From contig JBNKUM010000101.1 of assembly GCA_050298595.1 (NCBI GenBank), positions 32,001-96,000 of the forward strand: 64,000 bases of DNA, read 5' to 3'. The position numbers were made by a program, and so were the translations under genes. This document shows positions 1 to 64,000 of the stretch, in pieces; the first letter of the stretch is position 1; each line of letters starts with the position of its first letter. This DNA comes from Gammaproteobacteria bacterium. GTDB taxonomy: Bacteria > Pseudomonadota > Gammaproteobacteria > GCA-001735895. The notes beneath the pieces were generated by a model that saw nothing but the letters and a program-made list of their open reading frames with translations, ran no database searches and was not told the DNA's origin.

Positions 1-362
1 CGGTAGCAAACTCGGAAAATGTAGAAGTACTGCGTGAGTTTCGTAAACAGTGCAAGATTATTATAGCGATAGGTGCCTGTGCATTAAATGGTGGCATACC
101 CGCAATGCGTAATCATTATACGGTTGATGATATCTTCCAGGAATCTTACGTGAATGGCATAGGCCTGGATCATGCGCATATACCTAATGATCCAGAGTTA
201 CCTAAAATATTGAATAAAGTGCACCCGATACAGGAAGTGGTTAAGGTAGATTATGTGTTGCCCGGCTGTCCTCCCCCAGCTGAACTGATCTGGGAAGTAT
301 TAAGCGCTTTAATCCAGGGCAGGGAGCCTGTAATTACTCAGGAGATTCTGCAATATGACTAG
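1..362 (+). CDS. hoxY: NAD-reducing [NiFe]-hydrogenase small subunit HoxY, 5'-partial (runs off window start)
   Basis: Frame open from position 3 (VANSENVEVLREFRKQCKIIIAIGACALNGGIPAM...); GACA and LPGCPP Fe-S motifs; overlaps the hoxH start. Confidence 0.9.
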   Translation, partial: VANSENVEVLREFRKQCKIIIAIGACALNGGIPAMRNHYTVDDIFQESYVNGIGLDHAHIPNDPELPKILNKVHPIQEVVKVDYVLPGCPPPAELIWEVLSALIQGREPVITQEILQYD

Positions 363-1794
363 AATAGCGATAGACCCCATCAGCCGAGTTGAAGGCCATG
401 GAAAAATTACGCTTCAACAGGATGAGAATAATCATATCACTCAGGCACGTTTACATATTGTCGAGTTCCGAGGCTTTGAGAAATTTGTCCAGGGACGTCC
501 CTATCAGGAAGTCCCAGTGCTGGTTCAACGACTATGTGGCATCTGTCCGGTCAGTCATCACCTGGCTGCAGCCAAGGCCTGTGATCAGTTGACAGGTGTC
601 AAGCAGCTCACACCAACGGCAGAGAAAATGCGTCGTCTAATGCATTTCGGCCAGACCTTGCAATCGCATGCCCTGCATTTCTTTCATCTTTCATCTCCCG
701 ATCTATTATTTGGTTACGATGATGAGGTCAGTCACCGCAATGTCATCGGCGTTATTCAGGAAAATCCTGAACTGGCTAAACAGGGTGTTTTATTGCGAAA
801 GTATGGGCAGGAAATTATTCGCATCACTTCTGGCAAAAGAATTCATGGTACCGGTGCAATCCCAGGAGGTATCAATAAAAATCTGAGTATTGAAGAACGC
901 GATTATCTACAGAAAGATATCGATCAAATGATCCAGTGGGTAATTTCTGCGGTTGAGTTATTTAAAAAAGTCTTTTATCAGCAGCGCGACTATCAGGAAT
1001 CCTTTGCCGCTATAGAAAGCAGTATGCTGAGCCTGATACGTAAAGATGGCGCACTGGAAATATACGATGGTGGTTTGCGCGCAAGATATGCGGATGGTTC
1101 TCAGATATTTGATCATTACGATGATGCTCATTATCTGGATGTCATCAATGAGCATATTGAATCCTGGAGTTATATGAAGTTTCCATTCTTTAAATCGATA
1201 GGGTTTGAACAGGGCTGGTATCGAGTGGGTCCATTAGCTCGTATGAATAATTGTGATTTCATCGATACGCCTCTGGCTGAACAGCAACGTGTTGAATTCA
1301 AGTCCCTGAATGGCGGCAAACCTGTTCAATTCTCTTTAGCCTATCATTGGGCACGTTTAATTGAGTTATTACATTGCGCTGAATCGATCAAATTACTATT
1401 GTCCGATAGTGATTTACAGGGTGATAATCTCGTCGTTAAGGGTGAGATGCAATCTCGTGGTTTCGGTATTATTGAAGCACCTCGTGGCACCTTGCTGCAT
1501 CATTATGAAATCAATGAAGATGGCTTGATTGAAAAAGCCAACCTGATCGTATCCACCACGCATAATAATCGAGCGATGAATGAATCTATACGGCATGTTG
1601 CAAATCAATATCTGAATGGCAATGAGATCACTGAACCCCTGCTCAATCAACTTGAGGTTGCGGTACGTGCCTACGATCCCTGTTTATCCTGCGCCACCCA
1701 TGCGCTGGGAAAAATGCCCCTGCAGGTGACTCTACTGGATCATCAGGGTAATACGCTAGCGGTCAGAGAAAAATCATCCGGCGATGTCTCTTAA
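355..1794 (+). CDS. hoxH: Group 3d NAD-reducing [NiFe]-hydrogenase large subunit
   Basis: SRVEGHGK; L1 motif RLCGICP; L2 motif DPCLSCATH followed by a cleavable C-terminal extension. Confidence 0.93.
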   Translation: MTRIAIDPISRVEGHGKITLQQDENNHITQARLHIVEFRGFEKFVQGRPYQEVPVLVQRLCGICPVSHHLAAAKACDQLTGVKQLTPTAEKMRRLMHFGQTLQSHALHFFHLSSPDLLFGYDDEVSHRNVIGVIQENPELAKQGVLLRKYGQEIIRITSGKRIHGTGAIPGGINKNLSIEERDYLQKDIDQMIQWVISAVELFKKVFYQQRDYQESFAAIESSMLSLIRKDGALEIYDGGLRARYADGSQIFDHYDDAHYLDVINEHIESWSYMKFPFFKSIGFEQGWYRVGPLARMNNCDFIDTPLAEQQRVEFKSLNGGKPVQFSLAYHWARLIELLHCAESIKLLLSDSDLQGDNLVVKGEMQSRGFGIIEAPRGTLLHHYEINEDGLIEKANLIVSTTHNNRAMNESIRHVANQYLNGNEITEPLLNQLEVAVRAYDPCLSCATHALGKMPLQVTLLDHQGNTLAVREKSSGDVS

Positions 1795-2272
1795 ACCGGT
1801 CTTGATATTTGCCTATGGTAATATCTCGCGTGGAGATGATGCACTAGCGCCCCTGTTGATTGAACAGCTGCAAGATGCTGATCTTGAAACTGTGTGTGGT
1901 CATCCGGTCAAATATCTTTGCGACTATCATATCCATGTAGAACATATACTGGATTTACAGGGTTGTGAAAGAGTGCTGTTGATAGATGCGCATCAATCAC
2001 TCAGCCAGCCATATTCATTCGAGTTAGTCCAGCCAAAAAGAGAAACCAGCTATACCACGCATGGGATTTCACCACCCACTTTATTGAGTACCTATGAGAA
2101 TACTCTAAGCGATCAGGCTCCATCAAGTTATCTGTTGGCGGTTCAGGGGCATGAGTTTAATCTGGGTGAGGGTTTATCGTCATCGGCACAGAATAGCCTG
2201 AATCAGGCTTTCGACTTCACTCTAAGTATCCTGCAACAGGATGATTTTCAATACTGGGATAAGGCGGTATAG
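1784..2272 (+). CDS. hoxW: Hydrogenase maturation protease
   Basis: YGNISRGDDALAP and YTTHG motifs; overlaps the end of hoxH. Confidence 0.88.
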   Translation: MSLKPVLIFAYGNISRGDDALAPLLIEQLQDADLETVCGHPVKYLCDYHIHVEHILDLQGCERVLLIDAHQSLSQPYSFELVQPKRETSYTTHGISPPTLLSTYENTLSDQAPSSYLLAVQGHEFNLGEGLSSSAQNSLNQAFDFTLSILQQDDFQYWDKAV

Positions 2273-2464
2273 TTTTTTACCAGACTTCTATTAGTGAATG
2301 TGGCACTGAAAATTATTTTGAATCTATTGGTATGGTTCGTTTTATATCAACTATTATTATGAAGTTGTCTATTCACACGGTTTTGCCCCGGAAAAACTTG
2401 TTTTACGCGTTAGTATTATTTTAGGGGTGTTTTTGAGTTTTTCATTAGCCTGGGAGGCAGTAAA

Positions 2465-3211
2465 ATGATTTATTTAATAAATAAAACAACCCTTCTCATT
2501 CTCATATTTTTCCTTTTAGCAGGTCTTAGCTTATCGAGTCAGGCACAGCCCGATGTGTTTATCTTTAATACCAGTACCGGAGCACCCTATTCAACGGTAG
2601 ATCATACAGGGTTTCAGGATCTTATTGTCGAAGAGGTATTTCGCCGTATTGGATTAAAAGGCAAGGTTGTAAAGTACGATGCATCAGCTCGTGCATTAAC
2701 CAATGCGAATGATAATCTGGATCAGGGTGTTGCAATGCGCATCAGAGGGCTGGAAAAAAAATACCCAAACCTGGTTAGAATAGACGAAACTCTAATCGAT
2801 AATGACTTTGTTGCCTATTCAAAAAATATAGATTTAATCACCGATGGTTGGGACAGTCTAAAGCCATTTTCAGTTGTCTATATTAATGGTTGGGTGATTT
2901 TCGATCGTAATCTGGACCCGGAGCAGAATCTTCGCAAGGTTAAAAAACCACAGCAAATGTTTTCTATGCTTGAGAAAAACAGGGTTGATCTGGTGTTATA
3001 TGAACGCTGGCAAGGTCTACAGGATGCAAAAGATTCTGGTATGCAGGTCACTGTACATGAGCCACCGCTAGCAACTGTGAAAATGTTTATGTACATCCAT
3101 AAGGATTATGCCAATCTTGCTCCAAAATTGGCGAAGGCTCTTTTGCAGATGAAACAAGATGGAAGCTACCAGGCGATATATGATCGTACCTTAAAGGTGC
3201 TGCTACACTGA
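2465..3211 (+). CDS. Periplasmic substrate-binding protein (amino-acid ABC/PBP2-like)
   Basis: Signal peptide; MLEKNRVDL and ALLQMKQDGSYQAI-type C-terminal motifs. Confidence 0.75.
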   Translation: MIYLINKTTLLILIFFLLAGLSLSSQAQPDVFIFNTSTGAPYSTVDHTGFQDLIVEEVFRRIGLKGKVVKYDASARALTNANDNLDQGVAMRIRGLEKKYPNLVRIDETLIDNDFVAYSKNIDLITDGWDSLKPFSVVYINGWVIFDRNLDPEQNLRKVKKPQQMFSMLEKNRVDLVLYERWQGLQDAKDSGMQVTVHEPPLATVKMFMYIHKDYANLAPKLAKALLQMKQDGSYQAIYDRTLKVLLH

Positions 3212-3243
3212 TATTTCCTGTAGATAGAAGGGTATCGTTTTTT

Positions 3244-5982
3244 ATGCCAAATAGAATTGCAAGGAAGCTTATTATAGTACTGATTCTTTTCAGCTCTGTG
3301 ATAACCCTGATTATCACTGTTTTACAGTTGTACTTTGAATATGAGGATGAGATCGCCGCTGTAAACGCACACTTCGTTCAGGTTGAACGCAGCTACCTCA
3401 AAAGTATTTCAGAAAATATCTGGGAAGAGGATCCTGAACGCCTTGTTCTTCTCATCAATGGTATAGCGGAGTTTCCGGGTATTGAGTTCGTCAGGGTAAG
3501 AGACAGCGACGGAAAAACCTTAGCTAGCGTTGGGCATAGTTTAGTCCGCCAGTCGATTAAGAAAAACTATTTACTAAATTATACTTTCCGGGGTGCTGAG
3601 AGATTGATCGGGGATCTGGAAGTCGTCGCAAGCCTGTCAGCTATCTATCAGCAACTTTTCAAACGTTTTGGCATTATTCTAGCTTCAAATGCTATTAAAA
3701 CCTTGTTGATTTCAACCTTTTTATTCGCTGTCATTAACTGGTTGCTTACCAGTCAACTTGATTCGATGACTCGCTTTACAAAGAGTATGGATCTTTCTAA
3801 ACCGATGCCTCCACTGCAATTAAAAAGAGGTGTTTTCAGTGGTCGGCATGATGAAGTTGATCAGTTAGCCGACGCTCTCAATTATATGCAGAAAACCCTA
3901 TCTGACACGTTTAGTTCGCTAAAGGAAAGTGAGCAGCGTTTTCGCCAGTTAGCCGAGAATATTAACGAGGTATTCTGGTTAGGTTCTCCCGACTGGAATA
4001 AGGTTTATTATTTAAGCCCGGCATTTGAAAAATTATGGGGAATGAGATGCGAAGATATTTATGAAAGCCCGAAACGATGGATGGATTCAGTCCATGCAGA
4101 CGATAGAGAACAACTGCTAGCTGACATCCCCGGCAAGATAGAGGATATCGAAGATATTATCGACTTTAAGGCGTATCGCGTAAAACAGAAAGATGGACTA
4201 ATACGCTGGATAAAGGCGAGGGCCTACCCGATCCGTGATGGTAGTGGGCAGATAATTCGTATTGCTGGAATTGCAGAAGATATCACTGAAAGTAAACAGG
4301 CTGAAGAAGAGCTCAGAAAACTATCGCGTGCAATAGAATCCAGCTCTTCTGCAATATTCATTACTAACAAACAGGGTACCATAGAATATGTAAATCCCCG
4401 GTTTAGCGATCAAACTGGTTATAGCAAAGAGGTGGCAATTGGGAAAGCTGCTGATTTTTTGCGTTCAAGCAACGCGAAGGATTCTATCTTTGATGATTTA
4501 TGGCAAGCCATTGCCTCTGGAGAAGACTGGAGAGGAGAACTGGATAATCAAACCAGAAATGGTATGCACTTTCGAGCAAGAGTTTCAATTTCAGCGGTCA
4601 AGGATGCTCTTGGTGAAACTACTCACTTTATCGGCATTCAGGACGATGTGACTCATGAATATCTATTGACAGAGCAGCTCAACTATCAGGCCACTCATGA
4701 TGCCTTAACCGGGCTTTATAATCGAATCGAATTTGAACGAAGGTCAGAACAGTTATTTGCCAGCAGCCGAGGAAATGAGGTAGAGCATGCATTGTGTTTT
4801 ATGGATCTTGACCAGTTCAAGCTGATCAACGATACCTGTGGCCATATTGCCGGTGATGAATTATTACGTCAATTAAGCCGTGTGTTGCAGGGGGCTGTTA
4901 GACAAAATGATACCCTGGCCCGGCTAGGTGGAGATGAGTTTGGTGTTTTGATGGAACACTGTTCGCTGGATCAGGCGCATCGGGTTGCTGAATCTCTGCT
5001 CAAGAGTATCCAGGAATACCAGTTTGTATGGGAAGGGAAATATTTTCATGTCGGTGTGAGTATTGGCCTGGTTGCTATAACCCACCAAACCACTAGTTTG
5101 AGTGAGTTACTCAAACAGGCTGATGCAGCCTGCTATATGGCGAAAGACTTGGGGCGTAATCGTATTCATGAATATCACATTGAGGATAGCGGGCTAGCCC
5201 AGCGTCAGGGAGAAATGTTATGGGTAAACCGTATTAGTCAGGCGCTGGAAGAAAACCGCTTATGTTTATATGCACAGCCCATAGTGCCTTTAGATCATTC
5301 AACACAAGAACATTATGAACTGCTGGTCAGAATGGTGGAAGAGGACGGTACGATTATACAGCCGGGAGATTTTTTACCTGCGGCTGAACGATATGATCTG
5401 ATATCAAAAATTGATGAGTGGGTCATGAACAATGCATTTAAATTATTATCCACTCATGTCGAGTTTGTTGATCAAATTGACTTTATTTGTATTAATCTTT
5501 CTGGAGCATCACTAACCAGTGGGGCTTTTCTAGATTCAATCTTTATGAATCTAAATAAGGCAGGCTTTACGCCTGACAAGATATGTTTTGAAGTCACCGA
5601 GACGGTAGCCATATCGAACTTAAGTGCTGCAATAACCTTTATCAGGCTGCTTAAAGATACCGGCTTTCGCTTTGCACTAGATGACTTTGGTAGCGGCCTG
5701 TCATCGTTTGGATATTTAAAAAACCTGCCGGTAGATTTTCTTAAAATTGATGGTATGTTTGTCAAGGACATCGTGGATGACCCTATCGATTATGCAATGG
5801 TAAAATCGATCAATGAAATTGGTCAGGTAATGGGTATGCAGACTATTGCTGAGTTTGTTGAGAATGATGAAATTATGCAAAAGTTAAGACTCATCGGAGT
5901 AGACTTTGCTCAGGGATATGGAGTTGGAAAACCGCAACCACTTGAAGAACTCATTAAAAATTCTCAGACTACAGGCAGCTAA
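3244..5982 (+). CDS. Membrane sensor-HAMP-PAS-PAS-GGDEF-EAL c-di-GMP enzyme
   Basis: Two TM segments, PAS/PAC motifs, HDALTGL, RLGGDEF, ELLVR, DDFGSGLSS. Confidence 0.92.
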   Translation: MPNRIARKLIIVLILFSSVITLIITVLQLYFEYEDEIAAVNAHFVQVERSYLKSISENIWEEDPERLVLLINGIAEFPGIEFVRVRDSDGKTLASVGHSLVRQSIKKNYLLNYTFRGAERLIGDLEVVASLSAIYQQLFKRFGIILASNAIKTLLISTFLFAVINWLLTSQLDSMTRFTKSMDLSKPMPPLQLKRGVFSGRHDEVDQLADALNYMQKTLSDTFSSLKESEQRFRQLAENINEVFWLGSPDWNKVYYLSPAFEKLWGMRCEDIYESPKRWMDSVHADDREQLLADIPGKIEDIEDIIDFKAYRVKQKDGLIRWIKARAYPIRDGSGQIIRIAGIAEDITESKQAEEELRKLSRAIESSSSAIFITNKQGTIEYVNPRFSDQTGYSKEVAIGKAADFLRSSNAKDSIFDDLWQAIASGEDWRGELDNQTRNGMHFRARVSISAVKDALGETTHFIGIQDDVTHEYLLTEQLNYQATHDALTGLYNRIEFERRSEQLFASSRGNEVEHALCFMDLDQFKLINDTCGHIAGDELLRQLSRVLQGAVRQNDTLARLGGDEFGVLMEHCSLDQAHRVAESLLKSIQEYQFVWEGKYFHVGVSIGLVAITHQTTSLSELLKQADAACYMAKDLGRNRIHEYHIEDSGLAQRQGEMLWVNRISQALEENRLCLYAQPIVPLDHSTQEHYELLVRMVEEDGTIIQPGDFLPAAERYDLISKIDEWVMNNAFKLLSTHVEFVDQIDFICINLSGASLTSGAFLDSIFMNLNKAGFTPDKICFEVTETVAISNLSAAITFIRLLKDTGFRFALDDFGSGLSSFGYLKNLPVDFLKIDGMFVKDIVDDPIDYAMVKSINEIGQVMGMQTIAEFVENDEIMQKLRLIGVDFAQGYGVGKPQPLEELIKNSQTTGS

Positions 5983-5985
5983 ACT

Positions 5986-6456
5986 ATGCATGCTTCAGAC
6001 GTGATGGACCCTAATCCATCAACATTAAAACCAGACGATAGCATTGAATATGCAGTTAAATTCATCAGGGATAAACGCTACCGTAGTTTGCCCATAATTG
6101 ATGATAATGGGTGTTATATAGGCATGTTTGGTGTTAATTGCCTGATTAAGCAGGTCATCCCAAAAGCCGTGTTTATGCATCGTGGGCTAGAAAATGTCAG
6201 CTTTATCCATGAGTCTCTGGATGACCTGTATGATCGTTTTGCAGCTGTAAAGGATGAGCCTATTATAAAGTGCATTAGCATGGATATAAAATCGCTTAGC
6301 CCGGACACGCCGCTTACTGAAACCTTACTGCAATTATACAATACACAACTCAGTATTCCTGTGGTTGAACCAGGTAGTAATAAGTTATTGGGTATGATTT
6401 CCTACTGGGATGTAGAGCATAGAATACTTCAGGCTGGATTAAAAAGGCATGACTGA
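5986..6456 (+). CDS. CBS-domain pair protein
   Basis: SDVMDPNP...SLPIID and SIPVVE...LLGMIS repeats. Confidence 0.85.
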   Translation: MHASDVMDPNPSTLKPDDSIEYAVKFIRDKRYRSLPIIDDNGCYIGMFGVNCLIKQVIPKAVFMHRGLENVSFIHESLDDLYDRFAAVKDEPIIKCISMDIKSLSPDTPLTETLLQLYNTQLSIPVVEPGSNKLLGMISYWDVEHRILQAGLKRHD

Positions 6457-7786
6457 CCTTAATGCAACTGATGTGATTTTTGGTCTATCTCCAGTCTGGG
6501 TAGCGAGTAGTATCTTTGTGCTGAGTTATATCATGATAGTGACTGAGCGACTCAACCGAGCTGTCATCTCCATGTTTGGTGCTGCTATCATGATTGTTAG
6601 TGGCGTATTAAACCAGCAGGCTGCTTTACAGGGTGTGGACTTTAATACGATAGGCCTGCTCACTGGTATGATGATAATTGTTGCCGTTACTCGTGATTCG
6701 GGCGTGTTTCAGTACCTGGCCATTCGTGCGGTTAAGTTGGTCAAAGGCAAGCCATGGGGCATTCTGGTAATGCTGATGATAATTACCGCATTATTATCAG
6801 CATTACTGGACAATGTGACTACTGTACTTTTGATAGCACCAGTAACCCTGCTGATTACCGATACGCTCAAATTAAATGCCTATCCCTATCTATTCGCCGA
6901 AATTTTTGCTTCAAACATCGGGGGTACAGCTACCCTGATCGGAGATCCACCTAATATCATGATCGGATCGGCAACCGGTCTTGGATATAACGACTTTCTA
7001 TTCAACCTGGCTCCAATCTCCATTTTTATCTTGCTGTTGACTATGTTGCCGATTTATTTCATCTGGGGCAGGCACTTAACTACTACACCAGAATTAATCA
7101 AAAAGGTCATGTTATACAGAGAAAATGATGCAATAAAAGATGTTGTATTGTTGAAAAAATCATTGTTTGTACTGACTCTGGTGATGATGGGCTTTATTTT
7201 GGGGCATGATTATGGTTTACATGCAGCAACGATTGCAATGTTAGGAGCAGCATTGTTGTTAACGCTTAACTGTCTACCACACAATGCCGAAACACAGACG
7301 GAAATGGTCACAGAGTCTCTTAATGAGATAGAGTGGGTGACCATCTTCTTTTTCATCGGCCTGTTTATTCTGGTTTATGGTCTCGAAATAACCGGCCTAT
7401 TGGAGATGCTGGCCCATCAGGTTATGGGGCTGACGGGTGGTGATATCACCGTCACAGCTCTATCAATCTTATTTGTCTCGGCTACGGCTTCGGCAATAAT
7501 CGATAATATCCCTTTCGTAGCGACCATGATCCCGTTAATCAAAAATATGGCTGCTGGTTTAGGGGGCACAGAAGAATTAGTGCCACTCTGGTGGTCACTG
7601 GCTTTGGGTTCCTGTCTGGGGGGGAATGGTAGCCTGGTAGGGGCCAGTGCCAACTTGATCGTTGCAGGTTTTGCAGAACGCTCGGGGCAGCCCATCAAGT
7701 TTTTGCCTTTCATGCTGATTGCATTTCCGATGATGCTGCTATCTGTACTTATCAGTAGTGTGTACGTTTACCTGCGCTATCTGTAA
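6449..7786 (+). CDS. ArsB/NhaD (P-protein-like) family ion transporter
   Basis: Multi-TM; LDNVTT, SNIGGTATLIGDPPNIMI, DNIPFVATM, LGGNGSLVGASAN. Confidence 0.88.
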   Translation: MTDLNATDVIFGLSPVWVASSIFVLSYIMIVTERLNRAVISMFGAAIMIVSGVLNQQAALQGVDFNTIGLLTGMMIIVAVTRDSGVFQYLAIRAVKLVKGKPWGILVMLMIITALLSALLDNVTTVLLIAPVTLLITDTLKLNAYPYLFAEIFASNIGGTATLIGDPPNIMIGSATGLGYNDFLFNLAPISIFILLLTMLPIYFIWGRHLTTTPELIKKVMLYRENDAIKDVVLLKKSLFVLTLVMMGFILGHDYGLHAATIAMLGAALLLTLNCLPHNAETQTEMVTESLNEIEWVTIFFFIGLFILVYGLEITGLLEMLAHQVMGLTGGDITVTALSILFVSATASAIIDNIPFVATMIPLIKNMAAGLGGTEELVPLWWSLALGSCLGGNGSLVGASANLIVAGFAERSGQPIKFLPFMLIAFPMMLLSVLISSVYVYLRYL

Positions 7787-7797
7787 TCGTTACTCAT

Positions 7798-7830
7798 AAA
7801 AAAGGGGCGGTCCAGCCGCCCCTTTTATTG
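7798..7830. terminator. Bidirectional rho-independent terminator
   Basis: AAAAAAGGGGCGG-tccag-CCGCCCCTTTT between convergent genes. Confidence 0.85.
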
Positions 7831-7848
7831 TGCTAATAAAAAGGTGAA

Positions 7849-10077
7849 TCAGCCGCGAGCAGAATCCAGCAAACTATTGAAGGTTTGACTAGGGCGCATG
7901 ATGGCTGACATTTTCGCTACATCAGCATGGTAGTAACCACCGATGTCAACCGGCTTACCCTGGACTTTAGTCAACTCATCCACAATGGCTTGTTCATTCT
8001 CTTCCAGTGCTTTCGCCAATGGTTTGAATTTCGCCTGTAGCTCTGCATCTTCAGTTTGTTCAGCAAGAGCCTGAGCCCAGTACATCGCCAGATAAAAATG
8101 ACTGCCACGATTATCCAGTTCTCCGGTTCTGCGAGAGGGGGACTTGTTATTCTCCAGCAGTTTACCCGTAGCACTATCTAAGGTATCAGCCAGAATTTTA
8201 GCCCGCGCATTGCCAGATTTAATATTGATATCTTCCAGAGATACGGCAAGAGCGAGGAATTCACCTAAGGAGTCCCAGCGTAAATGATTTTCCTCTACCA
8301 ACTGATCAACATGTTTAGGCGCGGATCCACCTGCACCGGTTTCAAACAGGCCGCCACCGGCCATTAAAGGAACTATCGACAGCATCTTGGCGCTGGTGCC
8401 CAGCTCCATAATTGGAAACAGGTCGGTGAGATAATCGCGCAGGATATTACCAGTAACAGAAATCGTATCCTTGCCACGGATAATGCGTTCCAGCGAGTAA
8501 CGCATGGCACGTAGGGTAGACATGATATGGATATCGGTTCCTGTCAGGTCGTGATCCTGCAGGTACAGCTTAACCTTTTTAATCAGTTCAGCATCGTGTG
8601 GGCGATACTCATCCAGCCAGAAAACGGTAGGTATGCCTGATTGCTTTGCACGAGTCACAGCCAGTTTGACCCAGTCCTGAATCGGCGCATCCTTGGTCTG
8701 ACACATGCGCCAGATATCGCCGGTTTCAACATTTTGTTCGATCAGGACCTTACCTTCATCATCTACTATACGAGCAACCCCATCAGCAGGAATTTCAAAG
8801 GTTTTATCGTGCGAGCCATACTCTTCTGCTTTTTGCGCCATGAGACCCACATTAGGTACTGTACCCATGGTGGTTGGGTCAAAAGCGCCATTGGTTTTAC
8901 AGAAGTTGATGATTTCCTGATAGATGCGCGCATAAGTGCTTTCTGGAATGACGGCCTTGGTATCTTTAAGTTTTCCATCCGGCCCCCACATCTGGCCTCC
9001 GTTACGGATCATGGCAGGCATAGAGGCATCAACGATCACGTCATTAGGTGCATGCAGGTTAGAGATACCTTTAACCGAGTCAACCATCGCCAGTTCTGGG
9101 CGTGACTGATAACAGGCATGGATATCTTTTTCAATTTCATCACGGAATGAGCGTGGCAGGTCTTCTATTTTTTCATACACGCTGCTAATGCCATTGTTCG
9201 GATTTACGCCCAGCTTATTGAAAAGATCGCCATATTTTGCGAACAGGTCTTTGTAAAATACCTTAACCGCATGGCCAAAAACGATAGGGTGGGAAACCTT
9301 CATCATGGTCGCTTTAACGTGTAGTGAAAACATCACGCCGGTTTCACGCGCGTCTTCAAGCTGTTCTTCGAAGAATTTTTGCAGGGCTTTGGCGCTCATG
9401 AACATGCTGTCGATGATTTCGCCTTTTAGCAGAGAGGTTTTTTCTTTTAGGACAATGACTTTGCCGTCTTTGGTTTCCAGCTCCATACGTACGTCACAGG
9501 CCTTATCCAGTGTCAGGCATTTTTCGCTGGAGTAAAAATCTCCGCCGCGCATATGTGCCACATGGGTACGTGAAGCAGGGCTCCATTTTTCCATAGAATG
9601 AGGGTTTTTACGTGCATAGCGCTTTACTGCAGGGGGCGCGCGACGATCAGAGTTGCCTTCGCGTAGCACCGGGTTAACAGCACTACCCAGAATCTTTGAA
9701 TAGCGCTGTCTGATGGTTTTTTCTTCATCTGAAGAAGGCTCTTCAGGAAAATCAGGGATATTAAAACCCTGAGACTGTAATTCGCTGATTGCATTGATCA
9801 ACTGGGGAATAGAAGCACTGATATTGGGTAGTTTGATGATATTGGTATCGGGCTCCTGGGTAAGTCTACCCAGTTCATCCAGGTCATCGGGCACTTTCTG
9901 ATCATCATCGAGATAGTCAGAGAATTCAGCCAGAATTCTTGCTGAAACCGAAATGTCTTTCGTCTCTAATTCAATATCAGCAGCTGAAGCAAAGGTTTCA
10001 ATGATGGGTAAAAAAGAGCGAGTCGCCAGCAGAGGGGCTTCGTCCGTTAGAGTATATATTATTTTCGAATTAGTCAT
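7849..10077 (-). CDS. icd: Monomeric NADP-dependent isocitrate dehydrogenase
   Basis: 742 aa; [34 protein letters not shown]. Confidence 0.96.
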
Positions 10078-10313
10078 ATAGAACCACTTTCATCCTGTTT
10101 ATAAATTGGGGATTTTTATGGCGGCTATTATGAGACAACAACTCAAATTGGTATAGACCATAATCTGATACTTAAATAAGTTGAAGCTATTAGTATGATT
10201 TATAAGGATATTATGAACATTTCTGCACAATTCATATTGGAATTCAGTGGGGTGATCGCACTATTTTTGGGCGTCTGCAAGCGTCTATTGCCTCCTATAA
10301 GCTGTGTAGGGTG

Positions 10314-10340
10314 GGACCTGAAGCATGCAGCTTCAGGTCC
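10314..10340. repeat. Perfect 11-bp hairpin (terminator of msrA or REP-like)
   Basis: GGACCTGAAGC-atgca-GCTTCAGGTCC just 3' of msrA, preceded by GTAG. Confidence 0.5.
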
Positions 10341-10373
10341 TGTAGAGGCATAAGGTCATTGATCAGAGGTGCT

Positions 10374-10988
10374 TTAAGATTTTCCCCAAAGCTCTTCAAC
10401 CCTGGCATCCCGGCCACAGGTAAAACGATAATACTTGTATCTGATAGGATTTTTCCTGTAGTAATCCTGATGATATTCTTCAGCAGGATAAAATGTAGAT
10501 GCTTTTATTAGTTCTATCTTTACTGGTTCTTTAAAAGGCTTGTTTTGAGTGATCTCCTGTAGAGATTCCTCAGCGATTTTACGCTGAGTCTCATTCTGAT
10601 AAAAAATTGCCGGGCGATACTGTGGGCCATGATCGCAGAATTGCCCCTTATCATCGGTTGGGTCAATATGATGGAAGAAGTAGTCGAGTATCTGTTTGTA
10701 TTCTAAACGGGCGGGGTCATACGAAATGATTGCCGATTCTATATGTCCTGTATTGCCTGCGCTGACCTGTTTATAGGATGGATTGTCAACGTGACCGCCG
10801 GTATATCCAGAGACCACTTCGATCACTCCGTCGAGTTTTTCAAAATCGGATTCAACACACCAGAAACAACCTCCCGCAAGAATAGCAGTCGCTTTTTCTG
10901 TCTCGGCATGCACTATTGAATGGTTCAGTGTTGTGCTTACCAGTAAAAGCATCATAGAGAGAAGGTTTTTAATTTTCATAGGCTTCAT
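10374..10988 (-). CDS. msrA: Peptide-methionine (S)-S-oxide reductase, probably exported
   Basis: AGGCFWC, GYTGG, FYPAEEYHQDYY; N-terminal signal peptide. Confidence 0.95.
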   Translation of the reverse strand: MKPMKIKNLLSMMLLLVSTTLNHSIVHAETEKATAILAGGCFWCVESDFEKLDGVIEVVSGYTGGHVDNPSYKQVSAGNTGHIESAIISYDPARLEYKQILDYFFHHIDPTDDKGQFCDHGPQYRPAIFYQNETQRKIAEESLQEITQNKPFKEPVKIELIKASTFYPAEEYHQDYYRKNPIRYKYYRFTCGRDARVEELWGKS

Positions 10989-11039
10989 AATACTGCTAAA
11001 CAGGAGTCTATTTAGTATGTAATGGCTGAGTTAAGTTCA

Positions 11040-11726
11040 CTATTTGTTGCGATCAAACTCACCGTATTGTAGAAAGTACAGGGTTTGACGAATCACTTCA
11101 GGGTTTTTCATCATGAAGGTATGAGTGACGGGCAGGGTGATAAAATCTCTCATACCTTCTATTTGCGTACTTTTCACGCTCACTTTGCCGTCATTGGGGC
11201 CAGGGATCAAGTTGGATAGCAACAGGTTGATACTGCGTTTTCCAGCGATTACGCCAAGTTCAAAATTGACTGGCCCCATTTTTTTAGGCAGGTCCTGTTC
11301 TGTCGTCCCCAGTTCACGTCCAGCGGGGCCATTGAGAAATGTATAACCAGGAAAGTCTTTTAACTTATCCACGGCTTCGCTACCTTTATTGGGCGGTCCC
11401 AGCATAACAACTCGTTCCAATGCTGGAATTTTGTGGGTTTGGCAATAATGGCGAAGCAGAATGCCGCCTAGTGAATGGGTGACGAAATTGACCCTGTCAG
11501 ATGGTTTTAGATGGCAACGTTCCAGGCCCTGTTCAACGGCTATCAGTGCAAGTTTCTCTACAGGCAATTCTCGCGATGGATAGCCAACATTGATCACCTG
11601 ATAACCCTGTTTTTGCAACGCCTTTTCCATTGCCTGCATCGATTGAGGTGTACGCGCCAGTCCGTGCAGTAGTATGACGTATAGTGCGGGTTTATCTGCC
11701 GTATTCATAGTTCTATCAGGAGTCAC
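11040..11726 (-). CDS. Alpha/beta-fold esterase/lipase
   Basis: LLHGL, THSLGG nucleophile elbow, NDGKV, HTFMM. Confidence 0.85.
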   Translation of the reverse strand: MTPDRTMNTADKPALYVILLHGLARTPQSMQAMEKALQKQGYQVINVGYPSRELPVEKLALIAVEQGLERCHLKPSDRVNFVTHSLGGILLRHYCQTHKIPALERVVMLGPPNKGSEAVDKLKDFPGYTFLNGPAGRELGTTEQDLPKKMGPVNFELGVIAGKRSINLLLSNLIPGPNDGKVSVKSTQIEGMRDFITLPVTHTFMMKNPEVIRQTLYFLQYGEFDRNK

Positions 11727-13146
11727 TTGCTAATGCCTGAGTCTGCCAGTGGCTGATAGAGTTAGCATAATACTTTATGACGGCTAAGGACTCAGGGTTA
11801 ACTCGATACTGTGCATTGTCGATATCAACAAACCCTCGGCCAGTTAACATATCCAGCGCCCGGGTCATCACATGTTCAAAGGTTACGATGGAGATATCTA
11901 TTGGCGCGCCGAGCTGCTCCAGTTGCTGCAAGCGCGTGAGTGCGCTAGCTTTTAATTCTAGCTCGCTGGGCCATTTTTCAGCATGATGCAGCAGGGTTTC
12001 ACACATCAGGGCTACCGGTAGAATCGGAATTACCTGAGCGATTTCATGCATTAGATTGTCTGTCAGATGTTTAATGCAGGTAAAACGCTGTGCTTCATCC
12101 AGTTGACTGAAATCGACAGACTGTTGCTGACAGTACTTTAAGGCAGACAGGGGTTTGCCAAAATTTACGCTGGCGTAACCAAAACGGTTCCAGCGAGATT
12201 TTCGATTCATAAGTAGTGTTTTTATGAAGAATTTGACACTGGTTTTAATTACAAACCATAGACTGCGTTGCTTCACATCGCTTTGCAGCCTGCGTATAAG
12301 GCTTTTATCTTCAATGACACGATCATAGTTGATGCCTACCGGGACAAATACAATATCGCGGTCAATGTCCGGGTGATAGTCACGTAGCATGTAATCCATG
12401 AAGCCCATTCTGGGCTCTCTCAATTTACCGTCGCGGGTTAATCCTCCTTCCAGAAACACCGCCTGAGTCACACCGGCTCGGGTCGACAGGTTGACGTATC
12501 TTTCGAGTACCCGCCGATACAGTGAATTGCGCGAATTACGCCGAACAAAAAAAGCCCCCATAGACTTGATCAGGGTTTGTAAAGGCCAGATTCTTGCCCA
12601 TTCACCCACAGCATAGGAGAGGGCTGTTTTTTCCGCAATCAGGAAAGAAACCAGTACATAGTCCATATTACTGCGGTGATTCATCACAAATACCACGCTG
12701 CTACCTTCAGGGATATTTTTCAGCTGATGGTCATCATAGAAGCCCACCCGAACACGATAAATCAACCGGCCAATCTTTTTTGCCAGCCAGTAACCCAGGC
12801 GAAAATAGATATAGGCGTTGAAAGAAGGCGCTATCTCTTCGGCGTAAAGCAACGCCTTGGCCTGAGCGACTTCCTTGGGCATGTTGTTTTGCTGAGCATA
12901 TTCCTTGATAGCTGCGATTACCTTATCATCGAAGATGAGTTGATCGATCAATGCCTGTTTGCGCGTTAGCTGAAAGGGGCGGATCTCAATATCCAGACGT
13001 GTATTAACCTCTTCAATGACTCGATTAACGCGTTTGCGCAGGTACCAGCGCATACCAGGTAACAGGACTCTATCCAGAATCAGGATGACGGCCAATAGTA
13101 ATAGAAGGGTAAAAAACCAGTAAGGAAGTGTGATTGAGTGTTCCAT
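11716..13146 (-). CDS. Glycerol-3-phosphate/1-acylglycerol-3-phosphate acyltransferase family protein
   Basis: NHRSNMD (HX4D), FFVRR, FLEGGLTRDG. Confidence 0.85.
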   Translation of the reverse strand: MEHSITLPYWFFTLLLLLAVILILDRVLLPGMRWYLRKRVNRVIEEVNTRLDIEIRPFQLTRKQALIDQLIFDDKVIAAIKEYAQQNNMPKEVAQAKALLYAEEIAPSFNAYIYFRLGYWLAKKIGRLIYRVRVGFYDDHQLKNIPEGSSVVFVMNHRSNMDYVLVSFLIAEKTALSYAVGEWARIWPLQTLIKSMGAFFVRRNSRNSLYRRVLERYVNLSTRAGVTQAVFLEGGLTRDGKLREPRMGFMDYMLRDYHPDIDRDIVFVPVGINYDRVIEDKSLIRRLQSDVKQRSLWFVIKTSVKFFIKTLLMNRKSRWNRFGYASVNFGKPLSALKYCQQQSVDFSQLDEAQRFTCIKHLTDNLMHEIAQVIPILPVALMCETLLHHAEKWPSELELKASALTRLQQLEQLGAPIDISIVTFEHVMTRALDMLTGRGFVDIDNAQYRVNPESLAVIKYYANSISHWQTQALASDS

Positions 13147-13205
13147 GTTAGTTTATTATTATTCAATTCTCTATAAAGTATCAGATTTAGTGTTGTAGAT
13201 AAAAC

Positions 13206-13907
13206 ATGAAACCCATATTGATTTTTACACATGCCGATTGTGAGCCGCCGGGTTATTTTACCGCGTTACTTGATTTGCTGAGCTTACCTTACCGGCAAAC
13301 CTGCCTGTTAGTGGGTAAATCTAGCGCTATTAACCCTAAAGACTATGCGGGTCTGGTTTTTATGGGTGGCCCTGGTGATGTCAATCATCCAGATGACTGG
13401 ATGATACTTGAAATCGCCATTATTCATCGCGCTTTGCAGCAGGATGTACCCGTGCTTGGTATCTGCCTGGGCGCACAGATGATGTGTCTGGCCATGGGTG
13501 GGCAGGTTAAGCAGGGTGATGCGGTAGAGGTTGGCTGGCATGAGGTTAGGCTGACAGAAGCAGGGCTTAGGCATCATTATTTTACCGGTATACCTGCCAG
13601 TTTTACGCCGTTCCACTGGCATGCTCACCACTGCATACCACCCAATGACGCAACCATTCTTGCACAAAGCGACTGTACCGGGAGTCAGGCCTTCGTACGA
13701 GGTAAACATCTGGCTATTCAGTTTCATCTGGAGATGGATGTAAACACTATTCAGGGTCTGATCACCAAATTCAGTAGCGATTTAAAAGGGGATTCTCCCT
13801 GTGTTCAAAAAAAGGAACAGATTCTTGATGATATCGAAAACCGTTGCCTGCAAAATTTTCGCATAGCCGACATTACGGTGGCGAAGTGGTTTAATTCGTT
13901 GTATTAG
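13206..13907 (+). CDS. Type 1 glutamine amidotransferase
   Basis: MGGP, LGICLGAQ (catalytic Cys), QFHLE. Confidence 0.88.
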   Translation: MKPILIFTHADCEPPGYFTALLDLLSLPYRQTCLLVGKSSAINPKDYAGLVFMGGPGDVNHPDDWMILEIAIIHRALQQDVPVLGICLGAQMMCLAMGGQVKQGDAVEVGWHEVRLTEAGLRHHYFTGIPASFTPFHWHAHHCIPPNDATILAQSDCTGSQAFVRGKHLAIQFHLEMDVNTIQGLITKFSSDLKGDSPCVQKKEQILDDIENRCLQNFRIADITVAKWFNSLY

Positions 13908-14671
13908 GGCCTGTTAACATTCAGTAATCCCAGGATACAGATCGTCAGTAATACCACTCCCAGAATCCGTTTGAAGCCCTCATCGTTAGTCAATAGATAC
14001 TCGTGTGTTTTTAATCCCATGACATGACCGATAGTTACTATCGGTACCAGGATTAAGGCGCTGGCAAATTGAAGGTCAACATTAAAAGCCGAGAATGTGC
14101 CAAGTTTAATGGCGACCAGGATAATCCATAATACAAACAAGGTATTACGCAGCTTTTCTCGGGCGATATGGTTCATGAATACCGCTACAATTAAAGGAGC
14201 ACCGGTTAAAGAAGTCCCTGACACATAACCCCCAATAACGAGTAGAACCTTGTCGCTCCAGCCGGATTGGCTGCGTATGCTCAGTCGGAATATCCATAAA
14301 ACTGAATAAAACAGGGTAATGCAATAGATGATGATTACCAGCCATTGATTGGGCAGGTTGAGCAGTCCAAAGACCCCCGCCAGTTTTGCGGGGAATATAT
14401 AGATGCTGGATTTTTTCAGGTAGTCCCAGTCGACATTTTTGATCCGGGTGAGCAGTGTCATGCTGGTGAATATGAGTAGATGTATACCAATAATGGGTAA
14501 CCAGAAAATGGGCCGATCATAAACCATTAACATCAGTGGCAGACCCAGTGCCGCACCACCAAACCCCAGGCCACTACGCACGAATCCCGACCAGATAAAT
14601 ATTAATGTAGTCAGAATCATCTGAGTGGTTGTAAATTCAAAGAATTGAGATTGCTGAAAAAAATCTAGCAT
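13904..14671 (-). CDS. TauE/SafE (sulfite exporter) family membrane protein
   Basis: WSGFVRSGLGFGGA, GGYVSGTSLTGAP; start moved to ATG at 14671 because the longer ORF runs into the riboswitch-like region. Confidence 0.8.
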   Translation of the reverse strand: MLDFFQQSQFFEFTTTQMILTTLIFIWSGFVRSGLGFGGAALGLPLMLMVYDRPIFWLPIIGIHLLIFTSMTLLTRIKNVDWDYLKKSSIYIFPAKLAGVFGLLNLPNQWLVIIIYCITLFYSVLWIFRLSIRSQSGWSDKVLLVIGGYVSGTSLTGAPLIVAVFMNHIAREKLRNTLFVLWIILVAIKLGTFSAFNVDLQFASALILVPIVTIGHVMGLKTHEYLLTNDEGFKRILGVVLLTICILGLLNVNRP

Positions 14672-14779
14672 GTAATAAAAAGCCTGTAGCAGGAAAAAGC
14701 CCGAATTAAAAACCGTCGCAGTATAACTGAAAATAAACTTTCCAAAAGCCAACTGATTCTGTGTCTTTGCGCTTAGTTT

Positions 14780-14915
14780 AAAGCTGTCCATAAAAATAGA
14801 TAGAACGGGAAGTCGCTGCAAAGCTTACCGTCTTCAATCCCGTACCGTCCCCCGCAACGGTAAATAGTTTAACAATCAAGAAACCACTGTTCATGAGTAT
14901 AGGAAGGTTAGATTG
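14780..14915 (+). promoter_or_regulatory. Degenerate cobalamin (B12) riboswitch
   Basis: Ordered motifs CGGGAA (14806), CCCCCGCAACGGTAA (14849), CCACTG (14884), AGGAAGG (14901); 3' B12-box not recognisable; lies upstream of a btuB-like relic. Confidence 0.65.
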
Positions 14916-14996
14916 GGGGAACTTTATACAACTAACTTATGCAACGTAATCGACAGACTACAAGATTCGGCCTGAATCGCAAATAGTCTCAAGTGG

Positions 14997-15203
14997 TTTC
15001 TATTACGTGCATGCGATAATGAAGCCAATCACCCGCTGGTATTAATCCATGGCGTCAGGATGAGTCATGCTACTGATGGTAAATTTGATTTCGCCAACCT
15101 GAGAATGGAGTCGATATAAACTAGCGAGTTCTTAATGGGGCCGTAGCCAGCTTTCTATGGTGGTTATGCTGTTGCGGGAGTGATTTAATATTAGCACAAA
15201 AAA
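14997..15203 (+). pseudogene. BtuB-like TonB-dependent receptor plug-domain relic
   Basis: From 15021 translates EANHPLVLIHGVRMSHATDGKFDFANLRMESI*TSEFLMGP*PAFYGGYAVAGVI, matching the plug consensus LVLIDGV...IE(V)LRGP.SALYG..A.GGVINI with two stops. Confidence 0.75.
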
Positions 15204-15278
15204 TGTGTGGTGATTTCTGCGGGTATATCGCAGGATTTTGGCGAATCAGCCTCAGGTATTATAGCTTGCTAGAAATGA

Positions 15279-15551
15279 TTAGCCGGTAATAAAAGAGCCT
15301 GGAACAGGCGTTTGAATTTCCTGATATTCAACTTTTGATACCTGAGCCATCTCAGGCCCATGATCTAACCATGTAAGTAGTTGTCTGACATTTTCTTCTG
15401 TACCACAGGCGAGAACCTCAACTCGTCCATCTGTCAGATTAATTGCATGTCCCGTTATACCCAGTTTTTGTGCTTGTTGCCGCGTAGACTGGCGAAAAAA
15501 TACACCCTGAACTCGGCCGGATACCATTACTTTCACACATATTTTATTCAT
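15279..15551 (-). CDS. acyP: Acylphosphatase
   Basis: VSGRVQGVFFR, GHAINLTDGRVE. Confidence 0.93.
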   Translation of the reverse strand: MNKICVKVMVSGRVQGVFFRQSTRQQAQKLGITGHAINLTDGRVEVLACGTEENVRQLLTWLDHGPEMAQVSKVEYQEIQTPVPGSFITG

Positions 15552-15689
15552 ATTCCAATTCTTATCGTAATTTTCTCTTTAATCAATTATTGCACTAAAA
15601 CATGTGTATCAATACTAAAAATTAGCCCAATTCTTAAGGGTAATCAGCTATAGTCCCGCCATGCAAAATACCTGTTTTTCTAAAATCTA

Positions 15690-15848
15690 GAAGCCTGTTA
15701 AGTTTAGGTGATCGTAGCGAGGGAATGACATTTTGAGACCAATATTTCGATCATTTGAGGCGAATAGTAAGCCTATTTAACGAAAATGATCGGATTGTTG
15801 GCCAAAATGCCTTTTCTACAGTAGATGCATCCTAAATCTGACAGGCTC
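15690..15848. mobile_element. MITE/ERIC-like palindromic element (about 160 bp)
   Basis: Terminal inverted repeats AAGCCTGTTAAGTTTAGG / CCTAAATCTGACAGGCTC; internal stem GATCATTT...GAATAG-taagc-CTATTT...AAAATGATC. Confidence 0.7.
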
Positions 15849-15850
15849 AT

Positions 15851-15945
15851 GGGTTGAACTAAATATTGTGGCCGAAGGTGTAGAGAATGAGCAGCAACTC
15901 AATCATCTGAGAGAACTAGCTGTGATGAATATCAGGGCTATATGG
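15851..15945 (+). pseudogene. EAL-domain C-terminal relic
   Basis: LELNIVAEGVENEQQLNHLREL then, after a frameshift, CDEYQGY. Confidence 0.75.
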
Positions 15946-16640
15946 GTCTTTATCCAGATAAACTGGCTTAATCAGGCCGCGGTAATCTGGTTTTTTTGTG
16001 CTTCCGAGGCCACTCAATGTACACCAAGCATGCAGCAAAAAATACCCACAGCATCACTAGCACCATGCACTTCTATGGATGGAACGCATGCTTGAGCGAA
16101 AGATACGCATAACTGATACCAGTACCATCGCCAATCTGGAATGTATCATCGCCTTTTTTGTATCCACTACTATACTGATTCTGGCAGGACTGGTAACCGT
16201 TCTGGTTCCTACTGAACAAGCCATTAATGAGATATCGGATATCCCTTTGCCAGTAATTCAACCACCGATGAATGAGAGATGAAGTTACTGTTACTGGTTA
16301 TTATCTTCAGCTATGTATTTTTCAAGTTTATCTGGAGTTTGCGACAATATGGTATTACCTCAATCATGATAAGTGGGTCACCAATGCCCGTAGACAATAT
16401 CAACGACCAGGCTCGAATCTCATTTGCTAAGCGAAATACCCGTATGTTATCGCTGGCAGCAAACAATCTTAACTCGGGATTAAGAACCTATTACTTCAGT
16501 CTCAGCGTACCTGGATGTTTATAAACCCCTGGATATTCATCTGCATTAGCGCGATGATTATCTGGTTGTTATACTGACGTGAATTCAAATCCAGAACTCT
16601 GGATGAATTAAGTGTCAGCAAGGCTGAACCTGAAAAATAG
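15941..16640 (+). pseudogene. DUF599-family membrane protein, multiply frameshifted
   Basis: Fragments MLERKIRITDTSTIANL..FFVSTTILILAGL, FFKFIWSLRQY, NSGLRTYYFSL, REFKSRTL in different frames. Confidence 0.75.
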
Positions 16641-16695
16641 CTAAGCAGAATAGCTGTTTATTTGATAAAATCCTGCAGAAATAAAGCGTAAAAAA

Positions 16696-16772
16696 CGGGG
16701 TGTAGCTCAGTCTGGTAGAGCACTGTCTTCGGGAGGCAGGGGCCGGAGGTTCAAATCCTCTCACCCCGACCA
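16696..16772 (+). tRNA. tRNA-Pro(CGG)
   Basis: CGGGGTG acceptor stem pairs with CACCCCG-A-CCA; D-arm GCTCAGTCTGGTAGAGC; anticodon arm CTGTC-TTCGGGA-GGCAG; GGTTCAAATCC T-loop. Confidence 0.97.
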
Positions 16773-16831
16773 GTTTAAAGAGCAAAGTAGTTTCAGTTAT
16801 ATCTAATCTAATCTAATCGAAGTCAAGATGA

Positions 16832-17045
16832 GAAGACGTGCCATGTAAGTTAGCTTCAGATCAATAGCTCAAGGATATACCCATAATAACAGGCACCACC
16901 AAGATCATTTAGCGATTACGATAAGAAGGGTGTAGAGAGAGATGGAGCGATGGCAAAAGCCTACCTTAGTGGGCTCTATAAAATTGAAGCAGGTTGGGGA
17001 GTATTTTAGGTGCAGCTATATAACGGTAAGTTGGGCTGTAAATGT
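16832..17045 (+). pseudogene. C-terminal relic of a Y1/RAYT-like transposase (HTH tail)
   Basis: EDVPCKLASDQ*LKDIP ... SDYDKKGVERDGAMAKAYLSGLY(fs)LKQVGEYFRCSYITVSWAV resembles the C-terminus of MARPLRIEF-type transposases. Confidence 0.65.
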
Positions 17046-17365
17046 TTATAATACCTTACATTTAACTGTAATAAATAAGTATTGGGTCCCCAGAATCCTA
17101 CACCTTAAAAACATGAATTGATCAGAGTTCCCCTAATCAATAGTAAGTCTAATATCTGCCGACTGTACTCATTTAAGGTTTATTAATGATTGATTACCGA
17201 GTCATCCATATTCAGAAGTTGTCGGTCACTTAGGAGTCCTTGTGCCGCCATTTATTACAGGTCCCTGGGAGCTATAGAATCTTGACTGGATTTCAGAGAA
17301 TGATATTGGCAGATAGGTCTTTGTATACTTCTTTTACCCTCTATTGGTCATCTGAAGATCCATTT

Positions 17366-18625
17366 TTACAGTTCAGGTATTTTATCTAACCAGGCCTGAA
17401 AATATGTAGATCGAACTATATGATTTGTATTTTCAGGCCAACGTCGCAGAATTTCATGCTTAATTTGGTTTAGACGGTAGAGTGTTTCACGAGCCATGGA
17501 CTCCATTTCCATAAGTTCATCCCTTGAGTCTCCAAGTTGCTCAATTAGTGAGGGTGCCTCATCAGGTTTTATACCTGAGCTGGAAATTTGTAAACATAAA
17601 GCATTGATCTGATTTTGCGCGAACTTAAATGCGGCCGATTTTTGATCGACCTGACTGGAAACTGATTCATTAAAAAACTTATAAATATTTAAAATTACTG
17701 CCCAGTTATCGCGTAGTTGCTCTTTGTTTAATGTCTCCGTCGGACTGTCGAGGGTTTGCTGTTGTTTAAATAATGCGACCATTATCTTGATCAGCGACGC
17801 GTCCAACTTCCCTCTATTGGTTTTGATACTGATAATGAGTTGATTCCAATCAGGGGTGCTCTTACTTTGTTCAAGTAGAGCTACAGAAATGTCGGCAACG
17901 GCTAGAACTCTGCCATAGAGACTTAACTCGGAAATACCGCGGGGGTATCCTGAACCATCCAGCCTTTCATGATGCTCAAAAACAGCGAGTGATACTTCGG
18001 GTTTATATTCTGGGAACTCTTGCAGAATCAGATGAATTATTATGGGGTGTGAGTAGATCTGGCGCCTGAGCTCTGGCGTTAGCCGGGTTTGTCGATCTGT
18101 CAGTGTGGGGTCAATATGCATTTCTCCAAGGTCATGAAAAAGACCTGCAGTAGCTAATTTAATTAATTGATCTTCAGCCAGTGATTTTTCAGTACCGAGG
18201 AAGAGAGATGCCAGTGAGGTGCAGATTGAATGTCGAAACTTTTCTGGCGCCTGAGAACGAGTGATGGTCAACTTATTAGACATGGTACAATTTAATGGTA
18301 TTTTTTTGAAAATACGAACTGCAAGTTTTGGGTCACTTAATGTACGGGCAAAAAAACCAATGTTGAAATCGGAATCTATCAATTTCTCAAATTCTTCAAC
18401 GAGAGTGATATTAGATACGCTATTTTCAATTTTTAAACTGTTATCTATTGGTTTTAAAAGTTTATTTTTGAGAAGTTTCTGATACACGCTTTGGTTGATT
18501 TTCGCGCCGGAAGCTAACAGTTTTACTCCTCTTTCATTGTATATGTCTTCGGTCGTTGAAATATTTAAAGACTCTGATGCGCCTATCAGATTTTTGATGT
18601 AGTTATGACTATCCTGTTCGGACAT
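17366..18625 (-). CDS. HD-GYP domain phosphodiesterase-like protein
   Basis: GLFHDLG, HP, HHERLDGSGYPRG, LAVAD. Confidence 0.9.
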   Translation of the reverse strand: MSEQDSHNYIKNLIGASESLNISTTEDIYNERGVKLLASGAKINQSVYQKLLKNKLLKPIDNSLKIENSVSNITLVEEFEKLIDSDFNIGFFARTLSDPKLAVRIFKKIPLNCTMSNKLTITRSQAPEKFRHSICTSLASLFLGTEKSLAEDQLIKLATAGLFHDLGEMHIDPTLTDRQTRLTPELRRQIYSHPIIIHLILQEFPEYKPEVSLAVFEHHERLDGSGYPRGISELSLYGRVLAVADISVALLEQSKSTPDWNQLIISIKTNRGKLDASLIKIMVALFKQQQTLDSPTETLNKEQLRDNWAVILNIYKFFNESVSSQVDQKSAAFKFAQNQINALCLQISSSGIKPDEAPSLIEQLGDSRDELMEMESMARETLYRLNQIKHEILRRWPENTNHIVRSTYFQAWLDKIPEL

Positions 18626-19030
18626 TAGATTACCTGTATCACTAGTCGTAGTAATTATTCAATTATGGGTGGTCGGTAATACTAACTAGCCTAAAAAATA
18701 CTATAGTCTAAGTTCACGCCAAGAAATTTAATGTGACGAAGTGGCAATAGGAGAGCGATTTATAAGTATTTAAAAAGTATAATCCGCCATTTTATGCCTC
18801 CGCCTATCTCATTATAATTTTGCTATTTAAAGATGTCCATCTAATCAAAACTAACTAGATTCATGTGTCTCCCCTTATCTGTAGTTACCTACAAGCTATA
18901 GGGAATGACTCAGATGGGTCGTCCTGATCCAATACAGTTATTATCACGCGGAATATTTCAAATTTGATCTCTATTAAAAATGAATTCCATTATTGAATGC
19001 TCTTTATATTTAGCGCTAAATAATCACCAG

Positions 19031-22000
19031 CTAAATAGCTTCCAGTTTAGTAATAAGTGAGCGGAATGCCTCACAATGACCATCGATTAGCTCATAGGGA
19101 AACATAAAGACCGGATCAATATTTGGCACTGCTCTCTTTAGCTGAAAATAGTAATCGATAATCGCTTCACTTGAGTTGTTCTCTGCACCGAAACCAGCTA
19201 AATCCACTATTCCTATGGTTTTCCTGATATCCTTAGTAAAGGCGATCATGTCGACAACCTTCAAAGGGTCTCCAACGACAATGTCTGTACGAATATCTAT
19301 ACTTTGTGTCTGTATGCGCCTCAGAGCCTCCTTTGTTCCGCGTTGGCCTGAACTATTTAACGCAAACTTTAACAGGCTTAGAAATAGCGATACATTCTCA
19401 TCACTAACCGCACTTTGTTCTGAATCACTATTTTGCTGCTGTCGCAACAATGCTTGCGAAAGATAGTGGGTAATATTTGATCGCCTATGCTCTAACTGTT
19501 CAAAATTGCGGTGAAGAAAGTGAAAAGCTTTCTTTTTGGGCCTGCTCATGAGTACATTAAGCTCACCTTTGCGCTTGTCTTCATCGTCACCCTGCGAAAA
19601 TGCAGCGAGATTATAACGAGTGACATCCCATAGATAGAAGATATAATCTCGCTCCTTTCCTTGCAGTGCGGCGCCGGCTCCGTCAAGCAAAACTTCACCA
19701 CGTTTTAGCTTATTCAGAAGTTTGTCTTTTACGTGCTTGATATAGGGTTCATTTTTCATCAAAAAATAACATAGTGCGACATCGGTATCTATGTTGATCT
19801 TCTTGCCGCTAGTTGTTTCAATCTCTGCAATGGAGCGCTCTACGTAATCCATAAAGCGATCTATCATTTGTGTTTCGATGCCTTTAAATTTTCCGCTGGT
19901 TGCTTTTTTTGACGTTTCAACCTGAAACTCACTGGTATCCACCACTACAGGGCAGGGATGTTCCGGCAATCGCCACTGCATAACCTTCAGTTCATCCTCA
20001 TAAACATATTTATTCGAAAACTCTATAATCTCTGGTGGACAACGGTAGTGCTCATCTAGCATTACCGAAGCCTGCTTTATAGATTTAACTAAGGCAAATA
20101 TATGAGACCCGCCGCCTTTAAATCCGCGCGCTTGTGTAGATCTTAAGTGTTCGTCCAGTTCATGGTCTTTAAATAGATAGTCGTCAGTACTCGAATTCTT
20201 TTGTAATACGGTCTGTTTGTCATCACCGACAACCAGGAGTTTTTTTGCTCGAAAAAGCAATGACATGGCATCATCAACTCGACACTGTGTCGCTTCGTCA
20301 ATAATGACCAAATCGAAGGATTGTTCTTTACAGGGCAGCAAAAAAGGTACTACCTGTTTGCGTACAATCCAGATTGGAAATGTTTCGTAAAGAGCTTCTT
20401 TAAACTCATCAAAAACTGCTCCGCTTTTTGGTATCGAAGAAAATTGCTTTAGATCCTCTATTAGAGCCATGATTCGAGTCGAGGCATCGGTTCCGCTACT
20501 GTGCTTAGTTGTTGTAGCGTGTTGTGCTATTTCATGTAAACAAGCAACTAAACGCTCGTAAACTAATTGGTCTCGCTGCTCATACACCTTGGCTATTTTT
20601 TCCAGATCACTTTGAATTGAAGTGTGTGTGTTGCTTGCTGCACTGTTAAAATTTCTAGATACGCTGAAAAACAATGCCAGGGCCTGATTAGGACGATCAT
20701 TAAGCCGAATGGATTCGTGGATCTCTCTTAACAATTTCCATAAATCAGCTGAGCAGCTTTTGGAGAATTTCAGTATTTGGACCTGATTGTTCACCATCTC
20801 TAATAAAAGCTGAGCCTGCCTTTGCAGTTCACTGCGAAATCCTATGCGTAATTTCTGTTCTACGCGTGTTAAGACTCTCCTGGATTTTAGGAGCTGTTCT
20901 TCAAATACTGTTTCAAGGTGGCGAATCAATTCGTGTCGCATAGATGTTCCGAGTAATTCGAGAAAATCCTCTTTAGACTCGATCATAGATTTTGATAGTT
21001 TCGAGAGAATCGAAATATCACCTTTTAAGATTGAAATGTCTTCGTTTGTGCGAGATGGATCAGCGTTTACCGATGAAAGATTGAAGTAACTGTAACACTG
21101 CTCCATGTTAGCTTTAATGAGTTGTCTTCGGTTGTTGATAAAGTTAGAGATCAAGGTGCGATGTTTATTTTTAGAGTCGAGCAGTATTTCTAAAAACTCA
21201 ACTAGACTGGAAGTATTTGTCTGAAATTCATACTTGTGAGGCTCAATATTTTCAAAAGGTAGGTCACTGCCCATATGGAGAGACAGTTTATTATTAATAG
21301 TGGCGTCCAATTGAGCTAATTGTTGATCTAAAGTCTGAAGTTTTTTTTCAATGTTTTCACGGATGTTTATCGTACCCACGTTACTGGTTTTAAGGGGTTT
21401 AACCAGTTTATCGAGTACCTCAGTTAGATTGGTATTATTAACATCTATTTCATCAACTATTTTGATAGCGTTGAATAGCAGATCGTTATGACTCCTACCG
21501 CTAGAGTGTCCATTGCGCTCGCTCGAAAGATATTGCTGAATCTTTTCTACTAAAGCTTCTATTGCACCTTTTTGATCACTAACAATGAGTGCACGTTTTT
21601 TATTGCAAATACACTGAAGCAATAAATTCATTATTGTGTGTGTTTTGCCTGTACCCGGTGGCCCCTCAAGCAGCAGCAGGTCATGGCATTGAAGTCGTTC
21701 AAATAGTTTACGTGTGCTTTGCGGTAGTCTGCCGGGGACCCACGTCAGATCATCTAACCAGGTATCATTATGTGTCTTAGCTGTAAGTTCAGGTGTCAAA
21801 AATCTGCCTAATAAAGAATCGTAAAATCGATTCATCTTTTGATGGGCAATATGATGAATGCGATCAAGATCGTGTTCGAGCGCCTGATCGATCGGTGCTT
21901 GTAGCTTGGGGGCGCGATATAAATTAACACTGAACAAATCACATTCAACACCATTGAACTTAAGACCACCAAGTATTCCTCCTAAGCCATTTTCGTCGGC

Positions 22001-23284
22001 GTAGCCAAATAAAATCTCGCGTGTTCTATCAAAAATATCATCCTTGACAGGAAGATGTCGGGTCAGGCTGATGCGATCGTTGAGTTGATCAACACTAATA
22101 TGCTGTGCTAGTAAAGTATTGAAAAAATCGTCAATGGGGTCGATACCCGTCCGCTTATTAGAAAATTTTTCTACCAGATGAGCTAGTGCCAGGTGATTTA
22201 AATATATACGACCGTCTTCTGTAGATTCAAGATGTATGCCACGCCCAGACTCGCGAATGCGAATGCGTATATAGTAGAGTGGAAATTGAAAAGTTTTAAG
22301 TGTCTTTTTTATGGTAAACAAACTATCTACAATTTCAAAACCGAGGTAAAAATCGCTGGTTCGGTCGCCGATAAACTGGCTTCTAAACTCACTGGAACGC
22401 TGTGCATCTAGCTCGAAGTAAAATCGACCTTCATTAAAGGCTTTTATTTCCTGCGTTGTTAAGGGAATAGAATACTGTAATAAGGGCGCTTTACTTTTTG
22501 AGTCTTGTGAATTTTCACTTTCTTCCTTCAGGCCGAGTAGGACTTTCCTGTCACCAAAAATTTCAGCGTAATCAACTCTGATGTCTTTTTCATGAAAACG
22601 CTCTCCTAACTTGGGCTGATAGTAATCCCCTCCAGCCTTTGACTTAGTTGATGGGTTATTCTGGGGTGGCGAGGATGGTGCTTTACTGATTGCATTTTTT
22701 TCATTACTGGATAGCTTCTCGGCCAGGTTCGGGCGATAATTCGTAATCCTTTGCAGTACATCCTTGCGCAAAGAAAGATCGCTAGTAATACTTTTGCTAC
22801 CCTTCACAAAACTGAATTGAAATAACTTGTGATAGGAAATAATGCTTTCTAGAACGTCGTTAGGATGTGCAAGTGCGCTGTTATAAAGAAGTGCATCCAG
22901 GGCATTAAGACTGCGTCGGCCAACAGTGATGTAACCAGAAGACCCAGAACGTTGTTCAATATCCTGAATAATAAGATTATCCAAATCCATTCGTGATGAT
23001 TTAAAATAAAAGTATTCGTGATTGGAAAAATTTACAGATCGCTCAAGCGGCGTGAGTGATTTAGCCGTTTTCTGTTCAATATATATTTCCCTTACACAAG
23101 CGCGAAATTTACCAAACACAAAACGGGGAACAAAAATTTTTCGCTTTTCACTGGTGTTTTCCAGGGCATAGACATAAAAACCATGATCATTTTTTATACA
23201 ACTGATACGAAATATGTTTTTTCTGTCAGCGCGTTTAGTAAGACTCTTTGGTTTGGTTCTGTGCTTAAAAAGTTTATATATCAT
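19031..23284 (-). CDS. Large SF1 (UPF1/DNA2-like, AAA_11/AAA_12) helicase with a DUF4011-like N-region and a possible degenerate Vsr/REase-like C-terminus
   Basis: GPPGTGKT, IIDEATQ, VVGDDKQ, LDEHYRC, LQGKERD, LNVLMSRPK; FYLGF...FPLYYIRI...LN block before motif I. Confidence 0.85.
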   Translation of the reverse strand: MIYKLFKHRTKPKSLTKRADRKNIFRISCIKNDHGFYVYALENTSEKRKIFVPRFVFGKFRACVREIYIEQKTAKSLTPLERSVNFSNHEYFYFKSSRMDLDNLIIQDIEQRSGSSGYITVGRRSLNALDALLYNSALAHPNDVLESIISYHKLFQFSFVKGSKSITSDLSLRKDVLQRITNYRPNLAEKLSSNEKNAISKAPSSPPQNNPSTKSKAGGDYYQPKLGERFHEKDIRVDYAEIFGDRKVLLGLKEESENSQDSKSKAPLLQYSIPLTTQEIKAFNEGRFYFELDAQRSSEFRSQFIGDRTSDFYLGFEIVDSLFTIKKTLKTFQFPLYYIRIRIRESGRGIHLESTEDGRIYLNHLALAHLVEKFSNKRTGIDPIDDFFNTLLAQHISVDQLNDRISLTRHLPVKDDIFDRTREILFGYADENGLGGILGGLKFNGVECDLFSVNLYRAPKLQAPIDQALEHDLDRIHHIAHQKMNRFYDSLLGRFLTPELTAKTHNDTWLDDLTWVPGRLPQSTRKLFERLQCHDLLLLEGPPGTGKTHTIMNLLLQCICNKKRALIVSDQKGAIEALVEKIQQYLSSERNGHSSGRSHNDLLFNAIKIVDEIDVNNTNLTEVLDKLVKPLKTSNVGTINIRENIEKKLQTLDQQLAQLDATINNKLSLHMGSDLPFENIEPHKYEFQTNTSSLVEFLEILLDSKNKHRTLISNFINNRRQLIKANMEQCYSYFNLSSVNADPSRTNEDISILKGDISILSKLSKSMIESKEDFLELLGTSMRHELIRHLETVFEEQLLKSRRVLTRVEQKLRIGFRSELQRQAQLLLEMVNNQVQILKFSKSCSADLWKLLREIHESIRLNDRPNQALALFFSVSRNFNSAASNTHTSIQSDLEKIAKVYEQRDQLVYERLVACLHEIAQHATTTKHSSGTDASTRIMALIEDLKQFSSIPKSGAVFDEFKEALYETFPIWIVRKQVVPFLLPCKEQSFDLVIIDEATQCRVDDAMSLLFRAKKLLVVGDDKQTVLQKNSSTDDYLFKDHELDEHLRSTQARGFKGGGSHIFALVKSIKQASVMLDEHYRCPPEIIEFSNKYVYEDELKVMQWRLPEHPCPVVVDTSEFQVETSKKATSGKFKGIETQMIDRFMDYVERSIAEIETTSGKKINIDTDVALCYFLMKNEPYIKHVKDKLLNKLKRGEVLLDGAGAALQGKERDYIFYLWDVTRYNLAAFSQGDDEDKRKGELNVLMSRPKKKAFHFLHRNFEQLEHRRSNITHYLSQALLRQQQNSDSEQSAVSDENVSLFLSLLKFALNSSGQRGTKEALRRIQTQSIDIRTDIVVGDPLKVVDMIAFTKDIRKTIGIVDLAGFGAENNSSEAIIDYYFQLKRAVPNIDPVFMFPYELIDGHCEAFRSLITKLEAI

Positions 23285-23929
23285 TTATCTAACCAGCAAA
23301 GAAACGCGTCGATTTCTAGCGCGTGCGTCCCTAAGTTCTTTACCTCGCATACCCTTGGTGTCTACCACAGGTCGCGTGTCGGCATAACCAATTACACGGA
23401 GTCTGTTTGAGGAAAACCCGAGATGCATTAAATGAAGAATGACGCTACTAGCGCGCTTACCGCTCAGGCTCCAATTGGTTACAGTTTCGCCATCGATTAT
23501 TCTGTAGTAGGCGACGTCATCGGTATGACCTTCGACATCTATAAGATAATCCGTAGCAAGGATTACTTTGAGTAATGGGTTGATGGTGTTAAGTACGTCG
23601 TTCTTAATTACTGATTTACCTTGATCAAAAAAAATGTTGGTATCCAGATCAAGGCGTACACCATCGCTATCCGAGTGAACTGATGCACCGGGCACACCCG
23701 GTTGTCCTTTAATGATTTTATCGAGTGATTCTGTCAACTCAGCTAATGTATCCTTATTACTGCCACTCATCGCACTTCTAATCATTTCGAACGAGCCTAC
23801 TTCTATATTACTCATAGTCAGTAGCATCACGAAAAATACACATAGAATTACCATTAAGTCGCCGAAGCTTATGTAAAAAGCATCTAGCCCCTCGTCGTGT
23901 TTTTCTGTTGTTAATTCGTCAAGATTCAT
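23285..23929 (-). CDS. MotB/PomB-like stator subunit with OmpA-like peptidoglycan-binding domain
   Basis: TM FYISFGDLMVILCVFFVMLLTMS with conserved Asp; VEGHTDD, NWSLSGKRA, GYADTRP, RNRRV. Confidence 0.9.
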   Translation of the reverse strand: MNLDELTTEKHDEGLDAFYISFGDLMVILCVFFVMLLTMSNIEVGSFEMIRSAMSGSNKDTLAELTESLDKIIKGQPGVPGASVHSDSDGVRLDLDTNIFFDQGKSVIKNDVLNTINPLLKVILATDYLIDVEGHTDDVAYYRIIDGETVTNWSLSGKRASSVILHLMHLGFSSNRLRVIGYADTRPVVDTKGMRGKELRDARARNRRVSLLVR

Positions 23930-24732
23930 TTAGCAGATTCCAGTTTGACATTCATTGTCACTGGATTTAGACGCCTGTTTTCTCTTTGTAAAAGGATATT
24001 AACTCGATTCATGAGCAACTTATGCGTTTCGACATAAAGTGTATTGTGATTTTCTAAACGACCGGCAAGTGGAGTAAATATCAGGGAGCCCAGGATCGAG
24101 CCGAAGGCAGTCGTCATCAGTGCCAGTGACATGGCGGGGCCTATCATTGACGGATCATTTAAGGACTGCAAAACTTCAATCAAACCAATGACTGTACCAA
24201 GAAGGCCTAAGGACGGAGCAATTTTTGCTCCTTTGTTTAGTAAAGAGACTGTGACTTTTTGTGTTAAATAAATACTAGCGACTTTATTTGCGATTAATTC
24301 CTCAATTTCTTCATAGAATAATTTTTCTTTTGCCATATGTACAATGTCATTGAGCAATTCGCCAGTAATCTCATCACCTGTGCGTAAACTAAATATGCTA
24401 TCTCCTGTAATAATAATTTCATCTAGCTCGTTAATCTGTGCAGTCACCGCATTGATTGGATTAATAAAAATAGAGCGAAAAGTGTGAGTTATTACCTGTA
24501 AAAATACGGCAAAATTAAACTGAAAAAGAAGGCACGCGAAGGTTCCGCCTAATACAAAGAAAAAGCTACGCAAATCTTTATATAATATCTCACTAGCTTG
24601 ACCGTTTTCGGCACTGAATCCCACAGCAGTCATAAGCGCCGCTATAAGCAGACAGGTGCTAACTAAAACCGATATAGGATCAATAATGTTTTTAGGTGGA
24701 GATAGATATTTATTTTCTTTCAGGCCATTCAT
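23926..24732 (-). CDS. MotA/PomA-like ion-channel subunit (MotA/TolQ/ExbB family)
   Basis: SFFFVLGGT; APSLGLLGTVIGLI..L..L.DP..IGPAMSLALMTTAFG....P...RL. Confidence 0.9.
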   Translation of the reverse strand: MNGLKENKYLSPPKNIIDPISVLVSTCLLIAALMTAVGFSAENGQASEILYKDLRSFFFVLGGTFACLLFQFNFAVFLQVITHTFRSIFINPINAVTAQINELDEIIITGDSIFSLRTGDEITGELLNDIVHMAKEKLFYEEIEELIANKVASIYLTQKVTVSLLNKGAKIAPSLGLLGTVIGLIEVLQSLNDPSMIGPAMSLALMTTAFGSILGSLIFTPLAGRLENHNTLYVETHKLLMNRVNILLQRENRRLNPVTMNVKLESAK

Positions 24733-24757
24733 ACAAGCTTCTCACAGTCGTTCTTTT

Positions 24758-25867
24758 TTAATCAGTAGATGTTGGTTTATCAATATTCGCCAGCTGATTT
24801 CGTCCTATGTCATATACCACTAGCTGCTCTTGTATTCCTCTTTTGTAGACACTCGTATCAGTACCGGGAAGCACAGAAAATCGGACGATGTAACCATCTA
24901 CTACGGATATCAGTATTTTCATTCCTCGCCGCAAGGATTTAATAGTTGCCTGCTCCATTGGATTGACGGCCATTATTTGAAAATCGTTTCGCTTTGAGTC
25001 ACGAGCCTTAAAAGTATCGTCCTCAACATAAAGAAGATCTGCTGTTCTTTTTTCCAGGTTTGCCATTTCAGCGTTGTCAAAAAATAATATACCAATTGGG
25101 ATGTTATCGTCTTCATCAAAGGTAATAAGACAACGTGATTTAAAACTCGGAACACGATCAAGCATGTGGGTTGGAATATCAATTAATTTTTTTAGTGATT
25201 TAACCTTTACGATACGCCGTTTTAGATCAACGTGTTCTACGCGACATATTTTAGTATTCGCCGGAAGCAAATCCGATGAGTTATTAGCAATCGCAGCCTG
25301 GCTGGCAGCCATTTTTTCGGCAATAAGCTGGTCAGTCAACAGACTTACCTGTTGCATTAGGGATTTGTTTTCAGAGGTAAGTTTCTCTACTACTTTCGCT
25401 AATGATTTATTCGATTTTAATTCTTCACTATGCCCCTTTTGCAGAAGTTCAGGGCCATATTTTTGCGATTGATGCCTGGCGATTTCGTTGTAAAAGCTTT
25501 GCAGGATGGTCCCGATACGATTTTTTTCAGGCAATTCGAAGCGGACACATGGCAAATATTCACTCACGTCTAATTCAGTCGAATTAGATGACGGATTTTC
25601 GGTGGCTTTTGCACGAATTGAGAACACAAAACTATCCAGGCAAGATAAAATATTTTCCAGATTTGCTACAAAGCCATGGGCTTCAAGTACAGTGCATATC
25701 GTTGTGACAGGATTTGAAAATAAGACTTTATCAATGGTTACGTAGAAAAACTTCTGATTTGTTTCATATTCCACGGCTGATAGATCGAGATTGAGTGACG
25801 CCTTACTTAGATTCGCCTCACTTGATTGCGATATGACTGTTAGTTTCTCTTTATCAAAAAAGACCAT
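24758..25867 (-). CDS. Hypothetical cytoplasmic protein with central coiled coil; first gene of the stator-helicase operon
   Basis: 369-aa ORF, no signal or TM; heptad-like segment LAKVVEKLTSENKSLMQQVSLLTDQL; ends 25 bp before the motA-like gene. Confidence 0.75.
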   Translation of the reverse strand: MVFFDKEKLTVISQSSEANLSKASLNLDLSAVEYETNQKFFYVTIDKVLFSNPVTTICTVLEAHGFVANLENILSCLDSFVFSIRAKATENPSSNSTELDVSEYLPCVRFELPEKNRIGTILQSFYNEIARHQSQKYGPELLQKGHSEELKSNKSLAKVVEKLTSENKSLMQQVSLLTDQLIAEKMAASQAAIANNSSDLLPANTKICRVEHVDLKRRIVKVKSLKKLIDIPTHMLDRVPSFKSRCLITFDEDDNIPIGILFFDNAEMANLEKRTADLLYVEDDTFKARDSKRNDFQIMAVNPMEQATIKSLRRGMKILISVVDGYIVRFSVLPGTDTSVYKRGIQEQLVVYDIGRNQLANIDKPTSTD

Positions 25868-26353
25868 TGTTTAATTCTTGCTCATTTTAGCTATGAAAAA
25901 ATTATGAAATCCATTTATCTCACTTTCACTTGCGTTAATATTTGCAGCCGCGCTTTATAATTTTGTCAAATGATCTCGTCATAGCACGTATCACAGAACA
26001 GCTGCAACAAACAGTCTTAAAACTATCGGCGAAGCATCAGTAAATCAAGAGAATCGAGTGTCCTGTGAGAAATTTTGCAAAATATGTCATCTACCAAAGT
26101 AATTATTTCAATCTCAAAAGATCTTTGGTAGCTGTCTTAAAAACGGTTAGTTAGATTAAATGCGACTTCATTTTATGGAAAAGATAGCGCCTCAGCTTCT
26201 TGAATAACAATAAACTAAAAATTATATTGTATTGTTGTAATCATTCTTATTGCCTTTCACGAATTGTTTGCTGGAACTGCGTTTTAGTGTAGTAGTTTTT
26301 TGTCTACTGAGGATCAGTTCTCTTTATTAATTTAAAAAATACAAACAAAATAC

Positions 26354-26399
26354 GTAGAGGACTGCGCGGATAGCGACGTAACGATCAGCGTAGTCCTCT
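26354..26399. repeat. GTAG-led REP-like hairpin
   Basis: GT-AGAGGACTGCGC...GCGTAGTCCTCT inverted arms. Confidence 0.5.
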
Positions 26400-26724
26400 G
26401 GGTATTTTGTCTTAGAGTTGCTATGTCTGTATTACCTCGCCTTGCCGAGGCCTATGAGAGAAGCCCTTAGCGAAACATTATTATCTGTGCGGACAAACAC
26501 CGCCAGTGCTATGGCAGCAAATCCGCAACAGGAGTGTAAGAGATGTACTGTATTGACAAAGTTAAACGTATGCCAGAAGGCGAGCGTCAGGCTTGTCAAA
26601 TCTTTTGCCTGCCTGAGCGATCTACGGCTCTTGCAAAAATCAGGTTTCTGATAATTATATTAATTGTTATGAATGGCATGTTCGATCGGGGGTGTCTGTA
26701 GACAATAGCAGATGGAGTGTCTAA

Positions 26725-26994
26725 ATGATTTCGTATAATACCAGGTCACATCCCCGCTTATATTATTTAAACTTTGATTTCCAACTGATTTACATATTAA
26801 GTGGCTGTGGCGAGGATAATGTAGTACCCAGCGACACTGATCCGGCACCGATCCCAACAGGAGTTCCAACACTGACCAATCAGCTGCCGAGGGCCCGGAT
26901 CACTGCACACGGGAACTCCATCTCTGGACAGATGGTCACCCTGTATGGCTTCTTCTCTGAGTTGTCGCGGTTGAACCATGAAAATCCAGAATAA
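26725..26994 (+). pseudogene. Probable lipoprotein fragment (PKD-like start)
   Basis: ILSGC lipobox, Pro/Thr linker, NQLPRARI...SGQMVTL; ends prematurely. Confidence 0.35.
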
Positions 26995-27280
26995 TATTTT
27001 TGGTTACTCTGACTGGAAGTGGAACAGGCCATCTAATGCCTGGTATTCAATCTATGTTTGGGATCATTATGCCTATACTTTGGATTCCGATTCAGAAAGT
27101 ACTTGCTAAGTAATAAGACTTTGATACAGGTCAGTGTGTTTTGATGCCAGATTTGGATGATGTTTAGTTTTTGAGATTTGAGTGGAAGATTTGAGCAGGT
27201 GTCCTGTCAAGTTTAGTGGTGTAGTTTGTGAGTGGGCGGTTTGGTGGCTTACTTAGTTTTTTAGCGCTTAGTTATCCAGG

Positions 27281-28654
27281 GTGATAAATATGTTTAAGAA
27301 TTATTTGTTAATTTATGAACTTAAAGGCTTTACTCCTAAGTTCAGTATTCAGTTTAAATTCATTTTTGCCACTCTACTAGGTGGATTTCTAATTTACGGT
27401 AAAGCCGTTGCGGATTGGGAGACAGTTATCGATGGCGATTCGTTCAACAGTTACCAAAATTTTGAGTCAACCTGGAATTATCAATACCCCTGGGGGTCGG
27501 ACCATAACGGCACCGCCAGAATGTATGGTAGTTCATCCGATCACAATCACACTTACCTGAATAATGGCACCCTTACACTAAAAGCATCAAAAATCAGCTG
27601 GAACGAAGGAAACAGCGGCTCTGACCCTTATTTGCCTATTCACTACCACTCAGGTGCCGTTCACGCAAAGCACAAAGTTGTAATCAACGATAAATATCCC
27701 AACTATGAAATCAAAGCACGCATACAGGCGCCATCATCTCGAGGTACCTGGCCTGCCTTCTGGATGGCGGGTGTGGATAGCTGGCCACCCGAAAGCGACA
27801 TCATGGAATTCAAAGGGAGTAATGAGAACTGGCAGAACACCTATACTGGTAGCTGGCAGAATAAAAAGACCCGCGTTTCGAACCCAGGAAACTGGCATAC
27901 GTATCGTATATGGATGAGCAAGAAAAATGATACAGATGTTAATATTCACTATTACATTGATGGCCAGTGGCAGGCTCAACACGTCGCTAATTTCGTCAAT
28001 AAACCCATGTGGATAATTCTCAATCTACAAATGGAAGGCTCATCTGGTAATCCAGGCCCGAATAGCGATACCCACATGCTCGTGGATTGGGTATATGTCG
28101 GTCGTAGCGTGCAAGAGAGTGCTTCGCTATCTGACTACGCTTTCTGTGCTAACGAGTGGGAAACCTGTGTTTTTTCAGGCACCCGAGACGTAGCATACGG
28201 CGCAGATGGAAAGTTTTATCATCAAACTGCAACCAACAGTATCAGCTGTAATAACGAAACGTTTGGGGATCCTATTCGCGGTACCAGAAAAGCATGCTAC
28301 GTTTCCATGACTCCCTCTTACAAATCCATGTCGTTATCCGATGTGTCTACACCCAACAAATTAAGTTGTACTACAGGTAGTATTGATAGCTGGGAGAACG
28401 GATTTATACTAAATAACTTTACTGTCACCAATAACAGTGACGCCATTGTTAGAAATTGGTCAGCCGATCTAGTATTTGGTCGTTCCGTAACAATTACCAA
28501 TGCCTGGGGAGTCACTATATCAGGTACAGGAGACAAACTAACCGGAACCAATGTTGACTACAATGGTTATCTTGAACCTGGGCAAAGTGCAACCTTTAGC
28601 ATGCAGGGTATATCGAGCTCATCAGTCGACATGCCAGCCTGCAGCGCTGAATAG
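27281..28654 (+). CDS. Secreted GH16 glycanase (endo-beta-1,3-galactanase-like) with a Cys-rich module and C-terminal CBM2
   Basis: WNYQYPWGSDHNG, WPAFWM..WPPESDIME catalytic motif; CANE..C...YGA...FGDP..G.RKAC module; SWENGF...VTN...W...NAW...NG.L.PGQSATF..QG. Confidence 0.85.
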   Translation: MINMFKNYLLIYELKGFTPKFSIQFKFIFATLLGGFLIYGKAVADWETVIDGDSFNSYQNFESTWNYQYPWGSDHNGTARMYGSSSDHNHTYLNNGTLTLKASKISWNEGNSGSDPYLPIHYHSGAVHAKHKVVINDKYPNYEIKARIQAPSSRGTWPAFWMAGVDSWPPESDIMEFKGSNENWQNTYTGSWQNKKTRVSNPGNWHTYRIWMSKKNDTDVNIHYYIDGQWQAQHVANFVNKPMWIILNLQMEGSSGNPGPNSDTHMLVDWVYVGRSVQESASLSDYAFCANEWETCVFSGTRDVAYGADGKFYHQTATNSISCNNETFGDPIRGTRKACYVSMTPSYKSMSLSDVSTPNKLSCTTGSIDSWENGFILNNFTVTNNSDAIVRNWSADLVFGRSVTITNAWGVTISGTGDKLTGTNVDYNGYLEPGQSATFSMQGISSSSVDMPACSAE

Positions 28655-28757
28655 TTAGTCACCTTGACAGCCCCAAAGCAACCAATTTATTACAATCCAT
28701 TCTGGAGACAGAAATGGGCTAATAGTAACTATTGATCCGGCGATGCACCGTCCTTTC

Positions 28758-29193
28758 AACCTGGAATCCGCAGTTGGACGAGTTGAAGTGCGTTTGAAGT
28801 GGTATAGATCAAGGCGTGACGACGCGGAATAGCCAGCTATTCCAGGGAGTTACAAAGCTTCCGCATCCTGCTCACGCCCCTTACCTATGTCCCTATAGGC
28901 AACGTGTCCCTATAGGCAACGTAGAGATACGCCGCCTCAAACGTGCAATTAAGCTCGTAGTGGGATTCACCTGCTGGGTTTTCAGGATGGCTGCTGTTAT
29001 TTCGCGAATGCATGGACGTAGGTGGTAGGGCGAAGCACGACTCCAGGGAGGGAGGAGGTAGGGCGAAGCAGGATGCCTGAGCCGAGGAAGCCAGAGCTGA
29101 TGCATAGGAGCGTGAATAGATAAACCGACTGTTATGCCCTACGAAACAGTGGGTTACCATCCAACCCGGGCGGTCAACTGCGGAATCTTGGTT
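28758..29193. mobile_element. Composite MITE-like element (about 436 bp) with nested repeats
   Basis: TIRs AACCTGGAATCCGCAGTTG / CAACTGCGGAATCTTGGTT (16/19 match); internal hairpin GGAATAGC-ca-GCTATTCC; tandem TGTCCCTATAGGCAACG x2; GGTAGGGCGAAGCA x2. Confidence 0.7.
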
Positions 29194-29197
29194 CAAA

Positions 29198-29257
29198 GTG
29201 CAACCTTGCGGGGATGGAAAGACGGGCCTCCCTCCGCTCCCACAGTTTCGTTATCAC
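29198..29257 (-). other. Possible degenerate attC-like hairpin
   Basis: Plus strand GTGCAAC...TGCGGGATGGAAAGA...CCTCCCTCCGCTCCCACA...GTTATCAC; imperfect stem with AAC/GTT ends just 3' of the cassette-like gene pair. Confidence 0.35.
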
Positions 29258-29299
29258 AGGTGCAATATCTGGCTGTCCTAAAATGTGTTTTCAACCACA

Positions 29300-30070
29300 T
29301 CAATGCAGTGTTTTGCGGGCATTTACAATCGCTGATCCAGTTATTGACGTATCATGTACGTTCCACAGCCCCACTTCCAGAGAGTAAGGAGCAGCAAGTT
29401 TTGCATCCTCCAAACGCTTTGCGTTTTTATGGTAGACCCTGATACTTTGAAGGTCAGGACGTATCGCATTTTTAGCAATACTTCTGTAGTCTGGATTAAG
29501 CACCGTTAAGTGTTCATTATAATTCCAATCATAACGATCTAAAGCTTTGCATTGCCACAGCTCAAATTTAACATCAACAGAATCGCCTTTTCTTGCGCCC
29601 ATTACTGTCACGTTACTTTGTAGCTGAAATCCTCGTAGAGAAGTAAATAAATCACGTTCCTGATCACTTCCTCTAAGCTGAATTTGTGCAATCTCGGTTA
29701 TCGTTCCTCCAATTTCTACAAGGCTGTGGTAAGTCATGGAAATCTTTCCTGCGCCATTCCACCGACCGTCTTGTAGACGAGGAACGAGACCTGCCCACTT
29801 TTCTTCCTTTCCTATACGGGCTTTTTCCTCACTTAAAAATACTCGACGGTGATAACTCTCCGCAGCCTTTACTTTTTTGTGATTTATTAGATAAAGAGGT
29901 GCAGCAAATTGTATCAATGCCTTAGGGTCACGATTGTTGATATATGCTTGTAAAAATTTCGAAGAGAGAGGTACGTTGCCATTTAATTTCCGCTCTCCAA
30001 CCTTTGCAGCAAGCCGTTTATACCAAGCTGCCACTTCGGTTACACTGTAATTTGCCAATATATCACTCAT
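29300..30070 (-). CDS. Hypothetical protein (toxin-like, in a cassette-like pair)
   Basis: 256-aa ORF with strong RBS (GGGAGG); basic; DRYDWN motif. Confidence 0.7.
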   Translation of the reverse strand: MSDILANYSVTEVAAWYKRLAAKVGERKLNGNVPLSSKFLQAYINNRDPKALIQFAAPLYLINHKKVKAAESYHRRVFLSEEKARIGKEEKWAGLVPRLQDGRWNGAGKISMTYHSLVEIGGTITEIAQIQLRGSDQERDLFTSLRGFQLQSNVTVMGARKGDSVDVKFELWQCKALDRYDWNYNEHLTVLNPDYRSIAKNAIRPDLQSIRVYHKNAKRLEDAKLAAPYSLEVGLWNVHDTSITGSAIVNARKTLH

Positions 30071-30082
30071 CTCTAGTCCTCC

Positions 30083-30646
30083 CTATTTATCAATTATGGA
30101 ATTATAAGCCTGGTGTAGACGAGTGCTAACCTCTAATACATCGAAAGTTGCAGCCTCTCCCTTGGCACCGCCTTGCATTATGTGAACATTAATGTCAAAG
30201 CGCTCATCTTTAGTTGTAGAAACTAAACCAAAGCTACTTCCTCCAGGACCAAAAAACGGTGTTGTAGTTTGTGAGCGGGAGCCCACATTTGGGAACCTCT
30301 TGGCTCGTTCAGCCAAAGGTGTTAAGAGCATTGAGCGTTCATATTCAGGGATATCTAAGAGTGTCCCTGCTGGGCCAACTTCAACCGCAACAGATAGGAT
30401 GTAATCAGGATCGCTGGCAGGAGGCTGATAGACGAATATATAAACTATTTTAGATCCTTCCAAATTAGTTGAAAGCTCACCAGACCCAATGATGGATTGA
30501 AAAAAATTTTTTGTAATAACTTTATTCCAAAGACTAACTTCTTCCGAATCGAAATTTTCACTGGAATTGCTCATCGCACATGATGACAGCATCAACAACA
30601 AAACCGTTACTTTGACAACCGATGATGTGATTTTGAAAAAATACAT
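30083..30646 (-). CDS. Hypothetical lipoprotein
   Basis: AGGAGG RBS; hydrophobic signal with LSSC lipobox. Confidence 0.7.
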   Translation of the reverse strand: MYFFKITSSVVKVTVLLLMLSSCAMSNSSENFDSEEVSLWNKVITKNFFQSIIGSGELSTNLEGSKIVYIFVYQPPASDPDYILSVAVEVGPAGTLLDIPEYERSMLLTPLAERAKRFPNVGSRSQTTTPFFGPGGSSFGLVSTTKDERFDINVHIMQGGAKGEAATFDVLEVSTRLHQAYNSIIDK

Positions 30647-30662
30647 TTATAGTTCCTCCTTA

Positions 30663-31427
30663 CATTATGCACTTCGTGTTCCGACTGAATAGCGATTTGA
30701 GCCTAATGAGTCTTTTATTAACTATTTTCCTGATATCCGACTCGTCAATCGAAATGCAGAGCATATCGTTCAATGGCTCACGTTTACTGGTCACAGCTCT
30801 AAACTGACTGACTGGCAATTTCGTCAACAGGTGGATGCCCTGAGATTGCTGTTTTCTCATTACTTGAAACAAGCCTGGGCCACGGATTTCGATTGGACCT
30901 TCTGGTTGAGAGGCGCTATTCGACTTGAAGACAACCATGCCTCGATAGCCTGAACCTATGAAATGATTGAAAAAGCCGTAGATGGCCCTGAAGGCTACTT
31001 TGCGCAAACATTTCCAGACATTTTCAGGCAATTTTTGGTAGCCGTTCGAGTTCCAGACTACGTTGCCAATACTGAAAAAAGTTATCTTGGTTGGATTAAT
31101 CGCTTCCTTCGTTATCATAATGGGTGTCATCCTTTCAAATTAGCCGAGCCCGAGGTAGCTGCCTTTTTAGAACATTTGGTGTTAAAACGCAAGGTTTCGG
31201 GATCAACCCAATCTCAAGCACTCAATGCAATTGTTTTCTTTTTTAACAAAGTTATCGAAAGACCGCCAGGTCAAATTGAAAGCTATCAACGCCCCAATCT
31301 TCCAAAAAGAATCCCTACAGTACTAAACCCAGAAGATATCGCTCCTTTATTTGCCTATATATCGGGATTAAATGGCTTGATGATTAAACTGATGTACGGC
31401 ACTGGAATGAGGGTCATTGCTAATTAA
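30663..31427 (+). pseudogene. intI: Integron integrase (long N-terminal type), inactivated and truncated
   Basis: One frame: DWQFRQQVDALRLLF...FDW; stops at 30690 and 30951; TEKSYLGWINRF..HP..EVAAFLEHL..STQSQALNAIVFFF..IPTVL..LMYGTGMR then ends, so most of the catalytic domain is missing. Confidence 0.85.
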
Positions 31428-31786
31428 AGACCCACCAATTGAAAAGCAAATTAATCTTAAGCTATTCAGCTACGGCTTCAGTCAAAAGATAGTGGTGTTA
31501 AGAAGAAATCCCTGATTTGTTTATCTGTATTGTGTTGTGTTCATTGAATGGTTTCTCAAGACAAAATGACCCTGCAACCTGTGATACAAGGTTGGAGCTT
31601 GAAAGAATTTTCAGGGGAGGAGTTATTTATCAGGAAAAATTTCAGCGCAACGTTTCACACCGTGCACCCAGTTTTTTCAGTTATTTTTCACTGTTGAGGT
31701 CAGTTTAGTAATTACTGCGATCTGACCCCGTTTTTCCACAATATTGCTTTTCAGTCCTGGCCATCGTGGAGAAGAACAAACTGCAA

Positions 31787-32434
31787 TTACATGTCAGCAG
31801 TATATCCATGCCGGTGAAAAAAACGTTGTAACTCCTGTGGTTTGGGGGCTACCCCGGTAAATGTTTTGACATATTCGGCAATACGCTTCATGCGCACAGC
31901 AAGGGGTTCTCTGGTTTGCATGGAGATATATCCAATCTGCACCAGGTAGATGGTACGGGCATGGACACCCGCCTCCATCTCACCATAGCCATAGCGTGTA
32001 AACATATTTTTCAGGGCCTGTAGGCGTTGTTTATCGGCCTTCTGCACTTCTTTCAGAATTTCCGCTGAGTGTAGTGCCCAGCTACGTATGGCAAATTCGA
32101 ACTTATCATCGAAGAGATCGCGATCCATCCAGCAGTCAAAGATATTCAGCGTCGCCTCGGTAATTGACTCAGAATAAGCCTCGGATTGCTTTACGATACT
32201 GCCGGTATTTTTTTCCTTCCAGGATACTAATAAAGCGCTTAACAGTGCTTCTCTATCAGTAAAGAACCAGTAAAAACTGGTGCGTGACAGCTTGAGCTTT
32301 TTTGCCAGGGTCGCGATTTTTACCGCCTCCACACCAGATTCCAGCAGAATCTCGATGGCTGCTTCAAACCAGACCTCAGGCGAACCACGCCAACCGGTTG
32401 AATTTTTTAATGGTCTCTTCATTCTCTTGTTCAT
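31787..32434 (-). CDS. TetR/AcrR family transcriptional regulator
   Basis: HTH GVEAVKIATLAKKLKLSRTSFYWFF; divergent from the flavoprotein gene. Confidence 0.9.
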   Translation of the reverse strand: MNKRMKRPLKNSTGWRGSPEVWFEAAIEILLESGVEAVKIATLAKKLKLSRTSFYWFFTDREALLSALLVSWKEKNTGSIVKQSEAYSESITEATLNIFDCWMDRDLFDDKFEFAIRSWALHSAEILKEVQKADKQRLQALKNMFTRYGYGEMEAGVHARTIYLVQIGYISMQTREPLAVRMKRIAEYVKTFTGVAPKPQELQRFFHRHGYTADM

Positions 32435-32475
32435 GCTTAATCCGTAACCAAATAGTATATAAGCGTCAACCAGGA

Positions 32476-32510
32476 GTACAGAAATGTATTTTAAATTGAC
32501 ACCACTGTAC
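32476..32510. promoter_or_regulatory. Putative TetR operator overlapping a TTGACA -35 box
   Basis: GTACAG..TGT ... ACA..CTGTAC inverted repeat between the divergent genes. Confidence 0.5.
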
Positions 32511-32574
32511 ACTATGTTTTAGGGTAAGCATAAATTGCCATTCAGGCAGGTCCTAACTAAATCGGAACGTAATC

Positions 32575-34611
32575 ATGTCTAGCGATCCTCTGTTACAACC
32601 TTATCAGCTCAAGCACTTAAAGCTTCGAAACCGCATTATCGTCACCTCTCACGAACCGGCTTACCCGGAAGATGGTATGCCTAAGGGGCGTTACCGTGCT
32701 TACCACGTTGAACGTGCAAAAGGGGGTATCGCCATGACCATGACCGCAGGTTCAGCCGCTGTGTCGAAAGACAGTCCGCCGGTGTTTAACAATCTGCTGG
32801 TTTATAAAGATGAAGTCGTACCCTATATGAAGGATCTGACCGACGCGGTGCATGAACAGGGCGCTGCGATCATGATCCAGCTAACACATCTGGGGCGGCG
32901 TACACGCTGGGACAAGAGTAACTGGTTGCCGGTGGTATCACCGTCTCACAACCGAGAGGCTGCGCACCGTGCCTTTCCGAAAAAGATGGAAGACTGGGAT
33001 ATCGAGCGCATTATTAAGGATTACGCTGACGCTGCTGAACGCATGCAGGCGGGCGGTATGGATGGTATCGAGCTGCAGGCCTATGGTCATCTTATGGATC
33101 AGTTCTGGTCACCTTTGACCAATGAGCTGGAAGGGCCCTATGGCGGTTCGCTGGATAATCGATTACGTTTTACCTTTGATGTGCTGACCGAAATCCGTAA
33201 ACGTGTCGGCCCCGATTTTATTGTGGGTCTGCGTTATACGGGTGACGAGATGCTTGAGCACGGCCTGAATCAGCAGGATGGGCTGGAAATTTCCCGACGC
33301 CTGAAAGAAAGTGGCATGGTCGATTTCCTCAATGTAGTACGTGGTCATATCGACACCGATGCTGCCTTAACCGACATCATTCCGATTCAGGGGATGGCCA
33401 ATAATCCGCATCTGGATTTCGCGGGTGAAATACGCGCTGCAGTGAATTTTCCGGTGTTTCATGCCGCGAAAATTCCGGATGTCGCGACCGCGCGTTATGC
33501 AATTGAATCAGGTAAGGTTGACCTGGTCGGGATGACACGTGCACATATCGCCGATCCGCATCTGGTGCGCAAGATTATGGAAAAGCGAGAGGAGGAAATT
33601 CGCCCTTGCGTTGGCGCAAACTACTGCCTGGATCGTATCTACCAGGGAGGTTCAGCCTACTGCATCCATAATGCGGCCACCGGCCGTGAAGAAACCATGC
33701 CGCATGAAATCCCTAAGGCAAGCGAGCGTAAAAAAGTCGTCATTGTCGGCGCTGGACCTGGCGGTCTGGAGGCCGCTCGGGTCGCGGGTGAACGTGGCCA
33801 CGATGTACTGGTTTTCGAAGCAGCAAAAGACCCGGGGGGGCAGGTGCGCCTGACTTCACAGAACGAACGCCGCAAGGAGATGATTTCCATCATCGATTGG
33901 CGCATGGCCCAGTGTGAGAAACTTGGCGTGCGTTTCGAGTTTTATACCTTTGCTGAAATGGATACTGTATTAGCTGAAAATGCCGATGTCGTTGTCATTG
34001 CCACCGGAGGACTACCGCATACCGAGGTACTGGCTAAAGGCAATGAGCATGTTATTTCTACCTGGGACATAATTTCCGGCGATGAAAAGCCGGGCAAAAA
34101 TGTACTGATTTTTGATGACGCCGGTGACCATGCTGGTTTGCAGGCGGCAGAAGTCATTGCAAAAAACGGTGGCAGAGTGGAAATTATGTCACCGGACCGC
34201 TCGTTTGCGCCGGAAGTTATGGGTATGAACCTGGTGCCTTATATGCGCTCGCTACAAAAGCTGGATACCATCTTCACCGTGACCTATCGTCTACATGCGG
34301 TTGAAAAGCAGGGCGCGGATTTAATCGCCCAAATAGGCAGTGATTATGGTGGTATCGAGCAGCAACGCGTTTACGATCAAATCATTGTCAACCACGGCGT
34401 GATTCCGCTCGATGACCTGTATTTCGAACTGAAACCCCAATCGTCAAACCATGGCGAGATATCACATGATCAACTGCTTGAAGGCCAGGTTCAGTCAGTC
34501 GTGCGTAATCCTGAAGGCAGCTTTCAATTGTTCCGTATCGGTGATGCCGTTGCCACACGCAACACCCATGCGGCGATCTACGACGCATTGCGCCTGATGA
34601 AGGATATCTAA
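32575..34611 (+). CDS. Old-yellow-enzyme family NADH:flavin oxidoreductase, N-methylproline demethylase-like (stachydrine catabolism)
   Basis: SDPLLQPYQLKHL, TSHEPAY, CVGANYC..C Fe-S motif, GAGPGG FAD motif. Confidence 0.82.
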   Translation: MSSDPLLQPYQLKHLKLRNRIIVTSHEPAYPEDGMPKGRYRAYHVERAKGGIAMTMTAGSAAVSKDSPPVFNNLLVYKDEVVPYMKDLTDAVHEQGAAIMIQLTHLGRRTRWDKSNWLPVVSPSHNREAAHRAFPKKMEDWDIERIIKDYADAAERMQAGGMDGIELQAYGHLMDQFWSPLTNELEGPYGGSLDNRLRFTFDVLTEIRKRVGPDFIVGLRYTGDEMLEHGLNQQDGLEISRRLKESGMVDFLNVVRGHIDTDAALTDIIPIQGMANNPHLDFAGEIRAAVNFPVFHAAKIPDVATARYAIESGKVDLVGMTRAHIADPHLVRKIMEKREEEIRPCVGANYCLDRIYQGGSAYCIHNAATGREETMPHEIPKASERKKVVIVGAGPGGLEAARVAGERGHDVLVFEAAKDPGGQVRLTSQNERRKEMISIIDWRMAQCEKLGVRFEFYTFAEMDTVLAENADVVVIATGGLPHTEVLAKGNEHVISTWDIISGDEKPGKNVLIFDDAGDHAGLQAAEVIAKNGGRVEIMSPDRSFAPEVMGMNLVPYMRSLQKLDTIFTVTYRLHAVEKQGADLIAQIGSDYGGIEQQRVYDQIIVNHGVIPLDDLYFELKPQSSNHGEISHDQLLEGQVQSVVRNPEGSFQLFRIGDAVATRNTHAAIYDALRLMKDI

Positions 34612-34680
34612 GCCAGTGGGGGCTCTATGAGTTATTTAGGTCCGATCCGGTATAAGCATGTTCAACTGCGGATTACAGGT

Positions 34681-36138
34681 TCAAACACGAGCTTCCCCCA
34701 ATAGTGGCGGAGGAACATAGCCGCCACAAATAGGCTCAATCATCGAACAGACTGACAGCAGCGATTCGTCCCGCCAACGCTTACCGATGAACTGGAAACC
34801 TACAGGCAAGCCATCTTCAATACCGGCGGGCAGAACCACCACCGGGTTGCCGGTCAATGAAAAGGGCGTCACCATGCTCACCGTAGCTTCTAGATAGGGA
34901 ACAGGACGATCATCAACGATCAGGGCTGGTGGTTTTCTGAAGCCGTCGAACCGGCAATGAGGATAGGCCACGATGGGTGCTACTGGGCAGAGCCAGGCAT
35001 CCCAGTCCCCAAGGAATTGTTCCAACTCGCCAATCAACTGCTCCCGCAGGTTGAGAGCCTCGTTGTAGCGATGCCAATCAAAGGATAGACCACGCAGAAA
35101 ATTGCGGGCGACAGGTTGCGAAGAGGGGGTGAACTTCCCTGCCAGGGAAAGCATCTTGCGCTGAAGCGTTGGCATACCCAGGCCAATTTCTGCACCGCCG
35201 ATGATGCCGTAAGCGTACCATGCACGTTCGAAATCGAAATTTGGCGGATGACAACGCTCAACCTCAACCCCGTGCCGCTTCAGATTTTCCACGGTACGGG
35301 TCAGTGCTTTGCGGGTACGTTGGCACAGTGGCAGGCCACAGAAGTCATCCCACCAGGCGATCCGCAAAGGGCGTTGAACTTCAGCGGGAGTAAGAACTGG
35401 CAAGGGCGGCACTTCACTGTCTACCCCATCCGGTCCAGCCATGATGTTTAACCCAAGTTGCAGATCATCAACGTACCGTGCCAGCAGTCCAAAGGAAAGC
35501 ATGTGGCGTACACTACGCGAACCCTCGGGTAGATGAGGAATGTGGCCGGTGCGGGGGATGCGGTTTTCCGTTGCCTTCAGCCCAGCTACGCCACAATAGG
35601 CGGCAGGGATGCGGATCGAGCCGCCGATGTCACTACAGGTATCCAGAAAGGAAAACCCCATGGCGACAGCCGCTGCACTGCCGCCGGAACTGCCTCCTGA
35701 GGTGAGAGACTGATTCCACGGATTATTGGTTGTCCCAAAAAGGGGACTCCAGCATTGAGGACTGGCTGCTAATTCCGGCAAGTTGGTTTTACCCAGAACA
35801 ATGGCCCCGACAGCCTTGAGCCGGGCCACCACGGTGGCATCCTTGGCCGGGACATGATTGCTCAGGGGGGGATGGCTGCTGGTGGTGCGCAACCCCGCCG
35901 TTTCAAAAGCATCCTTGATTGAAACGGGGATGCCGTGCAGTGGAGGTAGGTTTTCAGTTTTCCTCAAGGTGTCGGCCTGTTGTGCCGCTGCCAGAGCGCC
36001 TGCCTCGTCCAGGGTTACAACGGCATTAATTGCCGGATTATGTCGATTGATACTTGCCAGGCAGGATTCAACGATTTCTGTGGCGGAGATTTCGCCGCAG
36101 GCAATCTTTTTGGTGGTTTGGCGAGCGGAATCGTGCAT
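34681..36138 (-). CDS. Amidase-signature family protein
   Basis: GIPVSIKD, GKTN, GGSSGGSAAAVA, SDIGGSIRIPA. Confidence 0.92.
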   Translation of the reverse strand: MHDSARQTTKKIACGEISATEIVESCLASINRHNPAINAVVTLDEAGALAAAQQADTLRKTENLPPLHGIPVSIKDAFETAGLRTTSSHPPLSNHVPAKDATVVARLKAVGAIVLGKTNLPELAASPQCWSPLFGTTNNPWNQSLTSGGSSGGSAAAVAMGFSFLDTCSDIGGSIRIPAAYCGVAGLKATENRIPRTGHIPHLPEGSRSVRHMLSFGLLARYVDDLQLGLNIMAGPDGVDSEVPPLPVLTPAEVQRPLRIAWWDDFCGLPLCQRTRKALTRTVENLKRHGVEVERCHPPNFDFERAWYAYGIIGGAEIGLGMPTLQRKMLSLAGKFTPSSQPVARNFLRGLSFDWHRYNEALNLREQLIGELEQFLGDWDAWLCPVAPIVAYPHCRFDGFRKPPALIVDDRPVPYLEATVSMVTPFSLTGNPVVVLPAGIEDGLPVGFQFIGKRWRDESLLSVCSMIEPICGGYVPPPLLGEARV

Positions 36139-36403
36139 GTTAGTGAGTGCCCCTAACATTTTAATTATGTGAAAAGTAGAGGTGTTTAAAACCCTCAAAT
36201 TGAGTCCTGGCACGCAAATGTAAGTATTGATTTTCCTTGTCTATTTCCATTGTGTTCTCAATTTTTCCCTGAAAATTAATAGTTTAATTTGAGATATTGC
36301 TTCTTATACCATAGTTTTGATTTTGGAGAAATAACGCTATTTTCCACCTATCCCGCAAACTGCTAACTTCGGTGATCAAGGGGACAAGAGTACTTAATGC
36401 TTG

Positions 36404-36504
36404 AACCTGGATTCCGAAGTTGACCGCTCGCGTTAGAGGGTAACCCACTGTTTCGTAGACCATTACCATAGATTTATCTTTTCACGATCCTATGCATCGG
36501 CTCT
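36404..36504. repeat. Partial inverted copy of the right end of the 28758-29193 element
   Basis: Reverse complement shares GAGC(C/T)GATGCATAGGA.CGTGAA.AGATAAA...CTACGAAACAGTGGGTTACC...GCGGTCAACT.CGGAATC..GGTTCAA with 29095-29196. Confidence 0.85.
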
Positions 36505-36589
36505 TTGCACCGCAAAATACGAATGTCTGCTATCAAACCAAATCAGAACGATTTTCTGAAACTGTCAGATGTCTTCCGGGTTATGCAAT
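36505..36589. repeat. About 85-bp dispersed repeat; inverted copy at 48036-48119
   Basis: TTGCACCGCA..A.ACGAATGTCTGCT.TCA...ATCAGAAC.A.TTTCTGAAACTG.CAGATGTC.TCCG...TTATGCAAT shared. Confidence 0.85.
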
Positions 36590-36667
36590 GAGTTTAGCTT
36601 ACCCAGAATTCGGATGAATTTTGTCAAAGCTTTTCTGCTACTCAATTTTTCTGGTTGTTTACTCCAG

Positions 36668-37186
36668 TTATTTATGAGCTATCATTTCTTCAAGTTTGTT
36701 TACTGTATTTAGATTGCGCCCGGTAGAGCTAACACCCAAACAGTCTTCTATCGTTTTAACCAGCTTAGATCGACCTATGCCATCAGGCGCATGTAGATAG
36801 AATACTTTATCACTAATCTCATAGCGTTCCGTATCAGAAGCCAGCCGCTCCAGTTTGCTGGTATTCAATTTTGGGGTTTCCATACAAAAATAAAAATGTA
36901 CAAATTTTCCCTCGTATTCTTTATAGGGGTTATTCGCAACTGCTGACTTCAATTCTTCTTCAGATAGAATCAGTATCTCTGGAGTAAATCCAAATTCCCT
37001 GTGAATTAATTCCCCAATTACATTTTCAGGTCTCTCATTTGCCATTAATACAATGTTGCCACTTTGAATATAAGTTTTAACATTTTGAAAGCTATTGCTT
37101 TCTAACAGAGCCCTGAGTTCTTTCATTGGAAGTAAGTTTTTACCCCCAACATTTACGCCTCTTAATAAAATAATGTATGTTTTCAT
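36668..37186 (-). CDS. DUF1697 family protein
   Basis: LLRGVNVGGKN, TYIQSGN, TGRNLNTV. Confidence 0.88.
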   Translation of the reverse strand: MKTYIILLRGVNVGGKNLLPMKELRALLESNSFQNVKTYIQSGNIVLMANERPENVIGELIHREFGFTPEILILSEEELKSAVANNPYKEYEGKFVHFYFCMETPKLNTSKLERLASDTERYEISDKVFYLHAPDGIGRSKLVKTIEDCLGVSSTGRNLNTVNKLEEMIAHK

Positions 37187-37190
37187 GAAT

Positions 37191-37754
37191 TTATCTATTT
37201 TTGTTGTAAACCCCAAAATCCCAGTGTTTTGAACCTGGGCTTTTGGGGCCAGACCAGGTGTTTTTTCTAAGCTCATTTGCCAGCATTCGGTTGAACACAC
37301 CATGACCTACAAAGATGACCTTTTCAGATTCATTAGCCAATTCTATAAGTATTTTGGCAGCTTTAGCTGCTCTATTTTTTGCTTCACTAAATGATTCTGA
37401 GTTTTTTGAATAACCAAGTAACCAAAGAATTCTAAAAAATACAGACCAAAACTTGGGTGATAATTTCAAACTATGCCAGTTAGTGGAGGGAAGACCGGCT
37501 TCATTAAAAACTGAACTTGATAAAATCAATTTTTCAACATCTAGTGCGTTAGCTGAGTCGATAGATCGTTGTAGTTTACTACATACGATGGCTTTACTAT
37601 CTCTAGCGCAAGCCAATGCTTCAGGCGTTGGTTTTGATGACGCGGATAATGCAGCGGCATTATAATCCTGAATCCACATAGTGAAGGCTGAAGCACTCAA
37701 CTTGTGTAACGATGGGATATCAGGTTTTCCGTGTCTTAGCAGTGTGATTTCCAT
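37191..37754 (-). CDS. Histidine phosphatase (phosphoglycerate mutase-like) family protein
   Basis: LLRHGKP, S.LQRS, FNE, VGHG. Confidence 0.85.
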   Translation of the reverse strand: MEITLLRHGKPDIPSLHKLSASAFTMWIQDYNAAALSASSKPTPEALACARDSKAIVCSKLQRSIDSANALDVEKLILSSSVFNEAGLPSTNWHSLKLSPKFWSVFFRILWLLGYSKNSESFSEAKNRAAKAAKILIELANESEKVIFVGHGVFNRMLANELRKNTWSGPKSPGSKHWDFGVYNKNR

Positions 37755-37898
37755 TTTGTGTTTTTTATATGAGGTTTAAATATGAGGTGCTCAGAAGCTA
37801 GTAGTTTATCATTCTACGTATTTTGCATGCGACATATCCTTATGTTGGTATATCGCCACTAGGATATACTCACTAATGATGTTAGAAACAATGATGTT

Positions 37899-38177
37899 TT
37901 AGATCTCTGGAGCCTCCTCACCAAAGTTTTTATTTAGATGATAAAAAAGCCTGGGTAGATATAAACTTCCATTTGCAATAAGTAATGGGCTTTGTGGGTG
38001 TTTACCTGAGTGAGAACCAACATCTACACCTTGAATAGAGAATCCTTTATCAACACTCCAAACCAATGCCTTTTCAGCATGAGGCTTATCATAGTTTATT
38101 TGGTAACTAACCACCTGATCTTTATCTACCCATACCAAGACATCCATGCTTGAACCCTGAATCGGCGAGTTAGTCAA
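37899..38177 (-). pseudogene. Probable fragment of a hypothetical gene
   Basis: 92-aa protein-like ORF (FQ/YQINYDK...E.AL.W...G) without a clear start context. Confidence 0.35.
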
Positions 38178-38252
38178 CTAGTTGCCAGAATTTAGCTAAT
38201 TTTTCCGATGCTAATCGATAACCCTCAAAATCAAGTTTACAAAACCTTGATA

Positions 38253-38873
38253 CTACATGTCTTCTACAAATTGATCGTAGCCTAAATAGATGTGATTGTT
38301 AGGTCTTACCCAGGAAGAGAGTTGATTGCGGCCTTCTGCAACAAAAGCCCGATAGTTAGTCTGTGCCTTACTGCGTGTTTTTCCCAGTATCGACAATAAC
38401 CAGTCTGTCGTTAAACAGGGATGAGTTTCAGTGTGGCCAGCGGTTGCACGATAACTACTCCAGGGCCATTCTTTTGCACTGCTTACCATTTGAGCCCTTA
38501 CCGGGTTAAGAACGATGTGGCGTGTTAATTCCAGTAAATGGCTTTCTGTTTCGACCTGTATGGCTTCATAAGGGACCTGAAAAACATATCCAAAGCGTTG
38601 ATTCATCTTGTTAAAAGATTGCGTGTAGGAGCCATTGAGATATTTCATTCCTTCAGACAGGCTTACTTTGCTGGCTTCAATTAGAAGGTGATAATGATTA
38701 TCCATCAGGCAATAGACGTGACAACACCAGTCATATCGACTGACAGCCTGACTTAGTAGATTAAGAAACCTTATTCGATTAGCATCATTTAGGAAAATGT
38801 CGCGCTGAGCGATACCACGTGAGGTGATATGGTATAAAGCACCCGGAAACTCAATTCGTAGAGGTCTGTCCAT
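38253..38873 (-). mobile_element. Y1 (IS200-like/RAYT) transposase, C-terminally truncated
   Basis: MDRPLRIEFPGALYHITSRG, YCLMDNHYHLL (HUH), LNPVRA, WPWSSY; stops at IYLGYDQFVEDM, lacking the HTH tail. Confidence 0.85.
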
Positions 38874-39001
38874 TTTCTTATCTTCTGACTTAAAAAATTA
38901 AGATAAGTGGTAAATCCAAAAACATGGCTAAATATGTAAATACTGGCCCTGATGTTCTGTAAATATCATTCATTACTTTCTTTCCATGTGATTTTTTATT
39001 T

Positions 39002-39340
39002 TCATTTTTGATCCAGTAAACTTGATTGCGTCAGACCATTTATTTTCTGAGAATGTTCAATAGCGTCTTCTACAGAGTTTCTACTTTGAGATATTTGGTC
39101 AACTAGAAAAAAGGAAGCAACATTTAAAAATATGACTGGCAATAATAAGGCGATAGGTATTTCTAACCACGCCATTGATCGGTTTTTTAGTAGCAATACT
39201 AAACAATATATAACCATAGCAATTGCTGTGATTAATAACGCAATCACGGCTAGAGACGAAATCAAAACTAATGGTAGTCTATAGGGATCAACCTGCGCGC
39301 TATCTAATAGCGAAATTGCAGTTGATATTAATAATAGCAA
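39002..39340 (-). CDS. Small hypothetical membrane protein (start uncertain)
   Basis: Several hydrophobic segments. Confidence 0.45.
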   Translation of the reverse strand: MLLLISTAISLLDSAQVDPYRLPLVLISSLAVIALLITAIAMVIYCLVLLLKNRSMAWLEIPIALLLPVIFLNVASFFLVDQISQSRNSVEDAIEHSQKINGLTQSSLLDQK

Positions 39341-39845
39341 TCCCCAACCACAGGCAAAGACTATTATCGTTCCGTACCCTAGAGTATTTAATGTGCGGGT
39401 ATTAATTTGGTTATTCTCCTGATAGTTTATTTTGTGTTTAGCACAAAAAATGTGATCTGACTGTCACGAGGAGAGGGCTTATATTTGACACAATAAGATA
39501 TAAGTTTGACCCCATTATTAGTGCAACCACTACGAAGTATAATATTCACAGTAGAAATTTAGATGATAGTCAGCCATCTTACAATTAGTAAAACAGCGTA
39601 GGCAGGAAAACCATATAAGCTTTTTAGCGTACGATACTCATAGTTATCTCTACTATCTCCCTTGGTAAACCATAGCTATTCATTTTTTTATATCTTAGTT
39701 CTTCAGAGGCAGAGCTTACCTTTGTATTTTGAATGTAAATATCGAAATAGCACAGCCTCATCAACATGCGGCTAAAAATCTATACTAATGTTTTTTAAAG
39801 AGAACCAAATCTAGATTTAGCTATATCCCGATATTAATCATAACT

Positions 39846-40724
39846 TCAACGATAACACCAGTATTTAACCTGCTGTTTTTTGAGAAAGGTCTCTGCTTTT
39901 TTCCCCTGTAACATGGCAAGCGTTGATAAAATTCCTGCCTCGGTACAGGTGGCTGCGGCTACCGTTATTGAACGTGGGCCATTCATTACTGGCCATCCGG
40001 TTTTTGGATTCAGGATGTGGCTGTAGCGAATGCCACCTTTCTGGATATAGCGATAAACATCTCCACTGGTAGCCAGTGCACCGTGGTTGAGTTTAATAAT
40101 TCCGGCAGCGTCGCCGGGTTTTAGAGGATTTTCAATCCCGGTAATCCAGGGCTGATTATTTTTCATAGGGGCATTGGCATGACAGTCACCACCAAAATTG
40201 ATCATCATGCTATTGTCGGTTTTTGTCATTAATAACTGCAACACGCGGTCAACGGCGTATTCTTTAGCAATACCGCCAAAATCAATCTGCATGCCCTGGG
40301 GCAGGGTGATTTCAGTTTCTGAGAATTTAACTTTTTTCCAGCCGATATGCTGCAGAATTTTATCAATCTGAGATTGCCTGGGAATTTCATTTTCACCATT
40401 AAAGTTCCATAGTAGTCTGAGTACGCCTGAGGTGATATCAAACAGTCCCTCGCTCAGCTGGTAGCAATTATCAGCAAACTGTAGCAGGCGGTAGGTCTCT
40501 TCATCGATACTGACGGGCTTGCCGTTATTGTGATGGATGCGGTAGATAATATTATCCGTACGATATCGACTGAATTTCTGTTCGATACGTAAGGCTTCCT
40601 GTTCAGCCTGAGCGATTAACTCGCGTGCGAGTTTTTCATCGTCTGTTTCAATCAGTACTTCGCAGGGACTGGCCATGCATTGAAAACGGCCATACCAGAT
40701 ATGTTCGCGTTGCGTAACAATCAT
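39846..40724 (-). CDS. apbE: FAD:protein FMN transferase
   Basis: FDITSG, IDFGGIAKEYAVD, ALATSGD, HILNPKTG. Confidence 0.92.
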   Translation of the reverse strand: MIVTQREHIWYGRFQCMASPCEVLIETDDEKLARELIAQAEQEALRIEQKFSRYRTDNIIYRIHHNNGKPVSIDEETYRLLQFADNCYQLSEGLFDITSGVLRLLWNFNGENEIPRQSQIDKILQHIGWKKVKFSETEITLPQGMQIDFGGIAKEYAVDRVLQLLMTKTDNSMMINFGGDCHANAPMKNNQPWITGIENPLKPGDAAGIIKLNHGALATSGDVYRYIQKGGIRYSHILNPKTGWPVMNGPRSITVAAATCTEAGILSTLAMLQGKKAETFLKKQQVKYWCYR

Positions 40725-40751
40725 TGATCTATTAAGCGCCCACCTGGCGTG

Positions 40752-40928
40752 TTAAAACTTAAAGCTGTAGTTTACCTGAGCAATGACAGAGTTTACATCT
40801 GGAAACAGGTCCTGGACCGTGTTTCTGCTTAATTCACCCTGGCGATAGTCTGCACTGGCAAATTCTGGGGTAGGATTACTATAAGGAGCAGGTAGTAGCT
40901 GATAGTAATCCAGCTATCTTTTCGTCAT
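40752..40928 (-). pseudogene. DUF3570-like outer-membrane protein relic (large internal deletion)
   Basis: ATG abuts the upstream stop, then PEFASADYRQGEL and QDLFPDVNSVIAQVNYSFKF*; position between DUF4266 and apbE. Confidence 0.65.
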
Positions 40929-41151
40929 TTAATTGCATCCGCTACCTCCACCTGCAAAACCCTGACCGCCGCTGGACGCTTCTTTAGTGAAATAAAGGTG
41001 TTCGTCGTGAGCCAAGTCTATAGTATCAGCCTCCATCAACATGTCATCTTTTGATAGCTGCCCACGTTCTCAGGACTTAAGCATCCTTTGATGAACAACC
41101 TGTGCCTGTCACGATGCCTAACATAAGGCTGAATATAAGCAGAGGTTTCAA
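40929..41151 (-). pseudogene. DUF4266-like lipoprotein, frameshifted
   Basis: MKPLLIFSLMLGIVTGTGC..; KS*ERGQL...DEHLYFTKEASSGGQGFAGGGSGCN*. Confidence 0.75.
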
Positions 41152-41591
41152 AATAGTTCCTTAATTTCTGTTTCATATTCGGATACTTTTTTTTCATAGA
41201 AACCGATATGTTTCCTGGTGACCTTACCTTCTTTATTAATCAGGTAAGAGGTGGGCATACCTTCCAGTTCAAATTTTGCTGCAAGCTGGCCGTTGGGGTC
41301 GTGGAAGATATCAAAATCAGCGGGGACTTTTTTCAGGAAGTCATGCATATCTTTGCTTTGCTCATCAACATTTATAGTGACCACCTGGAACTTGTCGGCT
41401 GGAAATTTCTTTTGTAGTTGATTCATCCACGGAAAGGATTTCTGGCATGGCTTGCACCAGGAGGCCCAGAAGTCGAGGTAGAGCACCTTTCCCTGGTATT
41501 GATCCAGTTTGAAATCCTTGATGTCATAGACCTCTGCCTGAACAGAAGGAATAATCAGTGCCAATAGAAAAATCAGTTTTTTCATAATCAT
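41148..41591 (-). CDS. TlpA-family thiol-disulfide oxidoreductase
   Basis: LDFWASWCKPC, GMPTSYLI. Confidence 0.9.
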   Translation of the reverse strand: MIMKKLIFLLALIIPSVQAEVYDIKDFKLDQYQGKVLYLDFWASWCKPCQKSFPWMNQLQKKFPADKFQVVTINVDEQSKDMHDFLKKVPADFDIFHDPNGQLAAKFELEGMPTSYLINKEGKVTRKHIGFYEKKVSEYETEIKELF

Positions 41592-41646
41592 TATGCCTTG
41601 GTGAATTAATGATCTTGATCGTACTTTAGTATTTGTTAATCCAACG

Positions 41647-42921
41647 TTAACAGGAGGTGAAGTTGACTGAGGCCTGGGTGCCTCCTGTGGGGTTTTGTGA
41701 CAAACTTAACACCCAGCCCTGATGATCGCAGATTAATTTTGAAACATACAGGCCTATACCGTAGCCCTGGCTGCTATGTCCTCGATAGGCGAAATCAAAG
41801 ATATGTTCCAGTTCGTCCTGGCTAATACCAAATCCGCTATCAATAATCGATAGTTTTTTATCTTCCATCTCAATCCTGATCTCGCTATCAGCCCCATGTT
41901 TTAGCGCATTTTTAATCAGGTTGGTGCAGACCACGGTGGCCAGTGTTTTATCGGCTTTGACGATGTGGGTTTCTAGTAATGTATTTTTAATGTTGATCTT
42001 TTTCGAATGAATATCGCTTTGAAGCATGTTCAAAATATCATCTATCACGAAGCACAGTTTGAGAGGCCTGGTTTCCCTGGATGGATTTTGATCGCGCGTC
42101 ACCTGTAATAACGCATCTATCATTTCGACCATACCACGTGTGGCACGCTGAATTTTTTTTACCTGTGTGCGTGTAGCATCATCATTATGCTGGCAGTCTA
42201 TTAATTCTGTCGAGGTCTGGATAATAGTCATAGGTGAACGCAATTCATGACTTGCCATCGCTGCGAAAGCGATTTGTTTTTCGACGTAGTCATCCATACG
42301 CTTCAGGTACACATCAAATGCCTGTGCAATCTTGCCAACTTCATCTTTTTCATAGTGTTTACTGAGTTGAACACCGCGCTGATCAGGCACCAGATGGGAG
42401 ACTTCTTCACTTAACCTGCTAATGGGGTCGGCCAACTTTCGACTTATTAGATGGGACAGAACAACTACCATGAAGATGAGGACGATCCAGGCAATGATCA
42501 ATATATTAGTCAGTAGCTCTTCGGATTTTTCCAGTTGCGTAATGTCATATTTGATATAAATGACATCTCCATCAAAAGGCTGTACCTGAATATGATATGA
42601 GTTGTCATCCATTTCGATATCGTGATGTATCCCCTGGGGGATTTTACGGAGAAATTCAGGGATAGGGGTAATGGATGCTCGACTCTCAAGGTACATGGTC
42701 ATGCTAGCAGTTTGTGGTAACTCTGCCTGCGGGTTGATTTTTATAATACTGCGAATATTTTCTATCTCAGTACCGATCTGTTTTTCCAGCAGATCATATT
42801 CGAGTTCCTTGTTGGAATAGTGCACTACTATCGTCAGCAGCGTGAGGAAACTGATGGACGCGAGCGAAATACTCAGCAGTAACTTTTTAAACAGTGAGGT
42901 TTCACTGGTGAATATACTCAA
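41647..42921 (-). CDS. HAMP sensor histidine kinase
   Basis: ASHELRSP H-box, NLIKNA, DSGFG, GYGIGL. Confidence 0.92.
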   Translation of the reverse strand: MSIFTSETSLFKKLLLSISLASISFLTLLTIVVHYSNKELEYDLLEKQIGTEIENIRSIIKINPQAELPQTASMTMYLESRASITPIPEFLRKIPQGIHHDIEMDDNSYHIQVQPFDGDVIYIKYDITQLEKSEELLTNILIIAWIVLIFMVVVLSHLISRKLADPISRLSEEVSHLVPDQRGVQLSKHYEKDEVGKIAQAFDVYLKRMDDYVEKQIAFAAMASHELRSPMTIIQTSTELIDCQHNDDATRTQVKKIQRATRGMVEMIDALLQVTRDQNPSRETRPLKLCFVIDDILNMLQSDIHSKKINIKNTLLETHIVKADKTLATVVCTNLIKNALKHGADSEIRIEMEDKKLSIIDSGFGISQDELEHIFDFAYRGHSSQGYGIGLYVSKLICDHQGWVLSLSQNPTGGTQASVNFTSC

Positions 42922-43598
42922 GATGCTGTTTCCGCATAGATACGATATCCTACACCGTGTACGGTATGGATTAATCGCTGAGCAAAAGGCTGGTCTACCA
43001 GCTGGCGTAGATGATGGATATGTACGCGTAGAGGATCCCCCTCTGGTGTGTCATCATGCCAGAGGTAGTCGAGCAATTCCTGCCGGGAAACTACCCGGTC
43101 ATGATGTTTCATTAGATATTCGAGGATTGCAAAGGCTTTTGGTTTCAGGCTGATTGTCGTATCGCCCCGATGTACTTCACGGGTTTTGAGGTCGAGATTC
43201 AGGTCTTCGATTTGATAATATGTGTCAGCGCTTACCTGATGGCGTCGAGTAAGGGCGTTTACCCGGACTTCAAGCTCACGTAATGAAAAAGGCTTGACCA
43301 GATAATCGTCAGCACCCGCCTCGAAGCCTTCTACCTTATTCTCTACCGTATCTCTGGCGGTCAGCATTAAAATGGGCGTGTAGGTTTGTTTCGAGGATTT
43401 GAATTCACGACATACGCTGATGCCATCTTTGCCGGGAAGCATAAGATCCAGAATGATGAGGTCGAATGTATTTTCAAGCGCGAGCTTAAGCCCCAGATTA
43501 CCATTGTAGGCAAAGTCAAGCTGATGGCCTTTCTGTTCAAAGTACAGGCCTATATTGGATGCAATATCAGCATCATCTTCAATGACAAGAATTTTCAT
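42918..43598 (-). CDS. OmpR-family response regulator
   Basis: ILDLMLPG, GADDYLVKPF, IHTVHGVGY. Confidence 0.94.
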   Translation of the reverse strand: MKILVIEDDADIASNIGLYFEQKGHQLDFAYNGNLGLKLALENTFDLIILDLMLPGKDGISVCREFKSSKQTYTPILMLTARDTVENKVEGFEAGADDYLVKPFSLRELEVRVNALTRRHQVSADTYYQIEDLNLDLKTREVHRGDTTISLKPKAFAILEYLMKHHDRVVSRQELLDYLWHDDTPEGDPLRVHIHHLRQLVDQPFAQRLIHTVHGVGYRIYAETAS

Positions 43599-43687
43599 AA
43601 GCTAAATATAGTGAAATCATTGTAAATTATTTGTTAAAAAAAGGAATTCGTTATCAGAAGGCCCTATATACAGCCAGGCTAAGCAGT

Positions 43688-43786
43688 TTATTTCCGGTCA
43701 AACTGCTGGAAATACCAGTCCAGAGTTTTATGGATAGCTTCCTCGAAGCTATGTTGTGGTAGCCATCCCAGTTGTATAGGGCTGTT
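43688..43786 (-). pseudogene. C-terminal relic of an NAD-dependent epimerase/dehydratase (RmlB-like)
   Basis: NSPIQLGWLPQHSFEEAIHKTLDWYFQQFDRK*, matching LGW.P..SFEEG...T..WY. Confidence 0.65.
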
Positions 43787-46051
43787 CTATTTCTGAATCA
43801 TAATAGTCGGCTGTTCCCCGGATTTTGCGACTATCTGACCGATAATAGCCGCGTCCTGATAACCCAGGCTATGCAGTTGCTGTAAACAGTTATCAGCTTG
43901 TTGGGTGGGTATTCCGGCTAATAGCCCACCCGCAGTTTGTGGGTCAAAAAGTAGCGGGTAGCGGGGGTGCTGCGCATACTGTTCAAAATTTTGGATAGCT
44001 CGTCGAAGACGCAGATTTTGCGGTTGCAGGGAGGATACAATCCCACTATCAACGCATTGCTGAGCGCCATCCAGTAGCGGGAGTTCGTCCAGTATAATCT
44101 CTGCATCAACATTTGATGCTGTCATCATCTCGAACAAATGCCCTATCAATCCAAATCCGGTCAGGTCGGTACAGGCGGATACGGAATGATTTTGCAGGCA
44201 ATGTGATGCAGCCTGGCTTGAGACCAGCATGGATTGAATCGCTGCATCAATCCAGCGGCCTTTGGCTTTGGCTTGCATTTCTGCTGCAAACAGAGTGCCT
44301 GTGCCAATGGCTTTGGTCAGGATGATTTTATCACCAGCCTGTAAACCCTGTTTCTTCATCACCATTGCGGGGTCGATGAGTCCATTTACTGTTAAGCCAA
44401 AGGCGAGTTCGATGCCTTCACTGGAGTGGCCACCAGCCAGTACCGCCCCGCCAGGCTGTAGCATCGATATCGCACCAGACAACAGGTCGAACAGGTTTTC
44501 CTCAACGATTTTTTCACTGGCGAAAGGTACCGTAGCAATGGCCAGTGCAGACTGGGGTTCGGCTCCCATCGCATACAGATCACCTAGCGCATGATTGGCG
44601 GCGATGGCTCCAAAGGTGAAGCTGTCATTAATAAAGGCACGAAAGTAATCCACGCTTTGTACCATGGCCATGCTAGCAGGTACTGTGAACATGGCGCAGT
44701 CGTCAGGTTTTTCTCGCCCTATCAGGACATCTGCACGTGACTCAATGGGTAGGCGCTGCATCACGCGGGATAAAACAGTAGATCCAACCTTCGCACCACA
44801 GCCACCACAGCGCATTGCTTGAGTGCTCAGGATCTTCATCGTCTCTGCATCGGCAATACCGGCTGCCAGCCTGGGCTGATGATCGATCGTCATTTCGGGT
44901 AACTGATTAAATTTCTGCATAAATCTGCGATCAATCCAGTCTTTAACGCCCCATAACCAGGCCGATTCATAAGACCAGTTACCACGCGATGCAACGGCGT
45001 ATTGGTCTCCAGTGCTAATCAGGCCAAGAAAATGCCTTTGAGCACGATAGGCGCGTAAGGGTTTTAGCGTGGCTGCTGCGCGTAAGTTATCAGCTAGCAC
45101 TGGACCCTGTCGAACCGCAAACACACCGGATTTTGGCCTGGGGTTGGGTAATGATGCGACATCGCCGGCTGCAAATATATCCAGGTGTGAAGTGGATTGC
45201 AGCGTTTCATGCACACGGATAAATCCTTTTGCATCGACCGCCAGACCGGCTTGACCCGGCCAGTCGGCAGTAGAAGCACTGGTGGCCCAGATGACTACAT
45301 CGGCAGCATAGCTGGAACCATCACTGGTTATTACCTCGTCGGCCTTCACTGCGCTGACCTGCCTGGAGCAGTGCAGGGTGATATTGCGCTGTTTGAGTAT
45401 GCGCACAAAACGTCTTATCACGCCTTCATTATGCTGGTGCATGATAGTGTCACTGGCACTTAGCAGGGTGTAGTGCAATAGCTCTGGATTTTTACCGGCT
45501 TGCTTTAAGGTGTTTTGCAGGCGCAGTTGGGTTGAAAGCGCAAGCTCTATACCTCCAGCACCACCACCAACCACAACGATACGCATGGCCTGGGTTGAAT
45601 CCTGTACACGCTGAATAAGGGCATTCCATTGATCTAGAAAGCGATCGATCGGTTTGGCAGAGATAGCAAATTGATCGACACCTGGGATATTGGCGCTGTC
45701 CGGGCGTGATCCGGTATTAATCGAGAGCAGGTCATAACGGATAGGTGGGCGCCCTTCAACATGAATCAGTTTGTTTTCTACATCCAGCTGATTGACGCTG
45801 GCATGATAGAGGCGGGCATTAGCGAATCTGGCGAGCTTGCCAAGGTCTATATGGCAGTCATCGTAGTTATAGAATCCGGCTATGTAACCGGGAAGCATAC
45901 CCGAATAGGGTGTGTGAATATCACGAGTTACAAGCGTGATACGCAGGCCGGGCAGAGGGTTCATGGCAAAACGTTTTAGCACGGTAACATGTGCATGTCC
46001 ACCACCGACCAATACCAGATCCTTGACTACGGGTGCCTGTGTTGTCTGCAT
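43787..46051 (-). CDS. selD: FAD-dependent oxidoreductase-selenide,water dikinase fusion
   Basis: N-terminal LVGGGHAH and VVGGGAGG; C-terminal MRCGGCGAKV, QSVDYF, DLYAMG, GGHS, DPQTAGGLL. Confidence 0.92.
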   Translation of the reverse strand: MQTTQAPVVKDLVLVGGGHAHVTVLKRFAMNPLPGLRITLVTRDIHTPYSGMLPGYIAGFYNYDDCHIDLGKLARFANARLYHASVNQLDVENKLIHVEGRPPIRYDLLSINTGSRPDSANIPGVDQFAISAKPIDRFLDQWNALIQRVQDSTQAMRIVVVGGGAGGIELALSTQLRLQNTLKQAGKNPELLHYTLLSASDTIMHQHNEGVIRRFVRILKQRNITLHCSRQVSAVKADEVITSDGSSYAADVVIWATSASTADWPGQAGLAVDAKGFIRVHETLQSTSHLDIFAAGDVASLPNPRPKSGVFAVRQGPVLADNLRAAATLKPLRAYRAQRHFLGLISTGDQYAVASRGNWSYESAWLWGVKDWIDRRFMQKFNQLPEMTIDHQPRLAAGIADAETMKILSTQAMRCGGCGAKVGSTVLSRVMQRLPIESRADVLIGREKPDDCAMFTVPASMAMVQSVDYFRAFINDSFTFGAIAANHALGDLYAMGAEPQSALAIATVPFASEKIVEENLFDLLSGAISMLQPGGAVLAGGHSSEGIELAFGLTVNGLIDPAMVMKKQGLQAGDKIILTKAIGTGTLFAAEMQAKAKGRWIDAAIQSMLVSSQAASHCLQNHSVSACTDLTGFGLIGHLFEMMTASNVDAEIILDELPLLDGAQQCVDSGIVSSLQPQNLRLRRAIQNFEQYAQHPRYPLLFDPQTAGGLLAGIPTQQADNCLQQLHSLGYQDAAIIGQIVAKSGEQPTIMIQK

Positions 46052-46290
46052 AAAGTTTTAAAACCGAGGAGATTACGTGATTGTTTCAGTATGAATAGTA
46101 ATTCGACGCAAGCATAAACTAATGTAATGAGCAGGAATAGCTTTGTAATCGGGTTGGGGGTATTAACAAGTTCTGAGAATAAGAGTAGATTGTGCCCTTT
46201 TTTTGCAGCAGACTCCCAGCTTTAGAACAGTTTTCTTATCCACAGGAAATTGTGCTACAGCCGGACTACGCTCTTTAGCTCGGATTAAAG

Positions 46291-48009
46291 ATGTTTTCAG
46301 CAGTAACCAAATCGATACAGAATCGACACTCATACGCAGATATTCAGGCGGATATTCTTGCAGGCCTAACCGTTGGTGTTATCGCGCTACCCCTGTCCAT
46401 GGCGCTGGCAATTGCTAGTGGTGTATCGCCAGAGCGGGGTCTGTATACCGCAATTGTCGCTGGAATTATTATTGCTATTTCAGGCGGTTCAAAAGTCAAT
46501 ATTTCTGGGCCTACTGCAGCTTTTGTAGTGGTTCTGTTGCCTATTGTTCAACAGTTTGGTGTAGGCGGATTACTACTCAGTGGTTTCATGGCAGGCTTTA
46601 TTTTACTCGCGATGGGTGTAGGTAAGCTGGGTAAATTAATTGAGGTTGTGCCTTATCCGGTAACTATTGGTTTTACTTCAGGCATTGGTGTGGTGATCGC
46701 TACCTTTCAAATTAAGGATTTCCTCGGTCTTAGTGTAGAGGCTATGGAAGGTCATTATGTGCATAAGCTGTTTGCGATTATTAAGGCGTTTCCATCTATT
46801 CAGTTGAGTGAAGTTTTTATAGGTGGGCTGACGCTGGCGGTGCTGGTGCTATGGCCAAAATTTCGATCCAGGATTCCTGGTCACCTGGTCGCATTGCTAT
46901 TGAGTTCAGTGGTGGCCGGGTTAGCGCATCAAATATCTTCCGATTTTTCTGTAGCGACCATCGGAAGTCGCTTTCAATTTGATATTAACGGCATTACTGG
47001 CAATGGCATTCCGCCCATCATGCCGAATTTTGACTGGCCATGGAATTTGCCTGCAGCGAATGGAGAAGCTATTGGTCTTAGCTGGGATCTGATTAATGAT
47101 TTATTACCCAGCGCCATAGCGATAGCCATTTTAGGGTCACTGGAATCGCTTTTATGTGCGGTGATTGCTGATGGTATGTCGGGTAAAAAACATAATCCCA
47201 ATGATGAGTTAATCGGGCAGGGTATCGGTAACGTGATTGCTCCTTTGTTTGGCGGCATCCCCGCTACTGCTGCAATCGCTCGAACTGCTGCCAGTATAAA
47301 GGCAGGGAGTCGTTCCCCTCTGGCCTCGGTCGTACATGGGATTTTTATTCTGGCAGCTATCTTTGTGCTGGCGCCTTTATTGTCTTATATCCCTATGGCT
47401 TCGATGGCAGCACTGTTGTTGATGGTTGCATGGAATATGAGTGAAGCCAGGCATTTTGTTCGTACCATTAAGGTGGCGCCAAGAGATGACGTTGTGGTGC
47501 TGATTCTTTGTTTTCTGCTTACTGTGTTCTTCGATATGACGATTGCGGTGGGTGTGGGCATGAGTCTGGCAGCAATTCTGTTTATCAGGAAAAGTATTTC
47601 ATTAAGCACGACGACCAAAGTTGAACATGCGCATGAAGACTATGGTGATTTATCAAACAAGATCACTATCTATGATATCAATGGCTCGCTGTTTTTTGGC
47701 TCGGCACAAAAAGCGCTGCAGAATATTACTAATATTACGCCTGAAGTCAGGGTTATTATTCTTGATATGACTGAAGTGAATATGATCGATATGAGTGCGA
47801 TTGTGGCCATGGAAACCATTATTAAAAATCTGGGTGTTGCCAATGTAGGTTTGATTATAAACAACCTTGAACCCAGAATGATTTTAAAACTTAGAAGAGC
47901 AGGGCTTCGAAAGACGGCAGGGAAGCTTGAGTTTTCGCGTTCTATGAGTGATAGCCTGATAAAAGCTGAAACCATGCTTGAGCATCAGTTCTCAACAACG
48001 CTGCCTTAA
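46291..48009 (+). CDS. dauA: SulP-family C4-dicarboxylate transporter with STAS domain
   Basis: ALPLSMALAIASGV, SGPTAAF, ESLLCAV, GSLFFG. Confidence 0.85.
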   Translation: MFSAVTKSIQNRHSYADIQADILAGLTVGVIALPLSMALAIASGVSPERGLYTAIVAGIIIAISGGSKVNISGPTAAFVVVLLPIVQQFGVGGLLLSGFMAGFILLAMGVGKLGKLIEVVPYPVTIGFTSGIGVVIATFQIKDFLGLSVEAMEGHYVHKLFAIIKAFPSIQLSEVFIGGLTLAVLVLWPKFRSRIPGHLVALLLSSVVAGLAHQISSDFSVATIGSRFQFDINGITGNGIPPIMPNFDWPWNLPAANGEAIGLSWDLINDLLPSAIAIAILGSLESLLCAVIADGMSGKKHNPNDELIGQGIGNVIAPLFGGIPATAAIARTAASIKAGSRSPLASVVHGIFILAAIFVLAPLLSYIPMASMAALLLMVAWNMSEARHFVRTIKVAPRDDVVVLILCFLLTVFFDMTIAVGVGMSLAAILFIRKSISLSTTTKVEHAHEDYGDLSNKITIYDINGSLFFGSAQKALQNITNITPEVRVIILDMTEVNMIDMSAIVAMETIIKNLGVANVGLIINNLEPRMILKLRRAGLRKTAGKLEFSRSMSDSLIKAETMLEHQFSTTLP

Positions 48010-48035
48010 AGTCCAGGTAGAATTGGCTCGAATAA

Positions 48036-48119
48036 ATTGCATAAGTTCGGATGACATCTGGCAGTTTCAGAAAGTAGTTCTGATCAGTCTGAAAGCAGAC
48101 ATTCGTTTGTGCGGTGCAA
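48036..48119. repeat. Inverted copy of the 36505-36589 repeat
   Basis: ATTGCATAAGTTCGGATGACATCTGGCAGTTTCAGAAAGTAGTTCTGATCAGTCTGAAAGCAGACATTCGTTTGTGCGGTGCAA. Confidence 0.85.
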
Positions 48120-48466
48120 TAGGCAAGAATGTGAACCAAAAGCGGTCATTGATTAATTTACCTATGAATGAGAATATAATACAACATAAGTCAATATTTG
48201 TGCGTGTCACATAGTCAAGCTGTTATCACAAAATAAAAGGTAAATATGGATCCAAGAATTGAAGAATTGAAATCAAAGGAATTGATAGGGATGCGGATAG
48301 AAATGTCGCTTGCAAATAATAAAACTTCAGATTTTCAAGAGCCTAAAAGACTCAAACTATTCCTGATCTAGATAATGAGTTTATTGAAATTTATCGGCTT
48401 ACTTAGTCGGGAATGCTGTTTTATTAGAAAACAGGCTTCATTGTAATTTATATAATTGATATTGTA

Positions 48467-49798
48467 ATGGATTTACAGATCCCCCAAACTACTTTTACAG
48501 CTCAGGAGTACATCTTCAAAGATGGAGATCCTGGTGAGTGTGCTTACATCATTGAGTCCGGTATGGTGGAGGTGCTGCTTGAGCGTGACGGAGACGAGCT
48601 GGTTATTGCGACCTTGAGTAAAGGTGACATTCTTGGTGAAATATCCCTTATTGATCGGCTACCTAGAACCAGCTCGGCACGAGCAATCGTAAATACTGAG
48701 GTTACCGAAATCCCCTTCGATTACTTAAGCCGGAAAATTGAACAGACGGATCCTACCATTAGAATGTTCCTACGCCATGTCATGGCACGATATCGTGATT
48801 TGAATACCCGGCTAGAAACAGTTACCGCCAGTTTAGCTTCTACTACTGACAAGGGGCCGTTAGAAGAGTACACCTCAACGACGATGGAACTTAAGAATGT
48901 GACAACGCTGTACACTGATCTACAAAATCGTATCGATTCCGCTGTCATAAGACCTTTACCTTTAGATAGCAGGTCGGCAGTCAGTGAAGTTACAATGGAA
49001 TTTGCCAAAGTGATGGTAAGCGAGGAAAAACTATTAAGGACGGCCGTGGAAAATAAGGAGTTCGTGCTGCACTATCAGCCGATAATCGAACTGACGGGAA
49101 AAAAAATAGTCGGCTGCGAAGCCCTGATACGCTGGAACCATCCCTCTGGAGAATTAGTGCTACCCTCACTCTTTATGAGCCAGATAGAAAAAAATAATTT
49201 GATTGTTGACCTGGGATACTGGATAGCAGAGCAGGCATGTCGATTTCAAAATAGTATTTTCGAGCAGTTTCGGTACAATTTTTTTGTCGCCATAAACCTT
49301 TCCGGAAAACAATTTGATGATCAAATGCTGATTCCGAAGCTTACTGATATCATGGAAAGAACTGGTGCCAGGCGTAATCGAATCGAGTTTGAGATAACGG
49401 AAAGTACATTGTTAGATAACCCTGAGTATATTTCAAGAGCGTTACATGAGTTGAAGGAATCTGGTGCTGGTCTCGCGATAGATGACTTTGGTACAGGGTA
49501 TTCTAGTTTCAGTAATCTACATAAACTCCCGTTTGATAAACTTAAAATAGACCGTGCATTTGTAAGCTCCATGACACTTGGAAGCAAAAGTATACAGATA
49601 GTCAAGTCTATGATTAATATGTCTCGCGATCTGGGGATGAGTGTGGTTGCTGAAGGCATTGAGCTTAGAAGTGAAGTTGATATCTTACGTGAATACCAGG
49701 CAACCTACGGACAGGGGTTCTACTTTTCCAGACCTATTAGTGAAGCAAATTTTGTTAAACTCCTACAACCTCAGCCAGCTGTGCACTCCAAGGTTTAA
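48467..49798 (+). CDS. cNMP-binding + EAL domain phosphodiesterase
   Basis: GEISLIDRLPRTSSA cNMP motif; EALIRW, DDFGTGYSS, VVAEG. Confidence 0.9.
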   Translation: MDLQIPQTTFTAQEYIFKDGDPGECAYIIESGMVEVLLERDGDELVIATLSKGDILGEISLIDRLPRTSSARAIVNTEVTEIPFDYLSRKIEQTDPTIRMFLRHVMARYRDLNTRLETVTASLASTTDKGPLEEYTSTTMELKNVTTLYTDLQNRIDSAVIRPLPLDSRSAVSEVTMEFAKVMVSEEKLLRTAVENKEFVLHYQPIIELTGKKIVGCEALIRWNHPSGELVLPSLFMSQIEKNNLIVDLGYWIAEQACRFQNSIFEQFRYNFFVAINLSGKQFDDQMLIPKLTDIMERTGARRNRIEFEITESTLLDNPEYISRALHELKESGAGLAIDDFGTGYSSFSNLHKLPFDKLKIDRAFVSSMTLGSKSIQIVKSMINMSRDLGMSVVAEGIELRSEVDILREYQATYGQGFYFSRPISEANFVKLLQPQPAVHSKV

Positions 49799-49800
49799 TC

Positions 49801-49873
49801 TAACTACGAAGCACACGATGGGCATAAAGATTAATGGTTTTTTTCTACGTGTTCTCTATGTCCTTCGTGGTTA
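49801..49873. repeat. Imperfect palindromic element
   Basis: TAACTACGAAGCACACGA ... TGTCCTTCGTGGTTA arms. Confidence 0.5.
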
Positions 49874-49930
49874 ATTTCTTTTAGCGATATACAACAGCTG
49901 TATCTATTGAAAACTAAACTCTCGCTTTTT

Positions 49931-50480
49931 TCATATTATGTAGGTTGCAGGTGTCACAATCATAGATAATAAAGGTGCCGTAATCATACCGCCTATCATG
50001 GGAGCAGTTATTCTCTGTATCACTTCTGATCCTGTGTCCATGCCGAACATAATAGGCAGCAGACCGGCAGCAATGACACTAACCTTCATAGCTTTAGGTC
50101 TTACCCGTAATATTGCGCATAATGCCAGCAATGAGATCGTCTTTGTTCTCTAGTTGATTATTTACGCGACGTTGTACTAAGGCTTAATCCAGGTAAATAA
50201 GCATGATAATACCAAATTCAGCTGCGACATCTGTCAGGGCTATAAAGCCGACCATGACCGCAACAGAGAGTTTGAAATTGACAATAATCAGTAGCCAGAG
50301 CCCACTTGCTAGAGCTAATAGAAGCGACAGAAATACCAGCATAGCAGCGCTGATTCGATAGAAGATCTGATATAGCAGAATAAAGATAATAGCTATGATG
50401 ACGAAAAACATAACAGTCATCAGGCAATCCGCTAACCTATGCCTTCTGTGACACCTTATTTCCCAGTCGGAATAATTCAT
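49931..50480 (-). pseudogene. cusA: CusA/CzcA heavy-metal RND pump, C-terminal relic
   Basis: LSVAVMVGFIAL..VAAEFGIIML.YL and LRVRPKAM....AGLLPIM....[16 protein letters not shown] in separate frames. Confidence 0.85.
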
Positions 50481-50692
50481 CTCTAAAGGCGTATAGAAGA
50501 AAAATTGAAAATGAGTATATTATTGCCACTAATAATGACAGTATTCAAAGCTAAGTCGAAAAGTATGGTAGTCTATAGGAATCTAGCCTGGGGCATGAGG
50601 GCACTAAAAAATGGCACTGGTGATTTTCTTGAAATTAACTATCTTTGCATGTAAATCACAGTATCGATTTGCATGATTTACGGATTGTTATA

Positions 50693-52111
50693 ATGGGTGA
50701 TGAAGTCAGCAAAGATCATTTTAGCGCCAGAGACTATCAACGCTTTGAAAAAAAACTGGCAGTGGAAATGGATTTTGTACGCCAGCTATTTGCTGAGCAG
50801 CGCTTTGATAACTTGAGCAGACGGCTGGGTTACGAGCTGGAACTCTGCCTGCTGGATTATCAGGGAAAACCTGTCGGTCTGAATCACGAAGTACTACAGC
50901 AGGCTGATAACCCCTTATTCACCTACGAACTAGCGCGCTATAACCTGGAAATCAATGGACATGCTTTTAATGTTGATACGCAGGTGTTGCAAAACATACA
51001 GCAGGATCTTGATCAATTATTCCGGCAGGTTGTCAAGGTTACCGATGACTTAAATATACAGCCCGGATTGTTTGGTGTGTTACCCAGCCTTCGCCAGGAA
51101 CACCTTGATAGCGAATTTTATATGTCCGATATGTTTCGCTACCGACTATTGAATCAGCAATTGATGAGTATGCGTGGGCAGGATGTTCGGTTAGAGATAC
51201 AGGGAGCAGATCGTCTTCAGGTAGAACGCAGCGATGTCATGCTAGAAGCGCTGGGTACATCGCTTCAGGTTCATTTACAGATCCCTTATGAAGAAGCCGT
51301 AGATAGTTACCATGCCGCTTTATGGTCAAGTATGGCGATGCTTGCAGTGAGTGCTAACTCACCGCTTGTATTGGGTAAATCCTGCTGGCAGGAATCCCGT
51401 ATTGCTATCTTCAAACAATCGGTAGATACACGAAACACGCAGGAAATCCGTGATGCGATTGTCCCAAGGGTGCATCTATCGAAAGGTTATATCAGTTCCT
51501 TTCTGGATTTGTTTGAAGATAATGGCTATTACAGTCCAATTCTGCCTGAGGTGATTGACTGTCCCGTTGAAGAGTTGCACCATTTTAATTTACATAATGG
51601 CACCATCTGGCGTTGGGTCCGTCCTATTTTAGGATGTGACTCCAGCAACAGTTATCACCTTCGCCTGGAATTACGGGTTGCACCTTCTGGACCAACTCTG
51701 GTCGATACACTGGCGAATATAGCCTTCTATGTTGGCCTGACTGAAGGCTTACGTATGCAGCCGCAGCAATTAACCCAGATTCCATATCATAGTCTGGATC
51801 AGGATTTTTATCATGTGGCCAGACATGGACTGGGTGCAGAGGTGACCTGGTGTAATGGTAAAATGGGCAGTATGCAGCAAATTCTTTTAAAGTATGCGAT
51901 TCCGATTGCCCATCAGGGCCTGATCAATTTGGGTATCGGGCAGGTGGATCAATGGATCGATATTATTCAGCAACGTACCATCACAGGTCAGACAGGTGCA
52001 AAATGGATGCTGGATCACTGGTCCAAATATTCTGATACTTCAAAATTGGTGCGGCAGTATATGCAACATGCGCGTAAGAATATTCCAGTTCATCTGTGGC
52101 CGACATCTTGA
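50693..52111 (+). CDS. Glutamate-cysteine ligase family 2 (carboxylate-amine ligase) protein
   Basis: GYELE, ELARYNLE, TSLQVHLQ, SANSP, HNGTIWRWVRP, RLELR. Confidence 0.85.
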   Translation: MGDEVSKDHFSARDYQRFEKKLAVEMDFVRQLFAEQRFDNLSRRLGYELELCLLDYQGKPVGLNHEVLQQADNPLFTYELARYNLEINGHAFNVDTQVLQNIQQDLDQLFRQVVKVTDDLNIQPGLFGVLPSLRQEHLDSEFYMSDMFRYRLLNQQLMSMRGQDVRLEIQGADRLQVERSDVMLEALGTSLQVHLQIPYEEAVDSYHAALWSSMAMLAVSANSPLVLGKSCWQESRIAIFKQSVDTRNTQEIRDAIVPRVHLSKGYISSFLDLFEDNGYYSPILPEVIDCPVEELHHFNLHNGTIWRWVRPILGCDSSNSYHLRLELRVAPSGPTLVDTLANIAFYVGLTEGLRMQPQQLTQIPYHSLDQDFYHVARHGLGAEVTWCNGKMGSMQQILLKYAIPIAHQGLINLGIGQVDQWIDIIQQRTITGQTGAKWMLDHWSKYSDTSKLVRQYMQHARKNIPVHLWPTS

Positions 52112-52133
52112 GTAACAACTGGTAAAAGTATTA

Positions 52134-53141
52134 ATGAGCGAGAATTTTTCTATCATCGACCATCTGCCTGATGGATTTTTTGATGCTGAAATCAATAATA
52201 TTCGAAGTGTATTTCCACAACCTACACTAGTGCAGTTAACAGGTGATAAACCAGAAACTTTGTTCGTATCTATTCTGTTACATGGCAATGAATACTCAGG
52301 TCTTAAATCACTGCAATTGTTATTACAAAAATATCAGGACCATTTACCGCGCTCCCTCAGTTTTTTTGTAGGGAATGTTGAAGCGGCAGAAGCCAATATG
52401 CGCGTACTTGTGGGACAGACTGACTTCAATAGATGCTGGCCTGGTACCGAAATGGAACCCAATACGGCTACACGCATGATGCAACAGGTAGTTGAAGCGC
52501 TGACAACAGGACCTCTGTTTGCAGCGATAGACCTGCACAACAATAATGGTATCAATCCGCATTACGCAGGTATGACCGATGTTACCGATGAAAACCAGTA
52601 TCTGGCGGCTATGTTCAACCATATCGCACTGTTTTTTGAAATGCCCAAAGGTGTGTCCACTATGGCATTTAATGGAGTCTGTCCTGCGCTCACGCTTGAA
52701 TGTGGACGCCCCGGTGATGAATTTGGTATTCAGCATGCCACAGAATTGCTGGATGCCTTATTACACCTGGACCACTTTCCACAACGCCCGGTAGCTATGC
52801 ATGATTTACAGCTGGTGCAATCGCAGGTAACTTTGAATATCCCCGACGATGTGAGTTTTGAATTTAATCTGTCTGCGCAGGCAGACCTGACCTTCGAGCA
52901 GGGTTTCGACAGAAGGAACTTTACTGAAATTAAAACCACCGATGTCTTTGCCTATACCCGTATTGACCGGCCTCTGCTAATCACCAATCGACAGGGCAAA
53001 GATGTCACCGATGACATCATACGAATAGAAAATGGAAAGGTATTTCTGAATAAGGTTTTTATGCCTTCGATGATCACAATGGATAAATATGTTGTTAGAC
53101 AGGACTGTCTGTGCTATCTGATGTCGGATTATCACGAGTAA
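52134..53141 (+). CDS. M14/succinylglutamate desuccinylase-like metallopeptidase
   Basis: LHGNE, DFNR, IDLHN, TLECG. Confidence 0.85.
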   Translation: MSENFSIIDHLPDGFFDAEINNIRSVFPQPTLVQLTGDKPETLFVSILLHGNEYSGLKSLQLLLQKYQDHLPRSLSFFVGNVEAAEANMRVLVGQTDFNRCWPGTEMEPNTATRMMQQVVEALTTGPLFAAIDLHNNNGINPHYAGMTDVTDENQYLAAMFNHIALFFEMPKGVSTMAFNGVCPALTLECGRPGDEFGIQHATELLDALLHLDHFPQRPVAMHDLQLVQSQVTLNIPDDVSFEFNLSAQADLTFEQGFDRRNFTEIKTTDVFAYTRIDRPLLITNRQGKDVTDDIIRIENGKVFLNKVFMPSMITMDKYVVRQDCLCYLMSDYHE

Positions 53142-53144
53142 GCA

Positions 53145-53423
53145 ATGAAGCCATCAACCACTGAAGCGATGTATCTATTGATCCAGCAGATCAGGGAGGC
53201 CATACCCTTTGATACCCAGTTTAGGGATGTGTGTAGTGAAGATTGTCGTGGTTGTTCAATGAAATTACTGGAGTACCTGGACAGCGAACTGGAAAGTTGG
53301 GAATATCGACTGGAACAACATGAAGTCCCCGATTTTCGTGACCTGTCTAAACTTGAACGCAGTGGACGAAAAATTTATAAAGCGTTGCAGAAAAATGGTT
53401 TGATCAACCAATCACAAAATTAA
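53145..53423 (+). CDS. Small hypothetical protein with CxxxCxGC motif
   Basis: CSEDCRGCSMKLLEYL; starts 3 bp after the peptidase gene. Confidence 0.7.
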   Translation: MKPSTTEAMYLLIQQIREAIPFDTQFRDVCSEDCRGCSMKLLEYLDSELESWEYRLEQHEVPDFRDLSKLERSGRKIYKALQKNGLINQSQN

Positions 53424-53667
53424 AATGCTACAGATATCAACTATTTGTTAGGAAAGGATTGTTGTCAGTATAAAATAGTGTTTTTTTTCAATTTTGTGTT
53501 CTAGAATTATAACTTCCTAAATGAGGGGGGCTCCCTGTCCTAAAGTGATCATTTTTTAATGATTGTTCCTGTTTAGTACAACTAAAAAGATGCAAGGATG
53601 ACTGGATACCTAAGACTTCACGTTTTTGCATTTACTAAAAAAATTCTTGAAGTGTATGGAAATTTTG

Positions 53668-55320
53668 ATGGACCCTTATACGACTCTAGGCATATCACAG
53701 CATGTAACAGAAGATGAACTTAAAAGAGCTTTTCGTAAGAAGGCAATGGAGTGTCACCCTGATAGAGCGGGATCCTCACCAGAAGCAAAAGAAAGGTTTT
53801 TTGGAATATCTCAAGCTTATAAGGCTATTTCCAAAGAACTTAAAAATAAAGCACGACTGGATCAAACTGCCTCTGCTCATAAACACCAGAGTGACAAAAC
53901 TTCTAATTTTCATGACGTATATTGGAAGGAAGTGCTTGAATATGCTAGTGACCTTGCTGAATCAGGGTATACAAAGGAAGCTGTCAGAGTAAAGGTAGCG
54001 CAAAAAGGCTGTGATGAAAAAATGGCCAGGTTGATCTCAGATCAGGCTTTTAAAATGCAGGATAAATTTAAAAGCAGACATGATGTAGATGAAATCAGGG
54101 GTAATAAATATGCCGGAAATATACCAAGGAAATTTAATTACCAGTCAATAGCTGCTCTACTGGGAGAGCAAAATGCAGGTAGATCAGGCTTGAGTAAAAC
54201 CAGTTATTACCTGGATGCATTTAATGAACTTTATGCGGATATTGAATCGGGTGCAATTTTTCCAACCAGCAAAAATCGTTATTTAAGTAAAATATTCAAC
54301 CTGGCTATAGTGCTTTTTTTACTCTTTGCGGCCTCTGTTTATTATCTTCCCGTAGTGTACAAATTTATTCCTTTGGGGCCACTAGACTTATTCCAGCTGC
54401 CTAATATCATTTTGTCGTTCATGCTTGTCTGGTCTGTGTATAGAAAGCTCTGGCTGCTATCATTAATTGGCATAGCAATATTTTCGGCAACACAAACGTA
54501 TTATTACTACAGCATGCCTGTTTCATTAGAGGAAGATTATAGTTCGATTTTGCTAACCTCATTTATATGCTACTTGCCTTTTATAATGTTATCTCGCGGG
54601 GCAAATTTCTTTTTTTACGTAAAAACGAAAAATATTATAGAGGCAGTCGATCTTCACTATTCTGAACTTGAAGAAAAACTCATTCTAATTAGGAACAGTG
54701 GTGGAGTATCAAGAATATCTGCTTTCATTGTTGTAGTTTTACTTTCATTTTATTTTCTTTATATGATTCCAGAAAAAGGATCGCTCTATAAAAAATACAA
54801 CTGGTTGGTTTATGATGACAAAATAAAAGAAAATAAAGATTTCAAACATATTCAATCTCGCGAAAGTGAGTCTGATCGTCTATACAAACTGGCCGAGGAG
54901 AATTTTAATCGTAATCCTCCACAATATGAGCAGGCCAAAATAAGCTATATGCAGGCAGCTGAATACGGGTCGTTACTATCTTATTATAAGTTAGGTTTTA
55001 TGTTTTTCGTGGGTAAAGGGGGCGTTCAGGATGATAAAAAGGCGTTCTACTATTTTAATAAAGCTGTAAATTCACCGCTTGCAAACCAGCCTCATAACCT
55101 TAGTCTGGTAACTAAATGGTTATCCGAATCTTATCGAAGTCTCGGTATTATGTATCTGGGTGGTTATGGGACTGCGAAAAATCACCAAAAAGCACAGGAA
55201 ATGTTTAGTCAGGCTATAAAATATGGGGCATCGAACGGAATCAAAAACCTGATGCATATTGAAAAACTCAAAAATCAGAACTTGCGTATTCAGATCACTT
55301 TACCTGAATATGGCCAGTAG
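53668..55320 (+). CDS. J-domain + multi-TM + Sel1-like repeat protein
   Basis: DPYTTLG...AMECHPDR; several TM segments; AAEYG...LGFMFFVGKGG and LGIMYLGGYG Sel1 repeats. Confidence 0.8.
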   Translation: MDPYTTLGISQHVTEDELKRAFRKKAMECHPDRAGSSPEAKERFFGISQAYKAISKELKNKARLDQTASAHKHQSDKTSNFHDVYWKEVLEYASDLAESGYTKEAVRVKVAQKGCDEKMARLISDQAFKMQDKFKSRHDVDEIRGNKYAGNIPRKFNYQSIAALLGEQNAGRSGLSKTSYYLDAFNELYADIESGAIFPTSKNRYLSKIFNLAIVLFLLFAASVYYLPVVYKFIPLGPLDLFQLPNIILSFMLVWSVYRKLWLLSLIGIAIFSATQTYYYYSMPVSLEEDYSSILLTSFICYLPFIMLSRGANFFFYVKTKNIIEAVDLHYSELEEKLILIRNSGGVSRISAFIVVVLLSFYFLYMIPEKGSLYKKYNWLVYDDKIKENKDFKHIQSRESESDRLYKLAEENFNRNPPQYEQAKISYMQAAEYGSLLSYYKLGFMFFVGKGGVQDDKKAFYYFNKAVNSPLANQPHNLSLVTKWLSESYRSLGIMYLGGYGTAKNHQKAQEMFSQAIKYGASNGIKNLMHIEKLKNQNLRIQITLPEYGQ

Positions 55321-55340
55321 TATGGATTAGTAAAAAAGTT

Positions 55341-55856
55341 GTGGCATCAAAAACAATAATTGCTCTCATTCTTTTACTCCATGCCAGCACATTATATGCA
55401 GTAAAATTTCATAGATATATGAATGAAAAGGGTGAAATTGTATTCAGTAATGTGCCAAAACAATGCATAAATAAATCGGCATTAACCTGTCTGCAATATC
55501 ACCCCGTAATTTCCTCTGGCGCCACTGGGTCTCTTTCATCAGACAAAGCAAAACTGAATTTTAAACAATCAGGAAAAAAGGCAATACAAGTGGAATATAA
55601 CAAGCCCCAAAAAATCGATAATAGTAATGGTTCCTACGATACATCCTTTGATATTCTGAACAATATTGTAGAGATGAATAATCTGATGAATGAGTATTAT
55701 GCAGGTGAATCCGATCCGGCTGAAGCAAATAAGGTACGACAACAGCAGGAATATATTTTAGATGTGCTTCAAGTGATCAAAGGTGTCTCAAGCGAGGGTG
55801 AAAAAAGCTCAATTGAAAAGTCAATCGACATTCTACGCAACAATCTAGTTGATTAA
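55341..55856 (+). CDS. Secreted hypothetical protein (DUF4124-like N-terminus)
   Basis: Signal peptide then RYMNEKGEIVFSNVP. Confidence 0.65.
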   Translation: MASKTIIALILLLHASTLYAVKFHRYMNEKGEIVFSNVPKQCINKSALTCLQYHPVISSGATGSLSSDKAKLNFKQSGKKAIQVEYNKPQKIDNSNGSYDTSFDILNNIVEMNNLMNEYYAGESDPAEANKVRQQQEYILDVLQVIKGVSSEGEKSSIEKSIDILRNNLVD

Positions 55857-55995
55857 TCGGTGATTTTTGGTTGAATTTTTCCAAAAGTAACGGCAAAGTA
55901 ACTAATCAGAAATATTGACGTTTGGAATAGAATCGAATCCTCTCCCAGGCTTATTTTGTAGCCATATATTACACTCATACTTACTGGAAAAAGGA

Positions 55996-56892
55996 ATGAA
56001 ATACTTAGGAGTTATTTTTAGTTTTATCGCAATTTTATTATCTCAATCAGTAATCGCTGATGAACCTCAACCAGCAAACGAACAGGATCAATACATAATT
56101 GCTGCCAAAAAGATCTGGCAGTCTCTTGATAGACAGACGGGTGATATTACACTTCCTGGAGGAGTAGCTACCTTAAAAGTACCTGACAGTTTTTATTATC
56201 TAAATCCTGATGATGCTGAAACCGTACTGGTGGATGTGTGGGGGAATGTTCCTGGCGCAGGTAAGGAAACTCTCGGCATTCTTTTCCCGGCCAATAAAAC
56301 ACCCTTTGACTATGGCTCCTGGGGAGTGACTATTGAATACGAACAAGATGGTTATGTTTCCGATGAGAATGCGGATACGCTAGACTATAGCGATCTATTG
56401 TCGCAGATGAAAGAGGATACCAGAGATTCCAGTAAGCAGCGTGTTCAACAGGGTTATGAGCCTATTGAGTTGATCGGTTGGGCATCCGAACCCTTTTATG
56501 ACAGGGCGTCACATAAATTACACTGGGCAAAAGAAATCAAGTTCGGTGATCAGGAAGTGAATACGCTGAACTACAATATCAGGATATTGGGCAGGAAAGG
56601 TGTCCTGGTTTTGAATTTCATAGCGGGTATGGATCAGAAAGCCGAGATTGATTCCAATATTGATACCGTATTAGCCTTAGCAGAATTTAATCAGGGCTCT
56701 CGCTATTCCGATTTTGATCCCAGTATCGATAAAGTAGCCGCTTATGGTATAGGAGCCCTGGTTGCTGGAAAAGTGATCGCAAAAACGGGCTTAATCGCAG
56801 CGGGTTTGATCTTTCTGAAGAAGTTTGGAATCTTTATAGTCATTGGGGTTGGTGCGTTATTTAGAAAACTGTTTAACAGGCAAAAAGCCTAA
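55996..56892 (+). CDS. DUF2167 family membrane-anchored protein
   Basis: WGN, GYVSD, GW...PFYD..SHKLHWA, LNYNIRILGRKG, DKVAAYGIGALVAG. Confidence 0.88.
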   Translation: MKYLGVIFSFIAILLSQSVIADEPQPANEQDQYIIAAKKIWQSLDRQTGDITLPGGVATLKVPDSFYYLNPDDAETVLVDVWGNVPGAGKETLGILFPANKTPFDYGSWGVTIEYEQDGYVSDENADTLDYSDLLSQMKEDTRDSSKQRVQQGYEPIELIGWASEPFYDRASHKLHWAKEIKFGDQEVNTLNYNIRILGRKGVLVLNFIAGMDQKAEIDSNIDTVLALAEFNQGSRYSDFDPSIDKVAAYGIGALVAGKVIAKTGLIAAGLIFLKKFGIFIVIGVGALFRKLFNRQKA

Positions 56893-56986
56893 GTACTTTG
56901 ATTATTAAATATCGATAAAGAACGGTTAAAAATTAGCTGATGATGTCATATGATCATCCATCAGCATTGTCAGGAGTGATATTACA

Positions 56987-57307
56987 ATGGGTGGTTTTTA
57001 TATGCTGGCAGGGACTCTAACCAGTGATCAGTCGCTGCAACAGCTTGCTTCACAATTTAAAGAGCTGGGTATGGCAGTTGAGATCGAAGACGATGAGCTT
57101 GAACTTGATAGCCCTGCTAACCTGGCTGTTCGCAGTGGCTTTGATCATGAATATATTCTGGTTGGAGATTCGACAGAGCGCGAGTTGCTGTTGGGTGAGT
57201 GTGAACGCTTTTCCGGATTATTAAAGCAGATGCAGATGGTCCATGAAATGGAGATCTACGATACCCGTAATGAATTAATCCATCAGTTTAACTATCACAT
57301 AGAATGA
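56987..57307 (+). CDS. Hypothetical protein
   Basis: 106-aa acidic ORF with AGGAG RBS. Confidence 0.65.
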   Translation: MGGFYMLAGTLTSDQSLQQLASQFKELGMAVEIEDDELELDSPANLAVRSGFDHEYILVGDSTERELLLGECERFSGLLKQMQMVHEMEIYDTRNELIHQFNYHIE

Positions 57308-57930
57308 TTTAACCAACGGCGAATATTTTCCTCTATCTGGGGGTATGGCTGATATCCTCGAGTCAGGACTGTATGGGCGACAGGCGTTTGACCAATCAGA
57401 GTAGGGAAGCCACTTACTTTCAGGTAGCGGGCATAATCAAAGCTTTGTTGGGTAATACGTGACGTTTCGGGGTCATCGAGAAAACGCATGAATTCTTCTT
57501 TTTCCAGACCAAATGATTGCGCGAGTTGATGCAGCTGCTCAGATGATGTGATATCAAGGTTACATTGATAAAAACTCTGTTGCAGATGTTTCAAAAAGGC
57601 CAGGGCTTTTGAGCTGTCCATTCTGAAACAGGCAATAACTGCTCGGCTGGCAGGTTCGGTATCGTAGATAAAATTACTGCGCTCGAAAAAGTCAAAATCA
57701 AAGGGCTGCCCCGATGCCTGTTGAACATGTTCCCAGTGTTTTTTGATTTCCTGTTTTGCTGCATTATCCATGATCCGGGTGTTACCTGGACTTAACCCAC
57801 CCATGAACATCTGTATCGGCAAGTCACTAAAGGTATCTCGAACTTGCTGGATTACCGGTGCAAATCCCCAGCACCAGGAGCACATAGGATCGGCGAAGTA
57901 GATTAATGATTTATCTTCAGTTTTATCCAT
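57295..57930 (-). CDS. DsbA-family (FrnE-like) protein
   Basis: YFADPMCSWCWGF, SGFPTL. Confidence 0.9.
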   Translation of the reverse strand: MDKTEDKSLIYFADPMCSWCWGFAPVIQQVRDTFSDLPIQMFMGGLSPGNTRIMDNAAKQEIKKHWEHVQQASGQPFDFDFFERSNFIYDTEPASRAVIACFRMDSSKALAFLKHLQQSFYQCNLDITSSEQLHQLAQSFGLEKEEFMRFLDDPETSRITQQSFDYARYLKVSGFPTLIGQTPVAHTVLTRGYQPYPQIEENIRRWLNHSM

Positions 57931-58044
57931 TTGACCTGGGAGCCTCAAAAATGGACTGATATATTACCCCATTATGGGTTAAGCTGATTACAAATCAATC
58001 CACATCAGGTAGAATTCAGCGCCTTTTTCAACTTCATACTGTTT

Positions 58045-59143
58045 ATGCTTGAAACCAACCCAATCTCATTACATATTGAAGACCTGTTAGCGCGAATTGA
58101 AGCGTTAAGGGGGTATCTTTGACTATGCCGAAAAGAAAGAACAGCTAGAAGAAATCCGTATTGAGCTGGAAGATCCGGATGTATGGAATGACCCTGAAAA
58201 AGCACAGCATCTGGGCAAGGAACGTGCACGTCTGGAAACCATTATCGATGGTCTCGATAATACGGCTAATGCAGTAAGTGATGCTGCTGAATTACTAGAA
58301 CTCGCTGAGATGGAGCAGGATGAATCCACTGTAGAGTCGATTCAGGCTGATCTGGCTAAATCTGAAGCTGTAGTTGCTGAGCTGGAATTCCGTCGCATGT
58401 TCTCTGGTGAAATGGATGCCTGTAATGCCTTCCTCGATATACAGGCTGGCTCAGGTGGTACTGAGGCTCAGGACTGGGCAGAGATGATCTTACGTATGTA
58501 TCTACGTTGGGGTGAGCGTAAAGGCTTTAAAACCGAACTGATCGAGGTCTCTGCAGGTGATGTGGCGGGTATCAAGAGTGCCACGGTACGTTTCGAAGGT
58601 GAATACGCCTTTGGCTGGTTAAGGACTGAAACTGGTGTGCATCGTCTGGTGCGTAAATCGCCATTTGATTCGGGTAACCGTCGTCATACCTCTTTTGCGG
58701 CAGCCTTTGTTTCACCCGAGGTAGACGATGATATCGATATTGAAATCGATCCCTCCGATCTACGAATTGATGTGTATCGGGCCAGTGGTGCAGGTGGGCA
58801 GCACGTTAACCGTACGGAATCTGCGGTACGTATTACGCATATCCCCACTAATGTGGTGGTGCAATGCCAGAATGATCGTTCGCAACACAAGAACAAGGCA
58901 ACGGCGATGAAGCAGTTAAAAGCCAAACTGTACGAACTTGAAATTCAGAAGAAGAATGCGGCGTCACAAAATCTGGAAGATTCAAAATCCGATATCGGAT
59001 GGGGTAGTCAGATCCGCTCGTATGTACTGGATCAATCTCGTATAAAAGATTTAAGAACCCATGTTGAGACCGGAAATACCCAGGCGGTATTAGACGGTTC
59101 TTTAGACCAATTTATTGAAGCATCACTTAAGAGTGGATTGTAA
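58045..59143 (+). CDS. prfB: Peptide chain release factor 2, translated via a +1 programmed frameshift
   Basis: ATG 58045; AGGGGG-tat-CTT-TGA-C at 58108-58123; SPF and GGQ motifs in the +1 frame. Confidence 0.97.
58108..58123 (+). promoter_or_regulatory. prfB autoregulatory +1 frameshift site
   Basis: Internal SD AGGGGG, 3-nt spacer, CTT TGA C. Confidence 0.95.
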
Positions 59144-59146
59144 GCT

Positions 59147-60664
59147 ATGAGCGAAAAGCACAACGCCAATAACGAAACTATCGAAGCGTCCGATGAAAAC
59201 AAACTGATTGCTCTGCGTCGTGAAAAACTGTCTGCCCTGCGCAAGCAGGGCCAGGCCTTCCCGAATCATTTCAGGCGTGACCATCTAGCTGCAGAGCTGG
59301 TGGTTGCCTATGAGTTTAAAAGTAAGGAAGAGCTTGAAGAACTCTCTGTAAATGCCTGTATTGCTGGAAGAATGATGTTTAAGCGCGGTAAAGGAAAAAC
59401 CACTTTTGCCAACCTGCAGGACATGAGTGGGCAATTCCAGATCTATGTACGTCAGGATGCGATTGGTGCGGAAAACTACGAGGCATTCAAGCATAGCGAT
59501 ATCGGCGATATCTTTGGAGCCGAAGGCACTTTATTCAAAACCCAGACTGGTGAATTATCACTTAAGGTGACTAGTCTGATTCTGTTGACCAAGTCGCTGC
59601 GTCCGCTACCAGAAAAATTTCACGGACTGACCGATACCGAGCAAAAGTATCGTCAGCGTTACCTTGATCTGATCATGAATGAAGAATCACGCACGGTTTT
59701 CCATACACGTAGTAAAGCCATTAATTTCATCCGCCAGTACCTCACCAAAAAGGGATACATGGAAGTGGAAACCCCGATGATGCATGTGATTCCAGGTGGC
59801 GCCACTGCTAGGCCTTTCGTCACTCACCACAATGCCTTAGGCATGGATTTATTTCTGCGTGTTGCACCAGAGTTATACCTCAAACGTCTGGTAGTTGGTG
59901 GTGTCGAAAAGGTGTTTGAAATCAACCGCAGTTTTCGTAACGAAGGTCTTTCTACCCGACATAATCCCGAATTCACCATGATCGAATTCTATGAAGCCTA
60001 TGCCGACTATATCCAGCTGATGGATTTAACTGAGGATTTACTGCGCAATCTGGCGCTTGAAGTCATTGGCAGTACCACCATCATTAATCAGGGCGAAGAG
60101 TTTGATCTGGCCAGGCCTTTTGCCCGTATGTCGGTTAAGGAATCCATCATCCACTTTAATCCTGACATTGATCCAGTAGCACTTGATGATCTGGAGCAGT
60201 GTAAGGCGATTGCCACCAGTATGAGCATCCCTTTGATGGATAGCTATGGGATTGGTAAGGTTCAGCTCGAAATTTTTGAGAAAACGGTTGAGCATCGACT
60301 GATCCAGCCGACCTTTATCACTCAGTATCCTACGGAGGTTTCTCCGCTGGCGCGACGCAATGATGATGATCCTCTGGTCACTGATCGTTTTGAATTCTTT
60401 ATCGCGGGACGCGAGCTGGCGAATGGGTTTTCGGAATTAAACGATGCAGAAGATCAGGCCGAGCGCTTTAAGCAACAGGTTGCTGACAAGGATGCCGGAG
60501 ATATGGAAGCGATGCATTATGATGACGATTATATTCGGGCGCTGGAGTATGGTTTACCACCAACGGCAGGTGAGGGGATAGGAATTGATCGGTTGATTAT
60601 GTTTCTGACTGATTCTCCAAGTATTCGTGATGTGCTGTTATTTCCGCATATGCGTCCTGAATAA
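59147..60664 (+). CDS. lysS: Lysine--tRNA ligase (class II)
   Basis: [38 protein letters not shown]. Confidence 0.97.
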
Positions 60665-60683
60665 ACAGTTTTCTACATCAGTA

Positions 60684-60715
60684 ATAAAAAGCGCCCACAA
60701 CAGTGGGCGTTTTTT
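60684..60715. terminator. Bidirectional rho-independent terminator
   Basis: AAAAAGCGCCCAC-aaca-GTGGGCGTTTTTT. Confidence 0.88.
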
Positions 60716-60747
60716 GGTTTGGTCACTTAAAAAAAAAGCAGGGTAAA

Positions 60748-61563
60748 TTAAGCGATAGCCTCTTTGATTTCTGCAACGCCACCAGACATATCAATCTCTT
60801 CAAAACTCTCCATACCGACACGGGCAAGTGAGCCAACCTGAGAGGTGTCAACATGTCCCAGAGGGTGGTTAGTGCCCGCTACAGTCTCAATCAGGGCGAC
60901 CTGAACCACATCGGTAAAATCCGGAGCACCATTATTAACGCGATTAATATCAAGATGCTCCTCAGGAACCATAACAATATCATCATGAAAATCCCACTTT
61001 CTTAGAATGGCAGCACCCACCACAGGATACAGTTCGTTGATGATTTGATCCAGGAGGCTGATGTTGTTAAGAAGTTCCGGGTCACTTTCAACTTTTACCA
61101 GTATCGGAGAAACACCGATACAATGGGTAAGCCCTGCCAGCAAGGCACTATTGGGATCCAGATTGGTGCTGGTTTTGGCCAGCATGGCACTTAATGCCGC
61201 TACATCGGTACTTAGCTTCCAGCTCTTTCTCAGGTATTTATCGACCACAGGGTTTGTCGCCTGGAAAAGTTGTTTCATAACCAGCGAGGTTGCCAGGTTG
61301 CGAACCGTTATTAAGCCCATACGAGTCACTGCGTTATGCACATTATCTGAAGAGCTCAGCCCTCGGTAAAGAGCCGAGTTTGCTACCTGAATAATTCGAG
61401 CTGATAAGGCAGCATCTGTTTCGATGATCTCCGAGATATCCTTTATGGTTGAGTTTTCGTCATCCACAGTTTCCCGAACTTTAATGGCAACTTCAGGCAG
61501 GGTGGGTAAAGGGAGTCGATCATTCTTAAGGTCTTCAAGAATGCTTTCTTCGGTGATACTCAT
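60748..61563 (-). CDS. HDOD domain protein
   Basis: LPTLPEVA, D.ALSARIIQVANS, LAGLTH.IG. Confidence 0.88.
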   Translation of the reverse strand: MSITEESILEDLKNDRLPLPTLPEVAIKVRETVDDENSTIKDISEIIETDAALSARIIQVANSALYRGLSSSDNVHNAVTRMGLITVRNLATSLVMKQLFQATNPVVDKYLRKSWKLSTDVAALSAMLAKTSTNLDPNSALLAGLTHCIGVSPILVKVESDPELLNNISLLDQIINELYPVVGAAILRKWDFHDDIVMVPEEHLDINRVNNGAPDFTDVVQVALIETVAGTNHPLGHVDTSQVGSLARVGMESFEEIDMSGGVAEIKEAIA

Positions 61564-61667
61564 TTATTATTTTCCACTATTATAACGGTTGTAATCTATT
61601 CTGAATGCAGATTATAGATGTCAGAAATTTATTCAACAAAACAATCTGGCTAAATCCGGTAAATTTA

Positions 61668-62663
61668 TTAATTATTGCTTGTTTCATCGTAGGGCAATGA
61701 CTGAAGCTTTATTGCTGAATCTGGCTGATCCAGCAAAACCAGATCATCGGCTTCAGCCTTTTCGATCTGGGCAATGAACAACATCAGACAGCTATTATCG
61801 TTTACACAAATAGCATCCACAACCTTTCCTGCACCATCTTTGCTCTCCGCATCACGGCTTTTGAGTTCATCGCCCGGCAATGGGCATTGAGCAGAATCTA
61901 GCTGCGCCAGGTACATACGCCGTTTTAGCTTACCGAGATACTGCATACGCGCGACAACTTCCTGTCCAGGGTAGCAACCTTTTTTGAAACTGACGCCACC
62001 CAGTAGCTGCAGGTTGCTCATCTGTAATACAAAGGCCAGCATGGTTTGTGGATATAGGGTTGGTATTCCAGCCTGTATCTCCTGTAATCGCCAGCTGTCT
62101 GCAACTGAAAGACTGACTTTTTCAGACAGTGTTGTTTGCAGTTCAATTGCTTCATCTTCATCATTGCTCAGCATCAGGTAACGCTGTTGTCCATCGCTAC
62201 TATGAACATGTGCGGATATCAGTGAATCAGATTGATAAACCTCGTTTAGTTGAACGGGGAATCTTTCATCTGCAGGCAAAAGGTCAGGGCTTGAGCTTAT
62301 GCCTGTGATGGCAAAAGATTCAGTGATGTCAGCCATGACTACCTGAGCTCGGATGACGTATTTCTGCAGCTGTTGCATCACATCCTGCAAAATCGACTGA
62401 GGCATGATCAACAGGTAACCACCATCGATCTGGATCACGCGGAAGATGGCAATCATGCGTCCCTTGGCATTTGAAAAAGAGCTTAGCTGGGTCTTATTCG
62501 CATCGATATGGGTAATATCGTTACTCAACTGGTTTTGCAAAAACTCCTGAGCATCTGCACCACCTACATACAATATGCCGGTATCGCTCAGGGCGCATAG
62601 CGTGTTCTGAGACTGTGCAGGTAACAGTTGCTGGGACGCTGTAAATTGTTGCCATTTATTCAT
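61668..62663 (-). CDS. ygfZ: Folate-binding Fe-S/tRNA-modification protein
   Basis: G.DA..FLQNQ, KGCYPGQEVVAR. Confidence 0.92.
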   Translation of the reverse strand: MNKWQQFTASQQLLPAQSQNTLCALSDTGILYVGGADAQEFLQNQLSNDITHIDANKTQLSSFSNAKGRMIAIFRVIQIDGGYLLIMPQSILQDVMQQLQKYVIRAQVVMADITESFAITGISSSPDLLPADERFPVQLNEVYQSDSLISAHVHSSDGQQRYLMLSNDEDEAIELQTTLSEKVSLSVADSWRLQEIQAGIPTLYPQTMLAFVLQMSNLQLLGGVSFKKGCYPGQEVVARMQYLGKLKRRMYLAQLDSAQCPLPGDELKSRDAESKDGAGKVVDAICVNDNSCLMLFIAQIEKAEADDLVLLDQPDSAIKLQSLPYDETSNN

Positions 62664-63733
62664 AGTGATACATCCAGTTTATGGTTTTGCCGGGCTATAG
62701 CCCAGTCTATGTGTTCGCTTACCAGGGGTATTGCTGTGGCTTGAGCTCTTTTTAATGCGGTTAAGATATGCGGGCTACCGGCTGCGTTTCCAAGAGCGAT
62801 CGCCAGATTTCTACACCATCTCTGATAGCCAATACGTCTAATAGGTGAACCTTCAAAGCGATCCAGAAACTGTATTTCAGTCCAGCTAAAGCATTCTAGC
62901 AGGCTGATGTCATCAAGATGATGACGCGCCTTGAAATCAGACTCACTACTGAATTTTTCAAACCGATTCCAGGGGCAATATAGCTGACAGTCGTCACAGC
63001 CATAGATACGATTCCCAATAGCCTCGCGGTACTCTTCTGCTATCACCGAATGATGTTCGATAGTCAGATAGGAAATACATCGGCGCGCATCAACCATATA
63101 GGGTGCAACGATAGCTTTGGTCGGGCATTTATCGATACAGCTGCTACAGTCGCCACAGTGTGGGTCTAATGGATGATCGATGTGTAATTTTAAGTCTGTG
63201 TAAATTTCTCCCAGAAAAAACCATGATCCATGTTCGCGATGTAGAATATTGCTGTGTTTTCCACGCCAGCCCAGGCCGGCTTTTACTGCCAGTTCTTTCT
63301 CTAAAACAGGGGCGCTATCGGTAAAAACACGATAGCCAAAATCACCGATGATAGCCTGGATCTCTTCAGCCAGTTTTTTCAGGCGCTTACGCATCAGCTT
63401 ATGATAATCACGTCCTAATGCATATCGGGATACGTAGGCTTTGTCAGGGTGATCGAGTAAATCAATAAGTGGCTCTGAACTATCAGCAAGATAATCCAGA
63501 CGCACACAGATGACCGACAATGTTCCTGGATGCATCTGCTCCGGGTGCAGTCTTTTCTCGGTATTGCGTTGCATATAGGCCATCTCACCGTGATAGTTGT
63601 TTGCTATCCAGTTCCGGTAATGACGATGCTGGGTGTCGAGCTTTGTATCGGTGATGCCAACCGCCTGAAAGCCCAGCTGTTGCCCAAGCAGTTTAATCTG
63701 CTGGCTAAATCGAGGGGAGTTAATTGAATTCAA
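62660..63733 (-). CDS. queG: Epoxyqueuosine reductase
   Basis: SRYALGRDYH, DSAPVLE, CGDCSSCIDKCPT, RCISYLTIE, YGCDDCQLYCPWN; probable TTG start at 63733. Confidence 0.95.
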   Translation of the reverse strand: MNSINSPRFSQQIKLLGQQLGFQAVGITDTKLDTQHRHYRNWIANNYHGEMAYMQRNTEKRLHPEQMHPGTLSVICVRLDYLADSSEPLIDLLDHPDKAYVSRYALGRDYHKLMRKRLKKLAEEIQAIIGDFGYRVFTDSAPVLEKELAVKAGLGWRGKHSNILHREHGSWFFLGEIYTDLKLHIDHPLDPHCGDCSSCIDKCPTKAIVAPYMVDARRCISYLTIEHHSVIAEEYREAIGNRIYGCDDCQLYCPWNRFEKFSSESDFKARHHLDDISLLECFSWTEIQFLDRFEGSPIRRIGYQRWCRNLAIALGNAAGSPHILTALKRAQATAIPLVSEHIDWAIARQNHKLDVSL

Positions 63734-64000
63734 TCGGCATCCTCGGTACACGAAGCTTCAAAATTGAAGTACATGGCGTCTTTGTTAAGTTGGTAACTCC
63801 AGGGTAAGCATGCACATTTCCAGCCGTTTACGCTGCGTTGTACTTTCTTCACAGCAGTTTTAACCTTAAGGCCCTCGAAGCTCTGATGCTGAGAATAAAT
63901 CGTTTTAGTCTTTCAGGCATTTCATTTTTATCTATCGCCAGCAGTTGCGATGAACAAAAACTGGCAAAGCTGATCGAAAATAGTATTTGAGTACGCATTA

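Follow-up and report, generated by a model that had tools for sequence, protein, structure and literature searches.

Gene organization and predicted products

The window, i.e. the whole stretch of 64,000 nucleotides analyzed from gammaproteobacterial contig JBNKUM010000101.1, contains a unit of four minus-strand genes at positions 19031-25867, identified by ORF calling and direct reading. This cassette encodes, in the order orphan-A-B-helicase, a cytoplasmic orphan protein of 369 aa (gene 1, 24758-25867), a MotA/PomA-like A subunit of 268 aa (gene 2, 23926-24732), a MotB-like B subunit of 214 aa (gene 3, 23285-23929) and an Upf1-like (DNA2/NAM7-type) SF1 helicase of 1417 aa (gene 4, 19031-23284). 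Direct reading of the three junctions agreed with the coupled unit proposed in a preliminary description of this DNA: 25 nt separate the stop codon of gene 1 from the motA ATG, motA and motB overlap in ATGA, and the helicase ATG directly follows the motB TAA. A candidate promoter, based on a consensus match only (9/12 positions), is located on the minus strand at 25901-25929, 34 nt upstream of gene 1 and within its non-coding leader of approximately 550 nt.

The orphan protein comprises an N-terminal domain (residues ~1-135), a central coiled coil (about residues 140-195; 25283-25450, minus strand) and a C-terminal domain (~200-360). No matches were obtained in Pfam, PADLOC, NCBIfam or PHROG, and in profile searches of PDB sequences the coiled coil was the only matched part (coiled-coil designs, prefoldin and bZIP). 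The family includes 132 clusters at 50% identity; among 42 diverse members, residues N69, E71, N72, P113 and Y126 were invariant, and a Pfam scan at E ≤ 1 retrieved coiled-coil families only. Fused forms of the protein were searched for and none was found.

The A subunit was assigned to MotA_ExbB (PF01618, 4.5e-19) and has four predicted transmembrane (TM) segments and a TM2-TM3 cytoplasmic domain of PomA length, ending ~40 residues past TM4 with no long tail. Its best NCBIfam matches were MotP (7.5e-28) and PomA (8e-24), compared with 5.8e-06 for TolQ and 3e-03 for ExbB, all of them below cut-off (97 bits vs. 394 for the MotP equivalog, 84 vs. 341 for PomA). No Zor family was found among these NCBIfam matches, and no PADLOC model, ZorA included, was matched at E ≤ 0.01. 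The APxxGxxGT motif (P173) and P221 were invariant in the alignment. The genome also encodes its own PomAB, scoring above the NCBIfam cut-off, plus a second, MotCD-like pair. The whole TM2-TM3 domain of the cassette protein aligned with that of the resident PomA almost without gaps, at an identity of only 25-26% to the resident PomA and MotC-like proteins, from which it further differs in having 17 additional residues at the N-terminus and a C-terminal tail distinct from theirs. In a small tree with long branches, poorly resolved except for the one split used here, the cassette MotA fell with PomA/MotC on one side of a 98/98 split and TolQ/ExbB on the other.

The B subunit matched MotB_plug (6.5e-09) and OmpA (9.8e-12), and is predicted to consist of one TM segment, a plug, a short linker (~60-70 residues shorter than that of the resident PomB in the alignment) and an OmpA-type peptidoglycan-binding domain, in which the motifs NWxLSxxRA and NRRV were invariant. 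The predicted ion-binding residue Asp24 (codon at 23858-23860, minus strand) was invariant in 10/10 aligned sequences and aligned with the TM aspartate of the resident PomB and MotD-like proteins. The best NCBIfam matches were MotD (1.5e-30; 107 bits vs. an equivalog cut-off of 283) and MotS (7e-23), whereas the PADLOC ZorB1 model was matched at only 1.3e-14, and the same models match ordinary OmpA proteins at 1.7e-15. On these profile matches, the cassette motor comes nearest to PomA/MotP and MotD/MotS of flagellar stators, and bears less resemblance to ZorAB.

The helicase matched AAA_11 (3.7e-15) and AAA_12 (4.1e-06; 26.9 bits, slightly below the 27-bit cut-off). The motifs GPPGTGKT (Walker A, G541-T548, including Lys547; 21641-21664, minus strand), DEATQ (Walker B, Asp996-Glu997; 20294-20299, minus strand), VGDxxQ, HYRC, QGKERD and SRPK were invariant in 12 sequences, one of them from the order Oligoflexales; the Walker motifs, the SF1 motifs and both Pfam domains place the protein in the Upf1-like (DNA2/NAM7) SF1 superfamily. 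Its N-terminal region (21725-23284, minus strand) holds two strongly conserved orphan domains, recognized by conservation, with a mean column identity of 69% for residues 1-215 and 75% for residues 216-520, and without Pfam matches at E ≤ 10 except for a chance-level CHASE6_C. Residues 1-520 were matched by 128 clusters at 90% identity; among the matches listed, all belonged to this helicase family and lengths ranged from 1104 to 1503 aa, most being of 1370-1503 aa. The C-terminal domain (residues 1285-1417; 19034-19432, minus strand), also recognized by conservation, has the invariant residues D1339, D1345, D1361, D1377 and Q1381; no Pfam match was found for it, and its stand-alone homologues were fragments only. 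In profile searches of PDB sequences, neither this domain nor residues 1-215 or 216-520 gave any match, the only one for the whole protein being SMUBP-2/IGHMBP2 at the P-loop (1.3e-05).

The preliminary description had pointed to DUF4011-helicase-Vsr proteins of the Hhe type as defence-associated, but the cassette helicase is not one of them: the full-length Hhe model (NF042953/PADLOC) was matched at 57 bits, against a cut-off of 2000, with only the core aligned, and no DUF4011 (E ≤ 10), Vsr/DUF559 or MTES_1575 match was found. Alignment of the C-terminus with the MTES_1575 and DUF559 profiles had a plausible-looking register and was not significant (hhalign Prob 1.6% and 3.4%, respectively), and PF04480 and PF18741, searched against all six reading frames of the entire genome, gave no match. 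Because the Hhe-type score and all these domains are lacking, the “nuclease-like effector” also proposed at that time is unproven, no nuclease domain having been shown in the helicase; a nuclease role of the C-terminal domain is possible.

Conservation, distribution and genomic setting of the cassette

Among 55 loci with a cassette-type MotA, the orphan gene was located upstream in 54, motB was the next gene in 53 and the helicase followed in 50, and every missing partner corresponded to a contig end. The conservation of the four-gene order, which the preliminary description had singled out for checking, was therefore fixed except at contig ends. Such recurrence of one order at every locus whose contig is long enough puts the arrangement far beyond chance. 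At 39-67% identity to that of the window, MotA relatives were always accompanied by the orphan gene and the helicase, and only two far more distant MotAB pairs (32-33%) occurred without them; the outcome that would have spoken against the proposal, homologous pairs lying mostly in flagellar clusters or without the helicase, was thus not observed. Across 17 loci, the pairwise identities of the four proteins co-varied (Spearman 0.78-0.94), with medians of 58-69%. The cassette is a genuine unit of four genes that stands by itself and is inherited strictly as a whole.

No flagellar gene was found on the 176-kb contig, where the cassette MotA was the sole MotA_ExbB match, and the single FliG of the genome is encoded on a different contig; the earlier statement that no flagellar, Tol or Ton motor gene lies nearby was borne out. 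The cassette was absent from 13/13 genomes of the same genus, all 13 of them FliG-positive, and a carrier genome that is 97% complete (G021) had no FliG_C or FHIPEP match. With no flagellar genes nearby, cassette-free flagellated congeners and a carrier lacking both markers, the cassette does not belong to a flagellar gene set, and its motor is independent of flagella.

Carriers were rare in the lineage of the window (1/36 genomes of the family, 0/400 sampled genomes of the phylum), while the orphan protein was present in 42/95 genomes of the order of Oligoflexus (Oligoflexales). The positive Oligoflexales genomes were heavily concentrated in one part of the listing, where they made up 38 of 46 successive rows, compared with 3/41 and 0/7 elsewhere, the ordering principle of its rows being unstated. 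Similar identity values (52-59%) in MAGs labelled as very different taxa suggest transfer, though binning errors could mimic this pattern. The cassette was not found in 72,556 plasmid records, 50,697 phage records or IMG/VR.

In the window, a tRNA-Pro (16696-16772), the only RNA retrieved by an Rfam search, is separated from the cassette by an HD-domain gene (17366-18625). The GC content of the cassette is 0.400 compared with 0.450 for the genome, which ranks at the 4.4th percentile among 1621 segments of equal size taken from the genome and supports the earlier view of an accessory region beside tRNA-Pro. Based on its low GC content and its rarity in the family and phylum, the cassette was horizontally acquired in this genome. 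No integrase was found, and the tRNA-Pro end is not directly repeated in the window; a 20-nt inverted match to that end (85%), located inside gene 1, was taken as chance. The DNA of the right flank did not align to genomes of the same genus, except for a dispersed repeat, and the insertion borders are therefore not definable.

The flanking ORFs were screened for defence genes at 21 loci (188 ORFs at 20 loci and, in the window, a further 20). A clear defence neighbor was observed at only one of them (NERD-UvrD in L007, 3e-37); the remaining PADLOC matches were cross-hits of rpoD, dnaG, ksgA and OmpA proteins. Housekeeping genes predominated in the flanks (rpoD/dnaG, metG, pgi, ppc, the ATP synthase operon, polA, lepA and sufB). 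Flanks differed in every gammaproteobacterial locus examined, while in the Oligoflexales loci examined the neighbors were core or housekeeping genes, and sub-lineages shared flanking genes, indicating vertical inheritance at a fixed place. The enrichment in defence islands that the preliminary description had expected was not seen. Nuclease genes recurred beside the cassette, with NERD in L007 and four Oligoflexus loci, and secreted-type Endonuclease_NS genes adjoining it in L003 and L118. A transposase was present in L003, an integrase fragment directly downstream of the cassette in L033 and an HNH gene in L005; in L007, flhA, flhB and fliR were located 7-10 kb away.

Comparison with named systems

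The cassette was compared with named systems using PADLOC v2.0.0, NCBIfam r20 and Pfam, and judged by these profiles the module matches none of them, in agreement with the earlier impression that the combination is not a described Zorya type; two of the four proteins, MotA and the orphan protein, matched no defence model. A module of MotAB plus an SF1 helicase was not found in the full-text literature, within the text available, and the supplementary tables of PMC12505986 (379 stator homologues) may contain members of the clade.

The cassette resembles Zorya, especially type I (ZorA-ZorB-ZorC-ZorD), in being a four-gene stand-alone operon that combines a MotAB-superfamily ion motor, whose B subunit binds peptidoglycan and has a conserved TM aspartate, with cytosolic proteins including a large helicase. 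Its MotB also has the short periplasmic connection of ZorB. In the available text of PMC11946911, a long ZorA tail is reported for all Zorya subtypes, together with a short B-subunit linker and the pairing of a motor with a cytosolic helicase. Unlike ZorA, the A subunit of the cassette is a 268-aa protein with neither the long tail nor a PADLOC ZorA match; unlike ZorB, which has no MotB-like plug and a linker-free peptidoglycan-binding domain, the B subunit matches MotB_plug and scores higher against MotD/MotS than against ZorB. The ZorA/ZorB-like motor of the preliminary description is at odds with these features, i.e. best matches to flagellar stators, a retained MotB plug and a missing ZorA tail. 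In addition, the helicase is SF1 and Upf1-like instead of SNF2-type as in ZorD, relatives of ZorC, ZorE, ZorF or ZorG are lacking, ZorB being the only Zor model matched, and both the orphan-A-B-helicase order and the lack of defence-island context differ from Zorya.

With PomAB, MotPS and MotCD, the cassette motor shares its best sequence matches as well as P173, P221, the B-subunit aspartate, the plug and the OmpA domain; it differs from these flagellar stators in the missing flagellar cluster, the constant company of the helicase and scores that reach no equivalog cut-off. The FIT, TGI4 stator class is characterized, in the available text of PMC12505986, by an expanded TM2-TM3 torque-generating domain in the A subunit and a plug and an OmpA-homologous domain in the B subunit; the cassette has these A-loop and plug/OmpA features at the sequence level only.

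The helicase shares an SF1 core of the AAA_11/AAA_12 type with Hhe, ProA, MkoA/MkoC of Mokosh, PDC-S37 and the PLuB helicase-like protein, and, like the Upf1-like helicases of defence systems, it exceeds 1100 aa and carries a large insertion that separates Walker A from Walker B. Its best matches were helicases of this kind, in the core only (PDC-S37, 7e-23; MkoC, 1e-20; ProA, 4e-20; Hhe, 6e-16), yet scores were 57-78 bits compared with cut-offs of 1500-2000 and covered core motifs only. Residues 983-1101, for instance, matched positions 931-1041 of the 1550-position PDC-S37 model, and the partial matches to Mokosh, PDC-S37 and ProA extended over 110-310 residues of models of 1136-1903 positions, placing the protein outside these families. 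Unlike the defence helicases, its N-terminal 520 and C-terminal 130 residues are orphan, and DUF4011, PLD or Vsr-type domains are lacking.

Proposed function and alternative explanations

Zorya is the known case of a link between a MotAB-family motor and nucleic-acid enzymes, and debate continues on the way in which this motor communicates with the effectors. We propose, with a probability of roughly 40%, that the cassette encodes a Zorya-like, envelope-gated helicase machine, for which we infer the protein contacts, the trigger, the substrate and the immune role as follows. The products of the four genes would form one machine, in which MotA and MotB assemble, presumably as 5:2, into a flagellar-type, ion-driven stator of the inner membrane that is anchored to peptidoglycan by the OmpA domain of MotB. 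Given the plug and the unusually short periplasmic linker of MotB, the stator should remain both plugged and unanchored until a change occurs in the spacing of membrane and cell wall or in a partner protein; the same logic has been proposed for ZorB in Zorya. Opening of the channel would allow ion flow and make the MotA ring turn. The PomA-like cytoplasmic face of MotA, together with its cassette-specific N- and C-terminal extensions, may engage the orphan coiled-coil protein, which would substitute in trans for the absent ZorA tail and recruit or release the helicase at the membrane. The helicase would then unwind or strip nucleic acid entering there, for example foreign DNA or RNA of phages, plasmids or other origin, which the Asp-rich C-terminal domain may cut. 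The evidence on a role in defence is mixed.

Under this proposal, the module would be a second, independent solution to that of Zorya, built on a compact, tail-less stator of the flagellar type, on a coiled-coil partner that is a protein of its own, and on a helicase of SF1 instead of SNF2 type. A comparison of both systems would reveal the features indispensable for coupling a motor to a helicase. It would also provide a test case for stator evolution, i.e. a plug-bearing, OmpA-anchored, PomA-like unit working without a flagellum. More speculatively, and with the odds against it, a flagellar-type torque-generating stator could have parted from the flagellum and been converted into the engine or gate of a helicase, an ion-driven rotary motor mechanically coupled through a dedicated coiled-coil adaptor to a nucleic-acid translocase, retained across much of Oligoflexales and exported to other phyla. 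If true, this would break the rule of current stator classification that a flagellar ion transporter means a flagellum, and would place next to Zorya a second machine of motor plus helicase that evolved independently. Should the function be immune, the module would be a new defence system of marine and sediment Gammaproteobacteria, common in Oligoflexales.

The main rival to the Zorya-like reading is a non-immune nucleic-acid function, in which the same machine would be retained by lineage, its ion motor powering or gating the helicase for the cell's own purposes, with a home in Oligoflexales and Myxococcota and occasional transfer to Gammaproteobacteria. We regard it as possible and rather unlikely, and hold with similar reserve its conceivable examples, namely uptake or processing of environmental or prey nucleic acids at the envelope, membrane-associated RNA decay, and envelope-tied DNA repair or segregation. 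The occurrence of the orphan protein in 42/95 Oligoflexales genomes is more like lineage retention than the patchiness of defence systems, and the clustered positives, core-gene neighbors and shared flanks of sub-lineages, the strong conservation of the four proteins (median identity 58-69%), the lack of defence-island enrichment and the secreted-type Endonuclease_NS genes at L003 and L118 point in the same direction. However, in the lineage of the window the cassette is accessory (0/13 in the genus, 1/36 in the family) and low in GC, genes for transport, competence or repair show no consistent linkage with it, and the helicase core is nearest to defence helicases. To our knowledge, no DNA-uptake or RNA-decay pathway uses a MotAB stator. 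A non-immune function would point to an unknown envelope-coupled DNA or RNA process.

That the module instead belongs to a mobile or selfish element, serving the transfer, maintenance or exclusion of the element and not the host, is improbable. Its patchiness in Gammaproteobacteria, its low GC content, the transposase, integrase fragment and HNH gene at L003, L033 and L005, and the 52-59% identity across MAGs of very different labels (which binning errors could mimic) would fit such an element, but no integrase, relaxase or replication gene accompanies it consistently, every gammaproteobacterial locus examined has different flanks, tRNA-derived direct repeats are missing from the window, and the plasmid, phage and IMG/VR records contain no copy. 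Least probable of all, and largely refuted, is an alternative flagellar stator with the other two proteins acting as a motility clutch, brake or assembly factor. The MotP, PomA, MotD and MotS matches, the plug and OmpA domain, the position of MotA in the small, poorly resolved tree and the flhA, flhB and fliR genes of L007 agree with it, whereas the scores are far below equivalog cut-offs (e.g. 97 bits vs. 394), PomAB and another stator pair are already encoded in the genome, flagellated relatives of the same genus lack the cassette, and neither the 176-kb contig nor carrier G021 gave the flagellar matches searched for. Moreover, comparison of the orphan family with a 22-sequence FliG alignment revealed no similarity (hhalign Prob 0.5%), and the link to the 1417-aa helicase was invariant.

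Organization and joint inheritance of the cassette

The cassette consists of four minus-strand open reading frames in head-to-tail arrangement, encoding an orphan protein (24758-25867, 369 aa), a MotA-like protein (23926-24732, 268 aa), a MotB-like protein (23285-23929, 214 aa) and a helicase (19031-23284, 1417 aa). The junctions reported in the preliminary description were confirmed, namely a 25-nt spacer 5' of motA, an ATGA overlap between motA and motB, and a motB TAA that abuts the helicase ATG. The orphan gene is preceded by a non-coding leader of approximately 550 nt, containing one promoter-like site.

The orphan protein and, after it, a profile of the cassette MotA were searched against 185,579 species genomes, the profile yielding 57 loci. 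In 55 of them (cassette-type loci) the MotA was 39-67% identical to that of the window, with the orphan gene upstream in 54 (the sole exception starts 81 nt before motA), motB next in 53 and the helicase next in 50. Each absent partner coincided with a contig end, so that motAB pairs devoid of the helicase, whose prevalence the preliminary description would have counted against the proposed system, did not occur among the cassette-type loci other than through such truncation. The remaining two loci, from Marinamargulisbacteria MAGs, contained motAB only (MotA 32-33% identical). Identities of the four proteins co-varied over 17 loci (Spearman 0.78-0.94), a sequence-level pattern that shows joint inheritance, not physical contact.

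Motor subunits, helicase and orphan protein

The MotA-like protein matched PF01618 (4.5e-19), and its closest NCBIfam models were those of flagellar MotP (7.5e-28) and PomA (8e-24), while TolQ (5.8e-06) and ExbB (3e-03) were far weaker; every NCBIfam score was far under the curated cut-off, and no match was obtained with PADLOC models. Besides a bona fide PomAB, the window's genome encodes a second pair of MotCD-like type, as well as TolQ and several paralogues of ExbB. In alignments, the MotA-like protein was 25-26% identical to the PomA and MotC-like proteins of the same genome, the whole TM2-TM3 cytoplasmic domain being aligned, and it kept the APxxGxxGT motif (P173) and P221; in addition, it is extended at the N-terminus by 17 conserved, basic residues and ends in a distinctive tail some 40 residues long. 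A small tree placed the cassette MotA with PomA and MotC, apart from TolQ/ExbB (98/98 split), the rest of its topology being unreliable.

The MotB-like protein showed MotB_plug and OmpA matches in Pfam, an invariant Asp24 aligned with the channel aspartate of PomB/MotB, the OmpA-type motifs NWxLSxxRA and NRRV, and a periplasmic linker some 60-70 residues shorter than that of PomB. It scored 1.5e-30 with MotD and 7e-23 with MotS, as opposed to only 1.3e-14 with the best model of Zorya ZorB, and ordinary OmpA proteins matched those ZorB models at a similar level. In a paper on stator classification (PMC12505986), the features that set flagellar stators apart are an enlarged cytoplasmic domain, the presence of a plug and linker, and an anchor homologous to OmpA; by these features, at the level of sequence, the cassette stator looks like one of flagellar class operating outside the flagellum. 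It is similar to flagellar stators in sequence, but differs from them in genomic context and in falling short of the cut-offs.

The fourth gene encodes an Upf1-like enzyme of the SF1 type (AAA_11 and AAA_12 domains), whose Walker A (K547), Walker B (D996/E997) and later motifs were invariant across 12 sequences, one of them only 41% identical. Its best matches were the defence helicases PDC-S37, MkoC/MkoA, Hhe, ProA and PLuB, restricted to 110-310 core residues and with scores of 42-78 bits against NCBIfam cut-offs of 999-2000 (ProA, Hhe, PLuB). Residues 1-520 and 1285-1417 were strongly conserved, with no relative in Pfam or PDB, and residues 1-520 matched this helicase family alone (128 clusters at 90% identity). 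No N-terminal DUF4011 domain of the Hhe kind emerged at E<=10. The enzyme is assigned to the Upf1-like superfamily and outside all named defence families. Four aspartates are invariant in the C-terminal domain, yet a nuclease role for it could only be a guess, because models of DUF559 and MTES_1575 matched nowhere in the window's genome and a profile-profile comparison of the domain with both was not significant (Prob 1.6-3.4%).

The orphan protein had no match in any of four libraries and no similarity to FliG, a central coiled coil being its sole recognisable part; its family comprised 132 clusters at 50% identity, approximately 88 of them full length.

Distribution and genomic neighbours

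The cassette is accessory in the window's lineage: it was present in none of 13 same-genus genomes, in 1 of 36 in the family and in 0 of 400 sampled across the phylum, and its GC content was 0.400 against 0.450 for the genome (4.4th percentile). In the order containing Oligoflexus, the orphan protein was found in 42 of 95 genomes, 38 of which fell within 46 consecutive rows of a listing whose row order has no stated basis. There, the loci examined placed the cassette amid ATP synthase, polA, lepA, gltB and sufB genes, with flanking genes in common within sub-lineages, while flanks differed between the gammaproteobacterial loci examined and were mostly metabolic or housekeeping genes. Within the Oligoflexus order, this pattern looks like prolonged vertical retention, from which the cassette would now and then have been passed to Gammaproteobacteria and Myxococcota. 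Culturable carriers include Oligoflexus tunisiensis, Microbulbifer rhizosphaerae, Pleionea sediminis and Exilibacterium tricleocarpae. Four MAGs labelled Bacteroides, KSB1, Haliangium and Polynucleobacter (loci L036, L041, L101 and L120) carried cassettes of gammaproteobacterial or Oligoflexales type, owing either to genuine transfer over long distances or to errors in binning.

The survey of neighbours covered 20 loci (188 flanking ORFs) together with 20 ORFs of the window. The defence-island enrichment envisaged in the preliminary description was not seen, the single convincing defence neighbour being a NERD-UvrD helicase gene directly upstream of the cassette in Pleionea (L007:6653-8668); further PADLOC matches were rejected as cross-hits of rpoD, dnaG, ksgA and OmpA proteins. 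NERD-domain (nuclease-related) genes also lay directly upstream in four Oligoflexus loci (L126:5729-6778, with homologues in L124, L129 and L131), and Endonuclease_NS genes lay nearby in L003 (2614-3336) and L118 (5702-6727). Nuclease genes are recurrent beside the cassette, yet not constant neighbours.

Other arrangements were observed at individual loci. A different, second stator-like module was located directly upstream of the cassette in a MAG contig (L039:452-8545, minus strand), encoding proteins of 804 aa, 339 aa (MotA_ExbB, 3e-15), 199 aa (MotB_plug, 5e-10), 723 aa and 206 aa; for the large ones among the flanking proteins, neither Pfam nor PADLOC gave a match. OmpA + DUF4398 proteins sharing 28% identity adjoined the cassette at L001:17064-18608 and L005:1450-2853, and a 612-aa OmpA-like protein was encoded upstream of it in L037. 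In a gammaproteobacterial MAG (L033), a phage-integrase fragment (17005-17658) lay directly downstream, and a PLD-family protein and a VWA + AAA pair upstream (4337-8014).

Proposed working, alternative readings and surroundings in the window

With its motor residues intact, the stator would be expected to conduct ions and rotate. A plug together with a very short linker suggests a unit that would normally be closed and out of reach of the wall, the same argument being made for ZorB in the Zorya paper (PMC11946911). Because a ZorA-like tail is absent, the cassette-specific MotA extensions and the coiled-coil orphan protein would be the natural carriers of a signal to the helicase, which would likely dock via its 520-residue orphan N-terminus. 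Beyond gene content, conservation and residues, we infer the whole of this picture.

A Zorya-like immune machine, as first proposed, is the reading that we tentatively favour from these sequence features, with a probability of roughly 40%. In outline the cassette would work as Zorya does, but two of the three testable defining features, the tail of ZorA and the set of effectors, are lacking; on the third, ZorB, the TM aspartate and short linker of the MotB-like protein agree with Zorya, whereas its MotB-type plug does not. Full-text literature searches turned up no account of a module of this kind. A non-immune function on nucleic acids, retained by lineage, is the main rival and considered only somewhat less likely; the persistence of the cassette among housekeeping genes in the Oligoflexus order is compatible with it, and the recurrent nuclease neighbours and accessory status in the window's lineage with the immune reading. 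Service to a mobile element, with which that accessory status might also be reconciled, appears very unlikely; the cassette was not found in plasmids, phages or IMG/VR contigs, and the window contained no integrase between 16773 and 27280. A role in motility, which the flagellar likeness of the stator might suggest, is barely credible, and the cassette as a flagellar part was rejected: all 13 cassette-free genomes of the genus carry FliG, while a 97% complete carrier genome (G021) with the whole cassette had no match to FliG_C or FHIPEP.

Low GC (0.36-0.42) extended across the entire 16773-27280 segment, from tRNA-Pro (16696-16772) to a GH16-CBM2 gene. This included an unrelated HD_5-domain gene (17366-18625, GC 0.395) between the tRNA and the cassette, which was not linked to the cassette in other loci. 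At 28755-29000 there is also an intergenic repeat, some 100-250 nt long and dispersed in many copies. It was matched 27 times in the genome of the window and 27 and 44 times in two genomes of the same genus, and resembles a REP- or MITE-type element.
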